Positions 1 through 64,000 are shown, counted from the stretch's first letter. The stretch: DNA of 64,000 nucleotides from Candidatus Thorarchaeota archaeon (GCA_048882325.1 JBHLRS010000002.1:64001-128000); one strand, 5' to 3'. The notes: generated by a model not told the origin, from the sequence alone. Translations and numbers: made by a program.

Positions 1-118
1 TTCAGAATCGAAAGAGCTCCACATGATTGAAGATGCTGAACATGTAATCACCTGTCACCCAACTCGCGCCGTGGCGTATCCTCTCATTCAAAGTTTTACA
101 GAGAAGATTATTGACTGA
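1..118 (+). CDS. 3' end of a gene truncated by the window edge, probably an alpha/beta-hydrolase (esterase)
   Basis: Frame 2 reads SESKELHMIEDAEHVITCHPTRAVAYPLIQSFTEKIID-stop (TGA 116-118). The K-L-x6-H-x-I-T pattern resembles the catalytic-His region of alpha/beta hydrolases. Confidence 0.5.
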   Translation, partial: SESKELHMIEDAEHVITCHPTRAVAYPLIQSFTEKIID

Positions 119-821
119 ACCTCTTTTGATTTAGAATGGCTAAAGCTCTGTCGGGATAATCAGTGATTAATCCATCAACACCAATTGAGAGAAGCTTTTT
201 CATGAGTGAGCTGTCATTTATTGTCCATGGATAAATCAAGAGACCAGCGTTGTGAGATTCCCTAACAAGATTTTCAGAGATTAGATCAAAGTGAGGATTT
301 ATTGCATTGGCTTTGAAATCCAAAGAGTAGTTCACAAGGTCCGGTTTAGGTTTGCTAACCAGGATGGCAGTTATTACTGCATCGCTGAGGTCTCTAGTAG
401 TTGCTAATGCACCATGGAAGAATGAGGAAATTATCACATTTGGAAGCATATTGTTATGTTCAATGATATCCAAAACCTTCTGTTCTACTCCTATCACCTT
501 TAGTTCTATATTGACACGAATTTTACCAAAAGCATATTTCAGAACATTATCAAGCAAGGGTATGATTTCACCCTGGCCAGCATTTAGCTTGAGTAGGTCT
601 TTGTATTTGAAGGAGTGAATCTCACCGCTACCATCTGTTGTTCGGTCCAGTGTCGAATCATGAATGCAGACCAACTCACCATCGAAGGTTTCATGAACAT
701 CAAGCTCAATCATATGAGCACCTAGCTCAACTGCATGTCTGAATGAACGGAGTGTGTTTTCTGGGAGCAATCCAGATGCACCACGGTGTGCAATGACAAT
801 CTGCGCGTTAATCATTTCCAC
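108..821 (-). CDS. Glycerophosphodiester phosphodiesterase (GDPD family)
   Basis: IAHRGAS...PENTL, IELDV...HD, NIELK, WTIND, GVDGLITDYP motifs. Confidence 0.93.
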   Translation of the reverse strand: MEMINAQIVIAHRGASGLLPENTLRSFRHAVELGAHMIELDVHETFDGELVCIHDSTLDRTTDGSGEIHSFKYKDLLKLNAGQGEIIPLLDNVLKYAFGKIRVNIELKVIGVEQKVLDIIEHNNMLPNVIISSFFHGALATTRDLSDAVITAILVSKPKPDLVNYSLDFKANAINPHFDLISENLVRESHNAGLLIYPWTINDSSLMKKLLSIGVDGLITDYPDRALAILNQKRFSQ

Positions 822-851
822 ACTCCTTCGGTCTAGACTATTACTCTCAAA

Positions 852-1154
852 TTACGCAGTGTCATCTGGTCGTGCAAGCCCTGTTCCACCACAGCGTGGA
901 CAGGTGCTCATCTCATCTCCACTCTTAATCTTCCCGGTTCCTTTACAGTAATAGCAGTCGTCGCTAGGGATATCTAGAGAACTTTCAGCTTCACGGGCAA
1001 AAGCGGCGCCAACCCCAATCAAGACAACTGAGAAAAACATCAGGAATAATGAAACAATGTAGAGGTTGGGTATCGGAAGAACAAGAAGCAATGTGCCAAG
1101 GAACAAAACGATTCCAAAGATTGCAAGTAGAAGACCTGTTGTTTTTCGATCCAT
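852..1154 (-). CDS. Small membrane protein (2 TM) with a C-terminal DnaJ-type zinc finger
   Basis: Two hydrophobic helices followed by CYYCKGTG and CPRCGGTG (two CxxCxGxG repeats). Confidence 0.75.
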   Translation of the reverse strand: MDRKTTGLLLAIFGIVLFLGTLLLVLPIPNLYIVSLFLMFFSVVLIGVGAAFAREAESSLDIPSDDCYYCKGTGKIKSGDEMSTCPRCGGTGLARPDDTA

Positions 1155-1479
1155 TGTTAATACCCATCCCTATGGACTAACCGATTGCCCTACTCACCTG
1201 CTTAATAATTTGTGGATGCTGTTAGAGAATGTATATTGGAAATATGACTAGCAGAAGCAGAGGATTGTTGGTGGTGAACCAAAAATCCCTCAAATCTTAG
1301 CTCTTGTTGTTGTAATCGAATTTCCAGATTTCTGATAGTCTACTATCAATTAGTGGTAGCAATTTGCCGCTATAAGTATATTCGAATTGTCACAGTACAG
1401 TGCAGAACATTCGAAGTAAATCACCCGAAATGATAATAGAGTGAGATGAAGGTAGTATAGAACTGCGGGAGACAGGAAG

Positions 1480-2397
1480 ATGTCAAGAACAGACCTCTTT
1501 GCAAAGTACACTCAGATTTATGCAAAAGCTCAGGCTAAAGAGATAGTACCTGATGGAACCTTCGTCAGACAGTTGGTAGACCTACCAAGACGAAACTATG
1601 ATGTTGGAATTTTCTTCAAGGCAAAGCGAGTAGGTAGAATTGTTCAGATGTATCTCGGAAATCCAATTCCATCCGAAGTAGCAACTCAGGAGGGATTCCT
1701 TGAAACTGAGGATTCAAACTACCTGAGCCGAACTATTCTCTCTAAATTTAAGACAGTTGATTTTCTGAGGGTAGTGATCTCTGCGAAAGAAGTGTTGACT
1801 GAGAAAGACAAACGAATTGAATTCCTAAAAACCTCTCAACGAATTATCGATGTAGCACTTAGGAAAGCTCGTAACATCTTGCATGTAGGAGAGCTGGAAC
1901 CATTTCGGTTTGATACCAAAGTCCGAACTTTGGATGAGTTTCTTGTCAGAGAATTAAAAATGGATGATGTTTCAGTGGAGGCTGCATCAATTCCCTTCAA
2001 TGTTGCAGGACCTCAATATATCCTTCTTGCCGATGGTTCGATGATTGTAATTGGAGATGAACCACAAGTCCCTCAAGCAGAGTTCTATCTAGTTGGTGGG
2101 ATTGGATACAGATTTGACAAGACTGAAGGAGCTATCAGTGAGGAACGACTTTTTAGAACTACTGCAGATTTGTCGCCTCACGGTATCGATGAAGCGTACA
2201 TCGATGGTATGATACAAAGGGTGACAGAAGACTTCCAAAACAAGCTTCATTCTTTGATTTTTGCAGATGTTTGGAAGAAAGGTAAATCTGGACCTATTGG
2301 TGTCAATTTTGGCGGTGACCTTCTCATAAAGGCTGAACAGAGTAGTGAGATATGGGAAGGAGTCTTTGAAGTCTATGTAAAACCACCTAAAGCATGA
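1480..2397 (+). CDS. Hypothetical soluble protein (305 aa)
   Basis: Long ORF with GGAG/AGGA upstream and normal composition; no motif recognised. Confidence 0.7.
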   Translation: MSRTDLFAKYTQIYAKAQAKEIVPDGTFVRQLVDLPRRNYDVGIFFKAKRVGRIVQMYLGNPIPSEVATQEGFLETEDSNYLSRTILSKFKTVDFLRVVISAKEVLTEKDKRIEFLKTSQRIIDVALRKARNILHVGELEPFRFDTKVRTLDEFLVRELKMDDVSVEAASIPFNVAGPQYILLADGSMIVIGDEPQVPQAEFYLVGGIGYRFDKTEGAISEERLFRTTADLSPHGIDEAYIDGMIQRVTEDFQNKLHSLIFADVWKKGKSGPIGVNFGGDLLIKAEQSSEIWEGVFEVYVKPPKA

Positions 2398-3973
2398 TGA
2401 GATCAAAAGCATCAATAGCAATGAACACTGCACGAAAAGCATAGATCCTGAAGGTGTACGTGGAAATTCCACTTTCAACTTCATCAAGCGCTACACGAAA
2501 AGCTGTAATGGAGCTATTTCCGTAGGAGGTTAGAAGAGAAGGAAGGGAATCTAGCGTCACCTTTTGGATACCGTTTCCAGCCGCGAGAGCTATGTCGTTC
2601 ATCAGAACATCAATGTCCTGATAAACACTGTCCCTCCTTCCAAGCACATCAGTCGAGTTACCTATTTCTCCAAGTCGTAAACTCCATGATGTTTCTAGTT
2701 TCGAAATGGAGCTGGAGTAAGAGTGCACTAAATATTCACCAACATCTCCACGCATCTCAAAGGAAAAACGAGAACGACTACAGGAAACAGATACATTTTC
2801 CCAATCTCGTAGTGAGGCTGTAGTCACTCCGCATAGCTTCATTGCATTTGCATCACCATCAAGCAGGTCATCAATAACAAATGATTCGACCAATAATCCA
2901 GATGGAATCCCTGTAGCTAGTACCTCAGAATACAGTGTAGCTGAGGCATTCTCAATTCGACCAGCATCGACTGAATAGATCGAAGACCGCATTAAACTTC
3001 CAAATCCGATAAGGTCAAGGTTTCTTGTTTTCCGCATTAGCTCTTGCCATTCCGGTCCTGAAAGTGTCATGTCGAAAAGGATAGAGTCCGGTAGATTGGT
3101 TATGTTAACTAGGTCAACATCGAAGAGATGATTCAATCCGAAACTATGACTCGCATAGATGTCCTCAATCAGTTGAGTTGTGGCTAATGTGTTAAGATGT
3201 TCAGATGCCAATAAATCACGATTGGCACTAATTGTGATAGAATAGGAAATTGCTGTATTGTTTAGCTCTATAGCCCAAGCTCGAAGTCTAGACAACGAAA
3301 GAGCATCAGATGAACGGACACGGAAGTCGAGGGAGAATTCATTTGATTCGATTTCGGTCAGAAGTTGATTTGAAGGTACGATTCCTTGATAGGGAAAGTC
3401 AAAATCAGATAGTGGAACACTTAGTTGGATGTGAGGTATATTGTGTACTTCCGTGTTTGCTATCGGAGTCTGGCCCATGAGAACAGTTGAGAGTGGGAAA
3501 GCAAGACCAAGGAGATTCACGAAGATAAAGTATGCAATCACCTTCTTTCCAGCTTCTCTAAGTTTTCCTCTCGGTCGAAAACGCCCCATAATGAATAGAG
3601 AAACAACTGCGATGACATTGAATAGCAAGCAGATAATGAAACCTCTAACAAGCAGAGAAAGCATGCCAAAAAAGACTGTACAAATCACCAAAAATACAAA
3701 ATTCCATGCAGCAGTTCGACCAAGATAATAAGCTCTGATCATGATAGGTAGAATGATCATCATAGGTAGAATATACAGCGCGATTGGGAGGGAGTCGATA
3801 AACCCAACACCACTGAAGGTCATTCTGAGTGTGACGGATATTAGTGCATACAGAATTAGGATCATGTTAGCAGTCAGTACTAGTGTGATATATCGATGAA
3901 GGAATAAGTCATACTTCGGAATTGAATTGACTCGTCGTCGAACTTTTCTGCGAGCTTCAAGCAGCTGACTCAT
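2387..3973 (-). CDS. Hypothetical membrane protein (about 5 N-terminal TM segments plus a large soluble domain)
   Basis: 528-aa ORF with GAGGGAG upstream and a hydrophobic N-terminal third. Confidence 0.7.
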   Translation of the reverse strand: MSQLLEARRKVRRRVNSIPKYDLFLHRYITLVLTANMILILYALISVTLRMTFSGVGFIDSLPIALYILPMMIILPIMIRAYYLGRTAAWNFVFLVICTVFFGMLSLLVRGFIICLLFNVIAVVSLFIMGRFRPRGKLREAGKKVIAYFIFVNLLGLAFPLSTVLMGQTPIANTEVHNIPHIQLSVPLSDFDFPYQGIVPSNQLLTEIESNEFSLDFRVRSSDALSLSRLRAWAIELNNTAISYSITISANRDLLASEHLNTLATTQLIEDIYASHSFGLNHLFDVDLVNITNLPDSILFDMTLSGPEWQELMRKTRNLDLIGFGSLMRSSIYSVDAGRIENASATLYSEVLATGIPSGLLVESFVIDDLLDGDANAMKLCGVTTASLRDWENVSVSCSRSRFSFEMRGDVGEYLVHSYSSSISKLETSWSLRLGEIGNSTDVLGRRDSVYQDIDVLMNDIALAAGNGIQKVTLDSLPSLLTSYGNSSITAFRVALDEVESGISTYTFRIYAFRAVFIAIDAFDLIML

Positions 3974-4073
3974 TAGACTCCCTCTGATTTCAAACTATAG
4001 GGTAGATAAGGTTGATGTGCTCAACCTTTAAGATGCTGTGGTATTGGCTTCAAGATGTGAGTGATCGTCAAGC

Positions 4074-5270
4074 ATGTATGATGTTGTAGTTATTGGAGCA
4101 GGACCAGGAGGTGCAACAGCAGCTCGTGCTTTGGCCAAGAATGGACTGGAAGTGTGTTTGATTGACAAAGACAGATTCCCCAGAGACAAACCGTGCGGCG
4201 GTGGCTTTTCACAAGGTATAATCGATGAGTTTTCGTATCTAAAACCACGAACAGATGAGTTTTTGAAGGGAGTGGCTCGAGTGGGGGTACTTCACTCTCC
4301 GAACAGACGGATAGTCCTTGAGGGAAGGGTGGATATGGCAGTCACCCTCCGGATAGACTTTGATAACGTCCTCTTTGAAGAAGCGGTTTCTGCAGGGGCA
4401 ATACCATTGACAGAAACACGGGCTAAGATGATACACATCAAAGATGATTGTGTTACTATTGATTTGGCAGGCGGAGAACATATCCGAGGAAAGATGATCG
4501 TAGGAGCGGACGGAGTCACTAGCATGGTTGCAAGAGAAACAGACCTGAATAGGAGTTGGCCAAAATCGAGTATTACTGCTTGCAGGGTATGCGAAGTTCC
4601 AGCTTCAACCAGTGATATTCTCGACCGATACACGAAAGATCTCAAGTATCATTTCTTTGCGAATCTCGGTGGACAACCTGGTTATGCGTGGTTGTTCCCG
4701 AAAACGGAAACCATCAATGTTGGTCTAGGATTAGTAAGTACCCATGCTAAAGGATTACCGCGATTGTTTGATGCTTTTGTGAAATATCTCAAGCGGAGGG
4801 ATCTTCTCCCAGACTCTTCGGACCTGACATCTGCAAAAGGAGCCTTAGTACCAACTGGAGGGCCAATAGATCAAACTGTAACAGACCGATGCATTCTCCT
4901 TGGTGATTCCGCAGGTCATGTGAGTCCGCTTACTGGTGGTGGAATTGTCTACGCAATGCGTGCAGCCCGGAGCGCGTCTCAGGTGATAACATCTGCAATC
5001 GAAAACGAAACCCTTGATGCAGGTAGTCTTGGAAAATATCAAGAGCTTTGGCAATCAGAGTTTGGAAAGGATTTTAGGAACCAACTCTTGGCTCAGAGAG
5101 TCTTCACAAGCCCATTCACCGACTTGCTGTTTCACATAGGTAGCAAGGATGAGAAGATTCAGGCGATGGTTTCAGAGTCTATGTCAGAAACGTCTGAGGG
5201 TGAGATAGATGTATTGAAACTCGCTCTTCGAACCCTCAAGGTTTGTTTGCGTGAGGTGTTCAGTCCGTAG
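4074..5270 (+). CDS. Geranylgeranyl reductase family FAD-dependent oxidoreductase
   Basis: DVVVIGAGPGG Rossmann motif, FPRDKPCGGG, VGADG, GYAWLFP, GDSAGHVSPLTGGGI. Confidence 0.92.
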   Translation: MYDVVVIGAGPGGATAARALAKNGLEVCLIDKDRFPRDKPCGGGFSQGIIDEFSYLKPRTDEFLKGVARVGVLHSPNRRIVLEGRVDMAVTLRIDFDNVLFEEAVSAGAIPLTETRAKMIHIKDDCVTIDLAGGEHIRGKMIVGADGVTSMVARETDLNRSWPKSSITACRVCEVPASTSDILDRYTKDLKYHFFANLGGQPGYAWLFPKTETINVGLGLVSTHAKGLPRLFDAFVKYLKRRDLLPDSSDLTSAKGALVPTGGPIDQTVTDRCILLGDSAGHVSPLTGGGIVYAMRAARSASQVITSAIENETLDAGSLGKYQELWQSEFGKDFRNQLLAQRVFTSPFTDLLFHIGSKDEKIQAMVSESMSETSEGEIDVLKLALRTLKVCLREVFSP

Positions 5271-5820
5271 GGTGAAGAATATCTGTCTGTAGGTTCTCAA
5301 TCAGTGAGTGTATCTCCGGTCGTCCCAGAAGCTTCCTGCGAGTTTCACTCATATTGTTTATCACACACGCAATTCCAATGACCTGTGCACCTATTTTTTC
5401 AACTACCTTTGATACAGCAAGTACTGTAGTGCCTTGAATCAACCAATCGTCAACTATTGCTACTCGGTCGCCCGGATCTAATGACTCAGAAACAAGAGCA
5501 AGTCGTTTATCGGCAAATTTGCTTGATGGTAGATATTCAACCGGGCGCTCATAATCATCAGGTAAGTAAGCAATCGAACGGGCTGGTACAATCCCACATC
5601 CAAGATAGTACGCTATTGCACTACCTAGTGCGAGTCCTCTTTGTTCGATTCCAATGACCTTGTTTGGTCGGACCTCCACAAGTGGCTTTGCAAGAGTTAC
5701 TACTGCCTCATGAAAGATATGAGGGTGCTCGAGAAGTCTGCTGATGTCACAGACTGCTTGTCCGGGTTGTGGCCAATCTTTGATTACATCAACGTATTCA
5801 GAGAAATCTACATCCACCAT
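5260..5820 (-). CDS. Adenine phosphoribosyltransferase-like type I PRTase
   Basis: DWPQPG...DIS, GIEQRG and PRPP-binding loop VAIVDDWLIQGTT. Confidence 0.8.
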   Translation of the reverse strand: MVDVDFSEYVDVIKDWPQPGQAVCDISRLLEHPHIFHEAVVTLAKPLVEVRPNKVIGIEQRGLALGSAIAYYLGCGIVPARSIAYLPDDYERPVEYLPSSKFADKRLALVSESLDPGDRVAIVDDWLIQGTTVLAVSKVVEKIGAQVIGIACVINNMSETRRKLLGRPEIHSLIENLQTDILHPTD

Positions 5821-5979
5821 CTTTTCAACCTGAGGTCAGCTAGCTACTAACAAGATTTTATTCTTTCTGTATTGCTTATTGTTCTGTATCTTGATGACAA
5901 TACGGATAGTCGCACACGAAACAGTTAAGATACAACAAAAGGCAAGGGTCAATACTCAGCTAGGAGGCGCTGAGCAGTT

Positions 5980-7266
5980 ATGATAATACCTGGTACAACA
6001 ATCTCACTCACCCTAACACCAACCTATGTTGAGGTTCGAGACAAAGGGATGATCAAGAAGAAGATACCTCTGAAGGGGAGATCCTTTGATGATGTTGCAT
6101 TGGAGTTGACAAAATACGTTCGTTATCTCGGAAAGAGGTTGGCCCCGGGTGTTCTAGAGGAAGTATTAGAGCGCATTGGTTTACCAAAAGCAAGGAGAGT
6201 CTTGAAAGAAGAAGAATTAGAACCTTTAAAACCGGAACCTGAACCAGTCCACATTGAAGAGGCAATAGAGGAACCAGTTCCTGAAGTAAAACCCAAGAAA
6301 AAGAAAGGCGTCATTCGGAAAAAGACAGAGGAAAAAGAACAAGCTGCTACCTTTGTTGAAAGCCCCGGAGTGAGTGCGGACGAAAAAGGAGCAATTAGTG
6401 TTGATGATTTTGACGACATATCTGATGCACTTCAAGCTGTTGAAGCTCTCAGTGACTCTTTCATGACAGGTGCGCCAAAGGAGAAACCTATTGAAAAGAA
6501 ACCAGAAATAAGTATCAATCTTGCTGGAAGTGAGGAGATAGTAGCATCAGGCAGATCGTACGCTCGAATTGGAGAAGCAACAATACCTGAAGAAGAGGAG
6601 GCTGAGCCAGAAGAAATTGAGCTCGTTGCAGAAACAGTCGAGGAAGATGTAGAACCAGAGGCTGAGCCAGAACCACAGGTGACTCCTACCCACCAAATCA
6701 AGCCTATTGTTGAATGCAAAGCATTACTACTTGGTGAAGATGGAGTAGGTAAAGAAAGTCTAAAGGCAAAAGCAAGTGTTGTACCTCATACCAATGAAGA
6801 TGAATCAGTTTCCGAACATATTTTCAGTCGAATCTTCGAGGGTGTGAATCATCGGATTGACTTGAGAGTTTGGTCCTTTGACTTAGCTGTGAAAGCAAAG
6901 GTTCAGCGTAAGGATTTCTATCGAGACTCTCAAGTTCTTGTAATAGTATATTCAGCATCGGATAGATGGAGCTTTGAGAGTATAGATTTCTGGTTGCGAG
7001 AGGCTACTTTGTCAACCGAAGAGATGCCACCAATAGTGATAGTAGCAAATAAGATAGATCTTCGGACAGAAGCAGGTGAAGATTCCGGTGATGAACCTGT
7101 AACTCATGATGAAGGATTCAAGTTTGCTGAAGAGCTAGCTCAGAAATACGGGAAGGATGACGGGTCACTCCATCCAGTGGCATTCATTGAAACTTCAGCA
7201 TTAACTGGTGAGCGTGTCGAAGAGGTATTCACAACTGCAGCTCAACTATTCGAAAATTCGATATGA
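5980..7266 (+). CDS. Protein with an N-terminal domain, acidic low-complexity linker and C-terminal Rab/Ras-like small-GTPase domain (degenerate G1/G2/G3)
   Basis: LLLGEDGVGKES (G1), LRVWSFD (G3 position), FYRDSQVLVIVYS...SFESI, IVANKIDL (G4), FIETSA (G5). Confidence 0.85.
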   Translation: MIIPGTTISLTLTPTYVEVRDKGMIKKKIPLKGRSFDDVALELTKYVRYLGKRLAPGVLEEVLERIGLPKARRVLKEEELEPLKPEPEPVHIEEAIEEPVPEVKPKKKKGVIRKKTEEKEQAATFVESPGVSADEKGAISVDDFDDISDALQAVEALSDSFMTGAPKEKPIEKKPEISINLAGSEEIVASGRSYARIGEATIPEEEEAEPEEIELVAETVEEDVEPEAEPEPQVTPTHQIKPIVECKALLLGEDGVGKESLKAKASVVPHTNEDESVSEHIFSRIFEGVNHRIDLRVWSFDLAVKAKVQRKDFYRDSQVLVIVYSASDRWSFESIDFWLREATLSTEEMPPIVIVANKIDLRTEAGEDSGDEPVTHDEGFKFAEELAQKYGKDDGSLHPVAFIETSALTGERVEEVFTTAAQLFENSI

Positions 7267-7383
7267 CATGGGTTTACTTAAGTGGAGAAACTTTATTGAC
7301 ATGACTCAGAGAATTCATATAGTGGTCAGCCAACCCGTACGTGAGACATACTTCGAACAAAGAAGCCCTGTATCTATAATGTG

Positions 7384-7698
7384 ATGAATATGTCAGTAGA
7401 TTACTGTGAAAGCTGCGGCAAAGAAATCGATTCTATTCAACCAGCTAAGAATCTTGAAGAGAACTTTGCCAATGATACAAGAAAGAACCTCAGTATCTGC
7501 TCCGACTGTTTCAAAAAGAGGTTCAAGATAACATCCAAGAAGAGAAGTGGCTATGGAGGGACTATCTATGAGCTCGAAGAGAAACCCCCTCCCCGTTTTG
7601 GTCTTGGAAGCACATCCTTTAGTTGTCTGAAATGCAATTGGGTAGCCTGGAATGAATTAGGCTTAGAAGTACACATGAGAAATAAGCATGCTGACTAA
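7384..7698 (+). CDS. Small zinc-finger protein (CxxC...CxxC plus a C2H2 finger)
   Basis: CESC, CSDC and CLKC-x12-H-x4-H. Exact start codon uncertain. Confidence 0.75.
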   Translation: MNMSVDYCESCGKEIDSIQPAKNLEENFANDTRKNLSICSDCFKKRFKITSKKRSGYGGTIYELEEKPPPRFGLGSTSFSCLKCNWVAWNELGLEVHMRNKHAD

Positions 7699-7700
7699 TA

Positions 7701-8339
7701 TCACTGATTGATAGCGAATTGACTACTCTCTCTAATTATCTCAGAACCTGTAATTCTCAAACCTTCTACTCGACGTGCGGCACTCTCAAGCATCCCCATT
7801 CGATAGGTCGCTGTACGAGGACCAATTGCATGGAGCCACTCAAGGCTAGCTAAGTCTAGTCGTTCATTAGCTACGAAATATACCTTAAGGTCAGCTCCGA
7901 TTGCCCGAGCTCGGTCAAACATTGCTGTTGTGAGACCAAGACTTGGTGCAGCAAATCCAAGTAGTACCCAGATAAAGATGAATTGGTCAGCTCCGAAGTA
8001 CTCGTAGAAGAACACGAACCCAGTGAAGATCGGTTGAACAAGTGAGAGAATGACAAGAATAAGCGAAAGGTGTTGGGTGATGTCATCACTTCCAAGTCCT
8101 GCAATGCCAATCACGTCCTGGTCAGGTGGAAATAGGTATACCAGTACTCCGCCTGAGGTTATGCCTACTATGAGAGCTGAAAACACAATATAGAGTGGGT
8201 AACCCAGAGAATACTGAGTCCAAACAATACCGAAACTGATGAATGACTGGATGATTAGGGTCAACGCCATAATCACAGCGCCCACTATGAATCCTTGCCA
8301 ACTGAAGAACTCATATTTACGTGCCATAATTTCAGACAT
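7701..8339 (-). CDS. Hypothetical membrane protein (about 4 TM)
   Basis: Four hydrophobic segments; GAGGTG upstream. Confidence 0.7.
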   Translation of the reverse strand: MSEIMARKYEFFSWQGFIVGAVIMALTLIIQSFISFGIVWTQYSLGYPLYIVFSALIVGITSGGVLVYLFPPDQDVIGIAGLGSDDITQHLSLILVILSLVQPIFTGFVFFYEYFGADQFIFIWVLLGFAAPSLGLTTAMFDRARAIGADLKVYFVANERLDLASLEWLHAIGPRTATYRMGMLESAARRVEGLRITGSEIIRESSQFAINQ

Positions 8340-8569
8340 AGCTAGCTACACCTCTAACTATTCTATGAACAAATAATACATGTGAGGTCTTAAAGTTTCT
8401 CATGTTGTACTAAACACATTATCAAAGCCGTTAATTACTGGTTGTATGTGCGCAGTAACCTTAGTCCAGAGATGATAGTACATTCATTGGTACTTCGAAG
8501 GAGTAATTTATTAGTCTTCGAACTTAGCTCATCCGTAGCGCGGAGAAGGCTGCTTCGGAGTGGGTAGTA

Positions 8570-9268
8570 TTGAATAATGACGTAATCGTTGATCTCAATG
8601 AAGTTTCGCGAGTCTATTCAATGGGTGAAATTGAGGTCCATGCATTAAGAGGTGTTTCTCTTCAGATCAAGCGAGGTAGTGCCATAGGAATCATGGGGCC
8701 CAGTGGATCGGGAAAGACTACTCTCCTCAACTTGATTGGTGCACTTGACCGTCCGACACGAGGAAGAGTTACACTGGATGGTGTGGACATAACGGATATG
8801 GGCGAAGGCGAACTCACCAAGATTCGTAGAAACAAAATTAGCTACGTGTTCCAATTCTTTAACTTGTTACCCGTCCTTTCAGCCTATGAGAATGTAGAAC
8901 TCCCATTGCTCATTGGTGGCCTCGAAGAGGGAGCCAGAAGAGAACGGGTTGATCACCTATTGTCCTTGGTTGGTCTGACGGAGAGAGCGGATCATCGACC
9001 GGATGAATTGTCAGGTGGCGAACAACAGCGGGTCGCTATCGCAAGAGCGCTTGCAAAGCCACCTGGAACAACAAGCTCAGTTGTTGTACTCGCAGACGAA
9101 CCAACAGGGGATCTTGACTACCACACTGGCAAGGAGATTCTAGATATTCTCGTTGCTCTGACTAAAGGCGAGGGAGGAACACTGATCACTGTGACTCATG
9201 ACCCAGAGGTTGGTGAGAAGATGGATCATGTCTACAGGATGCGCGACGGACTGATAGAAAATCCGTGA
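8570..9268 (+). CDS. ABC transporter ATP-binding protein (LolD/MacB/FtsE-like)
   Basis: GPSGSGKT Walker A, VFQFFNLL, LSGGEQQRVAIARAL signature, LADEPTG, VTHD. Confidence 0.95.
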   Translation: MNNDVIVDLNEVSRVYSMGEIEVHALRGVSLQIKRGSAIGIMGPSGSGKTTLLNLIGALDRPTRGRVTLDGVDITDMGEGELTKIRRNKISYVFQFFNLLPVLSAYENVELPLLIGGLEEGARRERVDHLLSLVGLTERADHRPDELSGGEQQRVAIARALAKPPGTTSSVVVLADEPTGDLDYHTGKEILDILVALTKGEGGTLITVTHDPEVGEKMDHVYRMRDGLIENP

Positions 9269-9283
9269 GGGAGGCATTGGAAT

Positions 9284-12094
9284 TTGGCCGCTGTTCCAAC
9301 AGGATATGAGGCATTTCATAGTAGGAGACGCAAAGGAGTGACATTACTTTGCTTTCTCCTTGCATCAACGATGGCTATGGGAATCACTGTCTATGTGGAT
9401 TCATATTCGATTCACCAATGGGACACCAACATGGCTGGAGTTGGAGATATTGCTATTTTCGCAGAAGGCGAGGGAATTGAGAACTATATAGATGCAATTA
9501 GGAATTTCAATGGTGTTACTAAAGCAGCAAGCCTCTTACGTTCTAGCGGAAACATACCCTTCGAAGTGCATGATCCTGAATATGGAGATTGGATAGATTC
9601 GATTTGGGGCGACCTTATTGCACCAGACCAAGAGTTCATGGACACATTCCCTGGGTACATCACACTTGTGGAAGGTTCGTTCCCCTCTGGAAATAGCTCA
9701 CAAATTGCGATAATCGATTCTCTTGAACAAGACTACGACATTCATATCAGCGATGTTTTAAATTTGTCATACGAATGGGATGGTCCTTATCAACAGGTAG
9801 AGGTCATCGGTGTCTATCATCAAGGTGGGGATGAATCAGATTCATACTACTACGGTTGGTACGAGAGCATCGCCATCGTAGACCCTGACATTATGGAATA
9901 TAATGAATACGTGATATACATTGACATAGATAGATCACGGATCTCACCATTCGATGCAGGAAGTTCTCGGGCATATGCCAATAGCTTCGATCAAAGAATC
10001 CGTGAACTTGATCCATTTTATGATCCACAATTTCCATGGTCTTCGAGATTCTATGTGAACAATCGTGTGACTGGTGCTATCTCCTCGTACATATACTGGG
10101 TTCAGGCTGCTAGATTCACACAGCTATTCAGGTCATTCTCGATAATCATTTTGATAGTATTAGTGACATTCCTCGCAATCCGACATAATGTAAACGAGAG
10201 AAGATTCGAAACAACCATGTTATTTTCTAGAGGTGCGTCGTCTGGAGACTTAGACAAGATTGTCAACCGAGAGATGATTGTCCTCTCCATAACATCGTGC
10301 ATCGTAGGGATTATAGCAGGAATAGGTGTAAGCAGAATCGCTATTTCAGCCACTGGATTTTTCGAGTTTGACCTTTCACTGATGTTCTCCGAACCATTTC
10401 TTGTTTCGCTACAGTCACTCATCATGTCTTCGGTGGTAGGAATTGCCTTACCTTTAGTGACTCTTGGAGGATATAGAATTGTTTACTCAACAAAGAAGTC
10501 AGCTGATGAGGGTACTGGTAAACTAGCTAAAGTTGTCAAGGGGTTCAATTTCATACGATGGGATTTACTCGTTGTTTTGATTGCTGGACTGCTACTTCTG
10601 ACTCTGACAACTGGTGGAGCAACGATTGGTAGTGATCCGATACTAGGATTCATCCTCCCGATCGTTCCGATTCCGTTATTCCTAGGAGTTGCTAGTCTAT
10701 CCATCAAGATTCTTCGTCGAGGGGCTAACTCTATCTCTAAGTACATGTCGAGGATTGTAGGTCGAGTTTCAGCATCCATCGGTATACGCAGGATTGGAAA
10801 GGGAGCTTCGTCAGGAGGGGTTGCCGCTATGGTACTTGTTTTGGCAATATGTCTCTCCTGGAATAGCGCAATTGTCAATTCCTCTCTTCCAGTTACAGTA
10901 GAGTATCAATCAAGATTAGTTGTAGGATCAGACATTACGTTCGTGCTTGATGAATCTAAATATTCCCAATGGGATGAATTTCTAACCAATGTAACGGACA
11001 ATGAAGAAGTTGTGTCAGGAACAATCGTTTCGGAGACTTCTCTTTCTCTGACGAGTGGTTACGAAGGTCTAAATACATTCATGGCCGTGAATCCTAGAGA
11101 ATACGCAGAAATTGGGTATCACTATCTGGGAAGTAGACTTAATGTTTCAGAGATGGCATCAATGATGGCGTCTCTCGAGTCCGTGCCTGATGGTGCCATT
11201 ATTTCATCAGACATTGCTAGTGATTACAATCTAGAGGTAGGTGATGTTCTACGTGCTACAGATCTTTATGATGATGAAGCGTTGCCGATTTCATTCAGAG
11301 TTCTTGGAATTGTCACTTCACTTCCAGAAATGCCAGATAAGTATTACATTTGGTATGATATACCTCCCCCCATGGTGCCAACACCATTTCCATATTATTG
11401 GTACCGGATTGTTGGTCAACAAAGGGTGATGGTAAACAGAGACTATCTCAGTAATGAAATTGACATCGTAAATGATACAAACTCGTATCTATGCGTTCAA
11501 ACAACTGAAGGAGCAAATGGCACAATCATTGGCAATGAGCTCGTGGAGCAGGGTGGAATGGATGCGCTCTATGAAGGGATGTGGGAATCAGTTAGTTTAC
11601 GCGTTGATGAATATCTTGGACAGCTGTCATATCATATGAACCGGTCGGTTGACACTATGATGACCGTCCTCACCATTGGCACTATAATTGGGGCGTTTGC
11701 AGTGTATGCCCTAGAGGGAGTTCGAGCTAGAAGAAGAGAGATAGCCTTACTGAGATCTAATGGTGCGAGTATTGGAGTAATCATTAAGGCTCAAGCTGCA
11801 GAAATGCTCGTATTGATGCTGTTCAGTATCACAGTTCTTGCGATCTATTCACCATTATTCTTGACAACATCTGTGGGTTCTACCTCAAGTGGCATAGCTG
11901 GTTGGGGATTGATTTATCCTGTAGCAATATTCCCAGTCATCCCTTGGTTGACAATAATGGCAGTACTGTCCTTCTTCATAGTTTCAGTGGTTATTTGCAT
12001 CGGAATCATTGCGATGGTCGGATCTCGAATAAACTTGGCAGAGACACTTAATGCAACCTGGGCTGAAGCAGCACCCTATGGAGGTGATGTCTGA
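9284..12094 (+). CDS. FtsX/MacB-like (type VII) ABC permease with duplicated 4-TM modules and large extracellular domains
   Basis: ERRFETTMLFSRGAS and RRREIALLRSNGAS FtsX-type motifs; TM clusters; inside an ABC operon. Confidence 0.88.
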   Translation: MAAVPTGYEAFHSRRRKGVTLLCFLLASTMAMGITVYVDSYSIHQWDTNMAGVGDIAIFAEGEGIENYIDAIRNFNGVTKAASLLRSSGNIPFEVHDPEYGDWIDSIWGDLIAPDQEFMDTFPGYITLVEGSFPSGNSSQIAIIDSLEQDYDIHISDVLNLSYEWDGPYQQVEVIGVYHQGGDESDSYYYGWYESIAIVDPDIMEYNEYVIYIDIDRSRISPFDAGSSRAYANSFDQRIRELDPFYDPQFPWSSRFYVNNRVTGAISSYIYWVQAARFTQLFRSFSIIILIVLVTFLAIRHNVNERRFETTMLFSRGASSGDLDKIVNREMIVLSITSCIVGIIAGIGVSRIAISATGFFEFDLSLMFSEPFLVSLQSLIMSSVVGIALPLVTLGGYRIVYSTKKSADEGTGKLAKVVKGFNFIRWDLLVVLIAGLLLLTLTTGGATIGSDPILGFILPIVPIPLFLGVASLSIKILRRGANSISKYMSRIVGRVSASIGIRRIGKGASSGGVAAMVLVLAICLSWNSAIVNSSLPVTVEYQSRLVVGSDITFVLDESKYSQWDEFLTNVTDNEEVVSGTIVSETSLSLTSGYEGLNTFMAVNPREYAEIGYHYLGSRLNVSEMASMMASLESVPDGAIISSDIASDYNLEVGDVLRATDLYDDEALPISFRVLGIVTSLPEMPDKYYIWYDIPPPMVPTPFPYYWYRIVGQQRVMVNRDYLSNEIDIVNDTNSYLCVQTTEGANGTIIGNELVEQGGMDALYEGMWESVSLRVDEYLGQLSYHMNRSVDTMMTVLTIGTIIGAFAVYALEGVRARRREIALLRSNGASIGVIIKAQAAEMLVLMLFSITVLAIYSPLFLTTSVGSTSSGIAGWGLIYPVAIFPVIPWLTIMAVLSFFIVSVVICIGIIAMVGSRINLAETLNATWAEAAPYGGDV

Positions 12095-14965
12095 ATGTTC
12101 CTGTTCTCACGTTTATCTGCAAAAGCTCCTCAAGTGATTACTACGTTGCTAATCTTTGCTCTATCAAGTGGAGTTCTTGGGGGAATATTGTTCTATATGG
12201 ATTCAACAGCACCTACCGTGCTCAATGATATGACTGCAAATGTACCAATCGATATGGAGGTTTCATTTGGACAGCGGTTCTACGTTCAAAACCAATCTGA
12301 TCCGAGCTATACTTCAGTTGATGATATTAGAGATATAGTTGAATCACAAGACTATGTGTTGAATACGGAACCACTTACGTTTGTTGATATCTACGACTGG
12401 TATGCTGAAGATTATCTTTTCAGTAGACGAGGATTCCTCGGGATTAACAGCACATCGCTCGCTAATTTTCCTAGAGCAATTGAATTTGAAAGTGGAAGTC
12501 TTTCATATGATAATGACTCATGTCTAGTAGAGAAGGACTTGTTTCTATCAGCAGGTCTTCAGATTGGTGAAAACTATACTCTGAATATAACGGTGGAAAC
12601 CTATTTTGATGGAAACTATTCTCTTTACACTGTTGAGAAGGAGTTTGTAGTGAAAGGAACCTTCACTTCTAGTATCTATATGTTTCAACCCTATTGGGAT
12701 GGTCCAGAAGTGACCTATCTGCATCTTATTACTACCCAGGAGATACTAGAGGAGTTGTTCTACATGCTTCCGCACGATGAATGGTATGGAATTCAAAATA
12801 GAATCTGGGTAGAGTTTGACCGATTAGGAATAATCCAAAACAATCCTCAAACTATGATTGAAACATTGGATAATGTCAAAAAACAGATTGAGCAGGAAAC
12901 ACTCCCATTTGGAATCATTGAGTATGATTCGTTCAAACTTCAGGAAGCAGTTTACGAGTTTGCCATTTGGTCATTGAGTATTCGAGCAGTAGCGATTGCC
13001 TTCTCTATTCCCTCGATAATCATGGGCATTATGCTGATCCAATATAACTCAAAATTGCTTGCTGATGAACAACGAAGAGATGTAGGAACAATCAAGACAC
13101 GTGGCTCGTCAGGCCTACAAGCTTTCTCGTGGGTATTGAGTAGTGCACTCACGACAGGGATAATAGGAAGTATAGGAGCTGTCTTCACTGGAATCTTAGC
13201 ATCTATTGTTTCAGGTTCAGTAAGGGAATTGCTAGTATTCAATCTAGACCAATTATCAGGTTTTGTTCTCCTTCTTCAGCCTACAGCTGTCATCATAGTA
13301 TTCTCGTTCTCCTTCGTTGCTGGACTTGTTGTTGCATTGCCTGCAGCGGTGAAGGCTCTGCTCATGACGCCTACTGAGGCTCATGCGGTCTTAGAAGGAG
13401 AGATTCTAACCGAGTCCGAGGAAATGGGCAGTCCAGCAGTTGACATTTTGGTTGTATTTGTTTCTGGCTACCTCTTCTTGCTTCTTATGTTTGTGTTTGC
13501 ATTCGGCGGATTGACAACCATGGCTTCAACTTTCTTCGCAGCAACTATCATTCCAATGATGGGTATATTCCTATACTTTTTCACTCGTATGTTGTCTCGA
13601 GGAACCTCAGTGTTAAAATCAAGGATACTCTCTCAATTTAAGAGACCTTCACTTGTCGTAGGTACGAAACTTCTATCGAGAACAACAAGGTTGTTTAAAA
13701 AATCGGAAGCTATAGGCACAATGTTTGTTGCGATGGTCTTCACTGCGGGACTTTTTTCGTCTCTATCCGCAACAACTGGTGATACTCACATGAAACATGT
13801 ATTCTACTTTGAAACAGGTGCTGATATTGCGATAGAAGTCGATTCAGGTCTCACCAACGTTACTATAGACCTGATTCAAAACATCACAGCAGTTGAGGGT
13901 GTTGCTCGAGTTAGTCCCATGATCAGAATCACAGGCTACGTACAGTACTATAACGCATATGAGTACGGTGGAGGAATCTATCTCAATAGATCAGTGTCTG
14001 TGTATGGTGTCCAACCAGATACATGGGTACAAACTGCATTTTGGCTTGATTACTTTACACTACAGAATAGTCCAAGAGTATCAATACCTCGATTGAATGA
14101 AACACTTGATGGTGAGATAAATGTCATCACCACCTTCAAACCCATTGCACACTACACGATTGACTCATTTACAAATATGCGAATTCCTGAATACTCACCA
14201 TATTTGAATCTTCAAGTTTTCAGTAATGAATGGTATAATGAAACGGCATGTACAATTGTTGACATCATGGCCAGCAATCTTGACGAATATGGCCAAGTAA
14301 CATACTTGCCTGGTGAAACAGATGTTGCTAGTTTTCTGATAATGGACCTCAGTCTGCTGCATAATTGGATTAACAGCACACATGTTTCAAAATTCTATGT
14401 TGATCTAGAACCTAGAGCAAACTATACACAGGCGATGACTGAAATATATCAGATTGCGCCATATAGTTTTACGAAAGTTGAGGCTGCATCAGAGTTTATT
14501 GATGAGGTTCTGGATTCAAGAGCAACTCAGTCTGTTTTTGGAGCTTACACTCTTAATGTGATCTTCACTCTCATCTATCTAACATTCGGAATGGTTATTG
14601 TGACGACTGTAAAGGTTCGTAACCTAAGACGACAATTCTCCGTCCTTCGCGCACTCGGAGCTGACACAAAATCCATGGTTGTTGCGTCTCTAGCAGACAC
14701 CACAGTGGGTCTATTGCTATCAGCCTTGATTGGGGGAGCAATTGGAGGTTTACTAGCATACCTTTTGAAGAGCATTCCGTTACTATACATGGGACTCTCA
14801 ACGACTCAATTGTGGAGAAGACTCCCGGTACGTCTAATAATACCATGGACGCTTCTCTCGGAAATTGTGGGTGTTGCTGTAGCTGTTTCGCTTATTGCAA
14901 CCTATGTTGTCGTGACACGGGCCTTGAAACAGAACATCGCAGAGGAAATTCAATACACGGGGTGA
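12095..14965 (+). CDS. Second FtsX/MacB-like ABC permease
   Basis: QRRDVGTIKTRGSS and RRQFSVLRALGA motifs, ETGADI, same topology as the upstream permease. Confidence 0.88.
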   Translation: MFLFSRLSAKAPQVITTLLIFALSSGVLGGILFYMDSTAPTVLNDMTANVPIDMEVSFGQRFYVQNQSDPSYTSVDDIRDIVESQDYVLNTEPLTFVDIYDWYAEDYLFSRRGFLGINSTSLANFPRAIEFESGSLSYDNDSCLVEKDLFLSAGLQIGENYTLNITVETYFDGNYSLYTVEKEFVVKGTFTSSIYMFQPYWDGPEVTYLHLITTQEILEELFYMLPHDEWYGIQNRIWVEFDRLGIIQNNPQTMIETLDNVKKQIEQETLPFGIIEYDSFKLQEAVYEFAIWSLSIRAVAIAFSIPSIIMGIMLIQYNSKLLADEQRRDVGTIKTRGSSGLQAFSWVLSSALTTGIIGSIGAVFTGILASIVSGSVRELLVFNLDQLSGFVLLLQPTAVIIVFSFSFVAGLVVALPAAVKALLMTPTEAHAVLEGEILTESEEMGSPAVDILVVFVSGYLFLLLMFVFAFGGLTTMASTFFAATIIPMMGIFLYFFTRMLSRGTSVLKSRILSQFKRPSLVVGTKLLSRTTRLFKKSEAIGTMFVAMVFTAGLFSSLSATTGDTHMKHVFYFETGADIAIEVDSGLTNVTIDLIQNITAVEGVARVSPMIRITGYVQYYNAYEYGGGIYLNRSVSVYGVQPDTWVQTAFWLDYFTLQNSPRVSIPRLNETLDGEINVITTFKPIAHYTIDSFTNMRIPEYSPYLNLQVFSNEWYNETACTIVDIMASNLDEYGQVTYLPGETDVASFLIMDLSLLHNWINSTHVSKFYVDLEPRANYTQAMTEIYQIAPYSFTKVEAASEFIDEVLDSRATQSVFGAYTLNVIFTLIYLTFGMVIVTTVKVRNLRRQFSVLRALGADTKSMVVASLADTTVGLLLSALIGGAIGGLLAYLLKSIPLLYMGLSTTQLWRRLPVRLIIPWTLLSEIVGVAVAVSLIATYVVVTRALKQNIAEEIQYTG

Positions 14966-14969
14966 AAAA

Positions 14970-15854
14970 ATGGCAGAGAATCTAGAAGAACTTGCAGACC
15001 AATACAAGGTTGTTGTAAGAGACCTAATGAAAGTCTACAAACGGGGACAAAAGGAAGTCATTGCACTCAGAGGGGTTGACTTCGAAGTCCGTGAAGGAGA
15101 ATTTCTTTCGATTGTTGGTCCATCAGGATCAGGAAAATCAACCTTACTCAAGATGCTAGGTGCATTAGACAAACCTACAGCTGGTATGATTCTCTATGAT
15201 GGTCATAGTGTATCTATTTTGGATGACAGGAGATCCATGCTTTACCGTCGACAGAAAGTAGGATTCATTTGGCAAGTTGGAAATCTTGTACCCGGTCTCA
15301 CTGCTTTCAAGAATGTCACTCTACCAATGAAGCTAGCTGGAGCTCCAACAAAGCTTGCAAACGAGAGGGCACACATGCTTCTAGATACAATGGGTTTGGG
15401 ACCTCGTGCTAGTCATAAACCAAATCAAATGTCTGGTGGAGAAAACCAGAGATGTGCAATCTGCGTTGCTCTTGCAAACAAACCAGAGCTAGTTTTGGGT
15501 GATGAAATAACGGGTGAACTTGATAGTGAAACCACTGAGTTGGTGATGGAAGCTCTGAAAAAGACAAATGAAGAGTTTGGAACAACAATCATCAATGTCA
15601 CACACAACCCTAGGGTTGCTGAATACGCAGACAGGGTACTAAGGATTAGAGATGGTCTTATTGAAGGTCAGAAGCATACTCTATATGGAGATATCACTGA
15701 AGTCGATGCTAAGGGACGGATGGTGATTCCTGAAACGATAAGACGCCTTGCAGGAATCAGGAAACGTGTTGTGCTAAAGGCGACCTCTGAGGGTCTTCTG
15801 GTCAGTCCCCTTGAAGCTGATGAAGAGAACAACAATGATATGTCTCAGCAATAA
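14970..15854 (+). CDS. ABC ATP-binding protein (LolD-like) with a C-terminal AbrB/SpoVT-like domain
   Basis: GPSGSGKS, MSGGENQR, GDEITG, VTHN; C-terminal VDAKGRMVIPETIRRLAGI. Confidence 0.88.
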   Translation: MAENLEELADQYKVVVRDLMKVYKRGQKEVIALRGVDFEVREGEFLSIVGPSGSGKSTLLKMLGALDKPTAGMILYDGHSVSILDDRRSMLYRRQKVGFIWQVGNLVPGLTAFKNVTLPMKLAGAPTKLANERAHMLLDTMGLGPRASHKPNQMSGGENQRCAICVALANKPELVLGDEITGELDSETTELVMEALKKTNEEFGTTIINVTHNPRVAEYADRVLRIRDGLIEGQKHTLYGDITEVDAKGRMVIPETIRRLAGIRKRVVLKATSEGLLVSPLEADEENNNDMSQQ

Positions 15855-15890
15855 GCAATGCCTTTATTGCAGAGGGATTGACCTGAATGA

Positions 15891-16133
15891 GTGGTGACAA
15901 TGAGCTTTAATAAAATGCCATCGTCGTTTTATTGGACCTTGGTTTCATTTGCAATCTTCTTTGCTTGTCTCAATATCTATATCTTGACACTCTGGTTGTC
16001 ACATCCATTTGCAAGTCCACTCTGGCTAATTGGCGCATTAGTAGGAGCATTACTTTTAGTATATTCAATCAGGTTGGTCAGAATACAACAAACAGAGCTT
16101 ATAGAGAATAAACAACTGGAGTCTTCAGATTAA
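15891..16133 (+). CDS. Small 2-TM membrane protein
   Basis: 80-aa ORF with two hydrophobic helices, co-oriented with its neighbours. Confidence 0.6.
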   Translation: MVTMSFNKMPSSFYWTLVSFAIFFACLNIYILTLWLSHPFASPLWLIGALVGALLLVYSIRLVRIQQTELIENKQLESSD

Positions 16134-16150
16134 CAAATGAGGATTGATAA

Positions 16151-16795
16151 ATGAAGAAACTGGCAATCGGTCTTGTTTTACTTGTAATCGGAGGTGTTAT
16201 CGCAGTTGTTCTCTTTCAACAGAATGATTTCATTCAAGACACGTTTGACACAGAAGGACGCTATGATGCAAGTGTTCTCGACAATATGGGAGTCATTTAC
16301 TCTAACAGGTCTGACATCAGATCGTTTAATGAGGCCTACAGCGAATCAGATAACTGTCCATGGGGATTTGTCCATAACGGAATTGATTATGCCTATTTCA
16401 ATGACTCAGATGTCATCGCGGCTGCACCTGGATTAGTAGAGCGGATCGAATTGAATGATTGGGGTCCAGAAGCACAACATCGTTATACGATCATGGTGGA
16501 GATCAGATTCAATTCATCAGTAAGTTTAATCTATAATTTTGAACCTTGGACAAATTCTACCAATGAACAAACACAGCAGGTCGAGATGTTCAACTTCGAG
16601 GTAGGAACATGGGTGGATAAAGGTGATGTGATTGCGAAATTCCTGGTTGCAGGGGAAGGGGCGCACATTCACTTTGGAGTAGTCCAAGATGATGAATGGA
16701 GAGATCCCACTCTATATCTGTCAACCGAAGGGTATAATGAACTCCTAGGCATGATTCATGAATTTCAGCCGACCTGGGAGATTAGCTATCCATAA
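16151..16795 (+). CDS. Secreted or membrane-anchored M23 (LytM)-like metallopeptidase
   Basis: N-terminal signal/anchor, HNGIDY (HxxxD), VIAAAPGLV, VGTWVDKGDVIA, AHIHFGV (HxH), DPTLYL. Confidence 0.8.
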   Translation: MKKLAIGLVLLVIGGVIAVVLFQQNDFIQDTFDTEGRYDASVLDNMGVIYSNRSDIRSFNEAYSESDNCPWGFVHNGIDYAYFNDSDVIAAAPGLVERIELNDWGPEAQHRYTIMVEIRFNSSVSLIYNFEPWTNSTNEQTQQVEMFNFEVGTWVDKGDVIAKFLVAGEGAHIHFGVVQDDEWRDPTLYLSTEGYNELLGMIHEFQPTWEISYP

Positions 16796-16820
16796 ACCTG
16801 GATAGCTCAATCTCATTAAG

Positions 16821-18125
16821 CTAAGGAAAGATTCGGCTGACAGTCCTGGGAAAGGGTATGCAATCCCGAATATGCTCAAGATTGAGCATCCAGGTCATCA
16901 ATCGGTCAACACCCACTCCAAAACCTGAGTGAGGTACACTTCCATATCTTCGAATGTCGAGGTACCACTCATACTTCTTTGGATCATCACCAATCCTGTT
17001 CAGGTTGTCAATGATTCTTTGATAATCGGTTTCACGTTCGCTTGCACCTATCATCTCTCCGAAGCCTTCAGGAGCAAGGAGGTCGTTGTTTTTGTAAGTT
17101 CGGGGGTCTTCCTCATTGTTTTTCATATAGAAAGACTTGATCTCTTTTGGATAGAATTCTACGAAGAGGAATTTCTCTCGATCGTCTGTAAGAATGTGTT
17201 CTGCTTCAGTTCGAATATCCTGTCCCCATTCTATGTCAAGACCAGCTTTTTGACAAATATCAATAGCCTCAGTGTACGTCATTCTATCAAATGGGGGCTT
17301 GACATTGTAGAGTCTTTCCAGATCCACACCCAGTTCTTTGAGCTCAGGACGTCTGTTGTCTGCAACTGAGTGACACATTGCACTGATGAGACCCTCCTGT
17401 CGTTTAAGGTTACATTCATGATCGCACCAAGCTTCCTCAACCTCTAAATGCCAAAACTCTGTGAGGTGCTTTCTTGTCCTAGACTTTTCTGCACGAAATG
17501 AAGGGGCTAAAATAAACACCTTCTCCATTGCGAACAACTGTGGCTCAAGATGCATTTGACTTGTTTGAGTCAGATACACCTTCTTGCCAAAGTACTCTAC
17601 CTCAAAGAGTTCAGCGCCTTCCTCGCCCATCGTTGACACAAACATAGGTGAGGTTGTTTCATAGAACCCTTCACTTCGAAGATATGCTCTAGCACCTCTA
17701 AACACTTCATCTCGAATCTTCAATACATTTGTGAGCTTTCTGGACCTCATCCATAGGTGACGATTATCATTCAAGAATTCAGTGCTTTGGTGCTCCGTTA
17801 TCGGAAACTCTTCTGCGAAGTGCAAGACTTCAAACTTCTCAACTTGAACTTCGTATCCTCCCTCTGCACGAGAGTCAGCTTTTGCTGTACCGACCATTGT
17901 GACGAGAGACTCTATCAGCATCTTTTCAGCGTCAGCGTATTCTGTTTCGCTGACCACTGTCTTCTTGATTACGGTTTGAACAACACCTGAAGGATCACGT
18001 AGAAGAACAAAGACCATCTTCTTCTGCTTACGGATTCTATGAACCCATCCGCGGAGATGGACTTTCTCCCCTTCGTATTTTCCTTCAAGCACGTCACCGA
18101 CGTGAATATAGCTCACTGTTGTCAC
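16821..18125 (-). CDS. asnS: Asparagine--tRNA ligase
   Basis: OB-fold LRGWVHRIR, RHLWMRS, YLTQTSQ, FRAEKSRTRKHLTEFWHLE, GEMIGASERE, WYLDIRRYGSVPHSGFGVGVDR. Confidence 0.93.
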   Translation of the reverse strand: MTTVSYIHVGDVLEGKYEGEKVHLRGWVHRIRKQKKMVFVLLRDPSGVVQTVIKKTVVSETEYADAEKMLIESLVTMVGTAKADSRAEGGYEVQVEKFEVLHFAEEFPITEHQSTEFLNDNRHLWMRSRKLTNVLKIRDEVFRGARAYLRSEGFYETTSPMFVSTMGEEGAELFEVEYFGKKVYLTQTSQMHLEPQLFAMEKVFILAPSFRAEKSRTRKHLTEFWHLEVEEAWCDHECNLKRQEGLISAMCHSVADNRRPELKELGVDLERLYNVKPPFDRMTYTEAIDICQKAGLDIEWGQDIRTEAEHILTDDREKFLFVEFYPKEIKSFYMKNNEEDPRTYKNNDLLAPEGFGEMIGASERETDYQRIIDNLNRIGDDPKKYEWYLDIRRYGSVPHSGFGVGVDRLMTWMLNLEHIRDCIPFPRTVSRIFP

Positions 18126-18221
18126 CTTGATTAAATGTCCACTGCCATCTATAGCAGTGGCTCTCCTGACCTCACTTGCTAGAGATAAAAGGATGACGGC
18201 TTTTTAGGACCGCCATTCGCT

Positions 18222-20135
18222 CTAGCGATACTTAAAGAACCATATGACGCCAATAATCGCAATGACTCCAACGGCAAGAAGAGCAACGGATGTGAGATAC
18301 ACCATTGCCGTTGATGTTGTCACATAGACCATAACGATAGACTCAGCCATGTTGCCACCGAGATCATAAACGCGGAGGGTTACATTGTGCTGTCCTTGAG
18401 GTAGCCCTGAGAAGTCAAACTCAATTGTCGTAGTAGTCCAGTCTTCTGTTACAACAACAACGCCATCGAGAAGAATCTCATAGTAGTCTTGGAAATCGTC
18501 AGACGCTGTCCAGTTGTAAATCTGGTGTTGAGCGCCCTGTGCATAACGAATGGTCTGAGGACTGTAACTAATCACAGGTGCAATCTCGTCTCCGAGCACA
18601 GTGACCAACACACTATCCATCGCAGTGTTGCCACTAGTATCGTTGACAAAGAGGCTAAAATTGTGTACGCCAATCTCAAGATCATTCAAACTGATTTCGA
18701 TGACAGGATTATCTGGGTCGATAGTGCCATTCTCAAAGGACTCTTCATTTCTGGTTATCTGATACTTGTCGGGGTAGTCATCAGTGACATTCCAAGAGAG
18801 CGTGTATCCTGATTCACTGAATGTGAACTCAACCGGGTCTGGTCCTTCAATAACTGGTGTAACATTCTCATAGAACCGAAGTGTGATTATATCCTCCGCG
18901 AAATTTGAATTCAGGTCATAGGCAAATAACCGGACCTCATATTCACCGATGATGAACTCAGGAAATGAAGCACTGACATTGTACACATAGTCAAATGTGG
19001 TATTGACCCAAGATGTTGTGGCATTGAGATGATTATCAATCCACACTTCAATTGAACTTGGGTACTCATCTTCCACAGTCCAGGTCAAAGTCACATTTTC
19101 CGCATCAATTAAAACATCAACATCACCGGGACTCGTGATGATCGGGTCTCGTACATCAGATTCCACAGCAGTCAGGTTGTAGAAATAATCTCCTAGCCCA
19201 ACAGGTTGACCCATATAGTAGATAGTCCAGTTGATGAATTCGATTGGTAAGTCAACAAAGATCACGGTACCATTTGCAGGTGTGACTTTGGAATCATAGA
19301 CTGTACCATTCTTGAAAGTCACCTGTACATCTGCACCCACGATTGGAGACAGACTGGTTTCATAGTATGCAAAGACTTCCAAGTCAAGATGATCTGGGTT
19401 TCCAGTTATTGGACCAATACTCTGGTGTGCAAGTAATTGTGTTCCATTCGACTCAACCTCTCCTTCATCAAGCAGGTACCCATCATATGTTGGGTCATAT
19501 AGCACAGACAAACGCCAAGTGTAGTTATCCTGTGGTAGGTCTGCAAAGTTAGCAGTCCCATCGGTGACTTCAACCTGAGCATAAATTGACATATCACTTG
19601 TACGATGAATCGAGAAGTTGAGGTTCTGTGCAGGATTGCCTTCAATATCCGTTATGGTTGCATTAAGGTCATCCTCATCATTTTCCCAATCAATATTTCC
19701 AAATAGGATACTGACGATTGCCTCGGGACCATCTGACACAATTTGACCTGTTTCCTGAGGAGTTATTGAATCGGTATCATGTGAAACATTCCACTGATAG
19801 ATACCTCTGGGCAGGTTTGAGAACAAGGCATAGCCATTCCCATCTGTTTGAGTTTCATCTTCAAGCAATCCAGTGGAAACATTGTAGAGACGTACCCAAG
19901 CGTTGTTCAAGGGAGTCGTACCATTCCGGACCCTGAATTCAAAGTCATCATCATTGAATGCGAGTAAGTTGTTATAGACTCTGACATCCACAACATAGTT
20001 TGTCGCAGCAGGTTCAAATGATGTGTCTTGGTAAGCATGTGAGATCAGGTTCTCACTATATGAAACTGGAATAGCGATACTAGCCGCAAATAGAACCAGG
20101 AAGAGGAATGTGAACGCTCTGTGTAACTTGCTCAT
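18222..20135 (-). CDS. Cell-surface protein: signal peptide, about 3 CnaB/prealbumin-like repeats, about 3 Ig-like repeats, C-terminal TM anchor
   Basis: Repeats F(S/A/V)(N/D)LP...W, then repeats P-x-I...W-x-x-x-D...YD/ND-x-x-GN; many N-x-S/T sequons; hydrophobic C-terminus plus basic tail. Confidence 0.8.
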   Translation of the reverse strand: MSKLHRAFTFLFLVLFAASIAIPVSYSENLISHAYQDTSFEPAATNYVVDVRVYNNLLAFNDDDFEFRVRNGTTPLNNAWVRLYNVSTGLLEDETQTDGNGYALFSNLPRGIYQWNVSHDTDSITPQETGQIVSDGPEAIVSILFGNIDWENDEDDLNATITDIEGNPAQNLNFSIHRTSDMSIYAQVEVTDGTANFADLPQDNYTWRLSVLYDPTYDGYLLDEGEVESNGTQLLAHQSIGPITGNPDHLDLEVFAYYETSLSPIVGADVQVTFKNGTVYDSKVTPANGTVIFVDLPIEFINWTIYYMGQPVGLGDYFYNLTAVESDVRDPIITSPGDVDVLIDAENVTLTWTVEDEYPSSIEVWIDNHLNATTSWVNTTFDYVYNVSASFPEFIIGEYEVRLFAYDLNSNFAEDIITLRFYENVTPVIEGPDPVEFTFSESGYTLSWNVTDDYPDKYQITRNEESFENGTIDPDNPVIEISLNDLEIGVHNFSLFVNDTSGNTAMDSVLVTVLGDEIAPVISYSPQTIRYAQGAQHQIYNWTASDDFQDYYEILLDGVVVVTEDWTTTTIEFDFSGLPQGQHNVTLRVYDLGGNMAESIVMVYVTTSTAMVYLTSVALLAVGVIAIIGVIWFFKYR

Positions 20136-20296
20136 CCAATGTCACTCTCGATAAAAGATAGAGACGGACTTCCTTCAGTCATCTCGACACTTGGCGGCGT
20201 CGAACCTTCAGCGCGCATAAAAGGGTTTTCATAGTTAAACTTCAGAACTATTGAGCTAGAACAATCCTTATGACATGAAGTAGAGCGGAAACAATC

Positions 20297-20713
20297 ATGA
20301 CAGAAATTCAATGGGATGAAAGTCTTTCAGTCGGTATTGAATTAATAGACGATCAACACAAGCTCCTGATTCAGCGTATTAGGGATCTCTCCGATGCAGT
20401 CAACTCAAGTAGAGGGGCCATAGAGATCGGGAACACACTTAGTTTTTTGATAGACTATACCGAGTTCCATTTCTCAACTGAAGAGAAGCATATGTATAAC
20501 ATGGATTATCCCGGACGTGATTTTCATAGGGAACAACATGACGAGTTCAAATCCACACTCAATGAAATGGTAATGGAGTTTGAGGAGGATGGAGCAACAG
20601 CACAACTCAGTGAATGGGTAAACAACTACTTGATCAATTGGTTGATAAAACACATCAAATCTATTGATACGAAACTTAGTGACTTTCTTCAAGAAAAAGG
20701 ATTTGAGGGATAG
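20297..20713 (+). CDS. Bacteriohemerythrin (di-iron)
   Basis: WDESLSVG..IDDQHK, HFSTEE, HREQH, WLIKHIKSID: all iron ligands present. Confidence 0.93.
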   Translation: MTEIQWDESLSVGIELIDDQHKLLIQRIRDLSDAVNSSRGAIEIGNTLSFLIDYTEFHFSTEEKHMYNMDYPGRDFHREQHDEFKSTLNEMVMEFEEDGATAQLSEWVNNYLINWLIKHIKSIDTKLSDFLQEKGFEG

Positions 20714-20748
20714 AAGGAAAATCTATCCCATGATTTCTTGTTTTGTCT

Positions 20749-21633
20749 CTATCTCAATTTAAGAATTTTCGCCACATTTGCATCGGCATCAATGACAGGT
20801 TCAATCATTCCCTTTGTTGACGTGAACAAAGTAGTGACACCAGGTCCATGACCAGAAATCACACAATCACTATGAACAACTATTCCTACGGACACAGCAT
20901 CTTTGAGGTATATCCTTCCAAATGAATGATCAGCATCCATTATAGCTACAAGGTCTCCAAACCTCAGGTCATCAAGACCATACTCCTTGTTAGTAACCTC
21001 ATCAAAGAGTTGGATATCATAGTCACCGGAATATACCTGATCTGCCCCCAAACCAGAACCCATTATCTTTGCAGGGACTTTGTGTGTGACAGGAATTGCT
21101 AGCTTTCCATCCTCATCCCCAAAATTAATTTTGTTCACAAACCGTGGGTCGATATTCATGACTTTGATATCAGGATAATCCAGAAGCTCGAGCCCCTGAC
21201 CATAAGCCTTAATCTGCATTTTATCTCCAATAGCGAGTTTCTCCATAATAGCTTCAGAAAAATCTACCATCACATGCTCGATACCGCCATGTTTCCCAAC
21301 AACTGTTCCCTTCTCGCCTTTGGCATCACTAGTACCAATGACTGTTGCTTCATTGCCAACGCAAGAGAGAATGTTTAGCGAGTTGTTCGCCATTGTCTTG
21401 AATCTAGCATCATTCTCTTTATTCTCGATACTCACACCAGGTTCAACATGGTCAGCTTTCCAACCAGTTGCGAGGTCTCCAACTCGGAGATTGTATGTTA
21501 TTCCTCCAACTCCAGGAAGTGTGACTGGCTGCCCGTCATGAGTTATTCGGTATGGTGATCTTGCTACTGGACTAGCAACCTCACCTAGCACGGATATCTT
21601 CACAATTTTGTCTTCGTTCGTATGAATTTGCAT
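20749..21633 (-). CDS. DUF4438-like conserved protein
   Basis: PGVGGITYN..VGD..GWKADHVEPGVS, GKHGGIEHV, MGSGLG..GDYDI, HSDC..SGHGPGVT. Start could be 21648. Confidence 0.75.
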   Translation of the reverse strand: MQIHTNEDKIVKISVLGEVASPVARSPYRITHDGQPVTLPGVGGITYNLRVGDLATGWKADHVEPGVSIENKENDARFKTMANNSLNILSCVGNEATVIGTSDAKGEKGTVVGKHGGIEHVMVDFSEAIMEKLAIGDKMQIKAYGQGLELLDYPDIKVMNIDPRFVNKINFGDEDGKLAIPVTHKVPAKIMGSGLGADQVYSGDYDIQLFDEVTNKEYGLDDLRFGDLVAIMDADHSFGRIYLKDAVSVGIVVHSDCVISGHGPGVTTLFTSTKGMIEPVIDADANVAKILKLR

Positions 21634-21704
21634 GATTGATTCAACCAATGGGGGGATAGGATAGCCTGTAGATAAGAATGATGTTTACTTCAATCCTAGA
21701 TCAA

Positions 21705-22547
21705 TCACAGATGCTCTTCAAGCCAGCCAAACAAGTCAGACAGAACTTCTTCGCTACCTTCATCTTGGAATGGCTCATGATACATTCCCGGGTAGAGCTT
21801 CCATGTCTTGTCATCAGAAGCAATATTGTCAAAGAATTCCTTGTTTCGTTCAGGATCAAGGATGAGGTCTTCTCCTGCTTGTTGAAGTATGACGGGGAGT
21901 GTGATCCTATTAGCTAGATTGAAACCTTCCTCACTTGCCCTTAGTCCTTCAGTGCCAAATCGGGGAGTTGCCTTGTCGAATCTAAGAGGGTCTTCTTGAT
22001 TTCTCTTGACAAACTCAGGATTTCGTGATACTAATTCAAGATCCAATCCATTATCAAAGTACATCTTTACATTGATTTTGGAAAGAAGTTTTGCTATTGC
22101 TCTGGTTGCTCCACTCATCTTAAGCCGCTCGGATACTGCAGGACAGGGAATAACTATACCGTCAGCCTCGTTAGGGTGATTGGCGATGTATCGAATTACA
22201 TGAAGTCCACCAAGGGAATGACCAAAGAGAAACAGCTTCATGTCATGATGCATCAACTTTAGATATGCTACAAGAGATTCCATGTCCTCTATGTACTCAT
22301 CGAAACTCTCTACATGTCCCTTTCTTCCTGGATATGTACCAAATGCTCGCATATCTGGGGCATAGAAGATGTATCCTCTCGATGTGAACTGCTCAGCTAT
22401 GAAGTCCATTAGACCACTGTGTGACCCCAACCCATGTATTCCCAAAACAACAGCCTTTGGACTGCTATCAGGTTTCCAGATTCGCAACAACATGGTGGTG
22501 CCGTCAAAGCCTTGATACGTGCTTTCTTCACTCATCGTGAAAACCAA
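21705..22547 (-). CDS. Lysophospholipase / monoacylglycerol lipase-like alpha/beta hydrolase
   Basis: HGLGSHSG, DMRAFG, GHSLGG nucleophile elbow, YPGMYHE. Confidence 0.9.
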   Translation of the reverse strand: MVFTMSEESTYQGFDGTTMLLRIWKPDSSPKAVVLGIHGLGSHSGLMDFIAEQFTSRGYIFYAPDMRAFGTYPGRKGHVESFDEYIEDMESLVAYLKLMHHDMKLFLFGHSLGGLHVIRYIANHPNEADGIVIPCPAVSERLKMSGATRAIAKLLSKINVKMYFDNGLDLELVSRNPEFVKRNQEDPLRFDKATPRFGTEGLRASEEGFNLANRITLPVILQQAGEDLILDPERNKEFFDNIASDDKTWKLYPGMYHEPFQDEGSEEVLSDLFGWLEEHL

Positions 22548-22595
22548 GGAAATACATGGGCAAAATACCCTATGTGTCTTCCGAAGTCTTTGATT

Positions 22596-23396
22596 TTATT
22601 GATTGAAAGCGAGTCTCTTCCTCGGATAATCAATAACTGTTTCAAATCTGTTCAGGAAATCAAATCCAAGTATTCCATGCTCAATGAGTTTCCCTTTGGG
22701 TGAAACCTTGCTTAAATCGAGAACAACAGCCGAAGTGTGAGAGATTTCTGCGTTTCCGACAGCTAGTTTTTGAACTTCTGTGAGCATTAGTTCGTAGTCT
22801 CCACCAATCCCTCGAGCTATACCCCAGCCAGGTTTCGGATCAAGGCCAATTCGGGTTGCTAACTCTGGTGTTATGACCGTGTTGCCTGCGCCTGTGTCAA
22901 GTACAAAATCAAAGGGTCCTTTGTCATTAATGTGTACTGGAACTCCAACAAGGTGTGAGTCCTTAATGAATTTGAAAGAAATCCAATTCAGCTTTCTTTC
23001 AGAGATCCCTTTATGGAGTTTGAACAGTTTCTCATTGTAATTCAAAGACATTGTACAATGTCGCAGGGTTGTGAATCCCAGAACTCCCTCACGGCCGCCA
23101 CTAGCTTTCAATAAAGCATTGACATCCAGTACATAGACTTCATCTTCATCAAACTCAAGTGACCCGACTCCAATAGTTGCATCAGCATACTTGACAGGGA
23201 TACCACCCCCAATTCCTCGAGCCTCTGATTGTGCACCTGTACGAGTAGGGATACCCAAACTCTCTGCAAGCTGGGGAGTAATAGTTGTTGTTGAAGCTCC
23301 TGTGTCAAGGTCGAATGTGAATGGTCCACGACCATTAACTGTTACCGGAACTTTTACGAGACGGGTCCCTGAATCGATCTCAACCTCAGTTTCCAT
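22596..23396 (-). CDS. Aspartyl protease with two tandem retropepsin-like domains
   Basis: LDTGA occurs twice, each followed by ARGIGG and a G(V/I)LGF motif. Confidence 0.88.
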   Translation of the reverse strand: METEVEIDSGTRLVKVPVTVNGRGPFTFDLDTGASTTTITPQLAESLGIPTRTGAQSEARGIGGGIPVKYADATIGVGSLEFDEDEVYVLDVNALLKASGGREGVLGFTTLRHCTMSLNYNEKLFKLHKGISERKLNWISFKFIKDSHLVGVPVHINDKGPFDFVLDTGAGNTVITPELATRIGLDPKPGWGIARGIGGDYELMLTEVQKLAVGNAEISHTSAVVLDLSKVSPKGKLIEHGILGFDFLNRFETVIDYPRKRLAFNQ

Positions 23397-23409
23397 TGTT
23401 ATAGCCTCT

Positions 23410-24234
23410 TCACTCAGGTTTCGTGCCAGCTATGTAGGCACTATATGCTCCGTATATGCTAGCTCCAGCCTTGCTGTTAATCCTAGCATCTTTGAATCCA
23501 GCATCTCTCATATGTTGTAGATATTCCTCATCTAGGATTGCACCGCCAATGCATCCGGTGTATGTGATAACCTCATCACTGACTTCCTTTGGTAGAGGCT
23601 TTGAGAGTACAATATCAGACACCATAACTCGACCACCAGGCTTTAGGACTCTGTATACTTCACGAAAGACCTTACCCTTGTCTGGAGCCAAGTTGATCAC
23701 ACAGTTACTGATTACGACATCAACTAAATTGTCTTCAATGGGCATATCCTCAATGTCTCCAAATCGAAACTCAACATTAGTGATGCCAAGTTCCTCAGCA
23801 TTCTTCTTCGCCTTTTCAATCATAGCAGGTGTCATATCAACTCCAATGACCTTACCTGTGTCGCCGACTTTCTTACTGGCTACAAACATGTCGAGACCTG
23901 CACCACTCCCAAGATCAAGAACAACTTCTCCTTCTTTCAGACTTGCCAGTGCAACTGGATTTCCACATCCTGCAAAAGTTTCAACGGCGCCAGTTGGCAT
24001 ACCTTCGGTATCATATCCCAATGCTTGTGCAAGGTTCACTCTTGTGACCTTAGCCTCCTCTTGAGGTCCACAACAACTAGAGGATGTTTGAGCTTGAGGA
24101 GGACAACATCCAGCATCGTTACTACTTGGTGACTGCTCCTCCGCAGACCAGGTTCCCTCAGCTACACGAGAGTATGCATCTCGTACAGCCTTTTTGATTT
24201 CATCAGATTTCATTTCACTGACTTTCTTTGTCAT
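23410..24234 (-). CDS. arsM: Arsenite S-adenosylmethionine methyltransferase
   Basis: CC pairs near the N-terminus, GCGNPVALA, VLDLGSGAGLD, GVDMT, ISNCVINLAPDK, GCIGGA. Confidence 0.9.
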   Translation of the reverse strand: MTKKVSEMKSDEIKKAVRDAYSRVAEGTWSAEEQSPSSNDAGCCPPQAQTSSSCCGPQEEAKVTRVNLAQALGYDTEGMPTGAVETFAGCGNPVALASLKEGEVVLDLGSGAGLDMFVASKKVGDTGKVIGVDMTPAMIEKAKKNAEELGITNVEFRFGDIEDMPIEDNLVDVVISNCVINLAPDKGKVFREVYRVLKPGGRVMVSDIVLSKPLPKEVSDEVITYTGCIGGAILDEEYLQHMRDAGFKDARINSKAGASIYGAYSAYIAGTKPE

Positions 24235-24371
24235 ATTACCACCAATCTGTTTGGATTCTCGTTATTGTATTCGTAACAACCACAGGATAATTGACATGAG
24301 GACTTAGACTCGGTTTTCTTTTGGGATCCACATATCGGTCGGGATTCCGCAACAACTCTGTCTTCAGTCAT
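24231..24371 (-). CDS. Small Cys-containing peptide (46 aa) translationally coupled to arsM
   Basis: Own translation: MTEDRVVAESRPICGSQKKTESKSSCQLSCGCYEYNNENPNRLVVI. GGTGA RBS upstream; its TGA overlaps the arsM ATG (ATGA). Confidence 0.55.
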   Translation of the reverse strand: MTEDRVVAESRPICGSQKKTESKSSCQLSCGCYEYNNENPNRLVVI

Positions 24372-24385
24372 TCAATCACCTTCTA

Positions 24386-24501
24386 TATTGGGTGTCCAAT
24401 ACATGACAAAAAATATTGGGCATCCAATATAAACTTTGCTTTTAGAGAAAGAAGTCAGTCTGCAGGTGAGAAAGAATTTATTAGCTATAGGAAGTCCAAT
24501 A
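24386..24501. promoter_or_regulatory. Three palindromic operator-like boxes TATTGG-N4-CCAATA between the divergent arsM operon and padR-like gene
   Basis: 24386-24401 TATTGGgtgtCCAATA; 24414-24429 TATTGGgcatCCAATA; 24486-24501 TATAGGaagtCCAATA. Confidence 0.7.
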
Positions 24502-24506
24502 GATAT

Positions 24507-24878
24507 ATGTCCGACCTAGAGCAGACTGAGCAGTGTTGTCCTCCTGATTGTTGTGATATGAGAGGACTTCTTACATTTCAGATCCTCTGGGAACTTGACA
24601 AAGAAGAAATGAATGGGCAACAGATTGCTGAAAAGATCGCGATCAGGAGAGGAACAAAACCGACTCCAGGTACTATCTATCCTGCTCTCAAGGAACTGAA
24701 GGAGGGTGGGCTTATTATTGGACGAAAGGAGGGTAGACAGGTCATCTACCAGCTAACACCTGAGGGAGAGAAAGGTCTTGCTCAAGCGTCCAGATATTTC
24801 CTGCAAGCATTCGGGGACATCGCAGAGGATGTCAAGGTGAAGATAGTTGTGATCAAGAAGGGCGATTGTGACTGCTAG
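24507..24878 (+). CDS. PadR-family winged-helix regulator with Cys-rich termini
   Basis: CCPPDCCDMRGLL.F.IL..L, PTPGTIYPALKEL, YQLTPEG, C-terminal CDC. Start moved to ATG 24507. Confidence 0.88.
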   Translation: MSDLEQTEQCCPPDCCDMRGLLTFQILWELDKEEMNGQQIAEKIAIRRGTKPTPGTIYPALKELKEGGLIIGRKEGRQVIYQLTPEGEKGLAQASRYFLQAFGDIAEDVKVKIVVIKKGDCDC

Positions 24879-24985
24879 AGACAGTTATTCACTCACCATT
24901 GCTCACATTTAAAAGGCGACTTATTAAGAAAACTGCAGCCCCTTATATACTATATAAAGGCAAGAGAGCAGGCAGGTTTGAGCAG

Positions 24986-25591
24986 ATGCCACGTCCACAG
25001 CCAAAGACAAAGATAGAGAACGTTGTAGCTTCTGTGATTCTTAATCAACGACTCGACCTCGACGAGATTGCGGCCACCATGCCAAATGTCGAGTTTGATC
25101 CTGAGCAATTCCCAGGTCTGGTGTACCGTCTGAAGAAACCCAAGACAGCCACACTGATTTTCAACTCAGGAAAGATGGTGTGCACCGGAGCAAAGAGCGA
25201 GAAGGAAGCAAAACGTGCAGTTCACAAGATTGTGAAGAACATCAAGGAAGCTGGTATTGAGATCACCGGCAAACCAATCATTGTTGTTCAGAACATTGTT
25301 GCCAGTGCAAGTCTGGGAGCAGAACTCAATCTTGAGCTTGCAGCCATGAAGCTCGAGAATACACTTTACGAACCGGAGCAGTTTCCAGGGCTTATCTACA
25401 GGATGCGAGATCCTAAGGTTGTCATTCTGCTGTTCGGTTCAGGAAAGCTCGTCATCACTGGTGCCAAATTCGAGCCACAGATCGATGAAGCAGCTGAGAA
25501 AGTGATGGACCGTCTTCTTGAGTTAGGAGTCATGAGGATCCCAGAAGGTGAAGATTGGGGTCTCGAGGACTACGAAGAAGAAGACTGGTAA
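24986..25591 (+). CDS. tbp: TATA-box binding protein
   Basis: Two repeats NVVAS/NIVAS...EQFPGL.YR...P....LIF.SGK.V.TGAK; acidic tail. Start at MPRPQ. Confidence 0.97.
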   Translation: MPRPQPKTKIENVVASVILNQRLDLDEIAATMPNVEFDPEQFPGLVYRLKKPKTATLIFNSGKMVCTGAKSEKEAKRAVHKIVKNIKEAGIEITGKPIIVVQNIVASASLGAELNLELAAMKLENTLYEPEQFPGLIYRMRDPKVVILLFGSGKLVITGAKFEPQIDEAAEKVMDRLLELGVMRIPEGEDWGLEDYEEEDW

Positions 25592-25596
25592 AATGA

Positions 25597-25640
25597 GATG
25601 AGTTCCCGGTCTTAGCCGGGAACATCTGCTATTTTTATGA
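25597..25640 (+). terminator. Stem-loop followed by a T-rich tract downstream of tbp
   Basis: GTTCCCGG-TCTTAG-CCGGGAAC inverted repeat followed by ATTTTTAT. Confidence 0.5.
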
Positions 25641-25709
25641 CAGCAACCAGATTCACAAGATTTTTCATATGGATGCAACTTAATTGATGGAAACTGTGGA
25701 GGAGAGAGT

Positions 25710-26576
25710 ATGAAGAAAACTATAGTTGCAATAATCGTAATCCTATGCTTGGGACTGACTACCCTATCTACGGATATTGGTCAAGCGTTCTGTCCGGGTA
25801 GCGAGTGGTCTGACGACTTCAACGATGGTAATATTGATGGATGGACTGTGCAAGGATATAATACCACAGATAATCCTCCAACACAACTCCCAGGAAATTT
25901 CACTGCAGATGATTATAGCCTCCGAGCATACGATGATGGAACAAACCAAGCGTATCGTACTAGTATAGTGGCGTATGGCTCGTGGGAATTCGATCTCCAT
26001 TCAGTACCTACTACCAATAATCATAGCTATATAGCGTTTGTATCAGGCCCCGCGGTTGAGATAACAGGTAGTCCAGGTTGGGAGGCATCGGTGCCATATG
26101 AGTATGGTATAGCAGTTGTTAATGGTCAGTTTGCTAGTTTCAATAACACATTCGTACTCTATCGGCGAAATCAAGGAAACTTGAACATAATTCCATTGGG
26201 ACAGTATCATGTGAATGAGATGACCGGGTGGCATAAAGTCAACATCACAAGAAACCTTGAGGGGAACTTTGAAGTTTACTTCAATAACACTCTGGGAATC
26301 ACAGCAGTTGAAGACACGTATACTACATCTGAGATCTTTTCGTTCTATACCTTAGCTGGTTATGCACTAGATAACATTGTCGTGGAACCCCATCCTGGAC
26401 TGATAATTACAACCTATTCATGTACAACTACATCTACAAGCACTACTACTTCATCAACGACCACTCCTTCAACCAATGGAGGTGGCCAACTACCTGACAT
26501 GACACTACTCCTAATTGCTGGAGGAGGAATTGTTGTAGTTGTGATTCTAGTTGTGCTTGTCAGGTCGAAGAGATAA
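25710..26576 (+). CDS. Secreted, C-terminally anchored beta-rich (lectin/ConA-like) surface protein with a Thr/Ser linker
   Basis: Signal peptide, WSDDFNDG..DGW, Thr/Ser-rich stretch, TM segment plus RSKR. Confidence 0.7.
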   Translation: MKKTIVAIIVILCLGLTTLSTDIGQAFCPGSEWSDDFNDGNIDGWTVQGYNTTDNPPTQLPGNFTADDYSLRAYDDGTNQAYRTSIVAYGSWEFDLHSVPTTNNHSYIAFVSGPAVEITGSPGWEASVPYEYGIAVVNGQFASFNNTFVLYRRNQGNLNIIPLGQYHVNEMTGWHKVNITRNLEGNFEVYFNNTLGITAVEDTYTTSEIFSFYTLAGYALDNIVVEPHPGLIITTYSCTTTSTSTTTSSTTTPSTNGGGQLPDMTLLLIAGGGIVVVVILVVLVRSKR

Positions 26577-26631
26577 GAAAGGAGGAGGTTGATGTGGCTT
26601 TTGATTAATCAGGAAGTCAAAGCTCCTCCAA

Positions 26632-27723
26632 TCATTTCTTCTTTGGTTTCTTCTGAGTTTTCTTACTTTTTGACTTTGACTTCTGTTTCACTGTCGAGGA
26701 CTTGGTCTTGGTCTTGTCCTTTGACTTGATACTCTTCTGTGTTGAAACTATCTCTTTGTTTGCTGCTGCAGCATAGAGTTCGACAGTTGCGGCCTTGTCT
26801 TCGTCGTAGACAGAACTAAGTCTCTTAATCTCCTGAATCTGTTCTTTTCGAACCATCTTCGCACCTAGTCTTTTGGCTAGCTTGAGAATCCTGACCGTTG
26901 AACGTTTCTGCATAGCTTCATTGAACATAATAACTGGAAGAATGAACGCCATCACGAAGAATGGAAGACCAATTGTCCAAAGAGTTCCTGTTATGATTTG
27001 GATAAGTGCTTGCTCTGTAGACAGGGGATTTAATTCCAGCCACGGAACGATGAGTGGTTCGTAGAAGTGATTCAGGAACATTGTGATGGGAAAAGCGAGT
27101 AAAGCATATCCACCAAGCATATTTGCGATCCATCGACCAACCCCTTGCGTATCCGGTGTCTGACGAAGATCTAATCGATCAGATTTCAGATGTGTGACCA
27201 CTCCTGCATCGTTCAAGACCCATGTTGGCATGAAAAGGAGTAATGCAATCGGTACTGCAAGCAATGCACTCATGAGTGATACTACAACAGGAAATAGTGT
27301 GGCAAACTCTGAGGGAGGTACATATCCAGCACCAAATAGATAGTTCCTTAGTGGTAGCCTAAATAATTCGGCAGAAGCAACTGCGAACAGCGCTGGAGCA
27401 GCAGCTCTACGAACCAGTTGAGTTCCACCAAACTCCCTACCTATATTCATGATATTGAGTTCATACCTTGTCGATTTGACAATCTTTGTACCAACCAATA
27501 GAACAACCGCAATTGGAACTGCAAAGATGTAGTACTCGAGAAACAGAATCGGAAAAGCTATCAGCATGATTGTGAGAATGTCAGTTCCGAGCGTGTTAGA
27601 TAGTGTATCTGGAATCAATTCTATGTGAGGCATTCCCTCGGTAATAGTCAGAATCAATTGTATAGTGACTAGCATACCCAGAAGGAACATTAAGACTGGC
27701 GTTGCGAATCGTCTAGCTCCCAT
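26632..27723 (-). CDS. Hypothetical multi-pass membrane protein with a Lys-rich C-terminal tail
   Basis: About 6 hydrophobic segments; tail KSIKSKDKTKTK...KKPKKK. Confidence 0.7.
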   Translation of the reverse strand: MGARRFATPVLMFLLGMLVTIQLILTITEGMPHIELIPDTLSNTLGTDILTIMLIAFPILFLEYYIFAVPIAVVLLVGTKIVKSTRYELNIMNIGREFGGTQLVRRAAAPALFAVASAELFRLPLRNYLFGAGYVPPSEFATLFPVVVSLMSALLAVPIALLLFMPTWVLNDAGVVTHLKSDRLDLRQTPDTQGVGRWIANMLGGYALLAFPITMFLNHFYEPLIVPWLELNPLSTEQALIQIITGTLWTIGLPFFVMAFILPVIMFNEAMQKRSTVRILKLAKRLGAKMVRKEQIQEIKRLSSVYDEDKAATVELYAAAANKEIVSTQKSIKSKDKTKTKSSTVKQKSKSKSKKTQKKPKKK

Positions 27724-27796
27724 TGTTATGACCTCGTCTTGGCATACGCGGGAGCATGTTAATGTTATGGATTCTCAATCAGAGTTTTGAAGTATC

Positions 27797-28969
27797 CTAG
27801 AACAACCCCAACATCTGCCAGAGTGGTGGAATGCACACAATCAAAATGAACATAGCGAGCACAAAAAGTGCGATACGCCAATTCGAGATCTTCACAGTAT
27901 CATTCAATGGTCCAGGATGACCGCCACCAGAGGATATTGCCAGAATTAGGATTGCCATCAGATAGTATCCAGTGAGCAGCATGATCAATAGTGCCACCCA
28001 TCCAATCTGCTTATGCCACTTTGGTCCAACAATCGCCCTGAGAGCATGACCACCATCAAGCTGAGCAATTGGGAAAAGATTCAGTGCAGTAACAAGCATA
28101 CCCACCCATGCTGCAAATGCAATGGGATGCATATAGAGAGTACCACCTGGGGGAATGAAGTCAATGAAGAGAAAGCCAACCAATGTAAAGAGGAAGGGTG
28201 TGGCTAGTTCGCCAGACATCCCTGGGAATGCATCCTCGATTGCAATAAGTTCCTGAGCTGTTACTGGTACAGACAGCAGATATCCAAAGAAGAGGACAAC
28301 TAGAGTGACACAAAATCCAGCTAGGGGACCTGCAAGTCCCATATCAATCAGTTCCTCTCTGTTGTTTGGCGGGCTCTTCTGGGAAATGAATGCACCAAAG
28401 GTACCTCCAATCTGTGGTAGTCCAGGAATGAAATATGGAAGCGTCGCTTCGATACCCTTTCTTTTACACATCAGGTAGTGTCCCATTTCATGGGTAAATA
28501 TAATCCCCATCAGTGCTAAAATGAACGTGATGGTTACAAAAGCGATGTCTAAATAGGTCCACCCGGCAGGATAGAATAGAGAAAGGAATACCGGGCTTGT
28601 AGCTTGGAGAAGACCACCAATAGCCATAGTAGCCAGGGTAGTCACGAACAAAGCATAGTTGATACGTCTGTTACTCGGTCCCGGCTTTTGGATTGGAACG
28701 AACCGGATGAAATACTCACCCTCAGCCTTGTTCTTCCATCGGACAAGTGGCCAGACTTTGAGTGGCTTTGTTAAATTTGTGAGTTCCTTGAATACCTCAT
28801 CCTGCATTTCATTGGTTGATTCAATGCCTACTCGCCACTTTACAATGAATGTAGGCATTCCAAACTCAAGGACATTTGTGACAATTTCAAAATGCAGAGC
28901 AAGAATATCACTCAATTCTGCAAATGTCGGGTAGGTAATGACAGTTGGAACTTCGTCACCGAAAGCCAC
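27797..28969 (-). CDS. Site-2 protease (peptidase M50) family intramembrane metalloprotease
   Basis: HEMGH, PYFIP..GTFGAFI, AGPLAG, LNLFPIAQLDGGH. Confidence 0.93.
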   Translation of the reverse strand: MAFGDEVPTVITYPTFAELSDILALHFEIVTNVLEFGMPTFIVKWRVGIESTNEMQDEVFKELTNLTKPLKVWPLVRWKNKAEGEYFIRFVPIQKPGPSNRRINYALFVTTLATMAIGGLLQATSPVFLSLFYPAGWTYLDIAFVTITFILALMGIIFTHEMGHYLMCKRKGIEATLPYFIPGLPQIGGTFGAFISQKSPPNNREELIDMGLAGPLAGFCVTLVVLFFGYLLSVPVTAQELIAIEDAFPGMSGELATPFLFTLVGFLFIDFIPPGGTLYMHPIAFAAWVGMLVTALNLFPIAQLDGGHALRAIVGPKWHKQIGWVALLIMLLTGYYLMAILILAISSGGGHPGPLNDTVKISNWRIALFVLAMFILIVCIPPLWQMLGLF

Positions 28970-29056
28970 TATGGTCGTTTCTCCCAGTCGTCTTGACTCA
29001 GTGAAAGTCCCTGTTGAACGAATTTAAGGATAACCGCTGAGGCAGGTTCTTATTCC

Positions 29057-29896
29057 TCACCCATAGAACTGGAACCAGTGGCTCAGTGTTCGTTCTGCAA
29101 ATCGCTCTGCACCTTCTGAAATTGCTTCAGGGACCATACCCTCCTCAATGAACTGAGTGACTGTCAATCCCATGCTTGTAGCGTCTTCTACATTGGCTCT
29201 TAGATCCATAAGAGCCTGAATGTATCCCTCAAGCTCATCAGGACCACAGACGGGACCATGGCCCGGGACAATCGTTTCGAGACCCATGTCAAGAACTTCT
29301 TCGAGTGCCATGATCCACCTATCTGGATCACAGGTCGGATCGCCACCATAAGGAAACATCCCACTGAATATCAGGTCTCCAATAAAGATTAGATTATGAG
29401 GATGAGAGATTATAGTAGATGAACCAGCGGTATGTCCGCCGAGAAGCTTCACTGAGACCTCCTCATTGTTCCCAAGAAAGAGGTGATTCTTAAAGACAAC
29501 ATCAGGAAGTCGAATCGAGAGGTCTTGGACCGCATTCCATAGCTCTGGTCGTTCATCCTTGATAGAGTCATAATTCTTCCTCAGGGTTTCAGCCGCCCAG
29601 TCCCCCTTGATGTTTTCTTCACATCGGTTTCGCATTGGCAGTGACGCAATGAGACTCACTGGCTCAAATGCCTGCGCACCAAACACATGATCACTATGAG
29701 AGTGAGTGAACACAATTTTGAGGATTGGTTTACCGGTTTCCTTCTCCAGGTACTCCTTCGTTTCTCGACTCTTCGGATGAATCATTCCAGCGTCAATCAT
29801 GATGACTTCATCTTCCAGAACAATAGCTCCATGGTTTCCCCCATTCGAACCATCAGTGCATACATAAATTCCATCCATCAGTTTCTGGAGAGTCAT
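29057..29896 (-). CDS. Metallo-beta-lactamase fold hydrolase (cyclase/glyoxalase II-like)
   Basis: THSHSDHVFG, GHTAG, GDLIF, IVPGHG. Start probably MTLQK. Confidence 0.9.
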   Translation of the reverse strand: MTLQKLMDGIYVCTDGSNGGNHGAIVLEDEVIMIDAGMIHPKSRETKEYLEKETGKPILKIVFTHSHSDHVFGAQAFEPVSLIASLPMRNRCEENIKGDWAAETLRKNYDSIKDERPELWNAVQDLSIRLPDVVFKNHLFLGNNEEVSVKLLGGHTAGSSTIISHPHNLIFIGDLIFSGMFPYGGDPTCDPDRWIMALEEVLDMGLETIVPGHGPVCGPDELEGYIQALMDLRANVEDATSMGLTVTQFIEEGMVPEAISEGAERFAERTLSHWFQFYG

Positions 29897-30107
29897 ATAC
29901 CAACGATGACAAATCTTCCAGATATACTTGTTCACTCAAAGGCTATAATGTCAAAGTCCATAGACGGCTCAAAATCACTTTATTCGACCATCTCCAAACC
30001 CAACCTGAGCTGTTCCAGAGCTGGTATATCTTTTTGGGAGTTCATCTATGCGTAAGGATATAACACATTCAAATCCTAAGAAACAATAGTTAACAGGAGT
30101 AAAAGAA

Positions 30108-30455
30108 ATGGCAGAAACAAGGGAAGAACTAGCCTCACTCACCTGTGTGCCTTGTAGAGGCGGCACTCCACCAATGGAGGGTGACAAGATCAAACTGATG
30201 ATGTATATCGTACCTGGATGGACAAAATCCGAGGGTGAGATTGACAAGATTGAGAAGACCTTCAAATTCAAGGATTTTGCAGAAGCTATGGCATTTGTGA
30301 ATAAAGTCGCTGAAATAGCTGAAGAGCAAGGACACCACCCGGACATATTCATTCAATGGAACAAGGTCACTCTGACGCTCTGGACACATGCGATCAAGGG
30401 ACTATACGATAACGACTTCATTCTTGCTGCAAAGATTGATGAACTAATCAGTTGA
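30108..30455 (+). CDS. Pterin-4-alpha-carbinolamine dehydratase
   Basis: CVPCRGG, FKFKDF..A..FVN, EEQGHHPDI, LWTHAIKGL..NDFILAAKID. Confidence 0.92.
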   Translation: MAETREELASLTCVPCRGGTPPMEGDKIKLMMYIVPGWTKSEGEIDKIEKTFKFKDFAEAMAFVNKVAEIAEEQGHHPDIFIQWNKVTLTLWTHAIKGLYDNDFILAAKIDELIS

Positions 30456-32150
30456 TGGTCGCTTAAACCAGCAGACAATCCCACCGAAAAGAATCACTCC
30501 ACCGGAAATTGTTGCTACTACGGTTAAAGTCATGATACTCAGTGGAAATGCCCAGAGGAGTGTCAGAAATGATGTCACGAGAGTCATGAGTACAGCAACC
30601 ACTATGCCGTAACGAATGACTTCTCCTTCGATTCCTATCTCATCAATGACAGCAGCAGCATTCTGAATCTTTGCAGGACTGAGAACGCTTGCAAGCCCTC
30701 CACCAATACCATTTGATGCAGCAACGTGAACAGCGCTTGCGTTAATTATGGTACTCGTTTCTACATGATATCTCGTGAACATTGCAATAGCTGAGGTCTC
30801 TGATCCAGAAATGAATCCGCCAAGCAATCCCATGAATGGTGCTAGTAGTGGATATAGAAGCCCAATTCCAGCTGTAAGTGATGCAAGCAGATAGATCATG
30901 TTGTTGGTAGGATCCAAACCCGGTGACGATGTAGGATTTAACCAAACACCACCGGAATCAACAGCCCAACCACTAAAATTCATTACATCAGCCATTGCGA
31001 AAAAGATTGCTGCTGCAACAACTGGTCGAGGTGCTCTTTTCAAGAAGCTGACCATTGTTCGTTTCAGTACATTCGCATTAGTCTTGAGGAATGGCATTGA
31101 CACAAAGGTTGCAATAAGCATCAAGGTATAAGCCTGCCAGAGAAATCGGGTTCTAATCACACTAGGATAACCTCCAATTTGCACTGGGAAGGCAAGGTCA
31201 ACAAACATTAGTTGGAAGATTTGTGGTATCATATTTGTAACAAGACTTAGCATCACAAGCACAACCCATGGAATACTCGCTCGATATATGCTCATACCAT
31301 TCTCAACTTCGATGTCCTTCTCTTCAAGCGTGCTTCTGTCTAGAATTGGTTTTCCTCGTACCTTATTGAAAATGAAAAGAACAAGAAGAACAGCCGCACC
31401 TGCAAATACATTTGTCAATGTAGTAAGTGGAAGTATAACATTACAGACAATCGCCATACCTCCTGCAGTAAGCCCGCACAAACTAGCTAGAACAACTCCA
31501 TCTCGGCTGAGTAGAAGCTTTCGACCTCCTGCAATCCAAAGCATGGATATAGCTATCCCTATACTAACGAGTGGCATGAACCAAGCAAAGACTGAGCCAG
31601 CTTCCTGCAGCGTTATGCTTTCAGTAGCCCAGGCACTATATTCTCCTGTGAACACAACAGCGGGAACTCCTAGTAGTGCAAAGGTTGTGAGAGGATCATA
31701 ACCGATTGACGGAAGTGCAACAGCAACCATAGGGGAGAAACCAAGTGCCAACATTACGGGAGGAAGCATAGATACGGGGGTAGCTCCTATTCCTACTAGA
31801 AAGAGACCGAGTCCAAAGCTAATCATTAGTATCTGCATTGGTCTACTGCCTCCGCCTAAAGTTTTGAAGAATACAATCAACCTCTGAAGAGCTCCAACCT
31901 CTTGCATGTAGGTCATCATCAATATCGAAGTAGCGACCATCAACGAGATGGGAAATGACTTGACAATGCCAGCGACGCTTGCAGTGATAGCTATGCCAAC
32001 ATCGGTCTGAAATGCCACGATAGCAATGATGAATGTCACAAACCAGACGATGACTCCAGTGATGTCAGCGGCCTTCTTCATGAAGACCAGAAGGACAAGA
32101 GCCAAGACTATTGGTAGAATAATCAATATGAAACCTACAACTGCTTCCAA
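30444..32150 (-). CDS. L-lactate permease family transporter
   Basis: Multi-TM protein; GFSP..A, LGGFISGSETSAIAMF, SPAKIQNAAA motifs typical of LctP. Confidence 0.82.
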   Translation of the reverse strand: MEAVVGFILIILPIVLALVLLVFMKKAADITGVIVWFVTFIIAIVAFQTDVGIAITASVAGIVKSFPISLMVATSILMMTYMQEVGALQRLIVFFKTLGGGSRPMQILMISFGLGLFLVGIGATPVSMLPPVMLALGFSPMVAVALPSIGYDPLTTFALLGVPAVVFTGEYSAWATESITLQEAGSVFAWFMPLVSIGIAISMLWIAGGRKLLLSRDGVVLASLCGLTAGGMAIVCNVILPLTTLTNVFAGAAVLLVLFIFNKVRGKPILDRSTLEEKDIEVENGMSIYRASIPWVVLVMLSLVTNMIPQIFQLMFVDLAFPVQIGGYPSVIRTRFLWQAYTLMLIATFVSMPFLKTNANVLKRTMVSFLKRAPRPVVAAAIFFAMADVMNFSGWAVDSGGVWLNPTSSPGLDPTNNMIYLLASLTAGIGLLYPLLAPFMGLLGGFISGSETSAIAMFTRYHVETSTIINASAVHVAASNGIGGGLASVLSPAKIQNAAAVIDEIGIEGEVIRYGIVVAVLMTLVTSFLTLLWAFPLSIMTLTVVATISGGVILFGGIVCWFKRPSTD

Positions 32151-32153
32151 TTT

Positions 32154-33149
32154 TTACGACTTCCTTTCAAGATATCCATTTTCAAGATACCAATCAATAG
32201 CTCTCTGAAGACCTTCAGTCATAGTGACATGAGGTGCCCATCCAAGCAGGCGCTTTGCCTTCTCATTTGAGTATTCACGATTTGCATACATATTATCCAC
32301 AGATTTCATGTGCCAGAAGAAAGTCATTTTCTTTCTGTTCTTGAAAGGACTCAAAAGAGCCATTCCTATCTTTGCGACAACCTTAGGAACACGAAGACGT
32401 GGAGGTTTAACATCAAGATATTCAGTCACGACATCCACATACTGTTCCCAACTCATGGATTCATCTGGACAGAGAATAATCGTGTTGTTGAGAGCTGCCA
32501 TTGGAGTTAACGCAGCAACAAAACCTGAGATAACATCATCAATGTGTATGAACATGAAACGTGCACTCAGGTCGCGTGGTAAGGCGAAGACCTTTCCATG
32601 ATACAGTTCATGAGCAACCTCATACATAATGTAAAGGTCCCCTTCGCCCATTACACCTGTCGGTCTTAGAATGATGTGGGCCAACCCGGTTTCATCTGTG
32701 ATCTCACGAATCGCTTTCTCTGCTAGTATCTTACTCTCACCGTAACTAAAGTCAGGTTTCAGTTCTGTGTCCTCGGTGCCAGGAGGGAATCTAATAGATC
32801 CCATTGTTTCCGCTGTAGAGCAGTAGATGAATCTCTCAACTTCAGTCCCAAGACAAGCGGTCATCAGGTTTCTTGTTCCTTCCACATTGACCTTGAACAT
32901 GAGATCCTCATCCGAGGGATAGAAGTCGAAATATGCAGCAAAGTGATAAACAACTTTGACTCCTTGTACTGCCGCTTCTAGACTTCGCATATCAAACAGG
33001 TCCGCAACCCTAATCTCAACTTCCGCGGGAAGTCCCTCAGTGTTACTTGTTTGTCTTACAAGTGCAACAACGTCATGGCCATCTGCCAGAAGCTTTGAAA
33101 CTACACGTCCACCTATATAACCCGATGCTCCTGTGACAAGAATCTTCAC
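32154..33149 (-). CDS. NAD-dependent epimerase/dehydratase (extended SDR)
   Basis: ILVTGASGYIG, NVEGTRN, YGESK, LRPTGVMG. Confidence 0.92.
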   Translation of the reverse strand: MKILVTGASGYIGGRVVSKLLADGHDVVALVRQTSNTEGLPAEVEIRVADLFDMRSLEAAVQGVKVVYHFAAYFDFYPSDEDLMFKVNVEGTRNLMTACLGTEVERFIYCSTAETMGSIRFPPGTEDTELKPDFSYGESKILAEKAIREITDETGLAHIILRPTGVMGEGDLYIMYEVAHELYHGKVFALPRDLSARFMFIHIDDVISGFVAALTPMAALNNTIILCPDESMSWEQYVDVVTEYLDVKPPRLRVPKVVAKIGMALLSPFKNRKKMTFFWHMKSVDNMYANREYSNEKAKRLLGWAPHVTMTEGLQRAIDWYLENGYLERKS

Positions 33150-33267
33150 GGGCGCTTACCTCTAACTAGCCCTCAAACATCTCTCATTTATCTGTATCCT
33201 ATCTTCTCTACCAAAAGTAATATTCGTTCACGTGAAGAAGTAGTAAGAGTGGACTGGTGTAGGGACA

Positions 33268-34434
33268 TTGGAGCCAGAAAGTCACAGTGACATGGAACGG
33301 ACTGAGTTAGGTCCAGCAGAAGACACTCCAACTGGCTGGTTTCAATTGGGTTGTGCTCTTGCAAAACAAGGGAATCAAGTTGAAGCTGAGAGAGCTTTGA
33401 AGATTGCAGTTGACTTGCAAGAGAAATATCCAATTGCATGGACAGTTCTGAGTGCTGTTCTACTTTCACAAGCCCGAGAAACAGACGCTGAGAAAGCAGG
33501 CAAGATGGCATTGGAACAAGCTGAAGACCTAAAGATCACCTGGCCTAAACTACGAAGCATCATTCTCAATCATGCGATTCTGAAAGGCAAGGATTGGAAA
33601 AGTCCTAGGAGGATCCTATGCAATTCTTCTGATTCAACTGAATGGGCCAGCATCCTCTCTCAGTTAAGTGAAACGAACGATGAGCTGTCTAGTGAAATCG
33701 ATATCAAACCAGAAGAAGTTGATGATTCTCTGACTGCTGTAAAACCGATTGAAGAAATTGATAGTGAAGAAATGAGGGCGTGGGGATCTGATGCATTAAA
33801 GCAAACGGAAGATGAGAATGCACAAATTTGGTTTGGTACTGCGCGAATCCATATGGTTGCGGGTAGGTTTGACCAAGCTGAAAAAGCGTTCATGAGAGGA
33901 CTGAAAATAGATCCTGATAATGGTGAAGCATTACTTAGAGTTGGAACACTTCTCATGAAGAGAGGACTCTATAATAAGGCAGAGGGTTTGCTTGTACGAG
34001 CGGTTGATCTTTTGCAACAGAGCGCAGATGCTAGATTTCAATTAGCACTCTGTCTTCAGGCTCAAGAAAGATGGGATGAATCGAAAGACTTGTTGAAGAT
34101 TGCTAGTCAGAAAAATCCAAAAGATGAAGAAATTTGGGTCAAACTTGGTGAGGCGGATTTCTTCTGCAGCCGATATGAAGATGCCAGTAGGAGTTTCCTC
34201 AGAGCCCTTAGGATAATTCCCAGTCATCAAGAAGCGTTATTCTACCTCGGTCGGTGCATGGAGTATCGTGGGAATAATAGTCATGCTCTTCGTGTGTATA
34301 GAAAGCTGCTCTATCTTGAACCAGAGGATTCAGAGATGCTTGAGGAAATGTCAAAATCATTCCATCGTCTTGGTGAGCAGAATTCAGCAAACCGCGCAAA
34401 AGCTCTAGCAGCTAAACGACGTAGGTCTACATAA
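33268..34434 (+). CDS. Tetratricopeptide repeat protein
   Basis: Multiple TPR-like units (WFQLG.A..QG...EAE, AEKAF.RGLKIDP, WVKLGEA, ALFYLG). Confidence 0.88.
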   Translation: MEPESHSDMERTELGPAEDTPTGWFQLGCALAKQGNQVEAERALKIAVDLQEKYPIAWTVLSAVLLSQARETDAEKAGKMALEQAEDLKITWPKLRSIILNHAILKGKDWKSPRRILCNSSDSTEWASILSQLSETNDELSSEIDIKPEEVDDSLTAVKPIEEIDSEEMRAWGSDALKQTEDENAQIWFGTARIHMVAGRFDQAEKAFMRGLKIDPDNGEALLRVGTLLMKRGLYNKAEGLLVRAVDLLQQSADARFQLALCLQAQERWDESKDLLKIASQKNPKDEEIWVKLGEADFFCSRYEDASRSFLRALRIIPSHQEALFYLGRCMEYRGNNSHALRVYRKLLYLEPEDSEMLEEMSKSFHRLGEQNSANRAKALAAKRRRST

Positions 34435-35158
34435 TGAACTCGTCCAATGCAGGTAGAACCATACCAGCTTTTCCTGTGATGTGGAGGTCTACAACTCCAG
34501 TCAACATGGTCCGTTCAACATTGACTTCAATTACCTTACCACCTCGTTGCTTCACAATTAATGGGAAAGAGGCAGCAGGTTGCACATATCCAGAGGTGCC
34601 GATGACAATAATGACATCAGCCCGATCAAGTTCTGTGTAGACTCGCTGCATGATGTGGGAGTCAAGAGGCTCACCAAACCAAACAACATCAGGACGTAGG
34701 TTATTTCCACATTGTGGACAATGAGGAATACCTTTTGCTGGCTGATGCAAACGCTCACGATGATCACAAGAAACACACTTCAATGCCCAAATGTCACCAT
34801 GCACCTCGTAGACGTTCATTGATCCAGCTCTTATGTGAAGTCCATCTACATTCTGTGTAATCACTGATTCGAGAACGCCTCTTGTCTCCCATATCGCTAA
34901 GGTTTCATGGGCAGGATTTGGTTGGCAGTTTCCAATTAGTCCTTGTCGCCATGTGTACCACTCCCAAACGAGAGCAGGATTTCTGGCAAAAGCAATAGGT
35001 GTTGCAAGTTCCATTGCATTATAGTTTCGCCACAATCCATCTTCTCCGCGGAAGGTAGGGATATTTGATTCCCTAGAGATTCCAGCTCCAGTGAGTGCTA
35101 CAAAGTATTTTGCATCCATGATTACTTGTGCGACCTCTTTGAGAAGAGTTTCCTTCAT
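34427..35158 (-). CDS. cobB: NAD-dependent protein deacylase (sirtuin, class III)
   Basis: LTGAGISRES.IPTFRG, PNPAH, TQNVDGLH, HG, two CxxC, RPDVVWFGE, IGTS..VQPAA. Confidence 0.95.
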   Translation of the reverse strand: MKETLLKEVAQVIMDAKYFVALTGAGISRESNIPTFRGEDGLWRNYNAMELATPIAFARNPALVWEWYTWRQGLIGNCQPNPAHETLAIWETRGVLESVITQNVDGLHIRAGSMNVYEVHGDIWALKCVSCDHRERLHQPAKGIPHCPQCGNNLRPDVVWFGEPLDSHIMQRVYTELDRADVIIVIGTSGYVQPAASFPLIVKQRGGKVIEVNVERTMLTGVVDLHITGKAGMVLPALDEFIM

Positions 35159-35300
35159 TTTGTAACCTACACTTCACAGACATTTCTCTTTCTTAAGCCT
35201 GACTCATGCCTGCTGAGAAAACTAGCGTGCTACGCCAGCATGCTTATTAGGTGAGACTACAAATGAATATTCACTATTGTGAACACATCGGGGATTTACT

Positions 35301-35801
35301 ATGTCTGCTGGTGAGGCTAAGAAGGTAAAACAGGTCAAGAGAAGAACATGGATGATGCCTCAAGAAGTTGAGGTCTGGTACGTCCTTCCTGCGATCAGAA
35401 GAGAACTTGCAAAGGTTATGAAAACCAAGACTGTCCAGCGCAAAAATGAGGACGGTGAGTTGGTGGATCATAAAATCACTCAGAAGGAGATTGCTCGTAT
35501 GCTTGGTGTGACCGAACCAGCAATCACCCAATACCTGTTGAAAAAGAAGGGACGGAGGTCCAGAGGTGATCAGGTGGTCATCCCAGCTATAATTCTGAGA
35601 GAAATTGACAAGTCAGCAGACACTATGATTGAGGAATATGAAAAAGCCAGAAGTTCAGACAATGAAGACATCTTTGAAGAGATGACTCGAGAGATTAACC
35701 GCATCATTAGATTCATGAGAGATGAAGGAATAATGTGTGATATTCACAGAGAGTTCTGCGCTCATACGCAAGATCCCTGTGATGCGTGTGCCAATAAATA
35801 G
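35301..35801 (+). CDS. Archaeal HTH transcriptional regulator with a C-terminal Cys/His cluster
   Basis: PQEVEVWYVLPAIRRELA, TQKEIARMLGVTEPAITQY, C-x2-H...C-x2-C. Confidence 0.85.
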   Translation: MSAGEAKKVKQVKRRTWMMPQEVEVWYVLPAIRRELAKVMKTKTVQRKNEDGELVDHKITQKEIARMLGVTEPAITQYLLKKKGRRSRGDQVVIPAIILREIDKSADTMIEEYEKARSSDNEDIFEEMTREINRIIRFMRDEGIMCDIHREFCAHTQDPCDACANK

Positions 35802-35867
35802 AGTCTGAACTTTCAGCAGAAGGTTTTATCCGCAAATGCGCACTTCTGATACTCTATAGAAGAGTGT

Positions 35868-36605
35868 TTGCCATTGACAGGAGAAATCAAAGTCAGTATC
35901 AAAGATGCACTCGCCACTGTCACGATTTCAAGACCAGATAAGTTGAATTCAGTGACAAAAGAGATGCTCACCGATTTTCATGATCAGGTTTCGCAGCTCA
36001 TCAACAATCCAAGCATCAGGGTAATTGTCTTCAACGGTGAAGGAAACCGTGCATTCAGTGCAGGGTTTGACCTTGAGATGGTCATGGGTTTGGAGGGTAA
36101 AGAGGCCACTGAGTTCTTCAAACTGCTTGAGCGCACAATGCGAGTCATCCGAGAGAATCGAAATTGCCTGACAATAGCTTCGGTGAATGGATATGCCATT
36201 GGGTTTGGTGCGATGGCAGTCCTTGCTTGTGACTTCAGGATTTTTTCTGACACTGCAGTCTTCAAACTACCGGAAGTTGAGTTGGGTGTTTTTCCAGGTG
36301 CTGGAGCTTCATCAAACCTGCTGCATCTGGTTGGACCATCACGAGCAAAAGATATCGTACTGACAAGTCGGAATGTTTCCGCAAAGGAAGCACATGAGAT
36401 AGGACTTGCAGACATGTTAGTGAGTCCAGATGAATTGGAGAAGTGTACAAATGAGTATGTTGAAGCCCTCTTGAACAAAGACCCTACAATCTTGATTAGA
36501 TCAAAGACAATGATAGATGGCATGACTGGAAAGGATGTTTCAGAAGCCAGTGAGGTGGAAACTGCATATCTCGATGAATGGCTTCGGGAGAGAGAAGAAT
36601 CCTAA
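35868..36605 (+). CDS. Enoyl-CoA hydratase/isomerase (crotonase) family
   Basis: RPDKLN, AFSAGFDL, IASVNGYAIGFG, ACDFRI, LPEVELG..PGAG. Confidence 0.92.
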   Translation: MPLTGEIKVSIKDALATVTISRPDKLNSVTKEMLTDFHDQVSQLINNPSIRVIVFNGEGNRAFSAGFDLEMVMGLEGKEATEFFKLLERTMRVIRENRNCLTIASVNGYAIGFGAMAVLACDFRIFSDTAVFKLPEVELGVFPGAGASSNLLHLVGPSRAKDIVLTSRNVSAKEAHEIGLADMLVSPDELEKCTNEYVEALLNKDPTILIRSKTMIDGMTGKDVSEASEVETAYLDEWLREREES

Positions 36606-36730
36606 AAAATATCCAAAGGGCAATGCGACATAGATTTGTTTCATAGATAATCTACTTGGATAATCGTTGAATGTTTATTCGTCAGCCTTAATTAGGAAAA
36701 GTATCACAAAAAGGACCTCTGTTCAATGAG

Positions 36731-37714
36731 ATGATTTCAATGGCAAAAACAGCTGTTATCGCAATTGGTGGAAACTCGCTGATAAAAGACAAATCACACA
36801 AGACAGTACCTGATCAATATGCAGCCACCGCAGAAACGTGTAAACATATTGCAGACATGATCCAACAAGGTTGGAACGTCGTGATTACGTCAGGAAATGG
36901 ACCTCAGGTCGGTTTTATTTTGAGAAGGTCTGAATTGGCGGAACACGAACTTCACCCCGTGCCACTTGACTATTGTGGCGCAGATACTCAAGGTGCTATT
37001 GGGTATATGATTCAAAGAGCACTCTACAACGAGTTTCACAAGAGGGGTATGAATAGACATGTGGCATCACTTGTGACTCAGGTACGAGTTTCGAAAGACG
37101 ATCCTGCTTTCCAGAATCCTGCAAAACCAATAGGGTCTTTTATGGAAGAGAAAGAAGCCAAGCAAAGAATGGAAAAAGAAGGCTGGCAAATAAAGGAAGA
37201 TTCTGGCAGAGGATGGAGACGAGTTGTGCCATCACCGATACCTAAGGAGATAGTTGAACTCCCAGGAATTAAAGCTCTACTGAATGATGACATTGTGGTA
37301 TACGCAGTCGGAGGTGGAGGCATCCCGGTTGTAGCAAATGAGGCAGGTGAGCTTGAAGGCATCGCTGCAGTTATCGACAAGGACAGAGCATCCAGTCTAC
37401 TAGCAACAGATTTGGATGCAGATATCCTACTGATTTCGACTGCTGTAGAACAGGTCTATCTCAATTTTGGCAAGGAGAATCAAGAAGCTATTGATAAGAT
37501 GGACCATATTGAAGCTCAGAGGTACATTGAAGCGGGTCATTTCACCCCAGGAAGTATGTTGCCAAAGATTGAGGCATGTATTCAGTTCATTAAGAACGGA
37601 GGTGAAATGGCGATTATCACCGATCCACCCAATATCACACGAGCATTGAACGGAGAGACTGGAACTCGAATAGTTGCAGGATTTGCAGTTCCACCACCTC
37701 CAGAGAGAAGATGA
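36731..37714 (+). CDS. arcC: Carbamate kinase
   Basis: AIGGNSL, GNGPQVG, ADTQGAIGY, NPAKPIG, RRVVPSP, GGGGIPV, VIDKD, GSMLPK. Start may be 36740. Confidence 0.95.
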   Translation: MISMAKTAVIAIGGNSLIKDKSHKTVPDQYAATAETCKHIADMIQQGWNVVITSGNGPQVGFILRRSELAEHELHPVPLDYCGADTQGAIGYMIQRALYNEFHKRGMNRHVASLVTQVRVSKDDPAFQNPAKPIGSFMEEKEAKQRMEKEGWQIKEDSGRGWRRVVPSPIPKEIVELPGIKALLNDDIVVYAVGGGGIPVVANEAGELEGIAAVIDKDRASSLLATDLDADILLISTAVEQVYLNFGKENQEAIDKMDHIEAQRYIEAGHFTPGSMLPKIEACIQFIKNGGEMAIITDPPNITRALNGETGTRIVAGFAVPPPPERR

Positions 37715-37720
37715 TGAAAA

Positions 37721-38101
37721 ATGAAACTTGAAGGAGTATCAACAGATAACGCACCAAAGGCTATAGGACCGTATTCACAAGGGATCAAAGCGAATGGATT
37801 CGTCTTTTGCTCAGGACAGATTCCATTTAATCCAAACACAGGAGAGCTTGTGACTGGGTCGATCACTGACCAAACAAAGCAATCACTCTCCAATGTGAAA
37901 GGAGTCATAGAAGCAGCTGGATCTTCAATGGAGAAAATTGTGAAGTGTACTGTTTTTCTCAAGAATATGGATGATTTCGCTGAGATGAATGCAGAGTATG
38001 CCAAATGGTTTAGTGACCCACCACCTGCGCGAGCTGCAGTTGAGGTTGCTCGATTACCGAGAGATGTTGGTATTGAGATAGAAGCAATCGCACTTCTCTA
38101 A
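37721..38101 (+). CDS. ridA: RidA/YjgF family enamine deaminase
   Basis: [35 protein letters not shown]...IEIEAIA. Confidence 0.93.
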
Positions 38102-38310
38102 CATATCCTATAGGGGATTATAACAAGAGCAATGCAACATGGTAGTATCAGCTCTAGCTGATGCCATTCACAGGGGAGTTTATGGATAAACGCCGCTGCG
38201 TCACCACACTTGGTCATTTAGTACATAATGAAAAGTAAATATGCGGTCAGAGCAAGCTTTTTACCTATACATTTTAGCGCAGGTTCTAGAATTACTTGGA
38301 GTACTGACTG

Positions 38311-38940
38311 TTGGATCCAACGAGTCTTGACAGTAGAGAGGTAGAATCCCTTGTGGACCAAGCCTCTTCACTCATTGAAAGACATCAATATGATGAAGCC
38401 ATGAACAAGCTTCGTCGAGGTCTCGCTGTAGACCCAACTAATGTTCGCGCATTAGAAAATCTAGTTATCTGTAATTTGGAACTTGGAAAGCCGAAGATGG
38501 CAATCCATGCATTAAACAGTCTTCTCCAAATAGAACCAACATCATCAGTACGCTGGGGAGACAAAGGGTACATCCATCTTTTACTGAATGAAAACTCAGA
38601 GGGTATCGGTGCACTTAGAGAGAGTCTCAAACTAGAGCCACGTGATGTCCGTAGGTGGGAACTTTTAGCAACAGCACTCATTACTGAAGAGAGATGGGAG
38701 GAGGCTGTGGATGCTTTGGAAAAGTCTCTGAGTCTAGACCCTGCATCTGCCACAACTTGGTATAATCTTGCAGTCTGTTATCTCTACTTTGAAGACTTCG
38801 CGTCAGCCTTGCAGGCTGCTGAATACGCTGTATCACTGGATCCATCTCTTGAAGAGTTTGCTGCAAGTTGGATGGATCTAATCGATGATGATTACCTGAT
38901 AGAAGACTATCCCTCAATTGATGGAATTGCAGGTTCATAG
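38311..38940 (+). CDS. Tetratricopeptide repeat protein
   Basis: About 5 TPR units (YDEAM..L..GLAVDP, WGDKG, WEEAVDALEKSLSLDP, WYNLAVCY). Confidence 0.88.
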   Translation: MDPTSLDSREVESLVDQASSLIERHQYDEAMNKLRRGLAVDPTNVRALENLVICNLELGKPKMAIHALNSLLQIEPTSSVRWGDKGYIHLLLNENSEGIGALRESLKLEPRDVRRWELLATALITEERWEEAVDALEKSLSLDPASATTWYNLAVCYLYFEDFASALQAAEYAVSLDPSLEEFAASWMDLIDDDYLIEDYPSIDGIAGS

Positions 38941-38942
38941 AA

Positions 38943-40823
38943 CTACTTAATCTTGTCAATTACTGCTTGGATTTCTTTAGATGATTTATTCATCCTAAAT
39001 GACTTCGCTGTTTCGAGAGCTTGTTCGAGAGCAGAGATGATTCGGCTCTTCTCTAGCTCCAATTCAGTTTCATCTTCGATGGTCTTCAGCGCTTCAATCT
39101 TCTTTGGCATCACGCTAAGTAGTCCATCGATTGCAGCCTGAGCCTCCTCTTTTGATGAAAACGATGCATCATGTTCTGCATCATAAGATGTCACTATTCT
39201 ATCTATCTGACTATACAGGCGGCGATACTCACCTAAGGCTCCTGATAGGATCTTCTGGACTTCACCTTCAGGTTCAGCTGCTTCCAAAGCGATTGATAAC
39301 TTCTCCATGGCTCCTTCAAGAAACTGCTTTCTTTCAGGGAGCTTTGTTCGGCGGCGCTCCATCCAACGCCATTCATTGGAAATCTGGCGTGTCAATGCAA
39401 GAGCTTGGTTGATGGTTTCTCTGAATTTGTCAAATTTTGACATAGCTTCATTGAGATCATATTCAAGAGTATCGACAACATGTGTGAGTTGGTAACTAAG
39501 CATGTCACTAGCCTGAGCCTCAGCGAGAACTTTGCTTTCCTTGATTATACGCCCTGCAGAGCTCCATAGACGTTCGACATCTTCAGAATTGCGGTCAGTT
39601 CTCTTCCGCACATCGAGCTCTTCAGATAACTGACGGATCTCATGTCCAATTGCTTGAAGCTCAGCAATCTTTGCCTTGAGCAGAGCTTTGCCCAGTCGAG
39701 TATTGAGCTCATCTGTCAATAGTTGTCTTTCTTCAGGAACCTCAAGTAGTGCATGGGTGTTATCGATTAGAAGCTGCAGAGCATTCTCATACGCGAGTAC
39801 AGCCTCATGGAAGAGTCCTTCCTGATAATGAACATCTGCCTTCTTCTCCAATTCAAGTGCTCCTTCCAATACATCATATGGTGATGTCTTGAGAAGGCTG
39901 TCGGTCAAAACAGGAGGTGTGTCTGTGCAGATATCAAGAGGTTGACCAGACGTAGTCAAGCGAATTATAGTGATTCCATCTTGGGTCGCGACATAGAGAA
40001 GGTCATGGTCTGCTTTGACCCATTCGATTTTCTGTCCATTAAGAGGTATTACACCAACCTCTTCACCCCGTTTCAAATCCCAGATAGTGAGTAAACCGGG
40101 AGACAAAGCAGCCACAAGATAATAGCTACTTGCCCATATTGAGGACACTGGGTTAGAGCTATCTGACTCCAAAGTACGGACCAAGCCCCATTCCACCCGG
40201 TCATAGACTGCAATCTCCCCTGTTGAATTACCTACCAGAACAAACTCAGCGTTTCCAGAGATTATTCCACCTCTTCCTTTCTTGTCCAATCTAGCTAGCT
40301 CCGAAGGTGCAGTATCACGGTCTTTCAACCATACTCGTGGTTCCTCTTTCTTTGCGCTTGTACAAATTATTTTGTCATCCGACCAAAGACTAGTAAGATC
40401 TGATTTATGGAGCTGCCAACTTGAGGTTTCATGAGTGTCTTTTTGAATGGACACAAGTCTACCTTCTCTCGCTCCAACGTAGAAGTAATCACTATGCAGA
40501 GTTGATGTCAGGGCCTGATAACTCAGTTCAAACCACCCAGTCATACCCCAGGTTTCTTTTTTCCAAACATAGATTCTACGCTCACAAGTAGCAAATACCT
40601 GTGTATCATCAACATCAACAATTAGAGGGGGAGTATCAGTTTCGCCTAGTTCTGCAATCAGTTGCCAATCAGTCTTTGACCATACTCGGACTCTTTGATC
40701 GCGACATGCAGCATAGAGAAAGTTCTCATCATATGTGATATCAACTGCAGGAGCCTCTATGATAGTTATAACTTCGTGACTAAGAGGCATGGCATCATTA
40801 GTGCCTAAAGCGCCTTTATCCAT
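38943..40823 (-). CDS. WD40/beta-propeller protein with a C-terminal alpha-helical region
   Basis: Repeats ending RVWSK, YVWKK, RVWLK, AVYDR, TIWDL over the first ~290 aa, then amphipathic helices to the C-terminus. Confidence 0.8.
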   Translation of the reverse strand: MDKGALGTNDAMPLSHEVITIIEAPAVDITYDENFLYAACRDQRVRVWSKTDWQLIAELGETDTPPLIVDVDDTQVFATCERRIYVWKKETWGMTGWFELSYQALTSTLHSDYFYVGAREGRLVSIQKDTHETSSWQLHKSDLTSLWSDDKIICTSAKKEEPRVWLKDRDTAPSELARLDKKGRGGIISGNAEFVLVGNSTGEIAVYDRVEWGLVRTLESDSSNPVSSIWASSYYLVAALSPGLLTIWDLKRGEEVGVIPLNGQKIEWVKADHDLLYVATQDGITIIRLTTSGQPLDICTDTPPVLTDSLLKTSPYDVLEGALELEKKADVHYQEGLFHEAVLAYENALQLLIDNTHALLEVPEERQLLTDELNTRLGKALLKAKIAELQAIGHEIRQLSEELDVRKRTDRNSEDVERLWSSAGRIIKESKVLAEAQASDMLSYQLTHVVDTLEYDLNEAMSKFDKFRETINQALALTRQISNEWRWMERRRTKLPERKQFLEGAMEKLSIALEAAEPEGEVQKILSGALGEYRRLYSQIDRIVTSYDAEHDASFSSKEEAQAAIDGLLSVMPKKIEALKTIEDETELELEKSRIISALEQALETAKSFRMNKSSKEIQAVIDKIK

Positions 40824-41034
40824 AATTTCTCCCCATGAGATTCAGCAGGTTGTATTCAAGGTTTTTGGAGTCCTTAAGGGTGTTTCTTTCACGGTCAGAA
40901 ACGTCTGAAATAGCCGGAAAATGCATTTTAGAAACAAGCAATACATAGTAAAATCGTTGAAAAGGGAGGACCCACACAGAAAGAACTTAAGACATCCACC
41001 ACGAAAATAGCCATACTAGACGGAGGCAGGCATC

Positions 41035-43725
41035 TTGGACACCAGCGGATGGAGACGAGAATTAGACAAACTCGCTGAACTAAAAGGAATCCTAGTTTCA
41101 GTAAATCCTGCGATGGAGGAACAGGCGGACCGTCAGGTGCGTCAGCTATATGACATCTTTGCAAACTTGACTAAGATGGATAATGACCTAGCCACAGCAG
41201 GATTTATGAAAAAGAGAAAAGTTCAAGCTCAGGTCGAAAAGACAGCCAATGATCTTGAAACCGACTTCATGAGAGTGACTCGAGATTTTGCAGAGTATTT
41301 CCGAAAGGAACACAAAGATACTCTAGCAATAGCTCCTAAGATACAAGCTCTCAAACCCAAAGAAGTTCAAGGAATATCCACACTGAATTTTCCGGGTATT
41401 GGAGCAGGAGATCTCAAGGACTTTGAGAAGCTGCACGAATTTGCAAAGGCTTTCTCACAGCTATATCTTGTCATTCATGAAGATGTTGCCAGAGATGTTA
41501 AATCAACCTTAGATGAGAACAAGGCTACCGTTGACACCTACGAGCGTCATATTACGATTGACAAGAGTGAGGTTTCAACTACTGTGTCAAACGATGATGT
41601 CGCGGGGTTGTCGCTTCGAGATCTAATCATTCTGAACGACAAACTTCAGAGTGACAGAGAATTTCTTGATGGAAGGAAAGATGAAGTAACCCAACTACTT
41701 AGTTCATCACTGGTTGGCTCAGTCGAGTCCCTGCAGGCATCTGTAGAGACCACAGCTAGATTGGGTCTTGAATTACCAATGGAACTTTCACAGGAACTTA
41801 GACTGATTGCCAGGGATGCCTCCAAGGCAAACACGCTGACTGCACTTGTTGCCCTTGAGAATCAGCTACACACTGCACAGATCAAGGTAGCAAATGCACT
41901 CCGTGACAAGATTGTTAACATTAAACATGAGGTAACTACAAAGATTGTCGAAGGTGGTATCCCAACTACAGCTGATGTCATCCCAACACCACCAAATGTA
42001 AGTGTTGAAGGAGACCAAATTGCACCGCTCTTGTCTAGCTATCAGCGTATGGTTGAGTGGCAAGGACAAGTGAGGATTGCTCTCAGAGAGCGATTATTCG
42101 AACTCCTGGATGATGTTGAGAAAGCGACAGAAGCTGCAGACGATGCAGGTATTACAGACGTTGTTGCAGTCCGTCAATTCATCGCAGAATCCAAGAAAGC
42201 TCTGAAGACAGAAGATATTGATGGCATGGTGAGAGTCTACCTCCAAGCCAAAGCGATGGATGATGAGTACCGCAAGAATATCACCGAGAGTATTCGGAAC
42301 TACCTCTCTAGATTCAACGAACTTGCAACATCAGCAGATAGAGTTCTGGACCATGCTCAACTGAGTAAAAAAGCTCCGAAGGTCGAAGAGCTTGAAGGTG
42401 GTATTGTCTACCTGCTTGGATCACTACAGAGTCTTCGCGGAGCAGTTGAGAGTGGAGTCGCAACATTTCGTGAGGCTTGTCAACAAGAGATTGACGCAAT
42501 AGTGCATGATCTACAAACTGTCAAGCCAGCATATGCGGAGATATTCATGCCTATAATCGTCGAGCTAGATGAGGGTTCAAACAGAATCCAGGCCATGGAT
42601 GATTTCTCAGAGATTAAGTCTGAAATGCGATCTATCAAGGATGGGATTCTCGTAAAGGCACAAGATGCGCTTGAAAACCTACGATACCGACTTGGTGTAA
42701 AGATCAGACTAGCAGCTGCGAAGCTGATGGGTGCAGGAGTGGAGATTCCGCCAGAAGCACAGGAAGCTATCAGTGAGCTGAACAGCGTAGGTGTAGCAGC
42801 AGACAATGTGTTCAGCTTACCCGCTATCGCACGAAAGATGGTCGAAATCTATGAGAAGAAGATCCAAGACAAAATCATTGAGAAACTGGGTGTCGAGGTT
42901 GATTCACTTATGACTAGTCTTGAGCGGGCTAGTAGTATTGGTGTCAAGCTCGGAAAAGAGCTGAAGATGCTTAGTGGTCTCAAGAACAAACCTCCAGTAG
43001 AGCTTGAAGAGGCAGCTGATGCGTTCGATAAACTTCAGAATCTGACAACATCTCCCAATGTTCACAAGAAAATCAGAGAGCGAGTGGATGAAGCTTACGT
43101 GCAGATCAAAGGAGCACTTTCATTGTTTGAAGAACAGGGTATGTCTGAGTTCGTCGAGCGTCTGAAGGTCCTCATTGATCAAGTACCAGCTAAACTTGAA
43201 ACTGATTCTCCACATGTGAATGAAGCACTTGATGTGTGTCTCACACTAGCAAACATTCAGGAAGAGATGTTGCAGATGATCAAGAGCATGGCTAGTAAGA
43301 GTGGAGAAACTCATGAAGTTGAGCTCAAGAAGAAAAGCCAATACTACTCAACAATCGAGAGAGTAATTGAGAAGCATCCAAAGGATTTCAGCAAGATCGT
43401 GTATGATGTAGCAATGATGAAGGAACTAGAAGAGGGTCTCACTGAAGCTTCCGATTTGGATGTGGCTATTGCTAATTTCCACAAACTTGGAGATATGAGG
43501 AAAGAATGGCTTGACAAAGCAGTTTCAATGGATGATTGGCACAAGTCACTTCGAATGTTCATGACTGGCTTTAGCCCAGCTGACAAGCCAGATGTACGTG
43601 ACAAGTTCATTGATGATGCAATAAGGAAAATAAGAGAGACCTATAGTCGAGAGGACATCAGATCGTACCTCAGCTGGGCTATCAAAGAAAGCGCTCAGGC
43701 TTTGGTCGATTCAAGAACGAAATAG
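41035..43725 (+). CDS. Large all-alpha / coiled-coil protein (896 aa)
   Basis: GGAGG RBS plus TTG start; E/K/L/A-rich amphipathic helices throughout; no TM segment or catalytic motif seen. Confidence 0.8.
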   Translation: MDTSGWRRELDKLAELKGILVSVNPAMEEQADRQVRQLYDIFANLTKMDNDLATAGFMKKRKVQAQVEKTANDLETDFMRVTRDFAEYFRKEHKDTLAIAPKIQALKPKEVQGISTLNFPGIGAGDLKDFEKLHEFAKAFSQLYLVIHEDVARDVKSTLDENKATVDTYERHITIDKSEVSTTVSNDDVAGLSLRDLIILNDKLQSDREFLDGRKDEVTQLLSSSLVGSVESLQASVETTARLGLELPMELSQELRLIARDASKANTLTALVALENQLHTAQIKVANALRDKIVNIKHEVTTKIVEGGIPTTADVIPTPPNVSVEGDQIAPLLSSYQRMVEWQGQVRIALRERLFELLDDVEKATEAADDAGITDVVAVRQFIAESKKALKTEDIDGMVRVYLQAKAMDDEYRKNITESIRNYLSRFNELATSADRVLDHAQLSKKAPKVEELEGGIVYLLGSLQSLRGAVESGVATFREACQQEIDAIVHDLQTVKPAYAEIFMPIIVELDEGSNRIQAMDDFSEIKSEMRSIKDGILVKAQDALENLRYRLGVKIRLAAAKLMGAGVEIPPEAQEAISELNSVGVAADNVFSLPAIARKMVEIYEKKIQDKIIEKLGVEVDSLMTSLERASSIGVKLGKELKMLSGLKNKPPVELEEAADAFDKLQNLTTSPNVHKKIRERVDEAYVQIKGALSLFEEQGMSEFVERLKVLIDQVPAKLETDSPHVNEALDVCLTLANIQEEMLQMIKSMASKSGETHEVELKKKSQYYSTIERVIEKHPKDFSKIVYDVAMMKELEEGLTEASDLDVAIANFHKLGDMRKEWLDKAVSMDDWHKSLRMFMTGFSPADKPDVRDKFIDDAIRKIRETYSREDIRSYLSWAIKESAQALVDSRTK

Positions 43726-43737
43726 GAGTAACATACA

Positions 43738-45132
43738 ATGTTCGGAAGCAGTCCCCCCAAAGCTCCCATTGAGGATGATACAACAAAAGCAGCAGAAGTC
43801 TTCGCCATCGGAATTGGTGAGTGTGGTTCAAACATAGTCGGTTCTTACCTTCAGACTAGTAGAGATAAGAAACTGCCATCAAGAGTCAGAGGTTACTTGC
43901 TCATTAACACGGATCGAGCAGACCTTACCAAGGTGCGACAGAAATATGGCATTCCAAAAGAACACACTCTCCTCTATGGTGCAAGCGAGATTGGTGTCGG
44001 TGGTCGTTTCATGGATGGGTATAATGCCATCATGGAGTCCAAGGACATCATCTTCGATCAGCTCGGAAACCTAGGATTCGAGGGTGTTTCAGGATTTTGT
44101 ATCTTCACTAGCCTAGGTGGAGGTACTGGTTGTGGAGGAACACCTGCACTCATTGAGCTCTTGAAACAGAGATTCCAAGAAGAAGAAGGTCGTAGGATCT
44201 TCGTTTATGTTGTCGGAATCTTACCATTCGAAGGGCAATCCAGCGAGGCCCTGAACTCAATCTGGGCTGTTTCAAAACTACTCAGAGCTCAGCTCCAAGA
44301 ACGAGGAGCAGACCTTACTATTCTTCTCTCAAACAGGACAATGCTCAAGAGAATACTTCAATGGCGGAGAGGGGATACTGTAGACTATCTCCAGAGGGAG
44401 CTTGAGGTCGACATAGCTGACATAGACTCAATTGAAACAATGGTTCCATCAACACTTGAGGAAAGTTCAGCAGCAGATACTAGGACCGAACAAGCTTTCG
44501 TTGAACTGGTCAATCCGCTGGCACTGGATGTTGTGGAAGCAATGCTCTCACCCGGTGTATGGGAAAAATCAAAGGATGTCTTTCCAACAACTGACCTCGC
44601 AGACTACGCTAGAAAACTGGATCCCGTAGTAGTTCCAGCCCTCTATACGGATATTGGCTTGATTCCTGATGCAGGAAGTATGCCTAAACAGCTAAGGACA
44701 ATGATTGACTACGCTGTGAAGGAGTGCTCCTATGCTGATGTTGGTGAAGAGCCTAATGCTGAGAGTGTTTATTATGTGCTCTCTGGGCCAAGACATGTAG
44801 CTAAAGCAGAATACGGTATGCACGTCAAGGAATCATTAGACAAGTTCATTGCGCCAGGTGCAGCGATTACACCATGCTATGTGCAATATCATGATCAAGA
44901 TGACTCGAATACAAACCTACTCCTTCTACTCGGTTTACCAAAGATTCCAGAACTTGTGCAAATCATTAACGAAGCTACTCAGCTTGTTAACTTGCACAGT
45001 GGTGCCTCGCCTTTGAAGCAGGGATGGTTCATGAGATCGAAGGGTACTACCCGGAAGGAACTGGTCGATGCAATCAACGACTTTCGAGAGTTGTTCAGCT
45101 ATTACATGACGCCTGGTGACACAATGGAATAG
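43738..45132 (+). CDS. Divergent tubulin/FtsZ-superfamily GTPase
   Basis: GIGECGSN (T1), INTD (T2), GVGG (T3), SLGGGTGCGG (T4 signature), ILPFEG (T5), ALNS, LSN, TTDLADY (T7), LLLLLG C-terminal strand. Confidence 0.92.
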   Translation: MFGSSPPKAPIEDDTTKAAEVFAIGIGECGSNIVGSYLQTSRDKKLPSRVRGYLLINTDRADLTKVRQKYGIPKEHTLLYGASEIGVGGRFMDGYNAIMESKDIIFDQLGNLGFEGVSGFCIFTSLGGGTGCGGTPALIELLKQRFQEEEGRRIFVYVVGILPFEGQSSEALNSIWAVSKLLRAQLQERGADLTILLSNRTMLKRILQWRRGDTVDYLQRELEVDIADIDSIETMVPSTLEESSAADTRTEQAFVELVNPLALDVVEAMLSPGVWEKSKDVFPTTDLADYARKLDPVVVPALYTDIGLIPDAGSMPKQLRTMIDYAVKECSYADVGEEPNAESVYYVLSGPRHVAKAEYGMHVKESLDKFIAPGAAITPCYVQYHDQDDSNTNLLLLLGLPKIPELVQIINEATQLVNLHSGASPLKQGWFMRSKGTTRKELVDAINDFRELFSYYMTPGDTME

Positions 45133-45148
45133 AATCGGTGGTGACAGA

Positions 45149-46216
45149 TTGTCGGACTCCTCATCATTTCACTACGAAGACCTCATTGATAGACTTCTTC
45201 TTATAGTCACACTGAATTCAACTTTAATCCATTTCCTCCTGAGCTCACAGGTGGAGGAATCAATTGATCCAGACAGAGTGGATTCGCTCACTCAAGGTCT
45301 ACTTAGAACGCGAAAATGGATGGAAGAAGCCACCACGATGAAGGGCATTCCGCCTTCCACTCAGAATATCATGAGTCTCATTGTGAAGCGTCTTTCGCAG
45401 GTTGAGAGTCTTCTACCCAAACTATCAAACAAAGCAAAACAAATCGAATCCAGATCAGCAGCGCAGGAGATTCTTTCCTTGCTTGATGGGAAAGAAGCCC
45501 CATCAGGAACTCCAGCCCCCTCAGGAACAGCTGCACAGACCACTGAAACGGATCTAGTTCCTCTAGTTGGTGGCGAACAACCCAAATCCGTGGAACCTTA
45601 TCGAAAAGTCGATGTTGAAGATGACCAGTTTGGTCTGATTGGTCAAAGTCAGCGATTGATCCAACAATACTCAAAGAGATGTCATATCCTACTTCCGACC
45701 TTTTGGCTGGAGTCTTTACGAGAAATCCATCGCTATAGATCGGAATCACCCTACCTCGGAGATGTGATTGAACTTCCAGCACGTATCTTGGTCAAGATTG
45801 CCAAAGGATTACTGACAGAGGCCCCTGGCGCTCGTCTCCTTCAGGACCTCATGAAGTCTCGCCAACAAGAGAACTACTTGAATGGGTCAGAGATGGAGAG
45901 AATCGAACGGGCAGTTGCAAAGTATTTCCAGGGTGTCGAGTCCGTACTTAAGGAACAGGAGGTAAATGTCCAGGACAAGATTCTAGAGGCACAAACAGCC
46001 TTTGATGGGTTCGGTTGGGGTGGCCCAGAGTTGGAGAAACGCATCATCAAGAGGTTGAATCAGCAGGTGGAGGAAGCTATTCAGAATGCTGAATCCGGCA
46101 CCGACCCGGCACGTCAGGTAATTCATGCTGAGATAGCCAAGTTGCTGTGCAAGCTGCAACATGCTCTCCTGGCTGAACCAAGACCTAGAGAAATTCTCGC
46201 ACAAATGAAACCTTGA
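45149..46216 (+). CDS. Hypothetical helical protein, third gene of the tubulin-like operon
   Basis: GGTGGTGA RBS plus TTG at 45149, 16 bp after the GTPase stop; two helical regions separated by a P/S/T/G linker. Confidence 0.72.
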   Translation: MSDSSSFHYEDLIDRLLLIVTLNSTLIHFLLSSQVEESIDPDRVDSLTQGLLRTRKWMEEATTMKGIPPSTQNIMSLIVKRLSQVESLLPKLSNKAKQIESRSAAQEILSLLDGKEAPSGTPAPSGTAAQTTETDLVPLVGGEQPKSVEPYRKVDVEDDQFGLIGQSQRLIQQYSKRCHILLPTFWLESLREIHRYRSESPYLGDVIELPARILVKIAKGLLTEAPGARLLQDLMKSRQQENYLNGSEMERIERAVAKYFQGVESVLKEQEVNVQDKILEAQTAFDGFGWGGPELEKRIIKRLNQQVEEAIQNAESGTDPARQVIHAEIAKLLCKLQHALLAEPRPREILAQMKP

Positions 46217-46305
46217 ATCTGTCGAGGTGTGTATAGAAGCATTCGCATGCATAGCCCATATAAGGGATGTTTACAACCCACATCAAAGACACACGAGGGT
46301 GACAG

Positions 46306-47712
46306 ATGACCGGTCTCAAGACTATGTTAAATCCCAAGGTGACTGCTGTGGTTGGTGTGTCCACAACCAATCCCTTCAGTCCTGGAAATGTGATCTTCAG
46401 AAAACTGGCCTTTGAGAATGGACTCCCCACACATCCTGTCAACCCAAAGGGAGGTACAGTTGAAGGAGTCCATGTCTATAGATCAATCACTGAAGCTCCT
46501 GATGATATCGAACTTGCTGTGATTTCAGTTCCAGCTAGATATGTCCCCGGAGTATTAACAGAATGTGGAGAGAAGAAGATTCGGTCGGTCATTGTTGTAT
46601 CAGGTGGGTTTAGTGAGGTTGGAGAATCAGGAGCTAGTCTTCAGACTGAGATTGTCGAGATAGCTAATAGATACAAGATATCGATGGTAGGTCCAAACTG
46701 CATTGGTGTGTTTGTTCCTGATGTTCTTGATACTTTCTTTCTACCCTCAGAACGTGTAGCTCGTCCTAGAAAGGGAAGTGTTGCAATAATTTCGCAAAGT
46801 GGAGGTTGGTTGATTGAGAGGCTGGAAGAATTCGCAGCAAGAGATGTAGGTATAGCCGCTGCGATATCAATAGGGAACTCTGCTCAGACTAAGGTCACAG
46901 ACTTCATCAATCTATTTGGTAAGGATGACTGTGTTCATGTGATTTTGGCCTATATTGAGGGATTTGGCAATGGTGAAGGGAGAACATTTGTCGAAGCATG
47001 CGAAAAAATTGTTCCGAAGAAGCCAGTTATTGTTTTGAAAGGAGGCGAGTCCGAAGCTGGTCATCGTGCAACTCAGAGTCATACTTCGTCTCTTGCTGGA
47101 GATAATGCTATCACAAATGCCGCATTCAATCAATTTGGTGTGATCCACGCTGTGGATGAAGATGAGGTAATGGCATTTTCTAAAGTTTTCTCGTTCAAGC
47201 CGAAACATATGTCAGGCCCAAGAATAGGGACCTTAACTGTAAGTGGTGGACATGGAGTGATAGCTAGTGATGAAGCATCACATTATGGCCTCAAAATGCC
47301 TCCATTCAGCAAGGAGCAACAAGAGCTAATGCGAGAGGTCATGACTCCAGCCTATCAAGGAATTGCATCGTTCCGCAATCCCTGTGACCTGACAGGTAGT
47401 GCATCGGATATAGATTATGAACAGGTCCTCGACAAAATGCTAGAATTCGAGACTATTGATGCTGCACTTCTTCTGTTGCTACCTTATGCACCAGGAATCT
47501 CTCTTCAAATCGGAGCGAGAGTTGCCAATGTTGCAAAACGTCACACGAAGACTGTCGTTTCCTATGTACCAGACCTCGACAAGTATGAAGTAATAATTCG
47601 AGGATTCGAGCTGAATGGTATTCCAGTAGGTGACACTATAGAAGAGGCTGTTCAAATGCTCAATGGAATCAGAATTCGGTCCAAGTATCTACAGCGCATA
47701 GGAAAGATCTAG
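46306..47712 (+). CDS. ADP-forming acyl-CoA synthetase alpha subunit (AcdA-like CoA-binding protein)
   Basis: PVNPKG, SGGFSE, GPNCIG, SQSGG, SIGN, phospho-His motif SHTSSLAG, NPCDLTG. Confidence 0.9.
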   Translation: MTGLKTMLNPKVTAVVGVSTTNPFSPGNVIFRKLAFENGLPTHPVNPKGGTVEGVHVYRSITEAPDDIELAVISVPARYVPGVLTECGEKKIRSVIVVSGGFSEVGESGASLQTEIVEIANRYKISMVGPNCIGVFVPDVLDTFFLPSERVARPRKGSVAIISQSGGWLIERLEEFAARDVGIAAAISIGNSAQTKVTDFINLFGKDDCVHVILAYIEGFGNGEGRTFVEACEKIVPKKPVIVLKGGESEAGHRATQSHTSSLAGDNAITNAAFNQFGVIHAVDEDEVMAFSKVFSFKPKHMSGPRIGTLTVSGGHGVIASDEASHYGLKMPPFSKEQQELMREVMTPAYQGIASFRNPCDLTGSASDIDYEQVLDKMLEFETIDAALLLLLPYAPGISLQIGARVANVAKRHTKTVVSYVPDLDKYEVIIRGFELNGIPVGDTIEEAVQMLNGIRIRSKYLQRIGKI

Positions 47713-47713
47713 A

Positions 47714-48844
47714 CTAGATGCCACTTGCAACTTTTTGATAGTCAATCCCAAGAGACATCAAGGATTGTACAAGCTTGCCACTCAGTATGAGTTGCTTTGA
47801 TGAAAGTTCCTCCACCTTTTGAGACCCTGTGAGATACATGGCAACACGAAGACCTTCGAGGAATCGTTCAAGTTCAACCACAACGTCTAGTGAAGATCCA
47901 TAAACCGCCTGTCTGAGAAGAGGATGAGCAATTCCAGCTGCTGTTGCTCCTAGAGCAAGTGCCTTGGCAATGTCGAGGCCATTTCTTATTCCCCCTGTAG
48001 CAATGACATCAAGTTCTGTGGAATCTAGAACCATTATAACGCTCAGCGCTGTAGGTATTCCCCAGTCCCAGAACTCAAGTCCTAGTTGGGCTTTAAGATC
48101 GTCGTCTTCCTTTTGAGCGCGGAAATATTCTACTCCAGCCCAACTAGTACCCCCAACACCACCGACATCAATCCCTACGATACCAACCTCTTCGAGCCTC
48201 TTAGCAACATCACCCGAGATCCCTGCACCTGTTTCTTTGATTATGACTGGGATGTCAACCGAGTCCACAATAGCAGCAATGCTTTCTAACGCCCCCTCAG
48301 AGTTGCAATCACCCTCTGGCTGAATTGCCTCTTGAAGAGGGTTGAGATGCACAGCTAAAATGTCAGCATCAATCATAGAAACTGCATCAGGTGCAGATGT
48401 GACATGAGTCGCACCTATGTTCGCAATGACAGGAACAGAGGGAGCTGATTCTCTCACAATCGTGAAGGTGTCTGCAAGGGACGGATCTTCAACAGCAGCT
48501 CGTTGGCTCCCGACGCCTATAGGTAAGCCCAGCTCCTCAGCTGCATTTGCTAATCGTTGATTAACGCTCTTGGTCTTTGGGTGCCCTCCAGTCATCGCTG
48601 CAATGACTAGTGGTGCGCTCGCTCGCAGTCCAAAGAAATTGATGTTTAGATCAATTCTGTCTTTATCAATCTCGGGCAATGCATTGTGAATGAAATCTAT
48701 GTCCTCAAACATTGTTGACCGCTGACACTGAACCTCTTCATCAAGGCAGATCTCGATATGTTCGATTTTTCTACGTTTTGTCATGGATGCTTCAGATACA
48801 TCATCATCAACATCGGAATCATCTAACGGCCTTCCTTCAACCAT
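47714..48844 (-). CDS. fni: Type 2 isopentenyl-diphosphate delta-isomerase
   Basis: RKIEHI, HNALPE, AMTGG, GSQR, HLNPLQE..QPEGD, KETG.G, GGTSW, WGIPT, GGIRNG. Confidence 0.95.
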   Translation of the reverse strand: MVEGRPLDDSDVDDDVSEASMTKRRKIEHIEICLDEEVQCQRSTMFEDIDFIHNALPEIDKDRIDLNINFFGLRASAPLVIAAMTGGHPKTKSVNQRLANAAEELGLPIGVGSQRAAVEDPSLADTFTIVRESAPSVPVIANIGATHVTSAPDAVSMIDADILAVHLNPLQEAIQPEGDCNSEGALESIAAIVDSVDIPVIIKETGAGISGDVAKRLEEVGIVGIDVGGVGGTSWAGVEYFRAQKEDDDLKAQLGLEFWDWGIPTALSVIMVLDSTELDVIATGGIRNGLDIAKALALGATAAGIAHPLLRQAVYGSSLDVVVELERFLEGLRVAMYLTGSQKVEELSSKQLILSGKLVQSLMSLGIDYQKVASGI

Positions 48845-48982
48845 CGCAGTATCACCGATTGTGAACTAGATTGAATGAAAGTACAGATAGGAGTTGTGGT
48901 CGGGGTTCAAAAGCATCAATGATTCAATTTGTTGCGTGATGCGAAGACTTTATTCACGGACTAGACTCAAACGCAGGTTAGT

Positions 48983-49540
48983 GTGGTGCCCATGGCTGAC
49001 GAGGAAAAGATCCGAGTTGAAACTCCTGATGAGGATGAAGTTGCTGAAGAGAGAAAAGGTCTCCTCAGGCCACTACCCTCTGCTGAAGAACCTAAATACT
49101 CCAAGGGAAAGGAACGTCCCCAACCCATTGTCAGGGTCCTTGGCATTTCAATGAGAGAAAAAAGAAAAGACCTATTGATGCTTATTTTGATTCCAGCTAT
49201 GGTAGCTCTCATTGACACGACCATCTATTCCTTTGTAGTCACGGCATCAGTAGAAAGCTCCGCTCTGTTTCTATTCTTCCTACCTGCGATTATCGCTATT
49301 CCAATAGGACTAACATCCTCAGAAGCTGGAAGCGCACTAATTGGAGGTTTTTTGGGAGCAATTTTCTTCCTGATATTTATCATCACATTCCTAGCATCAC
49401 CAGCGATAATTGTCCCTCATTTAGGACTTGGTAATTTCATAGTAAGTGGATTTGCAATCTCACTTGCTTACTTCATACTTATGACCCTTGCAACGGTGCT
49501 TGGTTCAGTGATCGGTATAATCATTCGCGAATTCTTCTGA
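48983..49540 (+). CDS. Hypothetical membrane protein (4 TM)
   Basis: Charged N-terminus followed by four hydrophobic helices. Confidence 0.7.
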   Translation: MVPMADEEKIRVETPDEDEVAEERKGLLRPLPSAEEPKYSKGKERPQPIVRVLGISMREKRKDLLMLILIPAMVALIDTTIYSFVVTASVESSALFLFFLPAIIAIPIGLTSSEAGSALIGGFLGAIFFLIFIITFLASPAIIVPHLGLGNFIVSGFAISLAYFILMTLATVLGSVIGIIIREFF

Positions 49541-49644
49541 GTTCAAAATGAAAACAATACCTCCCAAACCTCGATAAAGCACACCCAGTGGCCATCTCCT
49601 CTGAGCGTAGATTATATTAGTGGCATTCTTTTTGGTACGTTCGC

Positions 49645-50253
49645 ATGAAGCGGATAGGCGTCCTCATTAGTGGACGTGGCTCTAATCTTCAGGCATTGAT
49701 TGACGCTCAGGCTCGGGGAGAACTGGGTGGCGAAATAGTCATAGTTTTGAGTAACAAAAGTAACGCACTTGGTCTTGAAAGAGCTCGAAAAGCAGGGATT
49801 CCCACAGAAGTGGTAACTAAAAACCTTCATCCGGACCGAGAGAAATTTGACAGATATGTGATGCAAGTTCTTGATGAATACAAAGTGGAACTTGTGGTAC
49901 TCGCAGGATTCATGCGCATCCTGAGCGATATTTTTGTGAAATCATACACTAACAAGATAATCAATGTTCATCCCTCACTACTCCCATCATTCAAAGGTGT
50001 GAAGGCACAATGGCAAGCAATCGAACATGGTGTCAAGATTGCTGGATGTTCCACACACTTTGTGACTAGTGAAATGGATGATGGACCAGTTATTCTTCAG
50101 AAATCAGTACCTGTTTTTGAGGATGACACAGGGGATTCACTTGCTAGTAGGATACTACCCCTTGAGCATTCAATTTTGGTGAGTTCGGTCCGCCTGTTTT
50201 GCGAGGAACGGCTTCGTGTCGATGGGAGGAGAGTAAGAATCATAGAGAGTTGA
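49645..50253 (+). CDS. purN: Phosphoribosylglycinamide formyltransferase
   Basis: SGRGSNLQAL, LAGFMRIL, NVHPSLLPSF.G, GCSTHFV...DDGPVI. Confidence 0.96.
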   Translation: MKRIGVLISGRGSNLQALIDAQARGELGGEIVIVLSNKSNALGLERARKAGIPTEVVTKNLHPDREKFDRYVMQVLDEYKVELVVLAGFMRILSDIFVKSYTNKIINVHPSLLPSFKGVKAQWQAIEHGVKIAGCSTHFVTSEMDDGPVILQKSVPVFEDDTGDSLASRILPLEHSILVSSVRLFCEERLRVDGRRVRIIES

Positions 50254-50258
50254 TGAGA

Positions 50259-51659
50259 ATGTGTGGAGTGTTGGGAATTCTAGGAGAATTTTCTTTGAGT
50301 GGTGCGAGAGACCTACTACTCTTGTTAACACATAGAGGGCAGGACGCCTCAGGACTGCTATGGATGGAGGGTGATGATGTTAACGTGGCGAGGGCAATGG
50401 GTAGTCCAGCGAGAATTAAGCTCCCCGCTGAAATGAGTCATTTCATTCTTGGTAGCACTAGGTATCCAACTGTGGGTCGTCGAGTAGCTTCAGAAGATGA
50501 TTTGCAGACTTTTGTTGGACCGTTTCATCACGGGTCTGTGTCACTTACGCATAATGGGAATATAACGAATCTCAGCACACTATCGTCAAGAGAGTATGAT
50601 TGTGACTCTGAGTTTCTTACAGAGAGGTTGTCATGCAACATTGAGGCATGTGACGGGAATCTAGCAAAAGCATTCAAGGTCTTGGAAACAGAGGTCGATG
50701 GAGCATTTAGTGTGGTTGGAATCTTTGACAACAGACTGTTTGCTTATCGGGACAGCAGAGGATTCAAACCTCTAGTTTTTGGTCGAAATGGCGACACCAC
50801 GATTGTTGCATCAGAAAGCACAGTTCTTGATATGGCGGAAGTAACGCTTGAACGTGACGTATATCCAGGAGAGCTATTAATTTTCGACAAAGGTGGTGTC
50901 ATGGAGTCACATTCGATTTTTCAGAACGAACTACATTCTCATTGTTTCTTCGAGTACGTTTATTTTGCGCATCCTGCAGCCATGTTGGAGAATCAGCTTG
51001 TATACGACGTGAGATTCAGATTGGGCAGAGCTCTTGCGCAGACTTTTCTTCGCCTAGGCCTTGAACCCCCAGATTATGTTGCCCCAGTTCCGGACACAAG
51101 CAGACCAGCTGCGCAAGCTATGTCAGAGGTTCTGCAGGTCCCCATGAGAGAGATTATTCTGAAGAACCGATATCTTGGCCGAACATTCATCATGAGGTCG
51201 CAGGAAGAAAGAGACTCCGTTGCACATAACAAATACATCTACCTGGATGATAAAATCAATGGAAAGAACATTCTAGTTGTGGATGACTCCATAGTGAGAG
51301 GGACCACTGCAAGAAAGATAGTACGAGACCTCAAGAAACGTGGGGCAGTCAAAGTATACTTCGCTGTCACCTGTCCACCACAAACCCACCCCTGCTATTA
51401 TGGAATTGATATCTCAACAGATCGAGAATTAATAGCTTCGACATCTAGTATTGAGGAAATTGCAGATTTTGTGCAAGCAGATGCCTTAGTCTATCAGGAA
51501 ACCATAACACTCGAAAACGCAATTGGGCTCAAGGACCTATGTGTGGCATGTCTGGATGGGAAATATCCTACTGAGTATGCACAAAGGATTCGTGAGAAGG
51601 TTCAAGAGATTGGAACTACAACTACAGGGCGTGATTATGAGAGGGATTTGTCAGAATGA
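50259..51659 (+). CDS. purF: Amidophosphoribosyltransferase
   Basis: N-terminal MCG, HRGQD, HNGNI, CFFEYVYFA, VPD, VDDSIVRGTT, PCYYGID, C-x2-C. Confidence 0.95.
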   Translation: MCGVLGILGEFSLSGARDLLLLLTHRGQDASGLLWMEGDDVNVARAMGSPARIKLPAEMSHFILGSTRYPTVGRRVASEDDLQTFVGPFHHGSVSLTHNGNITNLSTLSSREYDCDSEFLTERLSCNIEACDGNLAKAFKVLETEVDGAFSVVGIFDNRLFAYRDSRGFKPLVFGRNGDTTIVASESTVLDMAEVTLERDVYPGELLIFDKGGVMESHSIFQNELHSHCFFEYVYFAHPAAMLENQLVYDVRFRLGRALAQTFLRLGLEPPDYVAPVPDTSRPAAQAMSEVLQVPMREIILKNRYLGRTFIMRSQEERDSVAHNKYIYLDDKINGKNILVVDDSIVRGTTARKIVRDLKKRGAVKVYFAVTCPPQTHPCYYGIDISTDRELIASTSSIEEIADFVQADALVYQETITLENAIGLKDLCVACLDGKYPTEYAQRIREKVQEIGTTTTGRDYERDLSE

Positions 51660-52609
51660 AGATTGGAACAATCGCGAGTCATAGTGCCCTGAACATCATC
51701 TCAGGTGCAAGGGTAGAGGGGTTTGAAACAGAACTATACTGTCCCTCAAATCGCGTGGCATTCTATAGTTCATTTGGTCTTGAGAAGTCAATTGTTGAAA
51801 TCGAGTCGTTTGAACAGATTCTGGAACTGGATCTCTCAGATGTAATCTTGGTTCCTCATGGGTCATTTGTTGCTTACATCGGAGCTGACAAGATTCTGAA
51901 AGCAGACGTGAGGATGTTTGGAAACAAAGAGCTTCTAAGATGGGAGGAAGACCGGAAACTAAAATCCAAACTGATGAGAGAAGCTGGTTTCAATCTACCT
52001 GTGGAATACGCTTCTTTAGAAGACATCGATAGTCCGGTCATCGCTAAGACGCACGGAGCTGCGGGGGGTAATGGTTATTTTATAGCGAAGACCGCTGCTG
52101 AAGCTCAGAGGAAAGCAAATTCCTCCATCGAATACACATTCCAAGAGTACATTGTTGGAACCAAAGTCTTTGTTACTTACTTCAACTCTTTGGCAAAAAG
52201 GAGAACAGAAGTCTTTGGAGCTGACATAAGATACGAAACAGATGCTGACGCCAATCTTCGGTTCGATGACACGCCAAGTTTCATTGTGATAGGAAATATT
52301 CCAGTTGTGCTGCGCGAGTCGATGCTAGGCAAATACTTTGACATGGGAGTGGCTTTTGTGAACGCTTTCAAGCGCCTTTCGAATCAGGATTTGAGCGGAC
52401 CATTTTGTATCGAAACAATCATTGACAAGGAGCAAAAGATCCATAGCTTTGAATTCAGTGGGAGAATAGTTGCTGGAACCAATATCTGGATACCGTCATC
52501 CCCATATTCGTATCTTCAGTTTGGTGAAGCTGTGTGGATGGGTCGGAGAATAGCTATCGAGATACGAGAACTCATGGACCAAGGAAGATTGGACGAAGCA
52601 CTGCGGTGA
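51656..52609 (+). CDS. purP: PurP-family ATP-grasp protein (formate-dependent FAICAR synthetase-like)
   Basis: IASHSALNI..GA..EGF, VPHGSFVAY, GAAGGNGYF, QEYIVG, RYE, GNIPVVLRES, GPFCIET, RIVAGTN, MGRRIA.EI. Confidence 0.88.
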   Translation: MKIGTIASHSALNIISGARVEGFETELYCPSNRVAFYSSFGLEKSIVEIESFEQILELDLSDVILVPHGSFVAYIGADKILKADVRMFGNKELLRWEEDRKLKSKLMREAGFNLPVEYASLEDIDSPVIAKTHGAAGGNGYFIAKTAAEAQRKANSSIEYTFQEYIVGTKVFVTYFNSLAKRRTEVFGADIRYETDADANLRFDDTPSFIVIGNIPVVLRESMLGKYFDMGVAFVNAFKRLSNQDLSGPFCIETIIDKEQKIHSFEFSGRIVAGTNIWIPSSPYSYLQFGEAVWMGRRIAIEIRELMDQGRLDEALR

Positions 52610-52612
52610 AAA

Positions 52613-53698
52613 ATGATGAATGGTGAAAAATTACCAACAATCGGGATGATCGGTTCTCATAGTGCTGAAGAGATTGGTGTTGCAGCACGGTCTCATGGTT
52701 TTCATACAGTCATTGTATGTCAGAAGGGACGCGAAAAATTGTATTCCCATTATAACCAACATCTCTACGATGACATCATTGTTCTGGACCATTTCAAGGA
52801 CATTCTTCGAGAGGACATCCAGAATAGACTACTAGAATTAAACACACTATGGATTCCCAACAGATCATTCTCGGTCTATATCGGATATGATGAAATTGAG
52901 AATGAGTTCAGAATTCCTCTCTATGGAAACAGGATGATACTGCGTGTGGAAGAGAGAGGGTTTCCAAAGGACCAATATTGGTTACTCAAAGAGTCAGGTA
53001 TTAGAGTCCCCCAATCATTCACCCCAGATTCGATTGACAGACTGGCTATTATCAAGGTCCAGCAAAAAGACAAGCCATTAGAAAGAGCATTCTTCTTTGC
53101 CAATTCACCTTCTGATTATGAAAAGGAGAGCACCTCATTGATCGAAGATGGTGTAATTTCGGAAGAAGACTTGAAGAAGGCAATCATCGAGGAGTTTGTG
53201 CTTGCTCCTCGATTTAATGCAAATTTCCAGGCCTATGGTATGAACCATCTTTTTGGTAATCTTGATCTTGTAGGCTTCGATGACCGAATTCAGACCACAC
53301 TGTCAGGATTACTTAACCTTCCGGCAAAGGAACAGATGAAACTCGAAGTTAAGGTGGTGAATGAAGAAGTGGGTCACAAAGGAATAACAATGCGTGAGAG
53401 CAAGAAATCACTTGTCTACGAGGCAGCAGAGCATTTGCTCGAAGGTGTGCAGAAACACTTCCCACCCAAGATGATAGGTCTCTTTTCGCTACAGGGAGCG
53501 ATAACGGACGAATCCGAGTTCATTGTCTTTGATCTTAGCCCGCGCGTTCCTGGTGCACCATGCGTTGGTCCCACAAGTCCAGAGATGAGACGATTATCTC
53601 TCAAGTTCAAGTCTGATATACGATCACCTCTCGATCTCTGCATGATAGATATCAAAGCCGCAGCAAAAAGTGGGAATATCAAAGAGGTGTCGACATGA
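52613..53698 (+). CDS. Second PurP-family (DUF1246/DUF1297) ATP-grasp protein
   Basis: GSHSA..I, CQKGRE, IPNRSFSVY, LERAFF, EEFV, RIQT, EVGH...RES, IGLFSLQGA, SPRVPG. Confidence 0.85.
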   Translation: MMNGEKLPTIGMIGSHSAEEIGVAARSHGFHTVIVCQKGREKLYSHYNQHLYDDIIVLDHFKDILREDIQNRLLELNTLWIPNRSFSVYIGYDEIENEFRIPLYGNRMILRVEERGFPKDQYWLLKESGIRVPQSFTPDSIDRLAIIKVQQKDKPLERAFFFANSPSDYEKESTSLIEDGVISEEDLKKAIIEEFVLAPRFNANFQAYGMNHLFGNLDLVGFDDRIQTTLSGLLNLPAKEQMKLEVKVVNEEVGHKGITMRESKKSLVYEAAEHLLEGVQKHFPPKMIGLFSLQGAITDESEFIVFDLSPRVPGAPCVGPTSPEMRRLSLKFKSDIRSPLDLCMIDIKAAAKSGNIKEVST

Positions 53699-53747
53699 TT
53701 AAAACCAGCTCAAATTGCGACAAATTCAATCCAACGGAGATGACAGC

Positions 53748-54713
53748 ATGAAGCTGATTCATGAAGGAAAAGTCAAGAAAGTCTTCCAAGACCCTGGTTC
53801 CACAGATAGAGTGGTCATTGAATTCACAGACACTGTCACAGCAGGTGATGGCGAGAAGAAGGAGGAAATTGAGGGCAAGGGAGAGCTTGCGTGTAGAATG
53901 ACCGAGTATCTACTTGGATATCTTGAGGGAAAAGGTATCGATACACACTTTGTAAAGCCCCTTGATGGTCCGCAGATGTTAGCAAGGAAGGTTGACATCT
54001 ATCCCATGGAAGTGGTTTGCAGAAACATTGCTGCAGGTTCTTTTTGTCGACGATATGGAGTCGAAAAAGGAACAGTTCTAGAAAAACCTCTTGTTGAGTT
54101 TTTCGTTAAAGATGATAACCTACATGATCCATTGATCACACCGGAAGCTATCATCAGTCTCGGACTGGTATCAGATAAGAATCTACAATTCATGCGTTCA
54201 GTCACCCTCTCGTCAAACTACTATCTTGTAGAGCTATTGAAACAGCAGGGTCTCACTTTGGTGGACTTTAAACTCGAATTTGGTTGCACAGAAGCTGGAC
54301 ACATCGTCATTGCGGATGAGCTCTCAGGTGACACAATGAGAGTTTGGGATGAGAAGTCAAAATCCCTGGACAAAGATGTGTTTCGCGAAGATAAAGGAGA
54401 TCTCATTGAGGTCTATTCAAAACTCGTTGACTCACTGTTGAGTGCTAAGCCAGAGGATGTAAGTAACCGAAACGAAATGATTCAGGTAGTGGTCCAACCA
54501 AAGAGTGGAATAAAAAACCCACCAGGAGAAGTAACCAAAAAAGCATTGATTCGGTTGGGATTTGGTGAAGCAGAGGAAGTTCGAGTAGGAAAGATCTTCA
54601 ACATTTTGCTTCAAAAACCTGTGACTTCTGAAATTCTTAACCAACTCAGTATCATGAACATCAAACTACTATCAAATCCTATATCAGAGAAACATGAGGT
54701 GAGTCTCGACTAG
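53748..54713 (+). CDS. purC: PurC (SAICAR synthetase) fused to a C-terminal PurS domain
   Basis: EGKVKKV, TAGDG, EVVCRNIAAGS, DDNLHDP, VDFKLEFG, ADELSGDTMR, DKDVFR; tail PKSGIKNPPGE..KKAL..LGF..EVRVGK...LLSNP is PurS-like. Confidence 0.9.
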   Translation: MKLIHEGKVKKVFQDPGSTDRVVIEFTDTVTAGDGEKKEEIEGKGELACRMTEYLLGYLEGKGIDTHFVKPLDGPQMLARKVDIYPMEVVCRNIAAGSFCRRYGVEKGTVLEKPLVEFFVKDDNLHDPLITPEAIISLGLVSDKNLQFMRSVTLSSNYYLVELLKQQGLTLVDFKLEFGCTEAGHIVIADELSGDTMRVWDEKSKSLDKDVFREDKGDLIEVYSKLVDSLLSAKPEDVSNRNEMIQVVVQPKSGIKNPPGEVTKKALIRLGFGEAEEVRVGKIFNILLQKPVTSEILNQLSIMNIKLLSNPISEKHEVSLD

Positions 54714-55405
54714 TGTCAATCGCAGTGATTCGTTTTCCGGGGACCAACAATGAAAATGATGTATTAAGGGCACTCGAACAGATTCCAAGAGCTAAACCGT
54801 ACCTCGTGCCCAGTAGAAAAGGTCTTGCGGGTCTGAAAGATGCAGATGCGGTGGTTATTCCGGGTGGTTTCTCTTATGGAGACTACTTGAGGGCGGGAGC
54901 TATAGCTTCAGTTGAGGTCATTGTTGAAGGTATCCGAGATCTAGCGGATGATGGAAAACCAGTTCTTGGAATTTGCAATGGATTTCAGATTCTTGCTGAA
55001 ACGGGATTATTACCTGGAGCTTTGTTACCAAATCAGTCAGCTCGATTCATTTGCAAGTGGGTCTATCTAAAAGTAAGTGAAGAAGTTTCATTATTCACAG
55101 AGAACATGGAGAATGCAGTTATTAGATTACCAATAGCCCATGCAGAGGGTAATTACTTCTGTCCTGATGACTACTTGGTTGCATTGAAGGAGGAAGGACG
55201 AATACCATTTAGGTATTGCGACGCACAAGGCGAGGTCGCAGAAAATTGCAATCCAAATGGGTCAATCGAGAATATTGCAGGAGTAACAAATCAACGAGGT
55301 AATGTGCTTGGAATGATGCCACATCCAGAGAGAGCTGCAAGACCTATCTTGGGCTCTTCAGATGGGTTGCATATTTTTGAGAATTTTGTGAGGGCAGCAA
55401 AATGA
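54713..55405 (+). CDS. purQ: FGAM synthase glutaminase subunit
   Basis: FPGTN, PGGFSYGDYLRAG, GICNGFQ, IAHAEG, NPNGS, MMPHPER. Confidence 0.96.
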   Translation: MSIAVIRFPGTNNENDVLRALEQIPRAKPYLVPSRKGLAGLKDADAVVIPGGFSYGDYLRAGAIASVEVIVEGIRDLADDGKPVLGICNGFQILAETGLLPGALLPNQSARFICKWVYLKVSEEVSLFTENMENAVIRLPIAHAEGNYFCPDDYLVALKEEGRIPFRYCDAQGEVAENCNPNGSIENIAGVTNQRGNVLGMMPHPERAARPILGSSDGLHIFENFVRAAK

Positions 55406-57570
55406 TCACAAAGGAGGAACTCCAACATGCGACGAAGGTTCTTGGACGTGAACCTACCAAGACCGAGCTCGGAATGTTGGATGTCTTGTGGTCAGAGCAT
55501 TGTAGCTATAAGAGTAGCAAAAGGTGGTTCTATCTTTTCAAGACAAAAGCTGATAATGTCGCTCTTGGAATTGGAGAGGGTGCGGGACTTGTTGACATAG
55601 GTAGGGGATACTATGTGGGAGTAGCAATGGAGTCCCACAATCATCCAAGCCAGATTGATCCTTACAATGGTGCCGCAACTGGAGTTGGTGGAATTATTCG
55701 AGATGTCATATCACAGGGGTGCAAGGCTGTAGGTCTGATGAATTGCCTTAGATTCGGCCACCCTAACAAACCCCATAACGCGTATCTGCTCGAGAATGTC
55801 GTTCGAGGAATCTCTGATTATGGAAACAGTGTCGGAATACCAGTAGTGGGTGGTGAGATTGAGTTCGATGAGTCATACGATGACAACTGCCTGGTCAACG
55901 TAGCTTGCATAGGATATGTCAAACCTGAAAAGGTTGTGCGCAGCAGTGCTAGAACTCCAGGGCATTATCTTGTCATGTTTGGCTCGACTACCGGTCGCGA
56001 TGGTATTGCAGGTGTGAGTTTTGCGTCTGAAACATTTTCAGATGAAGAAGCAGAGAAACGAAGTGCGGTTCAGATTGGAGATCCACTAGCTAAGAAAGTA
56101 GTCATTGACACACTGACTGAGCTAATTGATGAGGAACTGATTGACGGTCTCCAAGATTTCGGAGGTGGGGGGATGACTTCAGCTGCAGGAGAACTAGCGC
56201 ATGCAGGCGGAACTGGAGTAGAGATTGACTTGGAGAAAGTCCCTCTTAGAGAAGACGACATGGACCCATCCGAGATTGTCATATCTGAGTCACAAGAAAG
56301 AATGCTTGCAATCATCGCTCCTGAGAATCTTGATCGTGTCATTACCCTTCTGGAGAAGAATGACACGCCCTACGCAGTGATTGGGAAAGTCACTGATGAT
56401 GGCTATTATACTGCTAAATATGAGGGAGAAGTTCTTGCGAAACTACCAATCAGTCTTCTCGTAGATGGATATCCTAATCCAGAGAGAGTCGAAGGTAAAA
56501 TACCAGCTCAAACTGATTCTTTGACATGGTTCAAGGAACCAGAGGATTATCCAGAAACCATATTGACATTGCTTCAATCAAACAACATCTGCGACCGCTC
56601 TTGGGTCTACAGCCAGTATGACCAACATGTCCAGACAAATACTGTCATCGACTTGGGACAGAATGCTGGAGTCCTAGAGTTTCCTAATGGTAGACTTCTA
56701 GCCTTCACAAGTGACTGCAACTCATTCTGGTGTAAGCTAGATCCACAAACTGGAACCGCTAACTCTGCGGCAGAAGCACTGCGAAACATTGTCGCAATGG
56801 GAGCTCGACCTCTCTTCATCGCGGACTGTTTGAATTTTGGGAATCCAGAAAGACCAGAATCCTACGCTGAATTCGTTGAATCAGTTAGAGGATTGGGACG
56901 ATTTTCTCACGACTTCGATATACCTATTGTGGGAGGGAATGTATCTCTCTACAACGAGTCGATGGTAGATGGGAAAAATAGAAGGATTAATCCGACCCCT
57001 CAGGTTATGATAGCTGGAATTTTCAATCAAGGATTTACACCAATTAAAAGAAATCTTGTGACTCCATGGGCTAATATATTTCTAGTTGGAGAAACATTTC
57101 CAGACCTTAATGGAAGCGAGTATCAGAGGATGGTATCGGGATCTGTAAAAGGTGAACCGCCAAAATACAGGCCCATCTGGGAGAAACGTTCAATGAATGT
57201 GATACTCGATGCGCATGAGAGAGGTCTCATCCGTTCATGTAACAATGTGGGTCGGGGAGGTATTGCTATAGCCCTCATGAAAATGGTAATGAAAAGCGAG
57301 TATGGATTTACACTCGATATGGACTACATTCCAGGAACGGTGAATAGTCTGGCCCAGGGTCTTTTCTCTGAAACCGCCTCTCGATATCTGGCAGAAGTCA
57401 CTGAGAGTAATCAGCCTGAGTTCTTAAAATTAGTAGAAAAACATGAAACAACAGTTTGTGAACTTGGACTCACAACACAGGAACCCATTGCAGACTTTGG
57501 AAGATTCATGATTCCAATAGACAAAACAAAGTCCGCTTTCAAGAACGGATTTAGCAGGTTTCTGGAGTGA
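55402..57570 (+). CDS. purL: FGAM synthase large subunit
   Basis: WSEHCSYKSS, ESHNHPS, GAATGVGGIIRD, TGRDGI, VQIGDP, SESQERM, DCLNFGNPE, GGNVSLYNE. Confidence 0.96.
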   Translation: MITKEELQHATKVLGREPTKTELGMLDVLWSEHCSYKSSKRWFYLFKTKADNVALGIGEGAGLVDIGRGYYVGVAMESHNHPSQIDPYNGAATGVGGIIRDVISQGCKAVGLMNCLRFGHPNKPHNAYLLENVVRGISDYGNSVGIPVVGGEIEFDESYDDNCLVNVACIGYVKPEKVVRSSARTPGHYLVMFGSTTGRDGIAGVSFASETFSDEEAEKRSAVQIGDPLAKKVVIDTLTELIDEELIDGLQDFGGGGMTSAAGELAHAGGTGVEIDLEKVPLREDDMDPSEIVISESQERMLAIIAPENLDRVITLLEKNDTPYAVIGKVTDDGYYTAKYEGEVLAKLPISLLVDGYPNPERVEGKIPAQTDSLTWFKEPEDYPETILTLLQSNNICDRSWVYSQYDQHVQTNTVIDLGQNAGVLEFPNGRLLAFTSDCNSFWCKLDPQTGTANSAAEALRNIVAMGARPLFIADCLNFGNPERPESYAEFVESVRGLGRFSHDFDIPIVGGNVSLYNESMVDGKNRRINPTPQVMIAGIFNQGFTPIKRNLVTPWANIFLVGETFPDLNGSEYQRMVSGSVKGEPPKYRPIWEKRSMNVILDAHERGLIRSCNNVGRGGIAIALMKMVMKSEYGFTLDMDYIPGTVNSLAQGLFSETASRYLAEVTESNQPEFLKLVEKHETTVCELGLTTQEPIADFGRFMIPIDKTKSAFKNGFSRFLE

Positions 57571-57576
57571 TGCCAA

Positions 57577-59013
57577 TTGTCGAGAGTTCTCATCATTGCC
57601 GGTAGTGCAAACGACAAGCCAATTGTTGAGAAGGCGACAGTAGTCCTAGATGAACTGGGTATTATCTATCGGGTCGAATATGCATCAGCTCATAGAGAGC
57701 CAGATAAGGTAAGACAGATTGTCACTTCCTGTAGTGAGGATGTTATCATTGCCATTGCTGGGTTAGCCGCTGCACTTCCAGGAGTAGTCGCATCACATAC
57801 GCACAAACCTGTAATCGGAGTCCCAGTGAAGGTTGCTCTGGATGGACTTGATGCGCTCCTCTCAATGATGCAGATGCCAAAAGGAGTTCCAGTAGCTACT
57901 GTTGGGATAGACAATGGACAAAATGCAGCCCATCTTGCTGCGAGAATTCTAAATGTTTCTGGGACAAGACCACAAGAGGTGCCTCACTCATATGCAGAAG
58001 CAGGTGTGGATGAGGTGAAGATTGCAGATGTACTCAAGATTCTTGGTAAGTATGTGAAAGAGTCATTTGAGCATGGAGAAGTAATGCATGAATATGGTCA
58101 CTATGCAAACACCGTGAAGATAAAGGATGACCTCTGTCTTGCGCTATCAACAGATGGTGTGGGAAGTAAGATTCTAGTTGCTGAGCTTGCCAATAAATAC
58201 GACACCATTGGTATTGATTGTGTCGCTATGAACGTGAATGACCTGATTTGTGTTGGCGCGACACCTGTCGGATTTGTCGACTATCTAGCGATGGAAAAGC
58301 CACTGGCTGCAAATATCGTAGCGGAGATTGGAGCAGGACTGCTTGAAGGTTGCAGAGAATCAACGATACCTATTCTTGGAGGAGAAACCGCGATACTTCC
58401 AGATATGATTCGGGGAGTAAAGAGTAATGGACTGGATCTTGCAGGGACTGCTGTTGGACTTAGCCATCCTTCAGAGTTGATTGATGGAAGTTCTATCAAA
58501 GGGGGTGATGCAATTCTTGGTGTTTCTTCCAGTGGTCTGCACTCAAATGGATTTACACTAACACGAAAAGTGCTTCTATCAAAATACAAGATAACTGACA
58601 AGCTGCCTTGGGAAACTCCAATTGCTGAAGAACTCCTCGAGCCCACTCGCATATATGTCCCCCATTTTAAAGCACTCAAAAAAGAAGGAATTGATATCCG
58701 AGGTCTTGCGCATATCACAGGCTCGGGCTTTAGAAAGCTGATGCGCCTTGGACATCATCGGTACAAGATCGAAAAGTTCCCGGACATTCCATTGATATTC
58801 CAACTTATCCGTGAGGTAGGGAGGATTGAGATGTCTGAGATGTTCACTACATTCAACATGGGTATAGGATTGATAGTGATAGTACCAGAGAGAGAAAGTG
58901 TGAGAGCTCTTAATGTCCTGAACCAGATACATGAAAGCTATAGTTTGGGAGTCATCGAAGAGTCAAAACACGGCGTGGTTGAGATATCACAATATGGGGT
59001 GACAATCGAGTGA
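57577..59013 (+). CDS. PurE (AIR carboxylase/N5-CAIR mutase) fused to PurM (AIR synthetase)
   Basis: N-terminal [30 protein letters not shown]; C-terminal [52 protein letters not shown]. Confidence 0.93.
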
Positions 59014-60263
59014 CACGTGTGCTGTTAATAGGTAATGGAGCGAGAGAACATGCTATCGCCACAGCATTGGTTCATTCAGGTGTTGAAATAATAGCACACA
59101 TGGACAGAATGAATCCAGGTATTGCAAAGTTAGCCAACAAAGTGTCAATAAACTCCATTCTTGACTTTAGGAAGCTACCGGACCTTAGTGGGATAGACTA
59201 TGCCTTTATTGGACCTGAAGCTCCGTTGGCTAGTGGTGTTTCCGATTTTCTTAATGGACAAGGAGTTCCTTGCGTGGCACCAAGCAAGACCGCTGCAATG
59301 ATTGAAACAAGCAAATCATTCGCAAGAAGAATACTGCAGGACACCACTCCAGACGCAAATCCAAGGCATTCGATTGTTAGGAGCCTTGATGATCTTAGAA
59401 GGTTTGAGGACGTCATAGGTGTTGAGAATATTGTTGTCAAGCCTGACGGATTGACTGGTGGTAAAGGGGTCAAGATCTTCGGAGAACACCTCCATTCACG
59501 CACAGAATTGGAAAAGTATGCTGTAAGAGAGTTGAGTGCAAAAGGTGTTGTAGTGTTAGAGGAAAAGTTGGAGGGCATCGAGTTCACAGTACAGGCATTT
59601 GTTGACGGTGCAAAATTAGTGACAATGCCATTAGTCAGAGACTACAAGAGAGCATATGATGGTGACAAAGGTCCAAATACTGGCTCAATGGGATCATACT
59701 CGACAGAAAATCATGGACTTTCTTTTGTTGATGAGGAAGATCTTTCAAAAGCAAAACTGATCATGCAAGCGACAATTGACAGGATTAAGAAGGTGACCCG
59801 AACAGAGTACAAGGGTATTCTCTATGGTCAGTTCATGAAGACAGAGACTCGAATCAAGGTCATAGAGTACAATGCTAGATTTGGAGACCCTGAAGCATTG
59901 AATGTATTATCAATCTTGAACTCATCAATGGATGTGATTTGCCAACAAATCATAGATGGTAGATTAACAAATGCATTCTTTGAAAAAGCTGCCACTGTCT
60001 GTGTCTATGTTGTACCAGAAGGATATCCTGAACCGGAGGTGATCAAAGACAGCCCAATTGACACGAGTGTTGCATCTACTGCTGATATTTACTATGCTTC
60101 TGTATATGAAAAGGATGGGCAAATCCTGACAACTGGAAGTAGGGCTGTTGGTGTGCTTGCCAAAGGAAACTCAGTTGCTCAAGCAAAAGAGATTGCATAT
60201 GCTAATGCCTCAAGAATCAAGGGAAAGGTGAGATATAGATCGGATATTGCACAGGATGCTTAG
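59010..60263 (+). CDS. purD: Phosphoribosylamine--glycine ligase
   Basis: [59 protein letters not shown]. Confidence 0.96.
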
Positions 60264-60278
60264 ATAGAGGCGATTGTC

Positions 60279-61841
60279 ATGATTTCAAATGAACGGGTCC
60301 TAGTCATTGATTATGGAGGGCAATATACACATCTTATCTCGCGGCGTTGCAGGGAACTTGGCGTGTATGCTGAGATAATCCATCAAGAGTCAAAATTCGA
60401 TGAGGACAGTTTCATAGGAGTGAAGGGGGTAATTCTTTCCGGAGGACCTCGGACTGTAACACCATCGGACCTTGACACGACATTCAAAGAGAATTTCGTT
60501 CAATTTCAAATGCTGAATATCAAAATATTAGGTATCTGCTTTGGTCATCAACTTCTTGCAGTCCATATGGGAGCCAAACTCGCAGCAGGTGGTAATCCAG
60601 AATATGGGTCGACTGATATTGAAACTGTTGGAAAAGAAATTCTCCTCCGAGGGCTTGATAAGAAGCAATCCGTTTGGATGAGCCACAGTGACGAAGTTGT
60701 TGAACTACCTGATGGAATGATTGTTCTAGCAAAGAGTGGTGACAACCGAATAGCTGCCTATTGTGATGATGCTCACAAGGTCTTTGGAGTTCAGTTTCAT
60801 CCAGAGGTGACTCACACCTCAAATGGTATGACTGTACTCAATAGCTTTCTCAGGGAGATTTGCAGGTACCAAGAATTTTGGAAACCAGAAGATCAAATAG
60901 CGGATATACTCGACTATGTGAAGCGAACTGTCGGAGATGCTCGAGTCCTAATGGGAACGAGTGGTGGTGTTGATTCCACTGTTGCAGCTTATCTAATAAG
61001 AGAAGCTATCGGTAGCCATCTATTCTGTGTCTTCGTCGATAATGGTCTTTTGAGAAATGGAGAGAGAGAGGAGGTTGAATCAGCATTCTGTGAAATGGGC
61101 TTCGACAATTTTGTGACTCTTGATGCTGGTGATGAGTTTGTCGCTGCACTGGAGGGCGTTGAGGATCCTGAAGAGAAAAGAACGATAATTGCAGACAAGT
61201 TCATCGAGGTCTTTGAACGAAAAGCTAAGGAACTCGAGGAGGATTCTGGTCCCTTCGAATTCTTGGGCCAGGGAACAATATATCCCGACAGAGTTGAAAG
61301 TGCTGCAACAGGAAAAGACACTGCTGTCATCAAAAGTCACCATAATGTCCGTTTGCCAGATTGGATGAAGCTGAAACTAGTGGAACCTTTGCGTAATCTC
61401 TACAAAGATGAGGTTAGACAGGTGGGTCTTAAAATCGGAATCCCAAAACGTATGATTGAACGCCAACCATTTCCGGGACCATCTCTAGCTATAAGAATTG
61501 GTGGACTAGTAACTCACGAACAGCTTACCCTTCTTCGACAGGCTGATTCTATCCTGCAAGGAACACTCGTAGCTGACCCGATGTATCCATCAATCTGGCA
61601 ATCATTTTGTGTTCTTCTCCCAATCAGATCAGTCGGTGTTATGGGAGATGAACGCACGTACGACCAAGCTATCGCAATCAGGATTGTTGAAAGCAGAGAC
61701 GCTATGACTGCCTCAGTAAGTACACTACCTTGGCCAGTTCTCCTCAAAGTCGCATCTAGGATTGCCAACGAGGTCGAGGGAATCAATCGAGTAGTCTATG
61801 ATCTAACCTCTAAACCTCCTGGTACAATAGAGTGGTACTAG
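60279..61841 (+). CDS. guaA: GMP synthase (glutamine-hydrolysing, fused GATase plus synthase)
   Basis: DYGGQY, GICFGHQ, WMSHSD, QFHPEV, SGGVDS, QGTIYPD, KSHHN, PFPGP, GVMGD, KPPGTIEW. Confidence 0.96.
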   Translation: MISNERVLVIDYGGQYTHLISRRCRELGVYAEIIHQESKFDEDSFIGVKGVILSGGPRTVTPSDLDTTFKENFVQFQMLNIKILGICFGHQLLAVHMGAKLAAGGNPEYGSTDIETVGKEILLRGLDKKQSVWMSHSDEVVELPDGMIVLAKSGDNRIAAYCDDAHKVFGVQFHPEVTHTSNGMTVLNSFLREICRYQEFWKPEDQIADILDYVKRTVGDARVLMGTSGGVDSTVAAYLIREAIGSHLFCVFVDNGLLRNGEREEVESAFCEMGFDNFVTLDAGDEFVAALEGVEDPEEKRTIIADKFIEVFERKAKELEEDSGPFEFLGQGTIYPDRVESAATGKDTAVIKSHHNVRLPDWMKLKLVEPLRNLYKDEVRQVGLKIGIPKRMIERQPFPGPSLAIRIGGLVTHEQLTLLRQADSILQGTLVADPMYPSIWQSFCVLLPIRSVGVMGDERTYDQAIAIRIVESRDAMTASVSTLPWPVLLKVASRIANEVEGINRVVYDLTSKPPGTIEWY

Positions 61842-61903
61842 TTTTAATTCTAAACCACAGACTTAGAAGGGAGGGTGTTGACCTATTTCAGAGGAATGCA
61901 ATT

Positions 61904-63049
61904 ATGAGAGGCAAGCTAGTCTATCCATATTCTAATGCATTACTGGAGTATGAATTCAAAAAAGATCATCCATTAAAACCGGATAGACTTAAGCTGACCT
62001 ACATACTCTCTGAACTACTTGGATTGATTGACAGAGTAGACCTACAGGAACCAACACTTGCGACGAGAGCAGATTTGGAGCTCTTTCATTCTCCAGAGTA
62101 TATCGACGCTGTAGAGGATAGTGGAACTAACAACAACATTCACCCTCAGTATGGTTTAGGGACAGCAGACAATCCCGTTTTTCCGCTGATACATGAAACT
62201 GGAGCGAGGTATGTTGGAGCAACATTGGATGCAATGAGAGCGATGATAGATGGAGCGTCCAATGCGTTCTGCATTTCAGGAGGACTTCATCATGCCCATA
62301 AGAGCCAAGCATCTGGCTTCTGCATCTACAACGATGTGGTGATAGCAATCAATATGCTTCATAAAAAGAAGAAAGCTAAGGTTTTGTACTTCGATTTTGA
62401 TGCGCATCATGGTGATGGAGTCCAGACTGCGTTCTATGGTTCTAAAGATGTTATGACAATTTCTGTGCATCAAACAGGCAAAACTCTCTTTCCAGGTTCT
62501 GGTTTCATCTATGAAACCGGAGGTGCAGAGGGGGCGGGATATTCGGTAAATATACCACTTCTCCCTGGAGCAGGAACACCAGAATTAATCCGAGTGTTTA
62601 ATGACGTTGTTGTTCCACTCTTCGAATCATTCAACCCCGATCTTCTTGTTACACAACTAGGTGTTGATGGACACTATCTAGACCCACTAGCCAACCTGGC
62701 GTTCACATCCCACGGATATGAAACTGTTGTTCGGGATTTAAGAGATATGGCAGCAAAATCCTGCGACATGGGCTGGTTAGCAGTGGGTGGAGGAGGTTAT
62801 CACCCTGTCAATGTTGCACGTCTGTGGACTCTCTTTCTGGCAGTGATGCTTGATGAGGATGTGCCACGAAAAATACCTGATGAGTTCAAGCATGTGTGTC
62901 ATCAAATGGGCTATCGTGACATCCCTGAACTGATGAGAGATGAAGATGAGGTTGTCCAAATGTACTTGGAAAGAGAATATGTTACATTGGACTTGGAACG
63001 AGTACTTCGAAAAGTGAACGAGCTAGTCTTCCCATATCATGGTCTCTAG
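61904..63049 (+). CDS. Zn-dependent deacetylase, histone deacetylase/AcuC class I family
   Basis: HPLKPDR, GGLHHA, ASGFCIYND, DFDAHHGDG, FPGSG, QLGVD.H..DPL, GGGGY. Confidence 0.93.
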   Translation: MRGKLVYPYSNALLEYEFKKDHPLKPDRLKLTYILSELLGLIDRVDLQEPTLATRADLELFHSPEYIDAVEDSGTNNNIHPQYGLGTADNPVFPLIHETGARYVGATLDAMRAMIDGASNAFCISGGLHHAHKSQASGFCIYNDVVIAINMLHKKKKAKVLYFDFDAHHGDGVQTAFYGSKDVMTISVHQTGKTLFPGSGFIYETGGAEGAGYSVNIPLLPGAGTPELIRVFNDVVVPLFESFNPDLLVTQLGVDGHYLDPLANLAFTSHGYETVVRDLRDMAAKSCDMGWLAVGGGGYHPVNVARLWTLFLAVMLDEDVPRKIPDEFKHVCHQMGYRDIPELMRDEDEVVQMYLEREYVTLDLERVLRKVNELVFPYHGL

Positions 63050-63669
63050 ACACCATCAGTTGACGTGAGAGCAACATCAATCCACTTTCGTATCATCTTA
63101 ACAACCAAATCTGATGCAGTAGCCATTATCACTGAGTCGGCATCTTCACTTAGTAATGAGGATGGATCTACTCCTGATTTTGCTACTCTAAGAAGTGAAG
63201 GATAACAAAGAAATCCCAGCCCTTCAACAATGTCTAGATTGTCAGAACCACTCACCTTCAATCTGGTGCCTAATACTTCGTAAGGGACAACCTTTGGATC
63301 ACTGTCACAGATTGCAACGAGTGTTTCATTGTCTGCAACAATGGTCACGTCTGGCTCAATGCATTCATCATAAACTGAAATCTTCCCTCTATCAAAGACT
63401 ACAGAGTATTCGTCATTGGTATCTGAGGTCCTAAGACAAATCGTAAGGTCCTTGAATGAGTCAGTCACTGAACTTATGTGTTCTTCGAACTCATCCTCTG
63501 ACATTTTATGGAGTTCTTGTGCCTTCTCAACACTCACATTTAAGGCTGCTCGACATCCATCAACCACTGGTCCTAGGTATTCCATAAGCATGAACTGATC
63601 AGTGTTGATGTTTTGAGAGATATGACGTAGACTTCTCCCAAGACTCTTTGGTTGCTCATCATCACTCAT
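63046..63669 (-). CDS. Hypothetical protein with an SCP2 (sterol-carrier)-like domain
   Basis: YSVVFDRGKISV...PDVTIVAD.ETL..I....LKVSG pattern typical of SCP2-like folds. Confidence 0.55.
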   Translation of the reverse strand: MSDDEQPKSLGRSLRHISQNINTDQFMLMEYLGPVVDGCRAALNVSVEKAQELHKMSEDEFEEHISSVTDSFKDLTICLRTSDTNDEYSVVFDRGKISVYDECIEPDVTIVADNETLVAICDSDPKVVPYEVLGTRLKVSGSDNLDIVEGLGFLCYPSLLRVAKSGVDPSSLLSEDADSVIMATASDLVVKMIRKWIDVALTSTDGV

Positions 63670-63782
63670 TTAATCAGCTCAAACGGAAGTAGCCATCGTA
63701 GTATTTAGAGGTGCTGATTAAGTGGGTATTCGTAACACATTGATAGAAAAGTGATTTAGTGAACCAAAACACGGGTTGTCTG

Positions 63783-64000
63783 ATGACCACGGATATACAC
63801 ACTCATCTAGGAATGGGTCATAATGAACTTGCAGAGGTCACCATCGACAACTTCACAGAGCATGTGGACATACTCATTTCAAGAATGGACACATTTGGTA
63901 TAGATAGGGCAGTCTTGACACCTCATGAGCCATTCATAAGTACAGATCTCTACCTTGAAGCTACAAACATCTATCCAGACCGATTATTCTCAGCATGTTC
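63783..64000 (+). CDS. 5' part of an amidohydrolase-family protein (runs off the window)
   Basis: MTTDIHTHLG (DxHxH)...MDTFGIDRAVL...YPDRL. Confidence 0.75.
   Translation, partial: MTTDIHTHLGMGHNELAEVTIDNFTEHVDILISRMDTFGIDRAVLTPHEPFISTDLYLEATNIYPDRLFSAC

Follow-up and report, generated by a model that had tools for sequence, protein, structure and literature searches.

The window analysed here is a 64,000-nt stretch of a Candidatus Thorarchaeota archaeon genome (GCA_048882325.1, JBHLRS010000002.1:64001-128000), in which three co-oriented genes, coding for a long helical protein (gene 1, P0001), a GTPase of the tubulin/FtsZ superfamily (gene 2, P0002) and a small helical partner (gene 3, P0003), lie next to genes for a WD40-helical protein (P0004) and a TPR protein (P0005), as listed in Table 1. 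An earlier note on this DNA had described these five genes with gaps of 12, 16 and 211 nt and their ribosome-binding sites, all of which were confirmed: 12 nt separate gene 1 from the GTPase gene and 16 nt the GTPase gene from gene 3, while GGAGG lies 8 nt upstream of the TTG at 41035 that starts gene 1, the AGGAG upstream of the GTPase gene overlaps the gene 1 stop, and GGTGGTGA forms the ribosome-binding site upstream of the gene 3 TTG at 45149. The WD40-helical gene is indeed divergent from gene 1 across the 211 bp, and the TPR gene converges on it, 2 nt apart. The names carried by near-identical proteins likewise point to an Asgard archaeon of the Thorarchaeota type. GC content is even across the window, and Rfam gave zero matches in 36000-48000; a scan for bacterial-type promoters and terminators stayed at chance level.

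Table 1. Genes and features of the locus; positions are counted from the first letter of the window.
Feature	Position	Strand	Description
P0005, TPR protein	38311-38940	+	209 aa; co-oriented with the triad; accessory, Thorarchaeota family only
P0004, WD40-helical	38943-40823	-	626 aa; accessory, Thorarchaeota family only
Divergent intergenic region, WD40 gene / gene 1	40824-41034	.	211 bp; presumed promoters; sequence read directly
P0001, gene 1, rod	41035-43725	+	896 aa; ORF and translation; all-helical; first gene of the triad
P0001, three tandem helical repeats	41395-42600	+	~130 residues each; residues 121-265, 266-392, 393-522
P0001, best-conserved C-terminal segment	43507-43722	+	residues 825-896; W835, H836, I866, Y878, L879 invariant (alignment A2, 18 sequences)
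P0002, gene 2, GTPase	43738-45132	+	464 aa; ORF; tubulin/FtsZ superfamily, Asg.Tub clade
P0002, T4 tubulin signature GGGTGCGG	44116-44139	+	residues 127-134; G127-G133 invariant in 18 sequences from 8 families
P0002, acidic insertion, T6-T7	44350-44505	+	residues 205-256; 13 D/E vs 5 K/R; alignment A3
P0002, T7-type loop TTDLAD	44587-44604	+	residues 284-289; D286, D289 invariant (18 sequences)
P0003, gene 3, small helical partner	45149-46216	+	355 aa from TTG start; ORF
P0003, N-terminal three-helix region	45173-45484	+	residues 9-112; AlphaFold2 helices 9-36, 41-62, 69-112, pLDDT 65-80
P0003, disordered linker, Pro/Ser/Thr/Ala-rich	45488-45586	+	residues 114-146; pLDDT <50
P0003, globular helical C-terminal domain	45596-46213	+	residues 150-355; pLDDT >90

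The middle gene product scores 71.9 bits with the Pfam family Tubulin (PF00091; cut-off 33) over profile positions 1-187 of 190, which bears out the placing of a tubulin/FtsZ-superfamily GTPase at the centre of the operon. In alignment A3, comprising 18 sequences from 8 families, T1, T4, T5, T6 and both T7 acidic residues are invariant, as is the G-box GGGTGCG, which has a Cys at the usual Ser/Thr position; the acidic insertion between T6 and T7 is present in all members and variable in sequence. In FtsZ and tubulin, the T7 acidic residues activate GTP hydrolysis in the adjacent subunit. The C-terminal tail carries a conserved hydrophobic ELF-x-YY motif, and in the comparisons with solved or representative proteins the N-domain alone aligns, the C-terminal half matching none of them. 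Comparison of the P0002 profile with the PDB ranked CetZ1, CetZ and CetZ2 as the best solved relatives, followed by tubulins; beta-tubulin, gamma-tubulin, OdinTubulin, BtubA and AtubA gave E values of 1e-6 to 6e-5 over positions ~70-200 only, and none of the 60 PDB matches listed was a chain named FtsZ only. Assignments as FtsZ (NCBIfam TIGR00065, 32.1 bits against an equivalog cut-off of 295.2) and as FtsZ-like/Tubulin_2 (PF13809, 18.4 bits against 27) were tried and rejected. The family is isolated, an exhaustive HMMER search over 1.84 billion representatives returning only 5 matches below 1e-30, and no longer protein containing the GTPase, such as a fusion with a partner, was found, which is a weak negative.

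A CetZ-like Asgard clade, Asg.Tub, was named by Santana-Molina et al. 2023 (PMC9871819) from four sequences; their trees put it outside canonical CetZ in an unstable position, and the CetZ clade is bounded by Thermococcales CetZ according to Brown and Duggin 2023 (PMC9856176). One named Asg.Tub member, OLS26264.1 (P0117), is 51% identical to P0002 (E 5e-146), and the C-termini of a Thorarchaeales AB-25 protein, also one of the four, and of SMTZ1-83, given in supplementary file 35 of PMC9871819, are near-identical to that of P0002. Judged by sequence, P0002 is thus a member of Asg.Tub and the GTPase itself is not new; where it stands with respect to CetZ and tubulin was judged by its PDB profile ranks and from published trees. 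Named homologues are nearly all from Asgard MAGs (Thor, Borr, Baldr, Hermod, Hod/Heimdall and "Asgardarchaeia"), and the few labelled Bathyarchaeota or Thermofilum share one 90%-identity cluster with Baldrarchaeota. The earlier note had raised the case of an already described clade with the same partners: the clade does have a name, but the neighbours were reported in PMC9871819 as unknown genes, mostly with coiled coils, with no conserved partner set described and no functional conclusion drawn. No bench study of Asg.Tub was found in the literature searched.

The distribution of the three genes was surveyed in 151 Asgard genomes sampled from 27 families. The GTPase was found in 60 of the 151, and gene 3 and gene 1 in 61 each, in the same 8 families, which include Thor-, Borr-, Baldr-, Hermod- and Heimdall/Hod-type genomes. 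A synteny search had been proposed as a check, and both helical neighbours proved to be kept with the GTPase in 8 of the 8 GTPase-bearing families, P0001 orthologues directly upstream and P0003 orthologues directly downstream; the three gene trees recover the same groupings. In all 18 loci examined, save one paralogous pair, the order is gene 1 - GTPase - gene 3 on one strand, and neighbouring genes are commonly 0-50 nt apart or overlap at their stop and start codons. Across lineages identity falls to only 44% for the GTPase and 17-30% for the partners, yet order and spacing are still fixed, while the genes outside the triad, housekeeping or metabolic, differ between families. The matching family pattern, the order and spacing fixed over deep divergence and the congruent trees argue for functional coupling and are hard to explain otherwise. 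The exceptions are a duplicated rod and GTPase pair without gene 3 in Heimdall-type genomes and two genomes in which triad members are split, by 8 kb in one and by an unrelated 1202-aa gene in the other; strict adjacency is therefore not obligatory. What is new at this locus is the strictly conserved triad, undescribed in the literature searched, and what was known is the GTPase clade. As for a broader superfamily of such triads, the neighbours of the nearest outside tubulin-like genes, P0131 (33% identity) and P0139 (27%), gave no convincing match to the partner profiles, the best reaching 16% probability over 71 columns.

These exceptions could be taken to mean that the GTPase works alone, as euryarchaeal CetZ does in cell shape, the helical genes being co-expressed with it and acting elsewhere, with no binding to a polymer. 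CetZ1, CetZ and CetZ2 being its best solved relatives would fit such a role, as would the CetZ literature searched, which names no obligatory partner, and the finding that CetZ-like groups and CetZ have unrelated gene neighbourhoods (PMC9871819). An identical family-level phyletic pattern, with fixed order and spacing despite divergence and congruent trees, is nevertheless not what independently acting genes would lead one to expect, and we regard this explanation as unlikely.

For the GTPase, identity runs at 90-97% among members of the genus, 79-89% at the family and 74% at the order level, and 44-63% in the rest of the phylum; falling in this way with reported genome kinship, it points to vertical descent. 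TubZ-type systems also consist of a divergent tubulin-like GTPase and small partners dedicated to it, so that a TubZRC-like DNA-partition module, or the cargo of a mobile element, has to be weighed here. Vertical descent argues against both, as do the even GC content and the chromosomal housekeeping genes that flank the triad and differ by lineage; moreover, tandem repeats or iterons are absent in 38000-46800 and neither P0001 nor P0003 matched a DNA-binding family at any E up to 10. Either origin is in our view very improbable.

Both partners had been described as all-helical and without transmembrane segments, and this holds: their AlphaFold2 models are all-alpha, and no 19-residue Kyte-Doolittle window reaches 1.6 in either. 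The model of P0001 (mean pLDDT 86, pTM 0.39) suggests an elongated shape. Its three tandem repeats were recovered by hhalign of alignment slices (probabilities 90%, 86% and 75%; E 2e-6 to 3e-5), and homologues carry lineage-specific additions, of 236 residues after residue 370 in Heimdall-type and of 150 after residue 68 in Baldr-type genomes, so that the length of the rod is modular. P0001 has no Pfam or NCBIfam family, its profile matched nothing among PDB sequences below E 0.03 and Foldseek found nothing in the PDB at E < 0.1; VIA-align, in a wide search and a second look, returned generic helical-bundle matches (Z <=10.8), below the meaningful level for helical proteins. Profile comparison of gene 1 with gene 3 revealed no homology.

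P0003 likewise has no Pfam or NCBIfam family, and its profile found nothing among PDB sequences below E 0.5. Of 201 homologues scored, the 120 listed with a name are hypothetical proteins of Asgard MAGs, none with a Pfam domain. The protein is at its most hydrophobic in helix 1, with a Kyte-Doolittle value of 1.59, just under the membrane threshold of 1.6, and 15 of 17 homologues likewise have their 19-mer maximum in this N-terminal helix (1.19-2.24; 4 exceed 1.6); as AlphaFold2 models it, this helix may form the core of a helical bundle. The linker varies in length and sequence across the alignment, and the C-terminal domain keeps D159, P183, P226, L230, G291, E296, R298 and K354 invariant. 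Foldseek found nothing in the PDB at E < 0.1, and both VIA-align searches (wide and second look) gave generic helical bundles (Z <=9.6) over the N-terminal helices only, the C-terminal domain being barely covered. With no fold relative for either partner, the roles proposed below for them are drawn from architecture alone. Complex prediction from GTPase alignment A3 and gene 3 alignment A1 gave a score of 0.01 and a mark of 0.32, which favours neither binding nor its absence.

The layout of gene 3 recalls ZipA and the helical-repeat rod recalls EzrA, so that the triad might be a third division-related, FtsZ-like system that assists or positions the FtsZ1/FtsZ2 ring through partners like EzrA, ZipA or SepF; at the sequence level this is hinted at solely by a match to EzrA that is not significant (E 0.038; 12.7 bits, cut-off 39.6). 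The genome encodes two true FtsZ proteins elsewhere, FtsZ1 and FtsZ2 (421 and 395 bits, cut-off 295), and P0002 lies far under the FtsZ cut-off. No division, partition or translation gene neighbours the triad, in line with what had been claimed of division and partition genes, and the flanks consist of housekeeping and metabolic genes. Furthermore, the triad was not found in many of the sampled Asgard families that keep two FtsZ genes (for example 0/25 in f9 and 0/13 in f5), which indicates that division in the phylum does not depend on it. A division role is for these reasons quite unlikely.

The WD40-helical and TPR genes had been counted as part of the system. Their linkage holds inside the Thorarchaeota family (f1), the locus lacking both in other lineages; at most they are accessories, or mere neighbours, and stand outside the core system. 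In P0004, residues 1-300 form a WD40 propeller (profile against PDB, E 8e-35 to a designed WD40 and 1e-10 to Fbw7/Prp19), followed by a helical half, ~310-626. Its orthologues lie divergent beside gene 1 in most f1 genera, none being found at the locus in g17, g22, G001 or any other family. P0005 matches TPR families at E 1e-23, and f1 loci, among them that of g17, which is without the WD40 gene, have its orthologues (E ~1e-52) upstream of gene 1; P0005 was not found at the locus in f2, f6, f8, f12, f15, f16 or f22. A search of residues 300-626 of P0004 by hmmscan at E up to 10 gave weak TPR matches and no MIT, and a whole-genome search with MIT (PF04212) gave one site (27 bits), which is not P0004. 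The WD40 gene and gene 1 displayed no homology by profile comparison.

Taken as a whole, 41035-46216 is probably a single operon, passed on by vertical descent, whose products form a dedicated cytoskeletal module of Asgard archaea with a role outside division. In this module the Asg.Tub protein would bind GTP and polymerise head-to-tail into protofilaments, with hydrolysis in each subunit activated by the T7 aspartates of its neighbour. The modular rod of 900-1200 residues encoded by gene 1 would bind along or between filaments as a bundler, spacer or scaffold, docking probably via its conserved C-terminal segment, and the gene 3 protein would be an adaptor, the globular C-terminal domain of which attaches to the polymer, perhaps by way of the ELF-x-YY tail of the GTPase, while the flexible linker and the hydrophobic N-terminal helices would tie the polymer to another structure, possibly a membrane. 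A role in membrane remodelling and a relevance to the origins of endomembranes, both suggested in the earlier note, stay at the level of inference.

A more specific version is that the triad is an Asgard-specific, membrane-tethered, tubulin-like cytoskeleton in which gene 3 acts as a ZipA-like tether, its hydrophobic N-terminal helix lying in or on the membrane and its globular domain, past the flexible linker, gripping the Asg.Tub tail, and gene 1 as a modular ruler or cross-linker, repeat number setting the filament spacing, already present in the common ancestor of the Thor-, Baldr-, Hermod- and Heimdall/Hod-type lineages. We offer it as a speculation that, taken whole, is improbable; if true, it would place a prokaryotic tubulin-family polymer with dedicated "MAP-like" partners near the eukaryotic stem. 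For the dedicated module as such, the triad would constitute a third, separate tubulin-superfamily system in a host lineage that is among the closest archaeal relatives of eukaryotes, and it supplies two new protein families for annotation, the members of which are now all labelled "hypothetical". The solubility, moderate size and joint encoding of the three proteins make the role of a prokaryotic tubulin-like polymer with dedicated accessory proteins directly testable.

Several known systems resemble the triad in part. Where PMC9871819 had four Asg.Tub sequences, the present survey finds the GTPase bracketed by one and the same pair of partner families in 8 Asgard families. CetZ structures match the GTPase domain of P0002 (PDB 4b46, 4b45 and 3zid; profile E 3e-13, 2e-7 and 9e-9), and both share a Q/E-x-G-type T1 loop and a GGGTG-x-G box, whereas the C-terminal half, the 50-residue acidic insertion and the tail of P0002 are specific to the Asgard family. 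The gene for OdinTubulin, another tubulin-superfamily member from Asgard archaea, also has a gene for a helical or coiled-coil protein on either side (PMC9871819). OdinTubulin is, however, a true tubulin with neighbours unique to one genome (PMC9871819), while the triad partners are conserved across classes; the triad was not found in the Odin-type genomes searched (f3, 0/4). With FtsZ and its adaptors ZipA, EzrA and SepF the likeness is at the level of architecture: the polymer, a proposed one in the triad, is of the tubulin type and carries a conserved C-terminal peptide, the tether runs from a hydrophobic N-terminus through a flexible linker to a globular domain, and a long regulator is built of helical repeats. 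The triad partners have no sequence or fold relationship to ZipA, EzrA or SepF.

Makarova et al. 2024 (PMC10936438) described Halo_adaptin of Haloarchaea, a CetZ-like protein together with WD40/PQQ propeller "adaptin-like" proteins. That system, proposed to serve in membrane or protein sorting (PMC10936438), likewise has a non-canonical CetZ-like GTPase beside beta-propeller genes; it differs from the triad locus, which has no Vps4 or ESCRT-III genes and a WD40 gene linked in one family only. In Thorarchaeota, the WD40-helical gene faces the triad, recalling the propeller neighbours of Halo_adaptin by gene context alone.

All five open reading frames (ORFs) proposed in the earlier note were found as described, spacing included (Table). 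The rod gene P0001, the GTPase gene P0002 and the small partner gene P0003, here the triad, are separated by 12 nt and 16 nt, with a purine-rich ribosome-binding site at each of the three starts, and the WD40-helical gene P0004 lies 211 nt from P0001. The five proteins are all acidic, and in none of them (0/5) does hydropathy rise above the usual threshold for a membrane helix, in agreement with the claim that the partners lack transmembrane segments. GC content is even over the whole window, and the surroundings of the triad encode a CoA ligase, an FMN dehydrogenase, a formyltransferase, RidA and an amino-acid kinase. A pair of large neighbouring ORFs (936 and 956 aa) lies at 9284-14965 (+).

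Table. Coordinates of the genes at the triad locus (in the window) and of departures from the common arrangement (within the retrieved loci).
Feature	Position	Strand	Description
P0001	41035-43725	+	ORF, 896 aa; gene 1, rod
P0002	43738-45132	+	ORF, 464 aa; gene 2, GTPase
P0003	45149-46216	+	ORF, 355 aa from a TTG start that agrees with homologue N-termini; gene 3, small partner
P0004	38943-40823	-	ORF, 626 aa; WD40-helical
P0005	38311-38940	+	ORF, 209 aa; TPR
L027 (G157:C10:5000-19500), second rod	4560-7985		1141 aa; Heimdall-type; no gene 3 homologue detectable nearby
L027, second Asg.Tub	7997-9331		444 aa
L029 (G139:C96:83700-103000), ORF between rod and GTPase	7655-11263	-	1202 aa, unrelated; one genome
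L033 (G062:C69:3500-23000), interval between GTPase and gene 3 homologue	9475-17211		~8 kb; one Thorarchaeota genome; five ORFs of 618, 690, 587, 438 and 162 aa

P0002 scored 71.9 bits against the Pfam tubulin/FtsZ GTPase domain (cut-off 33) and 32 bits against the FtsZ equivalog model (cut-off 295), as suits the divergent tubulin/FtsZ GTPase that had been proposed; since it fails the latter cut-off and two bona fide FtsZ genes are present on other contigs of the same genome (421 and 395 bits), P0002 is a third, divergent paralogue. Among the matches listed, the nearest solved sequences were three CetZ entries, followed by tubulins, OdinTubulin, BtubA/B and AtubA, and no chain named FtsZ alone occurred in the best 60 PDB-sequence matches; alignment to solved structures was limited to the N-terminal domain. 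Near-identical relatives are labelled Thorarchaeota. That the clade is isolated in sequence space is seen from an exhaustive HMMER search against 1.84 billion representatives: 5 matches fell below 1e-30, and all weaker ones covered the GTPase domain alone.

This clade is already named, yet unstudied. It was introduced as "Asg.Tub", a novel CetZ-like group of Asgardarchaeota, by Santana-Molina et al. 2023 (PMC9871819), with four members in the supplementary alignment and an unstable position between CetZ and tubulins in their trees; of the surrounding genes they state that these are unknown and mostly coiled-coil, and nothing more. We assign P0002 to Asg.Tub because one of those members, OLS26264.1, is our P0002 homologue P0117, and because the printed C-terminal half of the Thorarchaeales AB-25 member is almost identical to P0002. 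No other paper using the name was found in the literature searched.

In an alignment of 18 sequences, the T1 loop (G-x-G-E-C/A-G-x-N), the T4 box GGGTGCG, in which Cys replaces the usual Ser/Thr, the LPF...Q and LSN motifs, and a T7-type loop (TTD286-L-A-D289) with both acidic residues are invariant or nearly so. In FtsZ and tubulin such residues serve GTP binding and polymerisation-dependent hydrolysis, and by analogy we infer that Asg.Tub may do the same. Specific to Asg.Tub are an acidic insertion of ~50 residues ahead of T7 (13 acidic vs 5 basic residues) and a conserved hydrophobic C-terminal motif, E-L-F-x-Y-Y, in which L452 and F453 are invariant or nearly so.

The conserved linkage of both helical neighbours with the GTPase was borne out when each triad protein was searched in 151 Asgard genomes of 27 families. 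P0001 and P0003 were each found in 61 genomes and P0002 in 60, in exactly the same 8 families, which by the names on the matches comprise Thor-, Borr-, Baldr-, Hermod-, Heimdall/Hod-type and "Asgardarchaeia" lineages; the few single-gene mismatches all fall in fragmented assemblies, 75-85% complete. The triad proteins were found neither in the two best-sampled other families (0/25 and 0/13 genomes) nor in Odin-type genomes. At 18 loci drawn from all eight families the triad kept to a single strand and one fixed order of rod, GTPase and small partner, with short gaps or stop/start overlaps (for example, 4 and 8 nt between genes 1 and 2, and 1-32 nt between genes 2 and 3). The flanking genes are housekeeping or metabolic and vary by family (methionine aminopeptidase, arginyl-tRNA synthetase, ThiN, amidohydrolase, transposase, Cdc48). 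The three protein trees recovered the same groupings of families, namely (f1, f2) with f12 and f16, f22, and (f15, f8) with f6, and between-class identity was 44-63% for the GTPase and 17-30% for the partners. Because of the fixed order, varying flanks and congruent trees, the triad is, on comparative grounds, a self-contained unit inherited together; this joint inheritance is the strongest evidence available here that the three genes may be functionally coupled.

As departures from this arrangement, some Heimdall-type genomes carry an extra rod and GTPase pair with no detectable third gene (L027), which looks like a lineage-specific duplication, because both second-pair genes branch beside that family's first copies. 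The ORF interrupting L029 belongs to no Pfam family and does not match the rod family by profile; the wide interval of L033 shrinks to just 377 nt in its sister genome (L018). At G150:C1:5616-6971 the frame with the GTPase match stays open for 832 aa, far exceeding gene length, and probably extends upstream across the rod gene in another frame.

Both partners lack a recognisable family: neither P0001 nor P0003 has a relative in Pfam, NCBIfam or PDB sequences, and no convincing structural relative was obtained with their models. AlphaFold2, run on an 18-sequence alignment, modelled P0001 as entirely alpha-helical; the mean pLDDT of 86 but pTM of 0.39 point to an elongated protein with confident local structure. 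Three tandem repeats of ~130 residues (121-265, 266-392 and 393-522) were detected by hhalign of profile slices at 75-90% probability. Since homologues differ by whole blocks (Heimdall-type +236 residues, Baldr-type +150), P0001 is predicted to be a modular rod, whose last ~70 residues are the best conserved. P0003 is predicted to have three helices in its N-terminal region (residues 9-112, pLDDT 65-80), joined by a disordered linker rich in Pro/Ser/Thr/Ala (114-146) to a compact C-domain (150-355, pLDDT >90) that is helical and contains eight invariant residues. Of 17 homologues, 15 have their most hydrophobic 19-mer within the N-terminal helix, and in 4 it exceeds the membrane-helix threshold; the helix may either form the core of a bundle or associate with a membrane.

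A division machine is an unlikely role for the triad, because FtsZ1 and FtsZ2 are both present besides it and many sampled Asgard families have two FtsZ genes with no triad detected. A partition system of the TubZRC type is likewise unlikely, given the lack of iterons and of any DNA-binding partner, the chromosomal context and an identity that declines as the reported relatedness of the genomes decreases. The best-supported reading is a non-division Asg.Tub filament module, in which a GTP-driven Asg.Tub protofilament would be bundled, spaced or scaffolded by the co-translated modular rod, and the small adaptor P0003 would use a flexible tether to connect it with another structure, perhaps the membrane. 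FtsZ with EzrA and ZipA, and tubulin with MAPs, follow a similar working logic, but show no homology to the triad partners.

The WD40-helical and TPR genes had also been counted as part of the system; their identity and the divergent placement of the former stood, but linkage proved confined to the Thorarchaeota family f1. P0004 consists of a WD40 propeller and, after it, a helical half; its orthologues adjoin the rod gene divergently in most genera of f1. Outside f1 the P0004 query recovered no orthologue, nor did it in genera g17 or g22 or in one genome of the genus to which the window belongs; the matches there were generic WD40 repeats elsewhere in the genome. In f1, orthologues of the TPR protein P0005 are co-oriented with the rod gene and located upstream of it, immediately so in g17; none occupies that place in the loci of other triad-bearing families. 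Both genes are thus family-level accessories or merely conserved neighbours. Pfam gave no support for an MIT-like helical half of P0004; a whole-genome MIT search matched another gene and not P0004, and relaxed hmmscan gave weak TPR matches only. About 4 kb upstream of the triad locus lie another TPR protein, larger than P0005 (388 aa, 33268-34434, +) and only remotely similar to it (E 1e-6), and a Sir2-family deacetylase (34427-35158, -).

The earlier note had allowed that the GTPase might fall in a described clade with the same described partners. The GTPase family is indeed known, as Asg.Tub, but the strictly conserved three-gene module and its two partner families were described in no paper found, and in that sense are new. 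From sequence and predicted structure, we class the triad as a putative filament system of the tubulin superfamily, equipped with accessory proteins of its own. Finding one more divergent tubulin-like system beside helical genes is by itself not very surprising; this one is widespread in the lineages nearest eukaryotes and testable at once.

Other tubulin-like genes were also encountered. P0139, a different gene of 27% identity, lies at 7001-8308 of L035 (GCA_027028455.1 JALVIY010000154.1) among unknown ORFs of 680, 222 and 648 aa; its neighbours gave no match to the triad partner profiles, and a ubiquitin-like cluster (ThiF E1, UQ_con E2, JAB, Prok-RING) adjoins it. The top PF00091 scores of the phylum sample (197 and 191 bits) belong to a pair of adjacent genes at G165:C52:9085-11038 (440 and 436 aa), probably true tubulins of the AtubA/AtubB type.
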